NCBI GenBank assembly: GCA_040954595.2
Contig: CM082593.2
Coordinates: 7,538,043 to 7,602,042 of the forward strand
DNA from: Balanoglossus misakiensis
Lineage: Eukaryota > Animalia > Hemichordata
Direction: 5' to 3'
DNA length: 64,000 bases
The notes below the pieces were generated by a model that saw only the letters and a list, made by a program, of their open reading frames with translations, ran no database searches and was not told the origin of the DNA. Positions 1 to 64,000 of the stretch are shown here, one piece after another; position 1 is the first letter of the stretch; every line of letters begins with the position of its first letter. Made by a program: the position numbers and the translations under genes.

Positions 1-200
1 GTCAGAAAGTTACTTGCCAATTTCTCGCACTTAATGAAGAAAAACGAACCCCTGTCTGTACAGACAGCCAGAGACGGTGTTTATCCTCGAGATATAAAGC
101 CAAACGAAATCAACCAGTGTTGTACGCAACTGTAAAAGCCCCCCAGGGCATGTAATCTCATCTTTATCTAATTGGGTTTCATCCTATATGCTTACGACAG

Positions 201-3200
201 GGAAGGTACGGATACGCCGCTGTCCCCTGCCAGCGTCAGTGGCAGCTCGTCGTCGGGGTATGAGACCCCGCTCACGGAGACCGGCTTGGCGGAGAAGACC
301 TCTCTTCGAGAAAAGGTGGCCGAAGAAAAGAGGAATTTTGAGAAAACGAAAGAGATGAAGGTCGAGGTGGGTAAACTGTGTGTTTTGCTTCGATGATGGG
401 GATATAGTACATGTAATTGATAAAAGAAAGACTTGTATACTGCTGTGATGTGCAGGTGATGTGGAATGGGAGCAGTTTTACGTTACTCGTTACAAATGTT
501 GATTTACATCGGTTTCCGCTTATCGATATGTAACCTGTAAAAACGTATAAGCCAGAACGAAAGATGAACATGGAAAAAAATCTCCTTTTGTTTTTCTTCT
601 GGCAACCGACGCAGCAACCTCATAATTTTACGTGTCCTGGTGATCAAGTGGAGATATCTTTTTCTGCGTGACCCCAAGTGAAATGCTGTGATTGGTTAGA
701 GATCACCTATCCGTGGCTAATGCGGCTAGATTATTTAATGCTTGTATTTTTTAATGTCTGCAGAAATGAAAGCACCCATGGTATGACGCAAATACGCTAT
801 ATACATTAATTATTCCACTTCCACAATTTTACCTCGCGAACAAAAAAACCCTTAAATTGTTATTATTGGTCTTGGCACGCGTTATTCCAGCCTTTCCAGT
901 CAAAACGGGAACCTTAGTGAATTTTATAAAATACATAGCTTAGGCTTCTAGTTCAAAACCCGATTGTATCCCGTCTATTCAAATTGGAGTACACAAAATT
1001 AGAATGATTGGTGTGTGATACGTGTATTTTGTTTGAGTTGCGCCACACAGCTCTCAGTATTTCGAGCTGTTGTCAGTTTAACAACAGCATTATCGCCCGA
1101 CACTGAAATTCAGCAGTGTTGGTTCTCCCAGGTACATGTATGTGTGGCGATCGAACAGGAACATCATTGTGGAGGAAAGCGCCCAAACACAGCGTGATTT
1201 ACAACTCCAGGCCGACCAGTCAACTGTGTGAACTTCCCACGCACAACGAGTTATTACCGCAAAACCCAACCACTGACTACATATATATACATTTTAAGAA
1301 TCCAGTATGTTTGACGACTGTTATCAATCCGAGTGACTTGACCATCACCGATTCTTCTGAATCCTTAATGTAATTACCGAAATGGGCGAAGTCAAGACTC
1401 TTTTATTGACCTCGCGCGAACCAGAACGTCTCTCTAGACTCTGACGTTAAAGACGCCGTCCGCCCTACTCTAAGATATTACACCAACTCCTTCACGCAAG
1501 GGATATTTTATGACTGTCACAGTTTCGAACTAGTAAATGGAACAACGATGCTGGCAAGCGTTACTGTGCATGTTTGTCAACATCCATTCTTTGCTATGCA
1601 CATCCAACCAGCCCCGTGTTTACTGCTACGCCGAGCAAATTTGCCTCGAAGAAAAAACTCGAGACGTCATAAATCGTTCCTCGGAGTATACAACGAGTCC
1701 TGTCCATTGTGAGAACGATTCACGACTATTTGGGCCGTCAATGTTGTTGACAGACTCTCATCATAAACCCACATGAGCTTTGGAGTGGCTCTTGATAGCT
1801 CGACCTTTGGATTGCCAGGATTATAAGCGATAACGCCGACTGACGATTTCGGTTGTCTGTTTGATAGGAGACATATTTGTAACCACACGACTGAAGGTCG
1901 CGCATGTCGCCGCGTGCAGTGACTCGTTTGGAAACAAAAGCGATATTCATTTAATTTTTTTCGTCGGAGATGGAAAGTTTAAAAAAATAATCGCTCATTT
2001 GTGAATTATTGTCATGTGCACTCAGTCTGCCAAGTTCGAGTTGCTCTTGTTGACCACTGAGGGCGCCAGTTTTGTGGGCACAGCTACACAGCTTCATTTT
2101 ACATCTCTGAATAGCAAGATAGTGTATTATCAGTTTTTTCTACAGCCAAGCATTTAGCGTGGAGCTGATATGCAAAGTTAGATCACCCCATGACCTTTCC
2201 TTGAAAAGATGGAAACTGCGCCCTTAAAAGTTCTAAAATTGCCAATTCTTGGCAGTTTAACATTCACCGCTCGATTTACAGCCTTACTATGTTTGATCCC
2301 TGATCTCTGCCTATAGCTATGAGAGCATCCATTATACTTGTACGATAAATCTCTGCATTTTCAATGTTATTTTTATGGCGCTACCGTGGGGCTACAACAG
2401 AAATAAAAATATTATGAAAACAGTTATTCATCAATGGCTATTTTTTCATCTTAATTCACTGTGCCTCAGTACCACGCACAATCAAACCTGCTTTAGTGGC
2501 CAACTCTATAGAGTGGAAACTCGTATATAGAGTCACTGTGTTACACACCCTATATGGACACTGTCGGATTGAGTGTAATTGTCTGCCAATCTGTACATAT
2601 CAATCGCAGTTAATAACTATTTTTGTTTGTTTTCAGGATGACCTCGACCTCGCCTTCCAGTTCCTGAAAAACAGAGTTGGTCGGAACTGGAGAGAATTTC
2701 TGCGCGTGCTCGGGGCCAGCGAACCGGAGATCCGTAATCTGTGGCTGATCCACTTCAACGTGCGCGGATGGCACGACTGTATCTACCACGGGCTGTTGAT
2801 ATGGCGACGGCGCGAGAAGGACGGCGCGTCGCTGGAAAAATTAGTGAACGCCCTGACGCATATATCAGTCATGAGGAAGGATGTCGCAGGTAGGGTGATG
2901 TCAAAAGTAATTATTTCCAAGAAGTTGTAAATTTTAAATTTATGGCCCCGAGTACGGCAAGGCGATATCTAACGCATGCATAATTTGATGAATCGAGCAG
3001 GCGTTGCATTTGAGAATAGTTTGAGACGTCAACTTTTGACCTCAATTATTTTTTCATCATTCTACATCTGGTCTGTCCACGTATGGGAAAGCATAAATTT
3101 ACTAGCAACATCGACGCTAGAGGGCTCACTCCCATTGCACACAACATGGATGACAGTGAGATTGAAGCGTTTCGCTGTAACTGTTGGCTATTTTTGCAAT

Positions 3201-6189
3201 ATTTTTGTTCTGCGATATTTTGTTCGACTTCATAGGGCAAGATAAAATGTTTAATATTGAGCTTAACAAGATCACGATTTGGAAATCAGTCTTTTCCACG
3301 ATAAATGATTACTGATTTCTTCATGTCTTTGATATGACAGATGAGCTGCAGGTATACTGGGAAGAACTGAAAAGCTGTCGGAATCAGTCGACACCCTCCC
3401 CCGCGTGTGATGACATTTCACCCGTCGATCTGGGAACAGTAATGAGTCTGCGCCAACAGGACCTTGTGAAGGAACGCGAGCGAATGCTGGCCCTCTTGGA
3501 AGGTGGCCGAGTGTTGAAGCAGCAGAAACGGAAGGCTAAGCGCGACTTTTTCGGATTGATTGGTTCCGAGTCGTCGGCCTTTTCCCGCGTCGAGAAGCAG
3601 GACGCCGGGGAAATGACCGCAGAGATGAAAGAACACGAGCGGTCTTCGCCCGAACGTAAAAGAGACCGAATGGCGAAGTCCGAAAGTTGGCCGAAGGAAC
3701 GCTGGGTTGCCGATTGGGTGTGCGCCGATACAGATTTGACGCTGAAAGCGAACGACATTGATGACACTGTGAGTCCGAGATCCACCCGAGATAATCCTCG
3801 CGACCACTCGCTTGCCCGCAAGCTGGATTTTACCGCCAGCGATACGCCACCAGCGGCGAAAACGGAAAAGGTCCAACAAAATCCAGAGAACCCTGCGTGC
3901 GCGGGGAATGACGTCATCACGACCAGTTGTCAGGGAACTCCATCGTCCAAGTCAATCGGCCAGATTAGCAGTAAGTCTAGTGGATTCTACGGTTCAAACG
4001 GCGTTGCTGCTGAACCAGACTGGACGCCGTCGAATTTTGGCGTCGTGATTTCGGCAGCATCCCCCGACGATGGGTATTTCACTTTCCCTTCGTCGAAAAA
4101 TAACGTGACGAACAGTACAGCAAGTTCTACCCCGGCTGTACCTAATCCGGAGCTGAATATCCCCCGAGACAACGAGTCCGTCGACGACGGGTCCTATCAC
4201 ACTGCCTGCAGCGCGTCGCCCATGAACGTCACGCCGAGAACGACGCCCAAAGTCACCCGTCCCGCCGCGAAAAGCAGCGGGCGAGGGAGTACACTGGACC
4301 CGCCGCCGCACACGAATCGCTGGAGCAACTCAACAACGACGAACGAAGAACTACACTGGGAAGACTTCCAGAATCTGAGCTTGAAGGACTATCGCCTCAG
4401 CCGTGGCTTCGTGACCCCGAAGACCGCCGACAGTTCGGCAGCGTCAGAGCGGGGCACGGTGTCGCTGGAGGACATGGACTGGCAGCACTTCGACAACTCG
4501 ACACCGACCTACTGCACCAACAAGGGAATTCGGCATTTCACGCCGATTATTGCAAAGTCGACCGCCAGCAGCGTGGACTCGTCGAAGTTCAACGCCATCA
4601 ACGAAATCCCCGAGGACAACGCCCCCGAGAAAGACGACCAGATTTCGGAAGAGTCCGGCGACTATGTTATGGCAGATTCATTCCTTGAAACCGACGCGGC
4701 AAACGGAGAACGACCGGCGGGAACTCCCAAATCTGGTGACGTAGACTGTACAGCTTTGCTGAACGGAAAGTGCGCAGACGACAACCGGACCTCTGCGGAC
4801 ACAAACGCAGAAATTCTGCCGACATCTTCCGTGCCCGCAGACACAGGCCAGACGACAAAACCGGTGAAGTCGGACAAGAAGAAGAAGAAGAAAGACATAA
4901 AGCGCGCCAAATGGGTGGCTGACAGGGACATCTCAATAGACGATTTGGTCGAACCGATCGACGACTATCAGGACACGGACGGCGCGGAACCGGATAAACC
5001 GCGACGCAAACGCTACACCAAGAAAAGTCCGACCAAGAAAAACAGCCCTGTGAAGAAAGTCAAATCACCCAGCAAGCCAGTCGTTCAGCTGAAGCCCAAA
5101 CATGGCGGCGACAAAAAGTCTCCCAGAAAAGAGCGCCAAGCCAAGGTTTCAACGGACGACAAGGCGGTCTCCGAACCCGTCATGGCTGATGAGACAAAAC
5201 CGGGCTACAAAGAGAGCTCCGGGTCGTTGACAAATTCGCAGATGACGAGTAGTCCCGAGGTCACTCGGTGCATCATGTGCCCCCTGCCGACCTTCAGGAA
5301 AGCGCAGGTCAAGCCGACAGAGCACAAAGGATACAAGCCCCCTCCGTCACCATGGGAGCTGAGGCGCAACGGGAGCTCGGAGGAGGAGATCTCGAGGATT
5401 TTGGCAGATGCCGATAAGGCGAACGGGGTCGTCGGGGATGGGAAGAAATCGCCCGGGAAAAACTCAACCGCCTCCGGGGAAGTGAAAAAGTTCATGGAGA
5501 CGTTCCCCCGCTTCCATCGTTCCAGTAGAGGGAGTTCCGTCAAGACAGAGGAGTGCAACAGTAGGTATTCGCCCTGGGAAATGCGCCACGGGGGATCTGA
5601 AACGTCGAGGTCCGGTGCCCACCTGGTGGCCAGAAGCGCGTCCTTGTTGAACGGGAGCATCACGCCTTCGTTCGCGGACGACGTTTTCGATTCGCCGTGG
5701 ATCGAGATGGACGAGCTTGAAATGGAGAAACAGCGGCTTCTGAATGGTTCCAGCGGACTGTTCGATGATCTGCGCCAAAACGGCCTGCTAGATCTCCAGT
5801 CGGACGAGGTAGACGACGAGACCTGCTTCTTGCTTCTCGTCGGGGACGCCGTCAGGAAACTACTGGAGGAGAACAACCAGGACCAGAAGAATATTTACGC
5901 GCTGAAACAGCTGAGCGACAGTTTGTGCGAGGTGAATTTGCATAAGAAGTCAAAGAACTCAAAGCCCGGGAAACTTGCCCAGCGACGGTTCGGGCGCCGC
6001 CGGCGGTCGGATGAAGAAGTGCTGGCGAATGTCAAGCACACATTGTACGGCAACTACACTCTTAAATTCGAGCTGAGAAGAAACAAGAAAAGTAAAAAAC
6101 AAGTGAACGATAAGAAGTCGGGAAGGAAACAAAATCCCGCGAAGCCCCCGCGTAGTGGCGGGAAAATCCCTCGTGACTCGCCATCTTGA
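201..6189 (+). CDS. Death-domain-containing protein, 5'-partial; exons 201-366, 2637-2889, 3341-6189
   Basis: AG/GT-bounded exons join in phase (0, then 1). Exon 2637-2889 plus the start of the next exon read DDLDLAFQFLKNRVGRNWREFLRVLGASEPEIRNL...CIYHGLLIWRRREKDGASLEKLVNALTHISVMRKDVADEL, a death-domain pattern (W..L.R.LG; L..W....A.L..L..AL). The terminal exon is a ~950-aa S/T/P/K/D-rich ORF ending TGA at 6189. The first visible exon has an acceptor at 199-200, so the gene starts upstream of the window. The first donor could also be at 360/361. Confidence 0.75.
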
Positions 6190-8054
6190 ACAGTATTCAA
6201 CCATGCCAACAGGGGTATATTGCCTCCCTTGAAAATTATTCAACCAACCATGCCTTCGTGAGTGTGTGGACTCCCCCATTTATATGCGTGGTTGGTAAGG
6301 CCGGTCTTGCCAACTTTGAAAATAGGGGCGATGGATTAAATTTGACATTGAATTGGAACCTGCCAAGCATGGAGACGTGAACAGTGTCGCTTTGGAACAC
6401 TTGGGAGCCTAAACTTGTATTTCATACGTTACACCAGGAAAAAACAGTTTAGACTGTTGCAATGTTATAAAACCTATATTGTTGTACAGACGGGGTTTAA
6501 GGTATAAGTACTCCTATAGGACACAGGATGAAACTAGTAATCATCTGAACCTGGCGTGCCTGTGGTCACGTGTTGTACATATTTCAATATTCTCGTATTT
6601 ACTGTTGTGGGCATGCGCGGAACACCAGGCCTTCGATTTACACATATACATAGAGGCTGGCATATAATTCTAAGTTCTAAGTTCAGCTGAAGTTATTGAA
6701 GAAGTGTTTGATTTCATTATTAATATAATCCTGCATCCAATTTGCGAAAATAAAAAAAATGCCTGTGAACCATATAAAGCTAGTGTGTTGTATATTTAAT
6801 TTCTTCCGTAAATGGTCTTGTTTTTAAAATACTTTCCACCGCCCATTTATTTAGTGAAAAGAATCTATAAATCATTCTCGAAGAACAGCTCTGTTTATAA
6901 AAGCTTATTTACTAACGAGCCTTATATCTAAGTCAGTAATATTTTGCTTTGAGATAAACTCAATTTACATATTGGACAAAAACTTAATCCTGGGGTCGGG
7001 TTGTCACGGCGTGAGGAAAATTTGCTTGCCACCAAGAGACACTTTGGATCTTCAAGATATTTTATTGTCAGAAAAGAAAGCTCCGATATCTTTTGTCAGT
7101 AATTAACGAAACGACAAAATACCATCTGTGAAATATTTGCAATGACAATTACGTTCGATAATTTTAATGACAGGGAAGAAACAGTGATGTTTGTATATTC
7201 ATTCAAAGCTGCGTGTCACGAGAAGCCGCGACTCAACATAGAGTTCCCGAACAACCGGTTCAAAGGGAACGGTAGTCATCCACGACGGCGGCTACCATCA
7301 AAATCCATCATCATATCCCCTCAGATTCGCACTACCAACTTTCACTAACGCATTGACATGTTCAAAACTTACATGTACTTGGGCGTCGTATCGACCTTCC
7401 TTCCAGCAACTGCTTGGGTAAAAAAACACGGGGACGCATACACGTTGACTTCCAAATTTAATACGGAAGAAAAAAAATTACACGGACGCCTGCGCACTGA
7501 CCGCACACGCCAGGTCAAATAAAGCGCAATGCGACAAACGAAACTATGAATATGCATTGAATTCATGACACGGGTTTTGCCTTTCTTTGATTTTATTACA
7601 ATAAATTGCAATTCATTGGTCCGAACAACACTTCCAAAAATGCCAAAATACCGAAAGTAACGTACTTCAGAAAAGCGCGCACTCATGTATTCTAACCTTA
7701 TCCCAATAATATCTACGCATGTGGTTACGTTTTTGGTTCGCGGGCTTCACATCAATATAGGCCTACTCCCGCCTATAAATCAGCTTCTACATATCCTGTA
7801 AAATAATAGAATGCAATGTAGAACGCAATACCAGTGCTCGATCAGAACAATTTGGGCGCGAGTCGACTGACAAAAGTTATCTTCAACAAAAGGCGGGAAT
7901 TCATTTATGAAAGTACAAGTCACTGTGAAATCATAGCATGGTGTACTTTTCTGTGCTAGAGCTTTACCTAATGAGGGCGTTTTTCCCCGACCAAAGTACT
8001 AATTTTTTTATACGAACTTTAAACCCAATATTTCCCACAGTCCTTCAATTCGCA

Positions 8055-10146
8055 ATGGCGTCAAAACCAGAAACCAGGCGTGGCGATCTGGAGGAAATCA
8101 GCAACGATTTCCTCACTTGCAGTCTGTGTCTTGATTACTACAAGAACGCCAAAACTCTGCAGTGTCTACACACCTACTGCGAGCCGTGCCTGACGACTTT
8201 GGTGCAGAAGAGCGCCGGACCGCCAAAATGCCCCGAGTGCCGAAGCGATTTTCAACTTCCTGGTGGCGGGGTGGCAGACCTGACGTCGAATTTCTTCATC
8301 AACAGCTTGGTCGACTATATGAAATCTAAAGCCGTATTCACGTCAGAAGACGCAAAGATACCGTGCGGGGTCTGCGAGAAGTCAGCAGCGAGTCTAAGGT
8401 GCGCAGAATGTGCCGTTAAAGGGGAAATCCGCTGTAGCTGATTTCTACATAATTTGGTAGCTTTGATGTCTCTCTTTCAGAAAAAAACATATTCGCCATG
8501 TATAGGTCGCGCGATTTTTTACAATATCTAGGGAAAGTTGGCAATATGGCGTTTACTGTAATTTGAATCATGGGAAAAAAAGCGCCAGGAGCAACTTCCG
8601 CCCACCATGGTGTGGGTGATACCATTCTCCGATTGGTGTCACTGGTCGACAGACTAGGCGTATTTTCATAGCTATTGTTTGTTCTTTGCATCAGTTGATA
8701 AACAATCATCAGCAAAGTCGAAAATTTGTCATCTATTGACAGTTTTCATGGGCTATAACCCATGAAAAATATGCAAATACGCTTAGCTTGTGACACAGTG
8801 ACACCAATCGGAAAATGGTATCACCCACACCAAGGTGGGCGGAAGTTGGTCCTGGCGCTTTTTTTCCCATGATTCAAATTACAGTAAACGCCATATTGGA
8901 AATTCTGCCAACTTTCCCTACATTTTGTAAAAAATCGCGCGACCTATACATGGCGAATATGTTTTTTTCTGAAAGAGAGACATCAAAGCTACCAAATTAT
9001 GTAGAAATCAGCTACAGCGGATTTCCCCTTTAACATGTGTGCAGGCTGTGTCAGTGCACACGGCAAGTTCAGGGTAACGGCAGGTCACCGATTTTTCAAC
9101 CTGAGCGATCACGTGGATGTTGATTTGGCAGCGCGCCAAAGAATCGCCTACTGCAGAAGACACGAACGACAAGAACTGAAATTCTACTGTGATTCGTGCG
9201 AAGAGCCAATATGTCTGGAATGCACAGTCGTCGACCACCGAGTCCCAGAACACAAGCACAGGTATCTTAAAGACGCGGCCAAAGACGCCGTAGATGCTTT
9301 AGTAGCGCCCCGCGAAAAACTTCAAAGCAAAGAACAAGAGGCACGAGAAAGTATGAACGCGGCGGTGAAGGAACTCCAAGATGCACAGAACTGCTACGAA
9401 GAGGAGAAGACAAAGGTGAACGAACATGCAGAGGAAGTCATCCGGCAAACAAAAGAAAATAGAGAGAAGATACTCGAAGAATTGAAAGATAAATACGACA
9501 AGATCAAGAAACAGTTAGAAAGTGATACTGACCGATTTGAGATCGCTGAGAAGAATATCGCTAGTGTCAGAAAGTTTGTGGACGCGCTGGTCAGCTTTGG
9601 CGACGCGGGAGAGTTGCTGTTGGAAAGAAAACAAACCGAAGCTCGGATTGCTCAACTTCTGGCAACGGACACTTTGCATGATTCAATCAAACCAAAATTC
9701 GGAAAGTATGTGGCAAATGACACTGAACGCTGGTCGATAGGGTTTCTTGGAGAGTTAATGGATTTTTCAAAAGTTATCGAAACGCTGAGAATTCCTAAAT
9801 TCGCGGTTTCAAGAACCACCGAAGAAATTTCCCTGTGTGCCAAGAATTTAATAATAAGAGGCGGCGATATTTCGCAAAATCAGATCAGCATGACGGCTAC
9901 ATGCACTATCACCAATCCAGGCGGTTCAACAAAACAAATGGCAGTCTTTTCCAACTATGAGGGTGTGAGCACAATAAAATTTCTTGGAAACCAACTTGGA
10001 GTGTATCACGTAAACATATCCGTCGCTGGTTTTAAACTACCAGGTTCGCCTTTCAACATTGAAGTCTTGTCAGGTAGGATGACCATAATAAATTCGGACA
10101 TCCCTACCAAATACGCCCACAATCGTAATATGACATTTGATAATAT

Positions 10147-10225
<79 letters not shown>

Positions 10226-11143
10226 TCTGCACTAACAGCAGAGAGTGGTCTAAGTAAAAATTAACTGTTGGTACAGTAGTTTTGGGGCGATTTCTGCCAA
10301 TTTTTACACTTTGAGACAAGGGTCTGTCTCATGCCGACAATTTCCGTAAGAAACGTGTCTTGGTGAAAAATGTGACCGACCATCAAAAATCTCTTTCCTT
10401 TAACAACTGTTGACATGTCTCCAAATAACATCACATGTCCAGTCTTATTACAGAAGGTAGTGCAGTAGTAATGGGTAAAACAAGCCGAACAGTTTTTTCT
10501 TTACATTTTCAGATAAAGATTACATCGCTCAGCTGCAGGTTGGTACCAGAGTTGTGCGGGGAAGAGATTGGTTGTCATCAGTGTTTGGGAACCAGGTAAT
10601 GTGTACAACATTTATATACTTGGTGTACTGTGGTTTTGCTGCAGATATTTTTTTCAAATACGCGTCTGAATAACCCGGGGCTGTCTTTTTAGAAAAAATC
10701 TTGTTTCTGTTGTCTTGCCCAAAATTTCCATATTTTTCTTTTTAATGATTATCAGAAATGTCAATAAGTCTTCAAATTTTGACGCTGTGTTGAAACTTTC
10801 ATGATAAACTTGTGTTTATCTCCAGAGGCTCATGCCTGAAAGGATTTGCCAGTTAGTATCTTGACGATGGCTACGTTTGAATATCAATAAGTAAAATACC
10901 AATTGAATTAATTGTCAAGGGAATCCAACATATGATTACATATCCCTGGATAAAGTAAATGGTCTGTTTTGTTATTATTGATGGGTATAATGTGGTCATT
11001 ACATTTGAATACAGGATGGAACGCCACCTGGTGAAGGGACTGTCACATACATAGGAAGCTACATTACCGTGTCATGGAAATCTGGTGGAAGCAATGACTA
11101 CCGAATGAGTGAGTCCAGCCTTGACCTAAAAATCGTCCAGTAG
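8055..11143 (+). CDS. TRIM (RBCC) E3 ligase: RING, B-box1, B-box2, coiled coil, filamin/Ig-like, MIB/HERC2. B-box1 is interrupted by a MITE in this haplotype (probable disrupted allele)
   Basis: ATG at 8055 follows an acceptor at 8039-8040. RING: CSLC..CLHTYCEPC..CPEC. B-box1: CGVC..CAECA[insertion]MCAGCVSAH..GH. B-box2: CRRH..FYCDSCEEPICLECTVVDH. Then a coiled coil and filamin-like TITNPGG..LGVYHVNISVAGFKLPGSPFNIEV (exon ends 10073). Exons 10513-10595 and 11015-11143 give VGTRVVRGRDW..GNQDG..GEGTV..VSWKSGGSNDYRM..DL, stop TAG 11141-11143. Confidence 0.85.
8420..9029. mobile_element. Non-autonomous foldback DNA transposon (MITE), Kolobok/T2-type, TTAA target-site duplication
   Basis: TTAA at 8416-8419 and 9030-9033. 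Termini AGGGGAAATCCGCTGTAGCTG...CAGCTACAGCGGATTTCCCCT, with ~250-bp near-identical inverted arms (mirror ORFs 8416-8715 and 8815-9033 encode nearly the same peptide). TTAA plus AGG..CCT ends fits Kolobok/T2 rather than piggyBac (CCC..GGG). Confidence 0.93.
10146..10225. repeat. (TTTA)n microsatellite in TRIM intron
   Basis: Direct read; it explains the spurious IYLF tail of ORF 9035-10264. Confidence 0.95.
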
Positions 11144-12835
11144 ATCGCACACAGTTTTAACGTGTACTTTCCATTGTATACACTACTTCATTAACTCGCA
11201 CATTTCCATTGACCAGGATGCTTCCATCCTACAGAAGTCAGATTAGTCGAAGGATTCATATTACACGATATATTGTTTAGTTTATAGGCAATGATTTGTT
11301 CACGCCATGTCAAATTTATCAGATCGAGCCAAATTACCAGTATATCATAAAATGACCACTCGTTTATTTGTAGTATGTTGAACTATCAGCAGTCAGGTCA
11401 ACTGACGTGCAACTTAAACTAAAGAAGTTGCCATTTGACTTTTCGTCCACTGTTATACTCATATGTTATACATTTGTATATTACTATATACAGCTATATA
11501 TAAAAGGTATATAATGTACCACATGAATTGTGAACAAATTCTATATTTCATCCAAATACAGCAAATAATGACGAATAAACGCGAGGTCAAAAACCGTCTA
11601 GCGTAAACATAAACTTTATTACTGTCGTCCTATAATAAATAAAACATGGTAAAATAGCTTCATTAAATTACTTTACAATATCAATCATTCCATCTACTCT
11701 GTTGTTTCAGTAGATAATTGTGCGAAAATAACTGATGATATGTTCTGTATTTTGTAAAAAGGGACGTGCAGTTTATATACTTAGCATTGTAACAAAATTA
11801 CGAAGTTCATGTATACTATTTCGTATGTGATAATCCTTTGACCATTTTGACTTATTATTTTTTACACATTTCAGAACAAAGTTACTCATCGTAGAATGCA
11901 AAGTTGTGAAAATAAAGCATGTTATTATAATAAATATGCGATTTCTCAAAACGATACTGAAAACTATCAGTAAGGCTGCCAAATTCATTATTTCCAGAAA
12001 GATCAAGGTTTCTTATTAGAACGAAGTGGTTGTCAGCCATTTTGAATGTATGGTTGTCAGCCATTTTGAATGTAGACCCGCATTTTACCAAAATGTTGTG
12101 AAACCCATGAGAGTGTTTTTTGTTCTGTGCACAATTAAGAGGATTCCTGTGCGACTTCTTGATTATTCCTGTGTTATGATTGATATGTTATGGGTGACTG
12201 AATGCAGCACCAAACTGAATTACCGAAGAAATCGTTAAATATTGTTTTGATATGCAGATGGTTGGTTCATTTTGTTGTATTGTCGTTTCTGGAACTATCC
12301 CGTCAAGAAAAATTGTTCCCAATCTTCGATCATTTTTTTCCTGCTTGTTTGATACTTCTGTCATGTAGTCTTGTCACACTTCTTTGTATTCAAGATAAAT
12401 GTATATGAGAGGAATTCGTTAATAAACGACCGCAATGTTCAAACCATATACAAAGTCCAAACCGTGTGATTTGTTCTCAATCTGAGATATTCAGTCGTGT
12501 GCTGGCGCTCTTTCGCCTACGAAATTGTAGTGTTGGAGGCAAGTACTGAATCGTCGATAACAGCTTTTCTATCACGGAACCAAATGTTCCCGTGTGGTCA
12601 TTCCGAAAAAAGTTCATCTTGTGGTTTTGTCGTTTTGTTCTTGCGGTAAGAATGTATAAATGCATTCATATTCAACCAGCCTCGTGTCGTTTGCCTCAGA
12701 AGGTAGGCACATACTTCGAAGTTACAGATCTGCGGGCGCTTATTTTATTGACAGCGCCCCCATTTCTGTATAAACGCGCCAAGAAGGCTTAATCATAGAT
12801 GATGATGATGACGAAGGCAACGTCATGGTCCTTCA

Positions 12836-15800
12836 TCACAATTTGTAGGGATGGTAAGATTTGAAATCGTTCCGATGATGAGTCCGCATCGGGCCAACTA
12901 AACCGGCGTTGCCATGGTGACTTGAATACAGCGTCGACAAAAGCGTGTTCCGCAGGAGCGGGTTGTACGACACCATGGACGGCGACACGGACGTGGTGAG
13001 GGCGCAGGGCAGGTTCAGCACCGAGAAGCTGGACTGCCTCAGCGGCCCCGCGTCCGACACGACGGAGGGATGATGTGACGTCATCAAATGTTCGTGTGAT
13101 GTCAAGGAAATGTCTTTTGGCGCCATCGCCGACCTGGGCGTCGGTGCTGAGAATGGCGGTGACATCATGAAAGGTGGAACAGCGGCTTTCATCTGGTGCT
13201 GAGGCGGTAGGTGGCTGTGTTTCAGTAAATCGACAGCCGTCGGGATTGCGGGTTTGGAGCATAAAAATGGCGGCCATGACGGTCGGTGGAAAGCTGAGTG
13301 CATCATGTCTTCTCGTAAGCCAAATTTCGCAAAGCCTACAGGATAAAAAAATATTCATCTTTCAGTACGTGATGTTCAACGATACTTGAATTGCCAGAAA
13401 TAGAGGGCATTATATTGTAGACCGCTGCATTATCATGCCCTCCCCCTCCTTGTGACTTTTCTGCGCCATGATTGGTCGAAATAATTTATTCCCCGTTTAC
13501 AGAAACTTGTTCTTTATAACTAAATCCTAAAACAATACTGTGATGGTATAATTTATGAATAAATATCAGTTATTCGGCCATAGAAGTATGTATGCGTGAT
13601 TTGGGTAGAACGGTCACACATATTATGCATGATTTACTGGGTACCCGTTTCGGCCAACCGTCTTCTGACATGAAACAAGATAAAAGGGTAAATAACAAGC
13701 GATTCTGTTCCTCTTGATTTTTTCCCCGGCGCTGTATGATGACTTACCCTGCTCCGTGGCCGTTTTCAGTGACTTCAGGAATTCCACGGCCGGTCCCTGC
13801 CCATGGTGCGTGACGTCATTTCTCTTCAGCGGGTCTTTTCGACAACTTTCACACGCGCATCTGGCAATTTTCTCTTTGTCAATATTATCTGCAAAATATA
13901 AATCACATTTTCGTCAGTGTGTTATCAAATAGGGCGAAATTATACATGTATCTCATTGAATTGAAGGCACTCTTCAATATATGCATCTTTCAAAGCACAG
14001 CGATGTGTAAATAAAAATCTTTGGTGACAGAATTTGGGACCAGGACAATTACCCTGTTCATGCATATATCACCCAGAAATTTCCCAACCACCAGTTAATG
14101 CTGTGGCTGGGGATATGGTATGTGGTAGTTCGATGTGTATATTTCAAATTCAAGCAAAAGTCCAAGAACCGAAAGTTTTGTGCCTAATTTACTTTAGTTT
14201 CAATGTTACTAATGACAATTGTCTTGTACTGTAGGCCTCAGGGCAATAGCGTTAGTCATAATTGCGTGTTTTCGTTATGAATAGGTCATTTCACAATTCC
14301 AGCTCTCATTAAACCAAACTATATCGGATGAACGATGCACAAATAATGTTTCGTATAGCAGACAAGCCATGTAATAAATTCTATAGCTAATTCAATTCGC
14401 AATCAACGTCTACTACATTCCGATAATCACCTTGGTTGGCCGGATTTTGCGCTTTCAGGCACTGTATAATATTCTGCAGACCGTCTTTGATTGGCATCCT
14501 CCGCGAGGACAACTTGAAACCGGCCAGCATCGCCTTGGTTACGCCGGCGCCCTCCTGGTCGGCCGACTTGTCATTGCCGAGTTTGTACGCGTCGAATATC
14601 GCCATGGCGACGGGAAAGACTTTGCAAGAGGCGAGCTCATTCCCCCAGTACATCCAGAATTCGTTGATGATCGGTGGTCCAAGGGTTGGGTCCTGAAATG
14701 GTAGTATATCTGTAATTGGCTGGATATCATCTTGCCATGGTAAATTAGACTACATTTGAATAACTCCATATTTGGTCAACGCGACGGCAACGAACACAAC
14801 GATTTATAGTTCAGGCAACCCTGCTCTGCTCTGTTTTACGGGAGTGTCAATATGGAGGTAAATTCTTCCACTAGACAACTTTTTAAACGCAAAACTTTCG
14901 TGGTTGTTTGGTATAGGAGTCTAATTTGTTTTAATTCAAGGGTTTTGCGCACATAGGGATTGTCTAGAGAAAGAAGCCTAAATTTCTCACCCTTAAAATC
15001 AAGTCAGCTCTTTTGAAATCGTAGGCACTGCACTTTGTTGACGTCATGTGATCCAGTAGAGCGACGAATCTTGCTGCGTCTTGTTCAGGCAACTTCGACC
15101 CAACCTCGTTCAAGGCGATGTAAAAGTATTCGTGGAAACTTTTCAAACACGGAAGAACCATAGTGTCCTGGTGAAGGCAATGTATGAGCGGATTGTTAAT
15201 AAGGATTGTGATTCCAAATGTATGGTTTTGTAGAAACAGTTTATGGAAATAACCTGTCTCTGGTGATCTGCTTTACGATTTTGCTAAATATTGCAATAAA
15301 AATCCTTTATTCAATATGGCGTCTTTCATCAAATCGTTCAGAGGTCAAAAGCTACAGATTGTAGTTACATGTATCACTGTTACATTTCAAAGTCAATATT
15401 GCTTTATGCTATACAGTTTTATAGATTCCATGTTTCCATCTTGTGAGGAAAACTAGAGACAGATAATATGCGCATGTTTCAAAAGCGATATGGGCATACC
15501 TTCAGCATTTGCAGAATATCTGCCGCGTTTCTTTCCGGAAACGTTTTCACCAAATTCTCCCGCTGCAACTCCAGGATGGATTCTGCGCATGCCTGGATTA
15601 CCTGATCGCGGTCGGTCGGTTTCAGGTCGACCACCAGTGCCTGTAGATTTAATGCGCATTAGTTATTTTATGCAAGGTAAAGAGACGCATTTCAACACCA
15701 GAATTTCAACTTGAAAGAGAATGTAAGCTCTCAGTATGATCACTGTTTTGCAACTATACACCTTGGATGGAGTAACTGCAAACTGTAATGAAATCATTCG

Positions 15801-18800
15801 CCATTTTGTTTTCAAAATTTCAACAATTGAAAATGTCTTCTGGCAGATAAGACTTTTGAGCCATTTTTATATATTGAAATATTGATATGACTGATATCAC
15901 TAGCCATGCATAAAATTTCCGTGGCGATTCTCTGATTGCAGAATTGACGTCACAACTGAATAGACCAAAGTATCACTGATTCCGACAAGGGGAGCTTGTC
16001 GATCTTGATTTGAGGAAAGAAGTTCCCTGCGCTCAAAAAATCAGCGCTTTACTGTGTACTTATCATGATGACGTCATGGGAGAGACCTACCGGCAGATGA
16101 CAACAGGCAAAATGTGCTTGGGGGTCCAGAAGGGTCTTCACCAAAGTGGCAAAGTGTCGACGCAGACCTTCCACTGTGCCTTTCTGCCATAATGTTAACT
16201 GCACTATCGACATACAGCCCCTGCAAATATGTAAATAATTTTCCACTCAGTGCGAGATCTCGCGAGACTTGGTTAATTACCGTAGAGACGGGTTGCCAGC
16301 CAAGTAATACATGTCAAACTTTGTATGAATTAAGAACAGGTGCAGAGTTTAGCAAAATTTTAAACTTTTGTGCAGTTTTTCACGATGTGCCATGTGTTGT
16401 TTTTCCTTTTTCCTGTATCGCGGTGAGAATGCATTCCATTATAAACTGCTTAGCCACGCGAGATCTGGTCTATTGGGAGATGTGATATCAATTATGGACA
16501 GTGAGATTCGAAGAGACCGCTGACTGTCGTTGACTTAAAGAACTCAATTAACAAAAACGCGTAAACGATTTGGAAATAAATGTACGTGAAAATGCATTTA
16601 TGAAAAAAAGTTCTGAGTAAGTAAGTAAGAATAACGGTAGGTCGGAATATATGAATCACAACATTGTTGTAATCGAAAGAAAATAATTTTTCATGTGTAT
16701 TAAAGTCAAATGGATTCAAACACAACTGCAGTCCTACCTTTGGAAGTTTGGCGCCATAGTTATAATCGTTTGAAAGCCTTCGATCAACTCCAGGGTATCG
16801 TCGCATAGCAACACTGGGGTCACGTGGTGGACGCGTGGTAAACCCTCGCGGAATTTCAACTGTTTAAGGATGTCGATCATAAACGGGAACGCGAACGTGA
16901 TGTGCTGCTTGTCGGGTTTAATCGAGAAACTTTTGATAGCCTGGAAGGAAAATGAAATAAAATTTTAAGTAGGATTGTTATCGGGTCCAATTTTCTAATA
17001 TAGCAATTCGGAGGGCCCAGATAGTATTGTTTTATTAGACAGAAATGCACCCAGTATCGTTGTGAATGAATTTGCCTACTCACCTGCTGGACATTATCAG
17101 GCAGGCAGCCTATGACATCCATCGTCAGTGTGTTTTTGGCCTGGGATTCTGTCGGTTTGGACCTCTCGTGCAAGTCTCGTCTTTGGCGAGGTCTCGTCAC
17201 TTTCTGCTGGGCCTGTTGACACAAGCGGCATGGTGTTAGTCACTATTCGTAGCCCCAGAAAGAAAATCTGTGATTGGCTCCACACTCCATGGTAACTGTA
17301 TATCTAAATTTACACATGGATTCCCTTAAAGCGATATTCTAAATTCTGATCAATTGTTTTTGCGTATTTTGAGTTAAGTTGAAAACTGACAGGCATTTAT
17401 ACATGTAATTAGTTTACTGCCGTTATCATTTACAGTTCCGAAATGGACTCCCCGTATTAAACAATATGCACACTGTCGCCTTACCAATCTCAGCTCGGCT
17501 TCGAACACGTGGGACGGATCCACTCCCAATTCTAGCATCTCAGTTGGGATTTTTCTGGTATCAGGCCTCTGGTGGTCGTGCGTGCCACGTGACTCGAAGG
17601 TGATGGCGTCTGGACGGTCGCTCCATAAATGAACGACGGGAAAGCCGTTGTTTCCTCGACACCTGATTAAGATAACGAATACACCGTGTTGCAAAAAAAT
17701 AGCTTGAATTTTTTTTACGAAAAACGGCTTTGTTTCTGTCCTCATTGTACAAAAACATCTACTAAGTATTCTCACAATATTTCTTACCAATGCCATCGTA
17801 CTAATACCACAGCGCCCCCAGTGTGCGCTATTTGATTCCCTCATTCTGCTCGACTGCGCAACATGCCATGCAAAACCATGTTGTCATTCATTACTCTCAT
17901 TAGTCACAAACGTTTGTTCGCAAACTGGAAGTACTAATGCTACAGTGCCCTACTCATTCTATGTAAAACCATGGGGTCTAACTACTATAACGCGTACAAA
18001 AAAACAACCTATAGGGTCACAAAATCACTTACTTCCTGTGTATCAGTATGCCTTTGCAGGAAGGGTTGGGGCAGGGCTTTCCGATCTGTTTCTCTCGGAC
18101 TTTGTCGGAGATGGCCGGGCGGATGGCGATGGGTGCCCAGTCGAGCTCGTCGTCGTCGTCGGTACTGCAGGCCTCCGAACAGTTGCTGCAGACGATAACG
18201 CCGATGCACGCTTTCTTCAGGACGTATTTGTTGTGGTTGTTTGTGTACTTCATGGCCCAGCCTGGGGAAGAGAGCGAATTTGTGTTGGTTGTGTGCTATA
18301 AAGGGCGTCTCTGGCGGTGGAATTGAGGGTGGGGTGGTTTGGTGGGTGGATGGGTGGGATGGATGGACGAACGGCTGGAAGGAAGGAAGGAAGGCGGAAA
18401 GACTGACTGGGACGGACGGACGGGTGGGTCCTTAGGTGGTTTGCTGGCTGGTGTGGGGATATAGGGGAGGTTTGTCTTAACCGCCATCTTGGAAACAAGG
18501 TGCGTTGTGGGATAGAACTGGAGGGCTTTTGGAGGGGTACTTCGCAAGTACCCCTCCAAAACCCCTCAAATTCTATCCCACAACGCACCTTGTTTCCAAG
18601 ATGGCGGTTAAGACAAACCTCCCCTATAAGTATGTCACGGGGAGAAATAAACATCAACAACGACGACGACGACAATGACAAGACAAAGACCGAGACAAAA
18701 TTCCGCACCTGATACGTGTCCCTGTGCTTCGGGATCGGTCGGCCGATACTGCCTCTTCACACTGCCGTTTGCCCATTCGTCGAAGTCGTCGTACTCCACC

Positions 18801-20922
18801 AGCTTAGCAGGGTCCAGGGAAGAACCTGTACATCTCGAACTGAGCGGCATCTACAAGAAGAAATAATCGCATTAAATGGAGAAGAGTCCCAACGGTAGAC
18901 ATCTAACACTAGCCTAGTCACATTTAGTATAATCTTAGATTTTGTATGTTTTTGTACAAATCCCTTAAATTGTGTAAATCTACGAACTGGATTACACTAC
19001 TAGATCAAAAATGTAGTTTTCTGTCCGTCTTCCCCTGTAACCTTTGCACACTGAACAAACTGTGGCTGGATTTGCCCGGCAAACGATAAGAGGTGAAAAT
19101 GTCGCAAGTGGCCTACTGCGCACACAGCGGAGCATGTTCACGCCAACTAGGAACAGTACCCCGAATTGACAGGTAATTTCGGTTTTCAAACTGACACGGA
19201 TTCACAAACAGCAATCCACAGACCATCCGAACAGATGGCTACCGGCTGCGTCACATGGAAATAAGTCTAATATACCGACACTTTATACAACCCCGCCATT
19301 TTCACTTTCACTTGTAACTCAGCCGGCCATACTATCACAGTCTGAAACCGACTTGAAACGGTCGGGCATATTTTGCAAATGCGTGCGCATCAGTAGTTGA
19401 AATGTCTCTATCCAATGCAACTAATCATGACTCCTAGAGTTCTATCGATAACACATAGAACTGCGGGACTCCTTGGTTAGCCAGAACGATCGTTTGGTAG
19501 CAAGGCACGAATGACCCACGGCGGTCTACACACCTGATCAGACGAAGACGGCTTGGTTTGTGCGCCTGCGCATTCTCTGTCAGCGTTGCATAGCCTGGGT
19601 ATATCTAACCTGCAAACGTGAGTAAAAGAGTGTATTCTAGTGAGATAAAAAAACAACATCTAAATGTGATAGTGACAACACAACACAGCGCTAATGACAC
19701 GATCGTTGTTTTCCTTTTCCGATAGGCTTGGCGCTTTCGTTTCTAATAGTTACAACAATTCTGCATCATGTACAGTCGGCAAACTCATAGCATTTAAAGT
19801 TCACGGAAAGGTCATTCAACTGACTGGGTGTAGACAAATACGCACCTATCGTTGATGATGGAACCAAGCGCGTTGTTGAACGTGGAGAGAATCTCTGCGT
19901 GGTCCCCCAGGCGGAGGTTCAAAATTCGTTCACTGCCGTCGTCCGACAGTGCGGAGTCGGAGCATCCGGTTTTCCCGCCATCACTGAAGACGTCGATTTC
20001 TTCTTCCGAGTTTTGCGACGCTGCATGGAGTGAAGAAACGACAGCGTCAGCGAATCAGTTGATTCATCTGCTGACGTAAGTGATTGGGCATATCAAAATA
20101 ACAATGTTTTGATATTTTATGTCCTGCGTATTTGTTCGTACATCTGATCAGAGTTTTAAGGTAGTACGCGCCTCGGGGACAGATTTTCAGAAAAATGATA
20201 GTCCTTCAAACCCTCCAACACTTACTGCTATATTAAAGGGACAAATTCTCTCTCTCTCGCTGCCTTTTTCCATTAATTATTTTGATACAAGACATTGTTT
20301 ATGTTTTCATGTACATGTACATGTGGATATATAGTGAATGAACGTTCAGCCACACACAACTTCCATCCCGCTTGTAGGATATGAGAGACTTTGTCCCTTT
20401 TAAGCGTTTTGGGAGTCTTTTTTGAAAACAATTAAGAAAACAGGGTGTTCACTGTCGTGTTTTCATGAAAATCGCTACTTCAAATTTTCTTCATAGACTG
20501 ACACACTGAGAGACTGGCGGCCATTTTGAATTTTAGACAACTTTACACCACTTCGTTCTATCTCTCTCATTCAGACAGACCGGCAGGCAGGCAGGCAGAG
20601 ACAGGAGAATCCTTACATCCACGATTACAAGAAAATGACAATACTTTCAATTTTACCGATACTAAAACTAGCCTAGGCAGCTTCTCGTCTCACCTTCGTG
20701 ATCATCCGCGGCATCTTGTCGCTCGCCGCCGGCCTCTTCACACCCCTCTTCTCGCGCCTCCTCGCCATCGCTGTCCACGACCTCGATGTCGGAATCGGAC
20801 GAAGACGAGGCGGCGTCTCCTCCACAAGTGACGACGTCATCGCCCTTCAAAGATGGCGGCGAGTTGGGCAAAGACACCGACGCGTTGTCATCATGATCAA
20901 GTGCTGTAGAAACCTCCATCAT
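12836..20922 (-). CDS. GCM (glial cells missing)-domain protein with C-terminal Mutator/MULE transposase-like region, ~903 aa, 14 coding exons
   Basis: Minus-strand exons 20922-20694, 20020-19846, 19609-19534, 18850-18709, 18261-18033, 17662-17485, 17212-17084, 16940-16738, 16220-16091, 15640-15500, 15167-14991, 14692-14431, 13888-13748, 13335-12836. All introns are GT-AG and phase-consistent, total 2712 nt with no internal stop. GCM domain: [109 protein letters not shown]. An acceptor precedes the ATG exon, so an upstream exon exists and the true start may lie further 5'. Confidence 0.85.
17485..18850 (-). CDS. Exons encoding the GCM zinc DNA-binding domain (part of the 12836-20922 gene)
   Basis: All eight canonical GCM zinc-ligand positions are recognisable (KKAC, VCSNC, CPNPSC, KCRG, HDH), together with the FDEW..G and WAM..TNNHN motifs. 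Confidence 0.92.
18460..18628. mobile_element. ~165-bp foldback MITE / perfect hairpin in an intron of the GCM gene
   Basis: TATAGGGGAGGTTTGTCTTAACCGCCATCTTGGAAACAAGGTGCGTTGTGGGATAGAA...TTCTATCCCACAACGCACCTTGTTTCCAAGATGGCGGTTAAGACAAACCTCCCCTATA. The arms meet around 18544; TA/TATA at both ends. Confidence 0.85.
20233..20403. mobile_element. Short TTAA-flanked Kolobok-type MITE, deletion derivative of the family at 45619-45970
   Basis: TTAA-AGGGACAAA...TTTGTCCCTT-TTAA. The internal TTTGATACAAGACA..TGTACATGTGGATATATAGTGAAT.ACGTTCA.CCACACACA.TTCCATCCCGCTTGTAG is shared with 45660-45746. Confidence 0.75.
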
Positions 20923-23900
20923 CTCCGTCACTGAAGAAAAAAAAACACAATTGTATAAGGAGATTGTCGATTTTTAGATTCTAATAACTCGAAAGATAAA
21001 ATGGAAAAAAAAACACGAGGCGTGTAATGGGTTTGAGCACGACAAAACGACGCGATTATACATTGTGTCAAACAATCAAATATCGCGTATTTCTGAAACG
21101 ATCTAATAAAGGCATATTCTATGACGTCAGTGATGATTTGATAAAAGACACCCACCAACTATCTATGTTGATAAGAAAAGCGGCAACTGTTTCAAAAACG
21201 GCCATGTTCAACTAAGAATACGTTGTACATGTACTTAAAAAGGCAACTCGACGTCATCTATAAATGATATGATTATTTTATGTAACTTTTAAGATATCCA
21301 CATTTATCTCCTCGTGGGAATTATCTGATAAGCGAGGCAATCTTTAGAGTGGGTTTACGTTAGAGATATTAAATTTCATGGAGTACATGACAAGTGTCTG
21401 CTCACAAAGAAAGAATAGTGCTCTCCAACGGCAAATGAACTTCATTGGAGTAAACCGCATGCAGACAGACACGAGAGATGAAGACAGATTCTGCGCGTGC
21501 GGGATTATAATCATCTTTCGACAGACAAAACCGCATGTCACTGTTTAGGGTGTTGGTTGCAAGACTGCCTGAATTACTTTGAATTCGCAACCGTGACTTT
21601 GTCGGGTTAAACTCCCTCCCTTGCCGTTCGGATGTTAATCTGTATAGTGCGTGCATGTACATAGCATGTTTAATGTATTCTGGCTTTATAAGTTTATCGG
21701 AGCTATAGCTTTCTGAATGGCGGTGAAACCTACTTTTTTAAGGAAATACGTTGCACTGTGTGTATTTGACGTGGTAAATACGGGTACTTTCATGACCTTT
21801 GGCAATGGCGAAAGTTTGACAAACCATGGAAGAGCTGTCTTATAGTACAACTATGAACAAGCGATCGAAGTATTCTGTCGACAAACGACGGGCGTTATTT
21901 TGGGCGCCTTGCGCGTTTCTCACGCTCCCAACTCCCGCGTCTCCGACGAAATGCCTACGTCATCAAGCCGCCTTCTCCGTGGCGAAAATGTACCAATGAC
22001 GTAATCGGGAGATGAACTTTTCATGTTTTCCCGGGACCTTAGACACTCGCATCGTGCAGGCGCGTGAGATCGGCCCCAGTAATGCCTCGGGTTTTCACAG
22101 TCTCCACGCCGATTTTGCTTTTAGATTTTCAGTCAGAAATCATCGATCAAGATTCCCCCTTCCCCGCACCCGGCGCGCACCCCTCTGCGCATGTGCGCGA
22201 CTGTTCAACTACTCCGTGCTATCTGAACAAGACAGGGTTGATTCTACAGTTTTCTCGTATCGGTAAAAATGATTATTTATTGCAGTTATCAAAATTAAAA
22301 TGTAATCTTGAATATCTGCACTGTGTTGCTATATTCATCGGGGGAATGGAATAATTGTCCATCAACACACAGAAGTAAAATTAATTGTGAAACGTTTGGC
22401 GAGCAGATGATAAAAAAGCGTCAAGCGCGATGAAATGTCAAAAAACACTCCTCTTCGTACGCGTCGGTTATTGCTATGCATTCGCATGCCATCCTGTTTA
22501 CTAGCGACGAAGCAAAAGTCGAATGTGTAAAGTTGTCTCACGTCGTGTGCAAAAAGTCGACAACTACTAGAAATGGTTCGAGAGCTCCCTCCTGTAGATC
22601 TACTGGGAAGGCCATGGTTCTGTCGGTTAACGACCGCTAAAATTTCAATGCGGTGACGTCACGATTCTGGTTAGTAAATCACGCGCGCTTTTGCTGAACG
22701 ACAGCATCCTTGATACAGCAGGCGGCCGTAGATTTAAGGGACAGAAGTGCTAGATATTTTTTACCGTGTGATACTTTTTGGTATTGTGCCTTAATTATCG
22801 TTCTTTGTTCTACTCCTTAAAAGGTTAATGAAACGCCCGATCGCGTTCACATTGTCAATATACCTTGTGTAACACGTATAAAAGTGATTACTGATATTGG
22901 CTCTATCACGATGTAACGTTACCATTCATATTTTAACACTTATCAAGTATATCGTACAGTTCTGACACGCTAAATGGCGCGCTATGTTAAGATTCGGGGA
23001 AAATGTAACTGAAACTGCAGTTATTGTACAGAAAAAAATATAAGAAAGTAAGACCAAAGCCACAGCGACTGAACCATAACCAAAGTGATATTTCCTTACC
23101 TCACGTGCATGAAATGAATTTGCGCAAGCGTGAAATGACTGTGTGCGACACACGGTGGGACCACTGGAAGACTGACAGGCCGGCCTGCTTGCACGGAGAT
23201 GTCCCCCGTCATTCGCAATCGGGGATATAGATTAGTTAGACCCACCAGCGACAACAACAACGATTTTGGAATTGGACCAACACGTATTACCATGTTTATT
23301 TAATGAGTTAAATAGTTTAGGCACCCGTTCTTACCAGCGAATTCCAACAAGATGCAACCGTGCTCCAAAGAGCCTGGCCGGGTGAATTGTGAAACGTTTC
23401 GAGCACGACGGACCGTGTGCGTTTGACCTGTAACTCGCTGGGACGGTGTGACCAAAACAAGAAATCGGTACCCACTTTGGCCACATCTCAGAAGGAAGCA
23501 CCGTTTTTGTTGTCGGGTGGCAGGTACCGGTTGTACCCGTGTCTCCAGTCGTTGCCTAATAACATGTGTTATTGTAACAGCTATTGCCGTTGGAATTTTT
23601 CTCACCTCGCCAGACAGTGGGCCTATACAAACTGACCGCCTAACACAGCCTTAACAATCGATCGGTCATATTTAATGCATGAGCCGCATACCCCGGTAGA
23701 TAATCGCCCATTGAGGTTTGTATGTTCTCAGAATTTGAAGAAGAAAAAAAAAGCTGTCTCATTCTAAAATGAGTATATCACTGACGTTGTTTGTGTTTGT
23801 TTGTATACAAACCCGCAATATGTGTATATACAAGCTCGCTTCATTGCGTGTAATTAAAACGTGGTCTCACTGTCCCTTTCATTAACGGTCACATTGGTTC

Positions 23901-25751
23901 TATTCAGCATTTAGCTCGGTTGTCATCAGACGCTCTCATAGTCCCGAGTTTGTTACCCTGCGCCGGTTCATTGCTGTCCAGTCATGTCGCCGGGTACGTG
24001 AGTGGCATGAAGCTCGCCACTCCATAGTTTTCTTGGTTATGTGCTAGACGAGTTTTCAAATAAATTTCTGCGCCTGTCTTCGGTGAACTTGCCCTAAAAC
24101 CAACCATTCCACACAAACATAGAAAGACGAATAGAACATACATATATGAAGTCGTTCAACTTCTAGTTGCAGAAACATGCAAAACGAACATGTAGCTATA
24201 ATTTGTCAACAAAAGTTCTTCTGTCTCGTTCTAAGACTAGTTCGCTAACAACTAGTTCGCGCAACATTGGTATTATTTAGTTTATAGGCTATTTTAAGTT
24301 AGTTTGTTGGTTAGTTAGTTGGTTGGTTGGTTGGTTGGTAGGTCAGTTGGTTGGTTGGCCGTCTTATATTTAATCACCATATCTCGGTAAGGACTGTGGT
24401 ATATACAACGAGTGTACAATGTTGTTTGAGGCCCCCCCCCCCCCCCAATTTCACCGGACGCATGCGTGTTGCATTTTCAAACAACAGATAGCCTAAGCAC
24501 ACTTTCTTCATTGATGTCATAGCACTGGTCTACACAAATATCACGGTACGTCGCGACACGACGGACAAGGCACGGATGCAGGAGTTCGACCAACCGACCG
24601 ACCGTACTTATTCCAATCGTTTGACAGGATCCGGCGATAAGTTTGAGTTAGGCGTCGCTTCCGGAACCATTTCATGCTAACTGTTAAAAACACCCAAGTG
24701 ATGACTGATGGGGTGCTAAAAATAAAACTTTATTGGAAAATGATGCAAGAAGCAGTACACTACCCGTAGAACGTTGGACATGATTTGGGACTGTAACTTA
24801 TCCCGAAATTTGAAGTTTAAAATCTTGTATAAATTATTTTCAAAACCTCAGCGGAAAATGTATTGACCGAAGATTTCTGTCACGATATGTGTCGTTTAAT
24901 AAAATTATCAGAGTGATTTTCATAATGAAACATAAATAGCTCGAAAACATCTTGGCAGACGACAATTTCTGTCTGTCAAAATAGGCGCATGGGATTTTTG
25001 TAGGCCTACGTCATGTCAGCGACTGTCAGCAAGAGCATGGTAATGTATGTCGTACAATCTAAAGACGGTATTTGGCGAAAATTCATCATATCCGACCGAT
25101 TTTGAGTTTTGGCACAGAGGCATATGCCGCCGGTCTCAAAATTCCACCCGCCAAGACTTGGGGAAGACATATTATAATTGTTCTATGACCCGCTTCTCTA
25201 TCACCCCAAGAGACTGTCTTCTATGCGTGGGCTCCTCGCCTGCTCTTCGGTGGGAATCAGACAGGTGTAACCGATCTTATCTAAAGCCATTTCAACTGAC
25301 CACTGGCCTGTCAGCGACACTATTCTCTACTCTCATAAACTATTGATAAAGTATTTCCGTTTGTATCGATAGCAAATTCCAGCGATGGCATATCTTACAA
25401 GACCATTTGATTGCACTGTAGACAGCAGTCTATGATTAAACGTCTGTAAATCTGCAAGCCCCTTCGGCCGCTTCACTGATTTTGTCGTTTGCATGCGGTC
25501 GTCAGTTGAAATGTGTAGTCAACTTAGACGACAAAAATGAGTGACGATACATCTATTTTATGCCCGCGCCACCCCCTTCCTACCCGCGACTTGAGCTGTA
25601 CTGACTTGCGTATTGTATTAATCACTATTTGCTTTATTGTGGCTAAACAATTCTTGACAGAACGAAGAAGTCGGAACGACGATAACCTGAAAGAATTCTA
25701 ACTTCACACATGGGTTCTGCGTGCAAAGTCATCACCGTATACGCGTACGAA

Positions 25752-25920
25752 ACACAACACAACACAACACAACACAACACAACACAACACAACACAACAC
25801 AACACAACACAACACAACACAACACAACACAACACAACACAACACAACACAACACAACACAACTCAACACAGCACAGCACACCACACCACAACACAACAC
25901 AACACAACACAACACAACAC
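25752..25920. repeat. (ACACA)n pentanucleotide microsatellite
   Basis: Direct read; source of the spurious CCVVL/HNTTQ ORFs. Confidence 0.95.
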
Positions 25921-28900
25921 ATATGCCACGTACACTCAATCTATCCTACTGGCCGCCGTCAAAAAATAACACATCCGATACATTAAAGTTCTTGAGAAAA
26001 ATGCGTACGTGGAATATTTGTTAAATTATCATAATTTTACGATTGGGTACACAATTAAGCATGTCACTTGGCTTAATTCAAAGCACGCGGCTTAAAATTT
26101 CGTAGAAAAAACAACAACTACATGTATATGACCGAAATTCACCCTCTATCCTATGTAACAGGTGGTTGCGGTTACGAGAGTGGCTGGGGACCATTTCCTT
26201 TACACATTTCTCCGAGTTTAGATGGCCAAAAAATCAACATTATAAACGAGGAAACTTGACTTCATCTAAATATCAAGTTAAGATTTGATTTTTGTTGTTT
26301 GAATTTGGCGGAATTTTACTGAATACATTTTCTATTGACAACATTGCCTACCGCGAGTAGACAACGGCATTTTGACATGCGCGGCTCAGTCTCCAAGTAT
26401 TCGGTACTATGACAATCTCGCCCGCTGCAATCTGACTTCGCCGTCGCGTGCAGTCATGCGCGTATGAATTATGTTTTACGTCACACACACAGGAACTCTC
26501 GGTTAAGATTGTTTGTGGAAAAAACATATAAATAATGAATTCAAGATAGTCAACATATCTGGGTCATCTAGACAAATTTTATTTGTATCCCTGCTGTCGG
26601 TTTTGTAATATTTATCGGTATTTAATCTTACCACCGACACTGTCCTCACCCATCTATTCAATTTCCAGACCTTTCTTGAATTATTTACGGGACACTGGTA
26701 CGGTGTAATTTTTTGCTTTGACTGCTCTGCGGCAACCTATTTTTCGTTTTCAGTGCAACCTATTTATTTCTTAACAACGTGCGTTTTCAATGCGAGACGG
26801 CTCTTCGTTCCAAATTGTCATCCAGTGACGAAGCGGTCAATATTGAATGCTGTGATCTCGCGTTTGTACAAGCCCACACGCATATGCACGTGTGCTCAAT
26901 CCAAGTTGGAGATTTATCCTAAAGAGATTATTTCAGTCGACAGAGAACGTCTCAAATTGGGTGATTTCTGCGCGGAGGTCTGACGTCTGCTTTCATATAG
27001 GAGATTCCACGAACTGTTTTCACTGAAAAACATACTAGTTAGGTGTTTCTTTCGTGGAAAAATTTCCCGCGGGGGAAATCGTTTCCTTTCAAAGCTCATG
27101 CCTTGAACACGAAGGCCCAACGTGCGTGTTGTCAGAATAGCCAATTCGTTTCAATGATGCATCAGGAATCTTCATTTTGCATCGCCCAATGTCACGTACT
27201 TGCCAGCCTTCGTATTCCCCACAAAAGGCAAGAAAAATCACATTGGCGGACATACATGTGTTTTCTGCGCACAAGCCGTCTTTAAAGAAATACCGATTGT
27301 GTTTGTTTGATTGAAAGTGGCTTAAAATGTTTACAAATATTCAAAAACCAGACCCAATAAAGTCATGAGACTTGGAAATAGATCTGTTTGTTATGAGTTC
27401 GACGGATTGTATAAACAGCAGACGTTTTCTGTTCGATACGGGCGTCAACACACTCATGGGCTGCCGTTCGTCACTGAATAGACGCGGGCAGCGGCGATCG
27501 ATGGCGTGTTTCTTTGGTTTGTTTGCCACGTTGTGTACGATATTCATCCCTAATATCGAGTCTCGCTTTTGAAATGTCAAACAGTACAGCGGAGCTGGCT
27601 CGTATAGAGTTGTGGGCCGCTGTATTGTCTGCAGTCCCCCCGTTTCTGATCAATAAAACACATTCCTGGTGCACTCGCCCGCTCTAGAATGCGCTAGCAG
27701 ATCGATATTGTTTACTGAATACAATGCGGGATTACGCCATAACTTCGCCGCTTTAATCCGGGCCTTCTCAATACACGGCCCGGCCAAATCCATACCGTGT
27801 ACCCAAACAGAGCTGACTTCACTCACAACAAACAGTCTGACTCGCTTTCTTCGATCTTTGCAGTCGGCACAGTCCCTTTCTGCGCCGGGAAATCTAAAAG
27901 AAAGCACCGTTATCTGCTAAGATGCCATCCGCTATCATGCACTTGGAGGCATTTTAAAAATGCACAAAAAGACGTCCAGGATACGCTCCCGGGTTGTGGG
28001 AATGATCACGTGGTGTTGCTCGACGTTTGTGAATAATTAAAGACGGTCTAAACACAAACATCAGTCAGCGATTTAGGCATTTTGAGGATTTGTATCCCTT
28101 ATCGGTGGTGACTCTTTAATTATTGATACAATGCGTATTTGTGTTCGAGTATACTAATCTATTTCAACTCATTACGGGACTATGGAACTTTTGTGTGCGC
28201 TTGTGCTCGCAGCTTACTGCCTCCCATATAAATAGTTAATTAGCCGAGAAACAATGTCCAAGTCACGTCCACAAGCTATATACGGCGAACGGGGTCCAGT
28301 CAGAGCTGAGCAGCGAAAGGCCAATTCAACGCGATGGACCACCGTGACACACAGCTTTTCTGTGGATAAACAAAATGTGCCAATTTTCTACATGCAAGGG
28401 AAAACACTTCAACATTCGGCGTCTTTCGTGACACGGAGATCATATTAAATTCTCCCGTTTCACAGCAAACGGTGCAAGTTGTACATTTAATGCATTTAAA
28501 ATTTATAGGTCCCTTTGGAAAGAAATTCAACTACAATCAGCCAAATATCGCAGGGTAAAAACACCACGGCGATTGTTCTGAGTTTAGTTTGAGTCGCACT
28601 CTGTAATCTACGTCACACACGCAGAGACTGCACGGAGAACTCTCGACCACATTTATTGGTAATCAAAGGAGTGTGGTTCGGTGAATCGATTTCTGTTGAA
28701 CGTTGAACATCTGTCAGAGTCAACCTGAAGTTCTATACCATGCAGTGTGCATATACGGTCAATATAAAAGAACTCGGTAGACAAGCTACCGGAAGGGTAA
28801 AAAAAATACTTCACGCCGTCGCATGCATTGCGGGCCCAGCATATTTTGCACGGTACCATTTTACGCCTACAGTGAAACTTGTTCGTTTCGAAGGAAAACA

Positions 28901-29599
28901 ACAAATATTGTTTCCGCAGAAAGATTCAAGCTCGGTATTTTGCTATCTCCGCTCAGAACTCTAACACCAGGAACTATACTCGGTCAAAACCTAACAACGC
29001 GAGATATGAGTAAGCGGGGTGCATGAATTGAAACCATCACATACAGTTCTGTACTACCGACATGACGTCACACCCGTTTCAAATTTGAGAAGCCTTGCCG
29101 TACGTCCACGAACATGTCTGAAAATCTCAAGGCAACTCTGCAAAATTCGTGTAGATCTGAGGATTTCTTGAACTGAAAACTGCCACCGTGACTGCGGCTC
29201 GGAAAGGGGGAATACGATTTATGCGCGGTGCGGTACCGCGCAGCAGGAAACTCCCAGCGGCCGTGTTTTCCCGTTACAGGTGTTACGTATAGGTAGTCAC
29301 GAAACGGCATTCCGATGTTTATACGGCGTTGCCGGCTCGCTTTGGCATCACGATGCGCCTAAGTGTGCTAATAAAACAAGCACATCCTATGATGAGCGGT
29401 GAATGTTACACGGACAGTGGGAGTCTGACTGTCTTTCAGTCGTGATATATGTCATCGATCGATGCTGTGAAAAATGTGTCCGCGAGCTATAGTGTATAAG
29501 GAAAGCGTCTTGTCTCTCGTGCACAATTTCACGTATGTCATGACTTGCCATATGGTTTCGCTCTAAACGTGTTTTATATACGTGGGTGTGAACGGTAGC

Positions 29600-29702
29600 C
29601 TCTGTGTGTGTCTGTCTCTATGTCCATCCGTCTGTCTCTCTCTCTTTCTGCCTCTCTCCCTTCTCTCTATCTCTTTCAGCTCTGTCTCTGTCTGTCTGTC
29701 TC

Positions 29703-29751
<49 letters not shown>

Positions 29752-29770
29752 CTGTCCCTGTCTGTCTCAA
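29600..29770. repeat. (CT)n/(CTGT)n compound simple repeat
   Basis: Direct read. Confidence 0.9.
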
Positions 29771-32700
29771 TATCACATAACAAGTGTTTCTCTATTTTGT
29801 ACACAAATACACCAAACTACAGGGAGATTTTTACAGTGTGATTGTCGTTGTTTGTAGTTTGGCTATGCGTTATACGTTTGAACATTCAACCTGCTCTGCC
29901 ATACACGCGCATTTTATTCGCTAAACAAGGATTGCCTGTCGCAGAAAAAAAAAACTTTTGTCACAAACCAATTCGATTTTTAAAAAGAAAATTCTGGACA
30001 TAAAAGAACGACATGTATTCACATTAAGGCGAAATTTTGGTATAACTGTTTGGAATACTATATTGGGCGCTGATGTCTAAATTAGTCGTTCACGATTATT
30101 GTTGCGGCAGGACCCCCGAGTTTCTATCTATTTTACTTCGTCACAAACGAGAACAACGCGGAATGTAGCGCGAACGGTACGACCATTGAATCCACACGGC
30201 AGCGGTCCCACTTAGTCCGGGGTAAATTGAGCTCTAATGATGTATAATTTCCAACCTGAATTTCTTGCTCGTTCGAGATCGTGATTATTAAAACCACTGG
30301 GTGTATAAATTCGCTTTGGGTTATCTCTAAACGAGAGGTTTGTATCACAATCTCAAGTTTTATGAATAATAATACGATATGTCCTGATAAAAGCGCGTTT
30401 TTAGTGCACTCCGTTGCTGACGCATATACCCCACCTTTCCGAGTTTATTCTACCGAATCATGAAGTATCGAGCAAGTTGAAAATGGGGGATCAAATTTTC
30501 CGTAATTTTTTAGCAGTATCGGTATGCACCATCTCGAGCAAATATTAATACATTTTTTATTATTGTCAACAGATTTTAAATAAAAATTTGGCCATCTTTG
30601 TAGGTGCATTATAACGTAACTAACGGGCATATTTTCAAAGTATGCCCCTAAATATTTATTTCTTTTCCATTCAATGCGTCGCGGATTTAAAACCTTAAGT
30701 ACAGTATTCAGACCATGCGCTACCTTGATAAGAATTTTATTAGTTGTGAAAAAGGCAAAAAAGTACTAAATAAAGGTATTAAAACTGAACAGCCCTTATA
30801 TAGTGTGAATAGAGTCCGGGCGTTTAGTTCAACTCAAAGCAGTAACACTTATTGGTGATCTGTTCGCTGGCTACTTCGGATAAGCCAAATTTCCCGCGTT
30901 TTGTTAACAGATTGAAGGAGTAGAACAAGAACCCAACAAAACGATAAAATAAACAAACTGCTCGCTATATCCGTTCCAACCGCCACGGAAAAAAACTTGT
31001 GTTAAAAGAGAACGAAGCGAGATACTAGCAAAATCCTCTGCCGCTGGCTGCAGCGAAAGGCATGAAAAAATAAAGCGTGAAAATTCCTTTCAAAAAGATT
31101 ATGTTTAAAAAATCATCGATAAAGGTACAATTCTCCGGGCAAAACGAAATGACGGCAGTACTAGAATAAGATTGAAGTTTGACAATGCAATGAATATTTT
31201 AAATTATTTTTATGCATAATTCATTTCCCGCCGATTTGGTCTCATCTGCACTTTAAGCCGTTTCAGACAGGCCGTTTCAACAAAATCGTCACCACGGGAT
31301 ATATTTTAGTAATCTGATACAATATATCTGCATTCAGTAAAATCTGCATTCAGTAAAACTCTTTCCACGACAGTTTTTTAATAACTTTTTTTCACGTGCA
31401 CTGTTCCAGGTGACCTGAAGCATTTCATAATTTTGTGCGCGGGTTGGGATCACGTGACCACATCCAATCATACAATTCTGTATTTTGATTGGGTGGTTGC
31501 GAAATGTTAAGACGCGACGATATTAGTACAATGTACATTGAGTATAATTTGTTTCCAATCTGTAAGACATCGACCAATCGAGGTGCGATATGTGAGGTCT
31601 GAATCAAGTTCTGTCTCTGTTAACAAACATTATCATTTGTTCTCATTAGATAGAGATACTTGGGGTTCATTCTATATCGTTCGTCCAAACAAACATCTCT
31701 GGATACGGTGCGGCAGATATACTAGTATATGCTCCTGGTACCCTTCAGTACAGAATTTTAATAATTGAAGCAGTATTTATCTGGCAATGTTTTATTAATA
31801 ACAGCGAGGGAGTTCTGTAAATTGATATCATTGTAATATAAAACTGAAGCATTATGCTCTCCTGTCTAATAATAAATTTATTCGCATTCCCTTTCTGAAA
31901 AGAAATACATACATTATTGCTGCGATACCGGGAATCCGGGTGGGACGTAGACTAAACCCACGTGATGTCAAATTGTCGGCGAGATGATGCCCGTGCTATT
32001 GTTTTATGTCGAAAAGTGACGAACTGTTGGAAAAAATCAAGCCAATGCCACTTGTTGATCAGCGTGGTTGGACAGGTTGGTCTGGTTTTTAGGGATTGTA
32101 AATCGACAAGTTCGGGGTGGGGTGTTAAAGGGAGGTGAAATATGTGATCGTTAATTGGGATATAGGGGAGGGGGGATGTGGGTGTGATGTCACCGTTTGG
32201 GTGCGAGAATTTGTTTGGGTGTCCATGCACGCACGCGTTGTGAGGCTTACTTTGATGAATCGGGACTTGGAAGTTATGGTGCCGATGGGGCGGTCGTGAA
32301 TGCGGTTGAGTTGGGGCAGAGAGGTGCGATTTTCACCGCGCAATTTGAAATGAATGTCAGTAATGCCCAGAGCTTTATGACACGAGGAGAAACCACCTTC
32401 TCGAAAGTCTCTGTATATATAGGTCCAGTTGTTCTCAAAGAATGGGGGCGTCTCTTGAACTTTTGCGGGACTAAACATGAACACGCATTATCTCTAAGAG
32501 TGCCACCGAAAGGCACGAGACGCGCAGACCACTGAGACTAGGAGGGAGGGGGATACCTGAAGCGCGATTCACGCGCGCACGCAGCCACGCGCACACGCAC
32601 GCACAAATTAGTAGGCTGGGACAGAAACGAAATGGTTCTCAAATCGACATAAACACAATTAAATAATTACTTATGTAGTGTCTGCAACGATATTGAAATT

Positions 32701-34137
32701 CTACTTAGCGCAAGCAGGATCTCGGCGTCACGCAAATGCACGTCACAGGAGAAAGCTGCAAAATTTCTACAGTTGTACTACACATATTGTGGACTGCAGT
32801 TTGCAATTATCAGTTATACAAATGAAGTATCTGAGTGATAAGTGTGTCGCTGGCCGCACGAATCATCTTTCAAATTTTGTGTCCGTGTAATTGCGCATTA
32901 TACGTGGACCACATGAGATCAGGTATCTCTCCGTGAGAATTAAGCCGGCCAAGCGTCGCTCTCAAGACAAATTGCCGCGAATGAATCATGTTATCAGATA
33001 TTAGAGGAGAATAAATAGGAAAAGAAATGAATGCTTACCTTTGCCTTGATAACGGTACGCTGCTACCACCTCGATCTTTTCACAGATGGATGTTATCAGA
33101 AGTACGGTCTTTACTTGAAGTGTATACGCTTATCGAACGCCCGTCGTTCGTATTCAGGAACACACACACCATCGACCGCTCTAACTCTCTTTCCCGTGGA
33201 AGCCGGCGCATACATCGAGCGGGGGGAAGTGGCGGACACGACCATTCTCCGGGGAGGGAGCGAGCACCGCAACGCCCGTATGAGGCGAAGTTTCGATCTG
33301 CTCTCTTCGGCGCATCGAGCACCACTTCGTAACACCCTCGAACAAAGCCGGTCCGTCCCTCAGCTCCAAAATTTCACAATCGCATTTCAGGTTAGGATTA
33401 CCCGATCGGTTCAGCCTGCATTCCGCGACGCCGGCGCTACCCCGGAATTATAATGGTATCAACCCGTCTACAAGCGTGTGAAAGCGGCCGCTGTTTCGGA
33501 TCAAAGCAGGTTTTTAATGGGTTTTTAAGTGTTTCTTGTTTACCTTATGGATATTGAAACAAACCTAAATAAACGAAAGCTGAGTATAGTTTTAAAGGAA
33601 CTTCATTTGAGAAATTCGGATATTTTTTGATATCGACAGACGGGCGGAAATCATGGTAGTGGTTAGCGAAACTATTCATCGCTCATCGACGACAACTGGA
33701 CGGTTTATTTGAGTTTTTACCCTTGATTTGTTAGTTTCTTTGCCTTTTCTCTTTTTGACTGTGGGAAATTGATCCGAGATGAATGAAAGTGTTTGTCCGC
33801 GGGATATATGGTGATTATAATTGCTCTGCAATTTGGGTGAGTGGAGATGTGTTGGCCCAGTATCGTTTTGAAATTGCTCAACGCGATCAAATACATGTAG
33901 TATGTAAAACCCATGACTTCTCGCTGTGTACACACAATGGAAGAGTTTTGAAAACGCGTTTGGTAAGTCAGTAAGTCGCAGTCTCGATTTTCGTCTAGGA
34001 CATTTTTTTCTCACGGTTTCGTTATTTCAGTCAACACACGTCCATGATTGCCGGCGTCAGCCGACCTCGATACACGACGACTTTTCTTTTGTTGTTACCA
34101 TTGCGAGTTCTGCGTGTGATGTTCGGCTCTACTGACT

Positions 34138-34447
<310 letters not shown>

Positions 34448-36514
34448 CTCTCAGATACAGAATAAATTATTGAGTCTTAAATGTAAAAGAAACGAGGGAA
34501 ATTGGAGCAACTTAAAATTTATTATTCACTCAGATGCATTTTGTCATTATAGTTTTGGACAGAATGGAAAGTGCAGAATGAACAGCGTATTATCTTTTTG
34601 TCAAATAAACACGCAGATTTTTAGGCGTGTCGGCATTTGTGAATTTCAAACATTTTCAAAGAAAGCATTATTCAACCTACGCTCGATTCTACGTATACAT
34701 TTTCTAGGCCATGTTTCGCTGGCGGCGTGGCGTGCACAGCATAAGAATCTATGCTCGAAATACCTACAGACAAATGACGATATTTTACACCGCCTCGCAC
34801 AGAACGTGAAACGGAGAGCACGGATCATTCTTTACGTGGCGTGCCGAACGAGAGGGATTTTCGCTCCTGTTTGTCGCGGGAGAATTAGGAGTATGCCGGG
34901 GCTACACACACACGCGCGCCGAAAACCACATATGTACAGTTCTTCCCGCTGCGAGGCACCAAAAGTGAATGCACATTTCGTTAATCAGTTATACACCGGG
35001 TGTATTCAAAAGCGCTCATCGCTACAACAAGCTGCGAGTGTGCTTTGCTGGCGTTTTGCTAAATGTTTCTCAGCGACTACGTGACAAATCCGTCAAAATG
35101 GAGTTTCTGGATTCCGCCCAGCCATGTCGGCACACTGAAGTACCGCGTGAAGGGGGCTTCCGGTCATCAACGCGCCAATTACACCCTCATATTGATGTAA
35201 CACGCGCAGGCAGCGGAGAACGAAATTCACTTGTAAAGGGAAAAAAAACCGCTTTCGCAGCTTTGATTTCAACTACCTAGATAAGTCGAAAACGTGTTGT
35301 TTTGCTCATCAAAGAAAATAAAGAGGAGCACAGAAACCGCAGCTATTCAAGTCATGAAATTCACAACTGGTGAGAGACTCACGAGTTCGCCCTTCAAGAA
35401 ATTTCCCCGGGAACTGAAAGGAACACGCGCGCTTCGATTTTTCACACCACTTGAAACTGACAAATGACGTCATCGATGTGCGCGTCGCGGAGAAGCGGTA
35501 CTGATAACAAAAGACGGCGCACATAACTGTCTTTCGACCGTGACGATCGCCAGAAAAATCTGCGGGCTCTGCCGTAACACGGAGCAGCTCGCCGTAAAAT
35601 GCGTGCATCTTTGTCAGATATTCAATCATATGCGCACCAAGCATGTTGAAGAGAGATGATCTGCCGCCCTGATGTGTGTGAAGTTAGGGTCAACCAGAGG
35701 GATCTCACGAAACATCAAGCATACAAATGTAATTGTATAGCCAGGAATAAAATGTACTAAGTCACGCAATTTTCACAGACAATTAAGTTTTCTCACTTTT
35801 GAAGATTTTTTTTTGCTATTTCTCTCTTTTTATGATGATTTCTGCTTTACCAAAGTCCCTTTATGCGACTGAGAGGGACTATGGATTTACCTTCCACAGA
35901 TTACATAATTCTTCAATACTCGATATGATATATGAACACCGAGTAATACCATAAGGTTGTAATCTGGGAGACTGGGGCGAGACATGGTGAATTATATAGG
36001 ACAGGATCCAATGATTCCCATTAACGAACTGATAAATAGGACTTGGACTCCCATCCGTCAGACCAAGATACATGTACTAAACCATGATACATGTACTAAA
36101 CCAGTTGTTTTTGCCGTGGTTTCTTTCAAGCACGTTATCTGCATACAAGTTCATCTTTATTACTTACTTAATTATAGCTTTCTTTCGGTCTTTCGACAAG
36201 TCCGTTCAATGAGTATAGATTGGAGAAATCAAATAGGCCAAAACAGAAAAATTCATCCAATGTTCATTGTTTGGACCTGCAGTGGCACAAAGCGCCCTCA
36301 ACTGCAACAAAGGTGCACACTGCATTTGCACACTGTGGCTCGGTTGACGGGTTGATAGAGTCTATCAGATTCAGTTTACTTTTTTAGAGAGGCCTTGGAT
36401 TTGAAGAATGTTTTAGTCAACCTTCAAACTCCAAAATGATAGCTTTCACAAGTACACTCGAATAGCTTTTTGAAAACACATATGTTCATCATGATGATTA
36501 AATCCCAAGTTGGC

Positions 36515-36722
<208 letters not shown>

Positions 36723-36801
36723 CTTTTAAAACAATTAATCAAGCCGTCCGGCATCCGCCCCAGGGAGTTTTTACCCAGAATTCCTTGCACAGACAAAAAA
36801 A

Positions 36802-39800
36802 ATGGCGGCGGAAGAAATGAAGAAAACAGTTGTATGGCCTGATCGGTCAGGCTTGCCAACCGACGCCCTCCGGCCAAAGTGAGTGTAACGTCTATCAATA
36901 ATTACTCGTTAATGATATTGGAATACGCTTTCGTCCAGTTTGGTCGTTGTTATGTGTCACAGTAGTTTGTTTGGCTCCGTCTGGATAACGCGGGAATTAC
37001 AAAAACAAAACTGAACCAAAACAAGATGTGATCATGGACGTCCTACCCAGCTGCAATGATTGTAGCGGGTGCCCCTCGGTTGATGATGTTGCCCGCAACA
37101 CAGTCATCAACCGTGCTCTACTAATCTAGACAAGATGTGACCTGATCCATGGAAGTCTTGATAATGCATTCATGACACAACCACAACAATTACTGGCCGT
37201 GACTTGGTGAACAGGCCAAGCAACATTTTTCTTCCTTCAGTCTTACTGTTATTTTCAAAACTATTTTTTTTAATTTTCCCACAGCAAGCGACAAGTAACA
37301 ATGAGGCCATTTACATTTTTACGAGACTGGGATTCTAAGAGTTCTGCCAGCCCTCAAGAAACGCAAGCAGCTGAGGTACATGTAAGACAGAACTTGGCCG
37401 ATGCCAGCACTGTTGAACGAGAGGACCCTTCACGTCAAAGTCCAACACCCATGGAAGTCTCGAGTCCGGAAGGTCAGGGGTCAATGCCAGAAGAAGCAAG
37501 CCCTGAAGGTCAAGGGTCAATGCCGGAAGAAGCAAGCCCTGAAGATCAAGGGTCATTGCCAGAAGAAGCAAGCCCTTTGGTGCAGAAACCAACACCTGTA
37601 GCAGACATAAGCCCCATTGAAGGGTCTACCTCAGTGGCCGAGGCAAGCCCCGCAGGTCAAATCTCAACTCCAGGTCAACAAGGAGATATGGCTGACGAAT
37701 CACAGAATTCTTTCAGTGTTCAACAAAGTGGGGGAAGGATTTCTGTAGATAGTAGAAACCAGCTGTCAGCAGAGTCGTCGGATGAAAACAAACAAGGAGA
37801 GACAACAGATGTAACACCAAGTGTGCAACAGAATCGCAGTCGTCACTCAAGTGCATCTACAAACAAAAGTAAGTGAGCTTTAAATGGCTCGGACTGGTAA
37901 CCTACATGTACTGTGATAATGTTCTTCTGCAGACCAGAATTTAGTCCAGGTTGCCTGTTTCTTGCCACCGGTCAAATTTAAGCTTGTCTGGACTAGCCAC
38001 AGACCCAACAGCCTACAAACACTGTAACAGCTCACTATCACCCAGAGAGACTAGCCATAAGCTCTGCATTGTGAATGCAATGTACCAATGTACATTTTGT
38101 GACCCAAGGGTGGTCAGGGCTGTGTTTGAGTTGACTTTCTTTGTGATAGTTTTCATCTCTTAAAATGTACTTGTGTAATTAAATTTTTAGGTTCTGCCGA
38201 TCATACACGTACACAAAGGTTCAAGACTTCAGTGACCACGCAAAAAGGGCAGTCGCGCCCATCCACGTCAAAAACCAAGACACCAGGAACAAGAAAAACG
38301 CCGGCTGTAGCGCCTTCAACCCACGCTCCAGTTTCCAGACCGTCTCATATTCTGAAGAGCAGGCCAGTAGCCAGGGTTAAAAGACGCAGGGATCCAGAAT
38401 CGCCCAGGCAAGGAAATGAAACAAAGCCAACAGAAATTGGTCAGTCTTTATTTAATCAGTTTGCTGCTTTCAGCATTCTTGTCATGTTAAAGGGCAACGA
38501 TCGTCGTATGCGCAAGTGCCAAACCAGAGACTCTGGTTACAGTCAATTACATAATGCAGTGTGCTGTCCTAACAACATACAAGATGGAGACAACCATAAG
38601 TCTGTGTTTGAAATCAGGAAAAAACAGCAAATTTCGTAAAAAAGGGACAAAACTAGACTCTACTTACACGGTGCGCATGAAATATGGAAGGAAGTGAAGG
38701 CAGTCCACTATTTGAAGGCGTCTAATGCAAAATTTGTAGAACATTTGGATGCACATGCACATAAGAAGATCTTCGGCCTTTAAGGAATTAAAAAAAGTTC
38801 CAAGTTGTGTTTTTGCTCAAAATTTATGTCCTTGTGACCAACTTATACACTGCCATAAAAATGACAGTGGAAATTGAGGTTTCTTGTATTTCTCATACAT
38901 TATTGAAGGCAAAATCACCGTAGCACCACATTGACATTCTTTATTCATGTTTTTTGGCAAAAACAAAAATCACCCCTTAGGCCGTGTTAGAATGTGAAAT
39001 TCTGTATTGTTATACCCCTTAGGTCACGTTAAAATATTAAATTCTGTATTGTTGTACCCCTTAGGCCATGTTAGAATATTAAATTCTGTATTGTTGTACC
39101 CCTTAGGCCATGTTAGAATGTGGATAGGTGGTGGACGTCACCGTACTATGGCTGACTTGACAGATTTGGATGTCATCCTGAACATGGTGGAAGACGAGAC
39201 TCTAGACTATAGGTGCGTGGTTTGTGTGTGTGTCGTGTTTTTTGCAAACACCGACAGATTTCAAGGTTGGGTATCCAGATCATCAATTATTCAACTGGCG
39301 TTTGGTTACAATTGCAGATTTGCTTGGATTTTCTGTGATCTAGGTCGTATATTGTTGAGGCGTGAGGCAAGTGTTAGAAACGGCAAACCCACATTGTTTT
39401 TACCCAAGATCTAGAACACAGGAAAAGTGATTCAGGAGGTCTTATACATCTTAATACAATTTAACTGATATTCAGTAGGAAACCTGAATGTATATAATAT
39501 AGTTTGGAATTGTATATAATATAGTTTGGAATTTCGCTTTTGAAGCCTTATGGTCTCTGTATATTTGTTGCAGGGAGACGGTGGACTCCAGTGCCTGTAG
39601 ACGTGGAATCAATGAGTTCTTCATACAGTTCAAGAAGACCATGACAGATTTTGTAAGTGATGAAACATTCGCTGAATTAATTCTTATGTGGTATAAAGAA
39701 CACTTATATAATTATGGTATGTACGCCTTAGTCCTAAACACAGCTCTGAGGAGAAAGTCTGGATGAGGTCAGAGGTCACCAAGGGGTCATGGTGTAAGTT

Positions 39801-41269
39801 TGACATACAAGCGTCGACGAACACAATAGGTCTGATGCATTGTATGTAAATACAATTTTATACTTGCATGTGCAGAAGATCATTTTCAATTTAAGTAGTT
39901 CTCATGAGAAAAAAAGAAACTGAACAGAATGTGTCATTTTAACTAAATTTACTATGCGTGTACGCTTTCGTTTGCAGATCGACTTGTCTCAAGAACACCG
40001 ATTACTGCGATCGGCTGTCGCGAGAAACGCCACCAGAACGAGACAGTTGAGGAAATCATTACTGTCTCTCGGGATGGAAGACCAAAGGTGAGTGTAACAG
40101 AAGACAGACTGGGTCAAACTTTACCATAGAAAACAAAAGATTTGGACCTAGCCCTGGTTGGGACAGGGCTAAACATTTGCGTAATGCTGTTTTTCTTATG
40201 CAAGACAGGGTGGGAGCACCCTACACCCTATATTTATGAACCTCACTCAGCAATTTACCTGAAATCATAACCAAGGCTTGAAATGTGTTGTATACAAACA
40301 GTAAAGTGATTTAGATTGGGCTGTTATGACTACATGTACCATTAAAACCCCTTTCACCCCCAGTTACCTCTTTAGAGGTCCAACTTTACCATAGAAAACA
40401 ATGGGTTTGGACTGAACCATTGTGGTGAAAGGGGGTTAAATCAAATTTGAATCGGTGCAGAGTACCACACTGCTCCTTGAGAACACAATGAACCCCCTCT
40501 GATAACCAAAAAACTTCACAATGCAGACTTCAAGACGAAATCGCCGCGAAGAAACAGAAACTGGACGAAAAGAAGGAACACAAGAAAGCCATGGAAGAGA
40601 TCAGTGAATTCCAGACAGACTTTGAGGATCTGTTTCAGGAATATGTGAAAACGGCGGCCACTGCCAAACCTAGAAGTAGTGTAAGTAGAGGTTGTTTGAG
40701 TGCAACTTGAAACAACAGCATAACATACTTCTTCCTTACAAAGAGAGATAATACAGTAAATGCAGATTTCGTTAAATTTCCTTCTTAGCGTGACTAGGAT
40801 ACAGACTTTCTGTTGTGATATTAGTTCAGTAAAATCCTGTTTTCAGTCTCAGAACAGGCAGCTCATACATGTATATATGTAACTAGAACAAACCGCATTA
40901 ATTTAAAATGCAAGACTATATATGGGGGTCCTCTCTTCTATGAACTGTTCTCTCACAGGGAAGAGCGCCCTCACACATGTAGGACAACTTTTTACATTGG
41001 CGCAGTCATTAGCTCATGATGGTAATCCCAATGGACATTGGCTGGAGATATTGATATTTTGAATACATGTGAACTCGTCATTGAAAATAATCAGATGTTC
41101 TAAAACATGAGAAACTAATTTTATTTTATTTTATTTTTCCCGTCGCTAGGATTACAACTGCCCGTCTAATCTGACTGGTTTAGTGAGAGACGTGGGTAAT
41201 ACCCTGCAAACGGTGACCAGTTTGCGATCAACAAACGACGCACTGCAGCAGTGGTTGGATGCAAAATAA
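36802..41269 (+). CDS. CENPU: Centromere protein U (CENP-U/MLF1IP)-like kinetochore protein, ~492 aa, 8 exons
   Basis: Exons 36802-36878, 37285-37868, 38191-38439, 39107-39212, 39574-39652, 39978-40087, 40527-40680, 41150-41269 are GT-AG and phase-consistent (1479 nt). A disordered S/P-rich N-half is followed by MWIGGG..ADLTDLDVILNMVEDETLDYRETVDSSACRRGINEFF..coiled coil..SEFQTDFEDLFQEY..DYNCPSNLTGLV..LRSTNDALQQWLD. This parallels the vertebrate CENP-U C-terminus as I recall it (ELNIVL..ESKVCKAAI.TFY..FLSNLKQLYQDY..YDSSSLPALL..LRNINHQLEKLLD). Confidence 0.72.
38972..39120 (+). repeat. 42-bp tandem repeat (~3.5 copies) spanning a splice acceptor of the CENP-U-like gene
   Basis: Unit ACCCCTTAGGCCATGTTAGAATATTAAATTCTGTATTGTTGT; the AG recurs at 42-bp period, ending at 38980, 39022, 39064 and 39106. 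Confidence 0.9.
40342..40439. mobile_element. ~95-bp piggyBac-like MITE (TTAA..CCCTTTCACC / GGTGAAAGGG..TTAA)
   Basis: Terminal inverted CCCTTTCACC/GGTGAAAGGG with TTAA at or near both ends. A second copy lies at 43091-43179 and a fragment at 40111-40148, sharing CAACTTTAC..TAGAAAACAA.GG.TTTGGAC. Confidence 0.7.
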
Positions 41270-43090
41270 AGCATGAGCTGTCCAGTGTTGAAGGAATATC
41301 GGAATTTTACCATTCACGCCACTGGTCTAAATATCCACCATAGCTTTGCATTTTATGTGCGTGTGGTATTGAACAGTGCGGTCTCGGTGAAAAACTGTCC
41401 GAGTGAACCACTCAAATGCATCGAACATAATGTGTTGGTATTCTCGCTTGGGATATAGGAGGTCGTCGCCGTGGAAACAAGAGACAGTACATGGCCGGAG
41501 CACCCATCGGTGACTGTACTTTACCCAAGGCACGCCTAGAATCAAACCTTGGTATAGTGAGAACAAAAACACCTTTTCTATAGAACTATGCCTGTCTAGT
41601 ATCAGATACAATCACTACTATCAAACATGCAACACAACAGAGATGAATTCTTGAAGATAAATTTTTGGAATAGTACCAATTCCCTGGTTTTGCGTACCTG
41701 CCATTTTTTCAGGATTAACACGTTCCTAGTGTATTGTAAATTGGAGCCAGTGAGTTGACCTCTGACCTATTGAAGAATGGTTTTCATGCACGCATCTTGT
41801 TAAGAGTATCCAGTAACTGCTGAAGTTCTCGTATGATATCATCAAGAATATTATTTTGTACCAGCTGTGAATTACGCATGTTATGTTTTTACACATTTGG
41901 ATATCAGATATAGAAATGCTTGTAGATGAAATGCATAAATGCCTTCATGAAGCATTTTTCGTTTATAAATTTTGTTTACCAAAAATATATTAGTAAATTC
42001 CAAGGGATATATTATGGGGGTCACACAGGGACCATTAAGACGTTTCTGAAATGTCTCAGATCAAATACTGGCGTAAATTATGATGTGTGAACGGTCTAAG
42101 TGGACCTGAAACTTTTCATATTTGAGAGGGCTTTGTCGGCCAGACCAGAGCTGGTGTAAGTATTAACACCTTTCCGCAACCCATAGTCTATGGGGCCGAG
42201 CCTAAGCGCCTATACATGAACTTTGTGTGTGCAGACACGACTCAAAGGATTAATTCTCTCTTTAGCATAGGCAAATAGTGTCTCTGAAACGTTTCGAATT
42301 TTACCCTGTGTGAACCTGGTATATGTGAAACAAAAATGAAACTACTGTACTTACTTAATTAAATGTAAAGCCACTTTCTTATGATATTTTTTTTGTTATT
42401 TATATTTAATATTAGATGGATTTCATGCTATTGTATGTACAGTAATCGTCAAGTGCCACTGCTCAGTCCATGCTGAGTGTATAATTAATTATCCTCTAGG
42501 CCGACTCGGACTTGCGTCATTTATATGAATGATTCAATGCCTGGTCTCTTACCAATTAAACGATTCAAATAAATACTGCCTAATGGTGATTATTCTCATT
42601 AGTTTATTACGAAGCCTGGGTTCATTAATTATAATGTTGCGAAAATAGACGTTGGGCCATTGAATACGTGATATACCTTGATTGCTAATTTACACCGTAA
42701 CACCTGCGTCTCGTACCAAAGTATATTCTCCATGCCCTGGATGTCCTGAAAAGTCACGGCACATTTGTGAATATCAAATCATAAACTTTTAATGTTAATC
42801 TTTCCAACCAGCAAAAGGAAAGTCACTCTTGCATACATTCATGATAACACTGCGTTTAATTATTCACGTGAGCAGTGAATTTTCAACGAAATAAGCTGTT
42901 GACAAATGATATTTTGTTCAGACTTGAATTATGAAGTTTTGACAATATACTCTCCATGTTGATGGGGTCTATAAGTTCGTTCTCTCAATAGCATGTTACG
43001 GGAATCTCTGTCAAATCTCAAAAGGACAAAAGACAGAACTGTAGAGTACTTGGACTGCTCTCATGCAACTTTAAAAAATGGTAATACTTT

Positions 43091-43179
43091 TTAACCCTAT
43101 CGCCCCCAGTTCCCTCTGTAGAGGCCCAACTTTACAGTAGAAAACAATGGATTTGGACCAAACCATGGTGGTGAAGGGA
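43091..43179. mobile_element. Second copy of the short piggyBac-like MITE
   Basis: TTAACCCTATCGCCCCCAGTT..AGAGGCCCAACTTTACAGTAGAAAACAATGGATTTGGACCAAACCATGGTGGTGAAGGG aligns with 40342-40439. Confidence 0.7.
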
Positions 43180-44618
43180 ACATCCACACCACAGGGGCAA
43201 ACCAAGCAAAATGGCATATGGATGTGAAGTCTAAAGTCTCTGCTTGAAGACACAAACTGTTTTCTTTCGAATATTCAATAATCGCTCCAGAGTTGATCCG
43301 TTTCTTGGAAAGCTTTAGCACAGGCGTGATAGCCAGATAATAGAGGTGATCACGCTTACGCCAGATTTGACCGCGGGGATTTCAGTTTCTCTATATCTCG
43401 GTGTCCGTCGAATTATTCATTTACATGTGCCTCTGAGAGCGAAAAATCAGGAAAATATATCGATATCGGGCGATGAGAAATAGGACGCACGCACGAGTGT
43501 TTTGGGGTTTGCTCATTTAAATTTTGAGTCATGGTGAAAATGCGTTGAAGCACGGTCACTCCACACGGTCACTAGTGACCGTGCTATAACGCAAGCAGAG
43601 TTCCATGCTCCAAAACTCTAGCTCACATACGATGACCTGCGATCTGCGTGTGCTAGCTTAATTACAAGGTAACAGAGACATCATGATACGCACATAAAGC
43701 TTTACTTCTAATAATAGCTTCTGAATAATACCAGTAGTTTGTATCAACGACCGCCAATCCCCATTTTTTCGTTTCAGTTTTTCATCTGGACGACGGAGTC
43801 TGCTTTGTATGTTACTTTACTATGAATGATGAATGCCGTTTGTACTCAAAATAAAAGTGTATTTTAAGACGCAAAAACACAATAAAACATTTTATAACCC
43901 GCATTTGTGATAAAAGTAACATGTTTTCTAAAATTCGGAGAAAAGGAACTCTGACTTTTATAGCCTCGGTGCCTGTTTATGATATTTTCATGGTTTTATT
44001 AAGATTACGTATTATGCTCCTCCTTTCATTTTTTTGCTATATTACGTTTAGCTATACCGGTGTGTGGTACTGGTCATCCACCTGCACATTAGCTTATGAT
44101 ATTGGAAATGGTGCAATTTATAGGCGACGATCGAGAGTATAGCAACATTAAATGACATCCCTTGCAGGGAAACAGTTCCTACACGATTGCAATTGGATGA
44201 TCATATAAAGTCGGGTTACCATCGTACTCGAATTGATGCTACGGCGGACTTTTGGAGATCGTTGATGAATTGTGAATTGACGTACAATCATGATCCGACC
44301 TACTAATTGCCCTAATAATCGACTGAAAGACACTTGTTGAAATTCGAGCTCTTTAAAACAGATGGAAATAGTGCCGGTAGGCATTCACCCACCCATGCGT
44401 GTCATATTAAATAATGTATATTTACGAGCGGTAAAAATATAATAGTGCATAATCTCCATATATGTATTATTAATGATGCCTTAGGGATTTAAACTACACC
44501 GTGTCATATACGTCCCCGACCATGTAGACCGTGCCATGTGATAGGTCACGTGACGCTCTCATTACAGAGGGATGTCAGAATTTCTACATTCAACTACGAT
44601 TAAAAGACCCGTTCAGAC

Positions 44619-47169
44619 ATGGCTAACAAGAAGGAGAATACAGAGGACGCAAGTTTGCGACACATCATCGCTAAGTTCGCGTCCAAGACCACGGCCCACG
44701 GGATACCCAATATCACGGCCAGCACAACAGTGCGCGGTCGGGTGACCTGGTCCGTCATCGTGCTTGTCGGCTTCGGCCTCTTCCTGGTGCAATCGTCGCT
44801 CTTACTGACGCAGTACCTCGACTACGGCGTCAAAGTTAAGGTAGGTGAGGTTGTGCTACCACTGAAAGCATTTCAGACCCGCACCCATACCCGGGGGATT
44901 CGAATGTGCGAAAAACAACCAAAATGCAAGTTTTTAGCAAATGTTTTTTTTTTTATCAGAGTATAAGCTTATTAAACCGATCAAAACTTTATTGGGTTCT
45001 TACAAGTAAAATACTTTCAGGAATATTTTAATGTCGAGGGCGAATTTAACCGTGCTGTTGCGACAGATCGACGATTAAAATTATTTATATACTGCAAATC
45101 TCATCAGCTACACACTGGAGTGAAAGTCGACACCGTTGGCATCGAAAAAAGAATGCCATCTGGTTTGTGATATAAATAAGTACATGTATACAGTTGCATT
45201 TGTCAAATGCATATGCAACGAATGTCGACCTTAGATACTGGTAAATAACTGATCTTTGGATAAGAGGGACTAAATTGTATGAGAGAGCTGCGTGGTTGGT
45301 CTGGTCTAATGATTCAGCCGACCCAAGCGGGAGTAAAGATTGACAAAAATTATGCAGAATGATTGTCTCAAATCCGAACTCAGATAATATCATGCAGCTA
45401 ACTCTTTGAAGTCTGCCCCACCCAGCGTGCATCAATGGAGACAGAAACACGCAATGGAAATTTGAAATTAATTTACTGAAATACGATATTTAGCTTCAGC
45501 ACGTCTGCGACATATCCGTAAAACATTTTGTGGAGCGCCAAATGTATGGTTTGATTTAAATTTGTATGTGTGTGTGTTGGTGGGACCAGGATGGGTGGGT
45601 TTATGGTTGTTGTGTATACAAAGTGTCTCGCTCTCGCTGTCATTTTCCCATGAATAATGTTTGATACAAGACACCCTTTATATCAATGTACATGTGGATA
45701 TATAGTGAATAACGTTCAACCACACACACTTTCCATCCCGCTTGTAGACACGAGAGTGAAAAAACACGCCAAAATGAATAATCGGTCTCTACCATTGATT
45801 CATTTTGGGCGAGTTTTTACTCTCATATCATACAAGCGAGATGGAAATTGTGTGTGTGGTTGAACGTCCATATACTACATATCCACACGTACAGTAATAT
45901 AAACGGTGCCTTGTATCAAACTTAATTAATGGGGGAAAAAGGCAGCGAGAGAAAGACTTTGTCTCTTTAAACTAAACTCTATTCTCACTAGGGTGGTGTT
46001 AAGCCGCCGCAAAATCTGGAATAAGGCTAATATGGGAAGTATTGAAGGATAACATTTAATGCAGTCCCTTTTGGCCCTATGGGGTATTCTGTCCAATCAA
46101 AGACCCCGAATGGATATTGTGAATTATTGATAGACAGGATGCATATCCGTCCCTTGGTCGTCTTTAAAACTTAATGAACAGAAGCTGTTTACCAATGAAA
46201 CCGAGTCGAATTATACGCCTGCTAAAACTGACAACCTATTGTACCAATTCATGGCTAGCTGATACGTCGACACACAAAACCATATGGTCTGATATCCAAC
46301 TAGAGTTTTGGCTACCTGCTTTTGAAATGCAGCTGCTAAATGGAGCATATACGCGCGGAACGACCTATAATGAGTCTCTGTGTTTGTTTCTAAGCCGAAA
46401 CACATTTCGGTGATAATTATGTGGCAATCAAATTACAATGGCTTGTTTGTGAAAGGAAACAGGTAATAGTCGTGGAAACTAAATAACAGGATATAGAAAA
46501 AATGCGCCTGTCTGAAAAAAAGAATGATTTGGTTACATTTAATAATCAGGTTACAGCGTTTCACGGGTGTAGACTTAAGATAAAACGTTGTAACCAGTAT
46601 CGACAACGCTTAATCAATTACCCGTTACTTTAGGGGATATTAAACGGGGAATACAGAGACGTCAACAAGCGAGAACTACTACAGGCTGGTAAAACTATAC
46701 CAGATAATCTGAAAATTAACAAATTGCAAGTTGGGATCTTGTCCAAATACATACCGTAGTCATCAACGAGCAACCATCCCTTTGCGATGGGGCCCTTATA
46801 TGATTATTTATAATTATCAATTATAGTAATTGGCGGATCATGATTCCCGGAGGGAATACTAACTATATGCGATTGTTCGGAGAAATAATTTGTGATAATT
46901 TTGAATTCTCACCCAAAGGAAAGAAATAAAAAAACGAATGTTCATCACCGTCACTTTGCAATTCATATATATAGTGACAACAGGTGCGAAGGTTGATATT
47001 TAGCTTCATAATTTCATAGGCCTGGCTTTTATGTTGTGTTTAACGCATTTCACGGATTATCTTCAATCTAATAAAAGCCACACAAAATAAATGGGTTTTT
47101 AATAATCAAATCACACGTCAATCTTTGAGCTTCCTGAAATAGGCCTACGTATTTTTGCAGAAAATAAAA

Positions 47170-47200
<31 letters not shown>

Positions 47201-47656
47201 TGTATGTATGTATGTATGTATGTATGTATGTATGTATGTATGTATGTATGTATGTATGTATGTATGTATGTATGTATGTATGTATGTATGTATGTATGTA
47301 TGTATGTATGTATGTATGTATGTATGTATGTATGTATGTATGTATGTATGTATGTATGTATGTATGTATGTATGTATGTATGTATGTATGTATGTATGTA
47401 TGTACATGTATGTATGTATGTATGTATGTATGTATGTATGTATGTATGTATGTATGTATGTATGTATGTATGTATGTATGTATGTATGTATGTATGTATG
47501 TATGTACATGTATGTATGTATGTATGTATGTATGTATGTATGTATGTATGTATGTATGTATGTATGTATGTATGTATGTATGTATGTATGTATGTATGTA
47601 TGTATGTATGTATGTATGTATGTATGTATGTATGTATGTATGTATGGTTGTATGTA

Positions 47657-47755
<99 letters not shown>

Positions 47756-48634
47756 ATGTATGTATGTATGTATGTATGTATGTATGTATGTATGTATGTA
47801 TGTATGTATGTATGGTTGTATGTTTGTCCTTAATACTTCCTTAGTACTTCATTTTCCTTGGCAGGTTGATCTTGTTTCGGTCTCAAGGCTAAAATTTCCA
47901 ACGGTGACTGTGTGTAACACAAACAAGATTCGAAAATCCGAGATTGAGAAGTCGAAACATGCAAGGATCAACATCGTGGATGAGGAGTTTGTACTCCCAT
48001 ATTACGGCAAGTTGGTGTTTTTGCTAGATCCCAAATTGGCATATATATCTTACACGACACAATATTAAGTGCACATCATAGAAAACACACACAAACAAAC
48101 ACGACAAAGCACTTGTCTATTTTCACATATATTCGCAGCCATCTTAACAAGGAACACACATTTTCAAAGATTTTCTGGTCTGGAATATTTACCCCTGGAG
48201 GTATAGGAGTGAGACCTACAGTCAAGTTTGAATACAAGATGCTGAGATCTGCAGAAAATATCTAACCCTAATCATACGCTTACAATACTAAGGGACGCGT
48301 AGAGATTAAAGGTCATTTCAGGTTTGAACTCGGATAATTATGGCTTGGTGTATGTTTTTACATTATCTTGATTGGATCGGGGCTTTACGTGAATAATTTC
48401 CGAGTCACATGCCTAGTTTCACACGCAAGGTTAAGTTTATTCGCCCTTTTACTTTCAGCGCCCTGTCTGCCAAGCGATTTCAGTTGCAAAAATGGCACTC
48501 TCTGCATCAAACCTTATCTTGTCTGCGATGGTATCAACCATTGTCAAGATATGAGCGATGAAGATGATTGCGTCTATGGTAAGTATCAGTTCTTTTACGC
48601 GTAGTTTCGTATCGTGGCGGGTGCTTGAATTGTT

Positions 48635-48696
<62 letters not shown>

Positions 48697-51600
48697 AGAC
48701 AGACAGATAACAAGATAGAGACATTATGCCGTGATATAAATTTATATAGTATTGGCACACAAAGGCATGACCATCTTTGTTCTTTACCGAATATTAATAA
48801 ACAATGACAAAATACAGATTTGCGAGGTTCCTGTCAGTCTTGACAGTCAAATTAACGACGGCTATGTTGTAACCCCAGGCGTTTACATTGTGTCGGCAGT
48901 GCACGTACGGAAGACTATTAATTTGTTAGGTTAGATGTGAGACAAATTAGCTTGGAGCGTGACATACGTCACTCGTGCCTTAGTAGACGATGACCTTGCT
49001 TATAATGCTTTGCAAAGAGTGAACGCGACTTTCTACAATTGCGCTTACAAATGTTGATCGGCTGTTGGGAGGAACCCAAAGCGTCACAGCGATTGTCTGA
49101 CAATCCTTAGATAACGACAAAAACGGTTATATACATGTTTATTAGTAAAACAATCCCAACCCATTTTGTTATGCCAGCGTAAAAATGAAAGCACGGACAC
49201 TGCTATATCTGACTACTTATTTTTTGTTCTGTGTCGTGAGACGATCTTCACTGGAAAACAACGAGTCATGGACATATAGTTTGCAATTTCGAGTTAGTAA
49301 ATAATGGATTAGAGCAACAACTTTAACATCGTGAATAAATAAAGTTCTAATCAGATGTCCGGGGAGCTAGCACCACAACAGTCGTTTGAACAACCAAATT
49401 GAAGGCTATTAATTATAAAGTCAAGGCTGCCATTTCAATCGACATGATCAGGCGTCAGGGGAACTATCGTCTTAATGACAATCGTTGGCGATGCGAAGGG
49501 AATGAACTACTGGTTTATATATTAAGTATGATTATATTAGAAGATAAATGAACATCCATTTTCAGGGGTCACCAGTCACGGTCAACGAGGTCGAGTAATA
49601 TGTTACAAACGATTGAAATTTGAATGATTTATAAAGATCTCCATCTTTGTAGGGTCACAAAGTTTACAATTATACACAAACTAGATATTATAGAAAAACT
49701 AGTGTTTATATGCACAAACAAGAACATTGTACCAAAACACCAATAACCGAGCATAAACCCTTAATTTTAATCAATTAACATGAATATGAGATCGAAAAAA
49801 AATCCTCTTTTGGGTATTTGCGTATACGCAGGTACGTGTGGTACTTCGCAGTTTCGATGTTCATCTGGCAGTTCCAAAGGATACTGCATTGACGCTCACT
49901 TCCAGTGTGATCGCAATGCTGACTGTTACAACGGCGAAGACGAAGAAAACTGTGGTACGTATACCACCATTTGGTCAAGTGTTTAGATCTTTCATGCGTC
50001 TATAGCATATGTTAAGTAACGCCCATAAGCTCCATCTGCTTAAAGGGACAGTAGCAGTAACTTCTGATGATCATGTCACTATTTTTTGTTCAACTCAACA
50101 ACTAGTGTTTCTTATTCTACTCCCTTAAACATACATACGTGCCAAGTATTGAGCATCTCAACAAAGTGTGTAGGCCAGTAAAAGTGCCAAGTTATTGTTG
50201 ATATTTAAATTTTAGTCCGGACTTAAATTTAGTCGTCAACAATAACATTGCTGGAAAAGTATATATTGACTGTGGTTACAAGCTTAATACTTGGCATAGT
50301 GTACGGAGTAGAAAAATAAACTGTAGGTGACACGCAGAAAAAATATACCTGAAAGTGCTATCAAAAGTTACAGGTACTATGCCTTTAAAGTTCCTAGACT
50401 CTTTTGCAGATTGCAGTGTGGGTCCGGAGGAGAACTTGATAAAATGCGTATTCATGCAGTGTCTTGTAACAGATTCATATTACCTTACCACTTCCCTTAT
50501 TTTATCGCATAACCAGCATGCAACGAAGACGAATTCAAATGTAAAGATTCAAGCGGCAGTTGCATTGCGCGGGACATGGTATGTGATGGCATCACGGACT
50601 GTGTAGACGGTAGCGATGAACACTACACTACATGTGGTAATTATGTTTGTTTCGCTCGTTTAGAGTGTGTGCCATTAGCGTCGCGAATGATTTTAAAGAT
50701 CTCCGAATATGTGCAGATGTAAGTTCGATTTTTCATCCAGAGCTGATACAAATCTAATGGCTATTGGACAAGCTGTACAGTGGAGAGTTCGCCATGTAGT
50801 TCAGATACACGGGATATTTATTGTTGTCGACGTTTTTGATTTTTTTCTCTCTACAGCAATGATGACTTTCAAGAAGACTTCACATAAAGGTCTTTTCCCC
50901 AAAGAGGCAGTGAAAGTTCCCAACGTGTCTGTTGAATACTGCGCACTCTCGTGCCTGCAGTACAGTATGTTCGTGTGTTTATCGTTTGATTATGACACTG
51001 AAGAGGCGAATTGTTATCTCAACCCTGGAAACGTGCAGACGATTGTCTTTTTCCTGTCAAACAAGGACAACAACGATTACTACGAAAGATCTAACCACGG
51101 TAAGCACATTTGCAATAAACAGTAACTGCGCCGTCATCATATTGGTCATAACTGACATGGTTGGTAAGGGTTGTTTTCAAGGGTGGTGGTCGTTCTTTCT
51201 GCGGCTGCGTGGGGGTCCCTTACGATACAGTACTGTTGCCAGCAAGTCAAAACATTCGCAAAGTGTAACTGCTACAATGTACATCGTTGCAAACAACGTG
51301 ATTGTTGCTTGTATTGCACTGTACAACATGGCATACATAATGCCTCGTTACATTTTATCACATTTCCCATTTACTTTGACATAACATATATTGGTTGACG
51401 CGGTCCCCCCTGAACATTGAGAACAATGCCAGCTGTGTGTTGATAAACAAAGAAAGTCGCACATGCGCAGTTCATACGCCCCCTCTCTTTAACTAAGTTG
51501 CTATACATTACACTTTTAGTATTCCCCATTCTAGACTTCGGCTCCCTTAGCGGCAACACGGCACTGAAGTTCCAACATTTTCCGAATGCGATGATTTCAC

Positions 51601-51995
51601 CAATCAAGGAGCCTTCCGTGGTGACAACAGAAGAGTGTGCGCAGTTGTGTTTAGACGAAACCTCGTTCAATTGCCAGGCTTTCACGTACCAGCCACAGAC
51701 AAGTCGATGCTGGTTGCACGAGGCCAGCTATTCTCTAAATGGCTTGCCCATGATTACGGACTCAAGATATGATTACTACGAACGCAGAGGTAATGTTTAC
51801 ACTGTAGTTGATTATGTCATGTAATACCAACCAAATGAGTTTTTATGTAAGTGCTAATGTATCAAATATTTAATTGCTTTCAATCCAAACGTTTTTTTGG
51901 ATATAAAAATGATATCTATGACCTAAATTCCAATCTCTGAGCTTCCTGAAAGAGGCCTACATATTTGTGTAGAAATAAAAGTATATGTATATGTA

Positions 51996-52028
<33 letters not shown>

Positions 52029-53111
52029 ATGTATGTATGTATGTATGTATGTATGTATGTATGTATGTATGTATGTATGTATGTATGTATGTATGTATGT
52101 ATGTATGTATGTATGTATGTATGTATGTATGTATGTATGTATGTATGTATGTATGTATGTATGTATGTATGTATGTATACTATGTATACTATGTATACTA
52201 TGTATACTATGTATACTATGTATGTATGTATGTTGTGTATGGCATAGTTTGATTAGTTGGAATACGGTTTAAAAAGTGTAAAAAGTGAAAACGATGTCAT
52301 TTGAGTTACACATTTTTAACAGCATGTTTAACACTGCTTTTTTGCAGGCATAGAGTGTTATGCACTCGAAGACGGAACGGATTACCGAGGACGCGTATTC
52401 GTTTCATCACTGGGATATCACTGTAAAACTTGGAGTGCCTTAGATCCATCAATATACCAATATACTCCGTCTACTACGAAGCAGAAGGGACTTGGTGACC
52501 ACAATTATTGCAGGAATCCGAACGGAGAGTCTGGGCCTTGGTGTTACACTGAATGGGGGCAGGAACACTGCGCAGTGGGCTTTCCCAAATTGAAATGTCT
52601 GACGCAGGAACCAACTCTGCAACAGGCGCCAGGGACGACACCGCACCCGCAGCCCACGACGGGGGAGACCGACTGCGCCTCGGAGCTTGACGGCAGCGAC
52701 TACCGCGGGAACATCTCGGTCACCGAGTCGGGCCTCACCTGTCAGAAATGGACGAGCCAGTTCCCGCACACCCACAAGTTTGTTGTGGACCCGGACGTTG
52801 GCATCGGAGATCACAATTTCTGTCGCAACCCGGACCGGTCGTCGATCAGGCCGTGGTGCTACACGATTGCCGCCTGGAATAGGTGGGAGTATTGTGACAT
52901 CACTGAAGAAATGTGCGACAGCGCACGTGAGTTACCCAACCCGACATCATAATGCGTTTTGGTCAATTGTCTGTATATTCTTAAAGAAAAAATTCTGGAG
53001 ATTTGAGTACACTTTTGACGTAATTAAAGTGGCATGCCTCTATCAAAATTTACCAAAGACCTTTGTGGCATGGGTCAGATTTTACACCGCCTCCACAGCA
53101 GCAGCAGCAGC

Positions 53112-53163
<52 letters not shown>

Positions 53164-53179
53164 TCATCATCACCACCAC

Positions 53180-53233
<54 letters not shown>

Positions 53234-56200
53234 TTTATAGTTATTTGTTCTATTCAAATCTTAATGTTATATATGATCAGCTGGCCGTAATTGACAGCAT
53301 GTGCTCATAGCAATATCTTCTCTCCTATCCAGTCGAAATAAGGAGGAAGAGAGAATGTTTTTCCGACCCACATGGATCCGATTACCGGGGAACGAAATCA
53401 GTGTCGTTGGCGGGTATTGCCTGCCAGAAATGGACAGAGCAGGCGCCGCACCAACACTCAAGAACCCCGGATTGGTATATCGATGCTGGTCTGGGTGACC
53501 ATAATTACTGTCGGAATCCAGACAATGCGGATAACCCGTGGTGTTACACTGTTGATCCAGATACAAGATGGGACTGGTGTGACGTAGGAGAGCCGGACAT
53601 CACCTGCAGAATGCTGGGTAAGTCTGACTCTACGAAAGCTTTTAAAAGGTCTAGTGCTTAGCATGCTTAGTCCTATGTTTTTCGCTTCCCGAGATAACGA
53701 CCATAAGACCGCTCAACGGAATGTGAAAAGGCTCAAGCAGACGAAGATGACGTCACCGTAGTCAATCACCTACCTCGACCTACCACTGATTGGCTGTTAA
53801 TGACATGCGTGTTGTGTTATTCATATTCATATATACTCATCATCTATGCATAATAAGTTTAAATCAGGGTCCATGTTTACATATAGTTACACCGTCAACA
53901 CTTCTAGTTTAAATTACCAGTAATACTATGTATGGTTAAAAGGGCATGGAACAGTCTTTAAATAACCATGTGGAGGCAACCACTTAAATCTGCCATTGAC
54001 TGGAACTCACTGTAACTATATGGCTGAATTTGCACGAGTGAATATACTTTAGAACAACATTTTCCTTTGTTCTTTTCTGCACAGGAATTGAGTGTTTTTA
54101 CCAAAGGCGGGCAACTGACTATCGCGGGTACCGGAGCACAACCTCGTCCGGTCGGAAGTGTCAAAAGTGGACAACGCAGTCCCCGCACACGCATTCTTTC
54201 GATCCCGACGTTTACGGGGAACACGGGATAGGCGACCACAACTACTGCCGCAACCCATCCGGGGAAGAACCCACCGCCTGGTGCTTCACGACTGACCCGG
54301 ATGTCAGAAGTGAAACCTGCGATGTCAATATGGACTCGGAGCACTGCATAACAGGTAATTCTTTTAGTGGCCATGGCACTGTGAGGCCGCATGCGAGGGG
54401 CATATTTCTTAGTTCGTATTTTACTATGTCCCTGCAGGTCTTGCGATGCAAGATCATCGTGTGCAACTGTCGGGCCTTTTAGCACAGTCGGCCATGTTTG
54501 TCCTGTGTCACGTGAGAATGCCCTCCCATATACTGCCTAGTCACGTGAGGTCTCGCAGTGTCTCGCGGAGTCCGGAAAATGGTCTATGTATGCCTTATTT
54601 CATTTCAAGAACTAATCTGAAGCATGAACCCAAAATCGTTAATTGTGTTGTTAAGTATACCTTTCTATCTAAAGAGATGCCTTACTTTATTATAAAACTG
54701 TTAGACACACATCGCGTTTTGGAACAGATTATTTTAAGATCTTTGGATTATTTTATCTTAATGTATCACCAGGGCGCGTTATAGATGAATTCAGCGCTTC
54801 GGGCGCATTGATGAACTATCTCGAATATCTTGACTACGACCAGCAATACCAGGACATCAGTGTCACGGAGTGCGCAAGACTGTGTCTAGAGTCCAACAGT
54901 TTCTTCTGCATGTTTTTCGACTATTTCGCCCCAAACAACACTTGCTGCTTGAGTTCCAACGTGACTGCCGAGAACACGAGCCAGGAACCAACCTTGCAAG
55001 CGGATGGTATCAGGTACAGCCGGATTATTGATGGTGAGTGCACCAAAACAGTACCATCCTACAGTGCATCTACTAGTATTGGTTGGGCGAATGTATGCCC
55101 TTCACACACACGAATAAACTCATGGTCACAAACCAGTTCCGAATCATCTAAAAGCAACGCTCATTTGCTGAAAGCACAGACATCATGCGAACCACCTGAA
55201 AACTTCTTCCAAGACTCAAGTTCAATTGAAATTTTATAAACAGGTATAGATGTCTTGTGGGTTATATTATAGACAAAAACTGGAATACATATATGAGCTT
55301 ATATTAATAGTCACATTCTGTGAGAAAAGTGGGATTTTCCAACCTAAAATACTTGCTGTGGGTTTCTGTGATTACCATATCAAATAAACCTTGTAGTTCT
55401 ACAAATTCCCAGTTGCGCGTTGTCCTGCCATGCAGGGTCTATTTTCCACACATAAAATCATCATTTAGTGTGTTTATGTGTCTTGGATTTATCACAATCA
55501 CAATCGAGCGGTCTGTTTTAAATCACTGAATTTGCCAATGATATGTCCATTTATTCATTTATATCACCGCAGACTCTGAAATGGATGTGGTGAAATTTCA
55601 ACAGCATCCAAATCGGAACATGCTGAAGAGCGGCTATCAGAAACTAGTGACGGCGGCAAATCTACCGGACTGTGTCACAGCGTGTCTGTCACTAGAGATC
55701 TTCAATTGTTTGTCCCTCGACTTCTGTCCGTCTTGCTCGACGTGTTATCTGTACGAGCAAGCGGCGGCTACAGCCGCTGATGAAATAACAGAGGATATCA
55801 GTTATGTTCACCTAGACAGGATAGGTAAACATCGCCTCTGTCTGTCTGTCTGTCTGTCTGTGTCTGTCTGTCTGCCTGCCTGCCTGTCTGTCTGCCTGTC
55901 TGTCTGTCTGTCTGTCTGTCTATTCACTTTGAATTGTATTGTTGCCAAATTCAACACTCTTCGACAAAATTTATCAAACAGACACCAACTTTAGGAATGC
56001 CAACTTAATTGACAGGTCATCATCAATTGCGAATACCAGCAGGTAACGCAAAACACTTGTTACAATCATAAGCAAACCATTCTGGGGATTAGTATTAAAC
56101 TTCATTGATTTCCATCAATCTTCTTCTGCCTTTAGATTTTGCGTCGATCAAAGATAGAAATGGTCCAGATGTTTCTAATGTGATGTTCGCTTTTGATGAG

Positions 56201-59200
56201 TACGGTTTGCGTCATTTACCGGGCCATACAGACAGAGTTTTCCATCGCTCGACCGAAGCTGACTGCGCCGCACGCTGCCTCAAAGAGAACGACTTCCACT
56301 GCCTGACGTTTGAATATGTTATCTCGACCAGAAAATGCATCCTGAGCAGTGAAAGTCACTTAACATTGTCAATACAGTTAGAAGACGCGGTGGCCATCCA
56401 AACAAAGTACTATGTTAGACGGGACATTGCCAAAATAGGTAATGAAAATTATATGTATGTGTGTGTCCTTTATGCGTGTGTGTACACATACATGTATGTA
56501 TGTATGTGTGTATGTATGTATGTATGTATGTATGTATGTATGTATGTATGTGTGTATGTATGTATGTATGTATGTATGTATGTATGTATGTATGTATGTA
56601 TGTATGTATGTATGTATGTATGTATGTATGTATGTATGTATGTATGTATGTATGTATGTATGTATGTATGTATGTATATGTGTGTATGTATGTATGTATG
56701 TATGTATGTATGTATGTATGTATGTATGTATGTATGTATGTATGTATGTATGTATGTATGTATGTATGTATGTATGTATGTATGTATGTATGTATGTATG
56801 TATGTATGTATGTATGTATGTATGTATGTATGTATGTATGTATGTATGTATGTATGTATGTATGTATGTATGTATGTATGTATGTATGTATGTAGGTATG
56901 TATGCATGTATGTAGGTATGTACAGTAGGTATGTATGTATCTATGTATATCTATGTATGTATCTATATGTGTATGGCATAGTTTGAATAGCAATTCTATG
57001 TGTATTTAATCTCGATTCTGGAATCTGAACCAGGGTGAACTTCTGGAAGGGACCTGGGCATTATATGAAAAATCAATCTATAGTACATGTACTCTGTTTT
57101 CAGATGACAACAATAGCTGCCCTGATGAGTTCGAACTCTGTGGCTCGGGGGAATGTGTCTACCGGTATGCCGTATGTGACACCATTCCAAACTGTAGCGA
57201 TGGCAGCGATGAAGTCGACTGTGTTGTAAATGGTAAAGGTCAGAACCCTTTTTTCGCCAAAATACTGGCGTGTTTTTCACGTTAGGTTGATTTCTACATT
57301 ACAGAACTCTTCTCTGCTGATGTGTTATAAAATATAAACATGACATATTACTATAATTTGGATTAAAGTAATATGTCATCTTCATAATCTGTAACAGCCG
57401 TTGTACATGCATTGTTACTTTTATTTTTTCGCTGTTTTACTACACAAGTTCGTATATTTCTATTAGTCTATTTACAAAGACAAGACATCAATATAAACGT
57501 GCAAAGATAATCGCGTGTTTGTTGTATTTACTCAACGTTTTATAGGGGGCATGTGCAAAGCACAGTCAACCTTCCGTACACAGACACATGGGCTATTGTT
57601 TTTAGGTATAGAAGTGCCCACGTCAAGAAATATTGGTCTTTAAACCAAATTATCATTTTTTACATTCGACAATGGTTATTTTTCTTCTTCTGACAGACAC
57701 GACAGATGACAATAGTTACAGCGACGTTGAGAAGTTTTTACACATACCCGGCGTCACTCCGGCGATTGTGGAGGACTTTGAGAGGAATTATTACAAAGAC
57801 AATGGTTTCAGTGCGGTCAAAGGTGAAGTTCCTCCGGATTGGTATGGCTTTAAGACGTTCAGCGCGACTCCCGACTACAGCGATCTTCGGAATGTTTTGA
57901 AACTGAACAGGGATGAAATCAAGGAGTATGGACACCAAGCGGAGGATTTTATACTGCAGTGCGCGTATGACGAAACAACTTGCAGTCCGAGGTAAGATAT
58001 GAAAACATTATATTTTTTTTCGATATTCAGAATGGGTGAAAAGAAGACCTAGGGCTTTTTCGCAAAAAATGGAGATTTGTGCAGTTCATGTAATTATCAT
58101 GCATTAATTTTACCGTTCACAGTCGATGCTCTGTTGCGTTTAATGTGTATGGAAGCTTAACTTAAAAGATGGCGATGTATTTGGTTGACACATTGCTGTA
58201 GTGACGAACCATGAAAATTAATCCAATAACTATTACATGGTATTACATGGTTGGGTTTTCGTCGGCGGCTCAGACTTTGAGTGATGAGCAATTACAGACT
58301 GACTACCAACAACTCCCTATAGAGGAAATACTGCAGTTCAAAACTGAATTCAATGTGTTCGAGGCGTGTAGGTGTTTCTGTTTTCACGGTCCTGTACATT
58401 TCAGTGATTTTGCGGTTTTTCAAGATGACCAATACGGCAACTGTTTCAAGTTTAACCACGGCAAGAACGACTCTTCCATTCGATACACGAACAAACAAGG
58501 ATCGCACTACGGTGAGTGGGACAATGTCTACGTTTCCTTACAGTCAGGAACGATGGTGATATTTCTCTAGAGGCGCCAGAAGTTTCAACGCCAACTTTGC
58601 TAAGATGTACTTTTTTCCCCTCAAAATGTCTCTGTTAGGACCCACAAGGACTATATACTGTAAAACGGGTTATTTTCGCGAGCAATAAATTTTCGCGAAA
58701 TACGCAAAAATACGTAAAAATAAAAAGTCGCGTAAAATGTTTTCTGGGGATATAACGATGTAATTAGTGAGATACGAGAAAGCGAAAATTAATCCTTGCG
58801 TAACCGTTGCCTCTCCTGATATCGCTAAAATTTCATGTCGCGAAAATAACCCGTTTTACAGTATTTTCTGTATTATCTACTCGCGAGACTTGGTTAATTT
58901 TGTTTTATGTTATTTATAACTATCTGCGAGCAAAATATTTTCTGCTCAATACATTTCTCACACAGGTTTGAAGTTGACCTTGTTTTTAGAGCAAGACGAA
59001 TATATCAGCATTTACGGACGCAACGCCGGGGCGCGGTTAATCATCCTGCCTGATGACGTCACTGTTTTCCCTCAAGACGAAGGAATAACAGTTATGCCTG
59101 GCACTGTGACGTCTGTTGCGGTCAAGGAGGTGCGGGTGTGATATTCATCCTTATTCTTGTTTCCTTGAAAAATATTAATAAACCTTATATTGTAATTAGC

Positions 59201-59244
59201 GTGTGTGTTTAAGTATGGGACATAAGGTCGCCCCGCTTTTAATT

Positions 59245-59293
<49 letters not shown>

Positions 59294-61947
59294 CTCTCTC
59301 TCCCTCCCCCTCTCTCTTTTATTCCTCGGACGCTTACAATGACTATGTTTATGAGTACATTTTTGTTTTTGACAGCTTCATCTCACATTTTTTCCTTGAA
59401 TCAACAGAGACACACGTTAAGGAAATCCCATCCGTATGGAGTGTGTAGTCAAGAAGAGCTAAGTGATAACTTATATGGTGATGGATATTCATACACTATG
59501 CTCGTGAGTATAGACAGCCATCTAACTATTAATTTAGTGTGGCAGTGCGTAATTACACATGGGAATGGCACTACGGTATTGTATATGGAAACATTCAACC
59601 GTTAGTGTTATTAAAACGTGCTCATATTAAAACAAAATGCGGGTGTGTACTTGGGCCATAAGTATGCCATTTCGGGGCACCATTTGACGTAGTGATGAGC
59701 GCGGCCTCTGTCGACACAGTGTCTGTTTGAATATGTCTCTCTATCCAACCAACCAACCAACCAACCCATTACTAGCCTCAATCTATCCACCCACCCATCC
59801 ATCCGTCCCTTGATCAAGTATCCATCATAGACACTTTGTGTTAACTTCTGCACCTCCCCATGAGCAGGCTTGCAGGCAGCCGTGTTTCCAGCGCCACCTG
59901 TCGAAGTACTGCGGATGCGTGGACTCGTATATCACGGGAGAACCACAGTGTCTTATGACCAACATCACACAAGGTATGTTGGATAACCTATTGTTATGCA
60001 AATCACACTATGACAAATTTGACAGCTAAATACTAGTACATACAATGCATAAATGCATCCATCCATCCATATATCAATCCATCGTTTTCCCGTTTTACAC
60101 TAATTAAACTATTCCAAGACTCTTGAGTATTCTGCCAATATAATTTCGTCGAAATTAATGTATGTCACGTGATTACCCATTCACAGATATGTGTAAACAG
60201 TTCATACGATATCTGTTTCAATCAGAGCGTATTGACTGCGACTGCCGCATCCCATGCAGGTACGTCATTACAGCAATTTTACTCGCCTACAATTAATCCT
60301 ATATGTGTTTTCTACTGGTTTTAGAAGTACATATGTATAAGCAATATCCTTTATCACGTTCATTGACGCATTTGAGTTAAATTGCAAATTCTGATTCTTC
60401 TGTGTTCTGTTACAAGGGAGAAGTGGTACTCAAAGACTATTTCACAGTCACTATGGCCAGCCAGTGTTCATTTGGTGAGATATCATATTAGTAGTTTCAG
60501 TGAACGTGATTAACCAATACAGTAACGTTTTGAGTCGAGACATTTAAATAAAACGAGTAATCATTATTTTTTGCATTTTCATTGATTTTCGGTATTTTCG
60601 TACATTTGTACTCACTATTCACGTTGTATGGGAAACCTAAATTCACACATCACACAGTATGATCGAAGATGTATTTCATATTTATGAATTAAATTCTTCG
60701 ATTTTGATCATCATGGAAAATGCATCGAACGACAGAGGGCATAATTCATGCTAATACATTAATTTTCACTCACAGTCTCACTTGTTGAAGACCATACACT
60801 CTTTAAGTCCAAAGACGAAGGACATCAATGACGCCGAGTCAGTCAGGTAAAAAATATATACACACTATATTATATAATCAAGGGAGGTAAAGCCTGAAGC
60901 CGTGCATGTATCCCTAACAACATCCATATTGTATGGTATGGAGCTACAGTCATGTATTACTAGACGGGTGGGATGTAACTTAAGTTTGCAGGAAAGGAAA
61001 TATTTCAAAGAAGGAATGGCTAACGTTATACTTTGATCATGCCATCAGGTTGAATCTCGTCCAGATTGAAGTTTATTTTGAACAGCTGATAGTCGAAAGC
61101 ACAACAGAGCACCCAGCGTATGGGGTAAGAGTAATTGTATCACCCTTCATCTCGTGGTTATTGTCCTAGCCTTAACCTAACCTCTTACTTTCCGTAACCT
61201 CTTCAATTGCCTACAGACACTTACAAGAAACTCACGTACGGTTGACAAAAGATCTCGTTACTTTATCCGAGCAGATTTACAAGTGCCTCGGGTTTCACAA
61301 CAAATCTCGTTACTCGCCCGAGCAGATTAACTACTGTCTTGGGTTACTCGTAAACCTAGTTGATTTAGAAGTGTTGTAGGTTTACAAGATTATTTGTGCA
61401 TACATACTGCTTTCGATTATATCGTAACCAGGGGTGATGTGTGATTGTTTTTCAGTAATTCATTTCTTGTTCGACTCCCTATACCATGTCAAACTGTTCT
61501 GCCCTCTGGTTGTCAACCCGACGTGTATATGCAAATTACATAAATATGCAAATTATATGCATCAAGTATGCAAATTATATGCATCAAGAATGCAAATTCT
61601 GATTACGTCAGAACCAAGCCAGACCACGGGAGGGGATCAAAAGACCTATATATTGAGTATGTTTAACATTTTCATAAAACACACACTATTCCTTGCAGGG
61701 TGAAGATTTTCTCAGTGATATCGGCGGGACGCTGGGCCTTTACATCGGCCTCTCAGTCATCACGGTGGCCGAATTCATCGAACTGGTGGCCGTGATGATC
61801 AGACACGTTCACCATTACCGCAAAGCCGGTCGCGTTGACACCAAAAACAAGCAAACCAACCCACCTATTCCGGATTACTTTTCAGGGGCATTCGCTTACC
61901 CCAGCTTCAAAAGTATCAGGCCAGATATAACCATTGAAGACGTCTGA
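44619..61947 (+). CDS. DEG/ENaC (amiloride-sensitive sodium channel family) subunit with LDLa, PAN/apple and kringle modules in the extracellular loop, ~1532 aa, 24 exons
   Basis: Exons 44619-44840, 47865-48006, 48459-48578, 49832-49954, 50517-50636, 50857-51099, 51535-51789, 52348-52926, 53333-53617, 54085-54354, 54773-55033, 55573-55824, 56136-56438, 57104-57232, 57697-57991, 58405-58511, 58966-59129, 59408-59503, 59868-59973, 60187-60259, 60417-60474, 60776-60846, 61049-61124, 61699-61947 are phase-consistent (4599 nt). ENaC hallmarks: TTAHG gating motif, TM1, [35 protein letters not shown], Cys-rich thumb (CRQPC..CGC..CDCRIPC), IEVYFEQL, and [25 protein letters not shown] (TM2, GxS filter). 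Confidence 0.93.
45619..45970. mobile_element. Degenerate foldback Kolobok-type MITE in DEG/ENaC intron 1
   Basis: Inverted arms (TTTGATACAAG/CTTGTATCAAA; ACGTTCAACCACACACAC/GTGTGTGTGGTTGAACGT; TTTCCATC.CGCTTGTA/TACAAGCG.GATGGAAA). The right end is GACTTTGTCTCT-TTAA. Same family as 20233-20403. Confidence 0.75.
47172..47823. repeat. (TATG)n/(TG)n microsatellite, ~650 bp
   Basis: Direct read. Confidence 0.97.
48459..50636 (+). CDS. Three LDL-receptor class A exons of the DEG/ENaC gene
   Basis: [36 protein letters not shown]; [31 protein letters not shown]; [29 protein letters not shown]. Confidence 0.92.
48635..48707. repeat. (AGAC)n microsatellite
   Basis: Direct read. Confidence 0.9.
50040..50388. 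mobile_element. Older TTAA-flanked Kolobok-type MITE in a DEG/ENaC intron
   Basis: Left end TTAA-AGGGACAGTAGCAGTAACTTCTGAT; right end reverse-complemented TTAA-AGGCATAGTACCTGTAACTTTTGAT. Inner inverted TTCTACTCC/GGAGTAGAA and TGCCAAGTATT/AATACTTGGCA. Related fragments near 22734-22820 and 30900-30935. Confidence 0.7.
50857..51789 (+). CDS. Two PAN/apple-domain exons of the DEG/ENaC gene
   Basis: [33 protein letters not shown]; [32 protein letters not shown]. Confidence 0.9.
51983..52240. repeat. (TATG)n/(TG)n/(TATACTATG)n microsatellite
   Basis: Direct read. Confidence 0.95.
52348..54354 (+). CDS. Four kringle domains (three exons) of the DEG/ENaC gene
   Basis: Four copies of C...DYRG..S..G..C.KW...G.GDHN(Y/F)CRNP....WC(Y/F)T. 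Confidence 0.93.
53096..53233. repeat. (CAG)n(CAA)n(CAT)n intronic trinucleotide repeat
   Basis: Direct read; lies between kringle exons. Confidence 0.93.
54773..57232 (+). CDS. Three PAN/apple exons and one LDLa exon of the DEG/ENaC gene
   Basis: [22 protein letters not shown]; [19 protein letters not shown]; [27 protein letters not shown]; then [35 protein letters not shown]. Confidence 0.9.
55838..55920. repeat. (TCTG)n microsatellite
   Basis: Direct read. Confidence 0.9.
56452..56975. repeat. (TATG)n microsatellite, ~520 bp
   Basis: Direct read. Confidence 0.97.
58658..58861. mobile_element. ~204-bp MITE with TA target-site duplication (Tc1/mariner-type)
   Basis: TA-CTGTAAAACGGGTTATTTTCGCGA...TCGCGAAAATAACCCGTTTTACAG-TA: a perfect 24-bp terminal inverted repeat with internal GCG(A/T)AAA subrepeats. 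Confidence 0.88.
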
Positions 61948-63094
61948 TACAGTTCACAGCAATATCTTTTACTACCATTTTTACGACAAGCATCGATGTA
62001 ACATATTTATACGGAATACTGTCCTACGTTTAGGCATATGATATCAGTTGACATGTTATGTGTACCTATACCTTATGTTCGATTGATTACAATTATTTTA
62101 TACGACAATTATTTGATACAGTCGCCAATTTTCCACAAAGCGACCACATTCTGTGGGTTTTAAACATATTATTAAATACTAGTCCGCATTCATAATATTT
62201 ATTTATACTGTAAATTATTTACATTATATATCTACTCTATACATTTTAAATTTATATTTGTGAAGTTACAGTTTATTATGTCTATGTTATGAAAATTATG
62301 TATGAAATAAATATCTGTGGATGATCGACTACCACTTGTCAAGAGCACCTTTTGTTACCTATGCATTTTCATGCTTTGATTATTAATACTGAAACATAAT
62401 TTTGAAGAAAAAATATCAAACAAAATATAATATAAACGTATTGCATTTAATTCAATTTTAATATTTATAAGATAGACCCTAATTTTATTGAAATGGCGAA
62501 GATCTTAGTTTACCGGAAGCAAAGTATTTTTCCTTCAGTATTTCGCACTTTTAACGGGGGGGGGGGGGGTATGCATCATCGGGGTGGAACGATGAACACG
62601 CGCAATTCAATTAATATATGGGAAAAAATCAGTGACTCACCCGATTACCCGGTTTGGTATCTCTGTAAGGTGTAGTGGTGAAGGTGATGTATTCCTGGAC
62701 AATGTCAAACACACATAAATCGTTCACATTCCGTCGGGTATCCACTATTCCCTGTCCTAAATTATCCGTATCCATGGCCACACTGGTAGACACGCTAATG
62801 GTCACTAGAGCGCGCTGTAGAGCTGACTTCAGAAACTCGTCACTTACTTACCGTTGTTTTTCGGATGTACAGAAGACGCATGACCGTGCTTTTCCTCTTC
62901 CATTGTCTTTCCACAGCAAAGATATGTTATCACACTGCGCGCAGGCACATGAAGTTTTCCATCCTATCCTAATACTGCACTTTATGTTCGGTTTTGTCAA
63001 AATTCACGGGAAAATATCGCTCAACATCAGTCCTCCTGATCCGCGCAAATAATATCCGACTCCGAGTGGGCTGAACTCGATTCACTTCACTGCA

Positions 63095-63265
63095 ATATCC
63101 ACGTGGCAGATTACGTAATCACGGTGAAATATGTCTGCAATTAGTCAGCTGTTATCAGCCAATCAAAAACGAGCTACTAATAAGTGAAGGCTATGGTCAG
63201 CCAATCAGGAAAAACAGTCTATTCTCATGATCTCGTCGCCAACTGTCAAATTATTTGACCAATCG
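63095..63265. promoter_or_regulatory. Promoter-like motif cluster: E-box, bZIP palindrome, three CCAAT boxes
   Basis: CACGTG at 63100-63105, GATTACGTAATC palindrome at 63109-63120, and NF-Y-type CCAATC at 63159, 63201 and 63259. Confidence 0.4.
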
Positions 63266-64000
63266 ATAAACTTGAATGGTTCCTTCTGCACAGAAGTTGA
63301 GTTCAACTTGAATAATTTGCCAACACATTTCCCCATATAACCAAATTATCATATCGAATAATTATAATATTCCAACGAACCGTAACATCTATTTTGAAAG
63401 TGTATTAGGATTAACAAAATTGGTCACTTGGGGCGCTCTCATCACAAATCTAATGGTCGGCGAGAGCTCGGATAATCGGGTAGAACAGCGCCTCCTAGCG
63501 ACAAAAATGTAAAACTACTCACGCAAGTATAGTACCAATCCTCTTCACGTCACTTTTCAGGAGGGGGGGGGGGGGGGAGTGCGCTCGCTTCCCGTCTACT
63601 GTCACGATGAGAAGTCATATAGAGGGGAGATTACCGCCAACCGGAGGGGAAAAAGTTGAAGGCCATCTGAAATTTCTTGCCTACACATTTTTCCCCAACA
63701 CCCACCAGCTTTACTACGAGGAATCCCTTCATGTTTATTTCATATCAAGATATCCAGAAAAATAAAACAAATTCCCCAGAACACTATGTATATACATAAT
63801 CGCACACCCACCCAAACACCCACACAAAGTAATCACCACAAAATGTCGCTTTCATGTTAACTTCTCTTTAATATTTCATACTTCCTTCTTATATCATGTA
63901 TCCATCAACAAGAACAGAAAAATATGTTGAAATGTGTATAAACCAGTTTTTACTAAAATCAACGAAAGCTAGTCACAAACGACAGTACATTATTAATAAA

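What the first reader, a model, noticed from the sequence alone, without database searches (positions are those of the whole stretch)
44619..61947. Giant mosaic DEG/ENaC channel with a ~980-aa LDLa x3, PAN x2, Kringle x4, PAN x3, LDLa cassette in its finger region
Seen: an otherwise complete ENaC subunit (HG motif, TM1, FPxVTVCN, thumb cysteines, TM2 GxS filter) with 13 extracellular interaction modules between [10 protein letters not shown] and [11 protein letters not shown]. Established: this interval is the variable finger region that controls gating. PAN followed by tandem kringles is the architecture of the HGF/MSP/plasminogen heavy chain, and LDLa repeats are Ca2+-dependent ligand-binding modules. 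EGF-repeat DEG/ENaC fusions are known (C. elegans egas genes), but I do not know a characterised kringle/PAN-bearing channel. Inference: a receptor-channel gated by protein or glycan ligands, matrix tethering or proteolysis.
Basis: partly seen in the sequence, partly recalled or inferred. Interest (0 to 1): 0.85.

Follow-up and report, generated by a model that had tools for sequence, protein, structure and literature searches.

The report
Sodium channel with swappable receptor cassette
This gene, likely from an acorn worm, is predicted to encode an ENaC-type sodium channel with 13 binding modules inserted where related channels are gated, and relatives in acorn worms, starfish, brittle stars and feather stars fill the same slot with other modules, so these channels likely act as receptors for large outside molecules.

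Summary
Twenty-four exons (44619-61947) join into one 1532-aa frame without internal stop: a complete DEG/ENaC subunit with a 980-aa LDLa3-PAN2-kringle4-PAN3-LDLa cassette on 12 phase 1-1 exons. One RefSeq Saccoglossus model has this order and three Ptychodera models add one kringle, so a nested gene is unlikely; no RNA test was possible.

The larger result is a family. In 42 of 42 full-length relatives the cassette starts with LDLa; in 41 of 42 it starts 38-44 residues after FPxxTxCN. Nine module kinds fill this slot in acorn worms and echinoderms. The first LDLa is better conserved (55%) than the channel core (45%). The slot is predicted to match ENaC's GRIP interval, just before a Trp that aligns weakly with FaNaC's gating residue W167.

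Most likely the cassette binds a macromolecular ligand and gates the channel through the finger (0.45, untested). The furin site and the kringle lysine sites are not conserved. Ten literature searches found no description. Verdict: new variant of a known kind.

The parts
44619..44840 (+). Exon 1: start codon, HG motif, TM1
   Evidence: Pfam ASC 3.4e-08; aligns with P0002-4 and P0008
47865..48006 (+). Exon 2: [10 protein letters not shown] and first finger helix; ends at a GC donor, phase 1
   Evidence: Pfam ASC 4.3e-06; junction LPYY|APC shared with 4 of 4 homologs aligned
48459..48578 (+). Exon 3: LDLa-1, the family-wide conserved base module (His in place of one acidic position)
   Evidence: Pfam 5.4e-12; 92% identical to P. 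flava and 73% to Saccoglossus
49832..49954 (+). Exon 4: LDLa-2
   Evidence: Pfam 1.5e-10
50517..50636 (+). Exon 5: LDLa-3
   Evidence: Pfam 1.5e-11
50857..51099 (+). Exon 6: PAN-1
   Evidence: Pfam 3.8e-10
51535..51789 (+). Exon 7: PAN-2
   Evidence: Pfam 1.9e-11
52348..52926 (+). Exon 8: kringles 1 and 2 with a Pro/Thr-rich linker
   Evidence: Pfam 1.8e-39, two stretches
53333..53617 (+). Exon 9: RRKR furin-like motif (aa 605-608, this gene only) and kringle 3
   Evidence: Pfam 5.3e-24; motif scan
54085..54354 (+). Exon 10: kringle 4
   Evidence: Pfam 3.1e-21
54773..55033 (+). Exon 11: PAN-3
   Evidence: Pfam 2.3e-07
55573..55824 (+). Exon 12: PAN-4
   Evidence: Pfam 4.8e-06
56136..56438 (+). 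Exon 13: PAN-5
   Evidence: Pfam 4e-09
57104..57232 (+). Exon 14: LDLa-4, last cassette module
   Evidence: Pfam 6.2e-09; 69% identical to both P0004 and P0008
57697..57991 (+). Exon 15: distal finger with the invariant Trp (PPDW) and [11 protein letters not shown]
   Evidence: 74-77% identical to P. flava proteins; Trp invariant in 50 of 50 rows; aligns with FaNaC W167 at E 0.001
58405..61124 (+). Exons 16-23: beta-ball, palm, thumb, knuckle (58405-58511, 58966-59129, 59408-59503, 59868-59973, 60187-60259, 60417-60474, 60776-60846, 61049-61124)
   Evidence: Open frame with AG/GT sites; alignment to homologs; core half 70-72% identical to P. flava and 61% to Saccoglossus
61699..61947 (+). Exon 24 coding part: TM2 with Ser at the degenerin position, GLS filter, tail without PPxY, stop codon
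   Evidence: Pfam ASC 3.7e-07; motif table
62306..62311 (+). AATAAA, candidate polyadenylation signal
   Evidence: no AATAAA in intron 2 or intron 14, though each has one ATTAAA

Best explanation
The gene is predicted to encode one subunit of an ENaC/FaNaC-side DEG/ENaC cation channel whose 13-module cassette, inserted in the finger, likely binds a large extracellular ligand and thereby likely changes how often the channel opens. Shown: the exon chain, the modules, the intact channel motifs, the same order in orthologs, one slot shared across the family, and the unusual conservation of LDLa-1. Predicted: a normal DEG/ENaC fold with the cassette leaving between the first and later finger helices. 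Inferred: three cassettes stand above a trimer; the variable PAN and kringle modules pick the ligand (a secreted protein, mucus or matrix glycoprotein); LDLa-1 and the last LDLa act as a fixed base; binding moves the Trp-bearing finger helix, then the thumb and wrist, as in FaNaC and ENaC. New specificities would arise by swapping phase 1-1 exons in the slot.
For: Same order in Saccoglossus P0008 and, with five kringles, in P. flava P0002-4; these lineages split about 373 Ma (PMC4729200 passage). 13 of 13 modules were compared: 12 match the same-order module best in P0004 at 47-92% (kringle 2 is the exception). One slot: first module LDLa in 42 of 42, starting 38-44 aa after FP in 41 of 42, ending 110-125 aa before GNC in 41 of 42. 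Cassette type follows channel clade. LDLa-1 is 54.9% identical over 20 subfamily representatives, against 44.6% for the core and 36.3% for middle LDLa pairs. The model of relative P0009 (pLDDT 82.7) matches ENaC gamma (Z 33.6, rmsd 2.8, 349 aligned) and FaNaC (Z 33.1, rmsd 3.3, 395 aligned), above ASIC1 (Z 30.5). GRIP lies between finger helices 1 and 2 (PMC6197857 passage). This corner gates the whole superfamily (PMC11026163 passage). The invariant Trp aligns with Aplysia FaNaC W167, whose Val mutant is not activated.
Against: No current, ligand or transcript has been measured for any member that I found. The FaNaC finger match is weak (E 0.001) and finger helices are hard to align even within FaNaCs. 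By profile score ASIC1, ENaC gamma and FaNaC are nearly tied (298, 289, 287 bits). 0 of 4 window kringles and 8 of 46 examined have a full lysine site. A long flexible chain may couple poorly to the gate. PAN modules drift fast (28-41% to Saccoglossus). The four EGF-bearing EGAS channels of C. elegans gave no currents in oocytes (PMC10424705 passage). The fold was run on a relative with nine LDLa modules, not on this protein.
Confidence: 0.45

Rival explanations
1. The cassette does not gate. It localises, clusters or caps the subunit, or the subunit is a silent modifier, while the pore opens to a small peptide, ions or a partner subunit.
For: The distal finger resembles the peptide-pocket helix of FaNaC. 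EGAS channels are silent alone. Many paralogs coexist in one genome, which would allow heteromers.
Against: The modules sit in the known gating corner in 41 of 42 full-length relatives and never after the GNC motif, apart from one doubled model. LDLa-1 is more constrained than the core.
Confidence: 0.23
2. The cassette is a tether to extracellular matrix or mucus and makes the channel a force or flow sensor, like nematode degenerins.
For: Matrix tethering of mechanosensitive DEG/ENaCs is proposed at this same corner. MEC-4 and MEC-10 lie in the ENaC-side clade with uncharacterised ambulacrarian channels (PMC10507113 passage). Family modules such as TSP1, CUB, F5/8 and HYR are typical of adhesion proteins (recalled). 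12 N-glycosylation sequons.
Against: Nine module kinds in clade-specific orders suggest many distinct partners more than a generic anchor. No degenerin-type cysteine-rich domain was seen, though I did not align to MEC-4.
Confidence: 0.18
3. The cassette is an inhibitory, GRIP-like domain released by proteolysis; kringle and LDLa modules recruit the protease.
For: Same interval as GRIP. The window protein has RRKR at 605-608; 6 of 6 starfish proteins have a mid-cassette polybasic site; module-free relatives P0061 and P0064 carry polybasic sites at both ends of a long insert.
Against: Only 16 of 62 proteins have any R-x-K/R-R in the interval and 0 of 5 full-length ortholog records do. ENaC activation needs two cuts in one subunit (PMC8791634 passage); the window protein has one.
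Confidence: 0.11
4. The module exons belong to a separate or nested transcript, or are normally skipped, and the giant protein is a prediction artefact.
For: All 12 exons are phase 1-1, so skipping keeps the frame. In P. flava one copy is annotated in two halves, P0007 (plasminogen-like) and P0001, on contigs of equal length. 15 of 59 module-bearing relatives lack the N-terminal anchor motif.
Against: Four full-length single models in two species keep both junctions. Introns 2 and 14 are only 452 and 464 nt, and no Met-led leader is in frame with exon 3. 42 relatives join both channel halves through a cassette.
Confidence: 0.03

Closest known systems
Vertebrate ENaC alpha/beta/gamma (SCNN1A/B/G; PDB 6WTH, 9BLR)
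   Same: DEG/ENaC fold (best structural match, Z 33.6), HG motif, GxS filter, and an extra domain in the finger between helices 1 and 2.
   Different: GRIP is a small beta-strand domain released by two cuts; here 980 aa of 13 folded modules with no conserved cleavage pair, and no PPxY motif in the tail.
FaNaC, FMRFamide-gated channel (Aplysia, PDB 7YVB)
   Same: Tied best structural match (Z 33.1); the only solved chain whose sequence match extends over the DWxxF finger motif (E 0.001).
   Different: FaNaC has no inserted modules and binds a tetrapeptide in the finger itself; peptide gating is untested here.
C. elegans EGAS-1 to -4 (EGF plus ASC domain channels)
   Same: DEG/ENaC fused to repeated extracellular modules; function unresolved (no currents in oocytes).
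   Different: EGF rather than LDLa, PAN and kringle. I did not compare EGAS sequences, so their insertion site is untested.
Uncharacterised RefSeq models XP_070544098, XP_070545383, XP_070545385 (Ptychodera flava) and LOC144356731 (Saccoglossus kowalevskii)
   Same: Same gene subfamily and module order; 61% and 48% identity (preliminary model).
   Different: P. flava has five kringles. These are automatic annotations named 'uncharacterized', with no study found.
Plasminogen / HGF / MSP heavy chain
   Same: A PAN domain followed by tandem kringles; window kringle 3 matches plasminogen, apo(a), HGF and prothrombin kringles at similar single-domain scores.
   Different: Two PANs before and three after, flanked by LDLa, no protease domain, no full lysine site in the window, and the whole lies inside a membrane channel.

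Membership tests
DEG/ENaC superfamily (Pfam ASC) | Two TM helices around a large extracellular domain | tested here: met
   Two hydrophobic segments only; ASC hits at both ends
DEG/ENaC superfamily (Pfam ASC) | HG motif, FPxxTxCN, cysteine-rich thumb, GxS filter | tested here: met
   [13 protein letters not shown], 10 thumb Cys, GLS
DEG/ENaC superfamily (Pfam ASC) | Palm, beta-ball, thumb, finger, knuckle fold | tested here: met
   Tested on relative P0009: Z 33.6, rmsd 2.8, 349 aligned to 6WTH_C
DEG/ENaC superfamily (Pfam ASC) | Trimeric, amiloride-sensitive Na+ current | not testable with these tools
   Needs electrophysiology; three subunits exceed the size limit of the complex tool
ENaC proper (SCNN1) | GRIP domain with paired polybasic cleavage sites | tested here: not met
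   One RRKR in the window, none in 5 of 5 full-length ortholog records
ENaC proper (SCNN1) | C-terminal PY motif | tested here: not met
   No PPxY in the tail of the window protein or of P0002-4 and P0008
ENaC proper (SCNN1) | Orthology to vertebrate SCNN1 in a tree | not tested
ASIC | Histidine after TM1 (H73, named a core determinant in PMC10507113) | tested here: not met
   No His in the post-TM1 stretch of exon 1; the position mapping is recalled, not aligned
FaNaC/WaNaC | Aromatic peptide pocket in the finger | tested here: inconclusive
   W167 and F170 align with the invariant W and near-invariant F at E 0.001; ligand untested
Plasminogen-related growth factors | Signal peptide, PAN, kringles, serine-protease-like domain | tested here: not met
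   No protease domain in Pfam scans of the exons or orthologs; cassette lies between two TM helices
Lysine-binding kringles | D-x-D/E after RNP plus R-W/Y/F before the last Cys (definition recalled; register checked against plasminogen K4) | tested here: not met
   0 of 4 in the window; 8 of 46 examined, including one kringle in 2 of 3 P. flava paralogs and 2 of 4 in Saccoglossus

The most novel reading that the evidence does not exclude
Acorn worms and echinoderms have a family of receptor-channels built like a plug-in system: an ENaC-type pore, a fixed LDLa adaptor at the gating finger, and exon-shuffled binding cassettes (kringle, PAN, discoidin, CUB, TSP1, SRCR, HYR, ShK-like) that let proteins, glycans or microbes open an ion channel directly. 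That would be a class of ionotropic receptors for macromolecules, using the slot that vertebrate ENaC uses for protease gating.
Probability: 0.3. Interest if true: 0.9.

Novelty: new variant of a known kind. Interest (0 to 1): 0.72.

Why it matters
DEG/ENaC channels are known to open to protons, short peptides, proteases or force. A channel whose finger carries exchangeable protein-binding cassettes would add gating by large ligands. The family is a natural domain-swap series: many paralogs share one slot, so chimeras can test directly how the finger corner couples to the pore, an open point also for ENaC's GRIP domain and for tethered mechanosensors. It also gives an identity to some of the uncharacterised ambulacrarian channels that phylogenies list beside ENaC.

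Tried and rejected
No whole genome is held for this window. No RNA holder was listed for the kringle exon, so no reads were laid; this says nothing about expression. The sensitive search over 1.84 billion representatives never ran because its queue was full, so the range outside deuterostomes is open. A complex prediction of LDLa-1 against the two channel halves of P0009 gave no verdict (score 0.00). ESM Atlas gave only plain ASC clusters at scores of 0.77 and 0.82, leads only. Exon 15 alone found no channel in the PDB sequences. tblastn of the 66 relatives found no second channel gene elsewhere in the window. Earlier findings: nothing by sequence or by the full word set. PMC4012085 was not held. 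The careful tree did not finish; both trees are quick trees with SH-aLRT only. Rejected: the GT donor at 48010 (wrong phase; homologs support the GC donor at 48006), the first tries for exons 19, 20 and 23 (corrected), a hidden fifth kringle (intron 8 is 406 nt and largely simple repeats), capture of a whole plasminogen/HGF gene, and conserved furin gating.

Full report
Observation. The sequence at 44619-61947 resolves into 24 exons on the plus strand. Joined by coordinates they give 1532 aa with a single terminal stop; all acceptors are AG, 22 of 23 donors are GT and one is GC. Pfam on 18 exons confirms the order ASC, ASC, LDLa x3, PAN x2, kringle x4, PAN x3, LDLa, then ASC. The cassette is aa 122-1101 on 12 exons, each phase 1-1. 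The channel parts are intact: TTAHG, TM1, [21 protein letters not shown], 10 thumb cysteines, Ser at the degenerin position (position recalled), GLS filter.

One gene or two. A search with exon 15 found 5 proteins among 42 candidates. Three are 1613-1620 aa RefSeq models of Ptychodera flava with the same order and five kringles. Saccoglossus P0008 has exactly the window's order. Identity over the whole alignment is 61% to each P. flava model and 48% to Saccoglossus, computed on the model before two small exon corrections, and both cassette junctions are conserved. The window is therefore likely from an enteropneust (inference). Against: one P. flava copy is annotated as two halves, P0007 and P0001, the homologs are predictions whose RNA support I could not see, and the symmetric exons could be skipped in frame. 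No transcript test was possible.

A family with one slot. Two more searches with the channel half (46 hits of 3296 candidates and 20 of 3081) brought the total to 66 stored proteins, some of them isoforms or older models of the same locus. Local profiles seeded from Pfam matches show modules in 59 of 66. Of these, 42 have both anchor motifs, 15 only the C-terminal one and 2 neither. In the 42, the first module is LDLa in 42, starts 38-44 aa after FP in 41, and the last module ends 110-125 aa before GNC in 41; 33 end with LDLa. Nine module kinds occur in the slot: LDLa, kringle, PAN, F5/8, CUB, TSP1, SRCR, HYR and ShK-like. Carriers come from three acorn worms, three starfish, one brittle star and two crinoids. 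Three Branchiostoma records join F5/8 and kringle to the channel half, without LDLa or TM1 and with a shorter spacer (82 aa). The searches need shared words, so missing groups are not shown to lack such genes.

Trees. On the C-terminal core (58 rows, 9 partial or doubled records left out; 36 rows; quick trees) the LDLa-bearing proteins form one group at 95% SH-aLRT. The window protein groups with P. flava P0001-4 (99-100) and then with P0008 and P0050 (99-100). Cassette types follow clades, several with members from two or three acorn worm species. Kringles change state 5 times and PAN 4 times on the 36-row tree, and one clade of the acorn worm kringle-bearers is rejected (p-AU 0.0006; the group was named after I had seen the first tree). 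Modules were thus gained or lost repeatedly in an old slot.

A conserved base. LDLa-1 is 92% identical to P. flava and 73% to Saccoglossus, above the core half (70-72% and 61%). Over 20 chosen subfamily representatives it averages 54.9%, against 44.6% for the core, 46.7% for LDLa-2, 37.6% for the last LDLa (16 rows) and 36.3% for middle LDLa pairs. It lacks the Asp before the fifth cysteine in 17 of 20, whereas 55 of 76 middle modules keep it; that this Asp binds calcium is recalled. This pattern fits a structural adaptor more than a variable binding module (inference).

Where the slot lies. The window protein and its orthologs exceed the size limit for folding, so I folded P0009 (910 aa, nine LDLa) with a 50-row alignment. 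It scores pLDDT 82.7 and places short helices at 94-109, then the modules, then helices at 513-575 and 593-599. The best structural matches are ENaC gamma (Z 33.6) and Aplysia FaNaC (Z 33.1), tied, above ASIC1 (30.5); Foldseek ranks FaNaC and ASIC1 about equally. ENaC's GRIP domain lies between finger helices 1 and 2 (PMC6197857, passages), so the slot is predicted to be the same interval. A profile of the post-cassette finger matched FaNaC 154-222 at E 0.001, the other channels only from position 62 on. The Trp that is invariant in 50 of 50 rows falls on W167, whose Val mutant is not activated by FMRFamide (bioRxiv 10.1101/2023.02.01.526556, passages). In FaNaC, ligand pulls the distal finger and thumb to open the pore, and this corner serves gating across the superfamily (PMC11026163, passages). 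The match is weak and is a lead.

Mechanism. I put 0.45 on ligand capture by the cassette with coupling through the LDLa base and the finger, 0.23 on a non-gating role, 0.18 on a mechanical tether, 0.11 on proteolytic release and 0.03 on artefact. Proteolysis is weakened because RRKR occurs in the window only and in 0 of 5 full-length ortholog records, and 16 of 62 proteins have any such site, while ENaC needs two cuts (PMC8791634, passages). A plasminogen-like lysine-binding role is weakened by 0 of 4 full sites in the window, although the matching kringle has one in 2 of 3 P. flava paralogs and Saccoglossus has two.

What is in print. Ten full-text searches (listings seen) returned no paper on LDLa-, kringle- or PAN-bearing DEG/ENaC channels. 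In four DEG/ENaC phylogeny papers (PMC9822975, PMC9949801, PMC6827283, PMC10507113) and the hemichordate genome paper (PMC4729200) the words LDL and kringle occur 0 times in the main text (passages). PMC10507113 lists uncharacterised ambulacrarian channels beside ENaC. EGAS channels gave no currents (PMC10424705, passages). I read no supplements, and most subscription papers are not held, so a mention there or in InterPro architecture lists is possible.

Verdict. [quoted passage not shown] The gene itself is already present as uncharacterised models in relatives; the fixed slot, the conserved LDLa base and the range of cassettes were not found in print. New variant of a known kind, interest 0.72.

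Noticed in passing
window 48006-48459: Intron 2, at the entry to the cassette, has a GC donor (GCAAGT), a weaker site that could favour regulated splicing.
   Followed up: partly
window 7929-10261 (+): TRIM-like gene (RING, B-box, coiled coil, filamin) whose first B-box region is interrupted by a fold-back of about 620 nt: arms 8415-8543/8906-9034 (98%) and 8531-8670/8770-8909 (89%). Inserted element, inverted duplication or assembly error.
   Followed up: partly
window 2418-2927 and 3316-6186 (+): A Death-domain frame followed by a 957-codon open frame with no Pfam match.
   Followed up: partly
window 18460-18628: Near-perfect hairpin with 83-nt arms, 96% complementary, 3-nt loop.
   Followed up: no
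window 47119-47820, 51930-52260, 56440-56990: Three long (TGTA)n arrays in introns of the channel gene; the first two share a 5' flank and the last two a 3' flank, suggesting a microsatellite-carrying repeat.
   Followed up: no
P0061 (G. talaboti) and P0064 (P. flava): Module-free relatives carry a long low-complexity insert in the same slot with polybasic sites near both ends, a GRIP-like double-cut layout in invertebrates.
   Followed up: partly
P0020, P0029, P0030, P0031, P0040, P0043 (starfish): 6 of 6 starfish members have a furin-like site in a mid-cassette linker.
   Followed up: partly
P0021, P0023, P0047 (three acorn worm species): Long N-terminal extensions with an FN3-like match before TM1, in addition to an LDLa cassette; a real subfamily or mis-joined models.
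   Followed up: no
P0063, P0065, P0066 (Branchiostoma): F5/8 and kringle joined to the C-terminal channel half without LDLa or TM1, outside the LDLa clade: possibly an independent use of the slot, or truncated models.
   Followed up: partly
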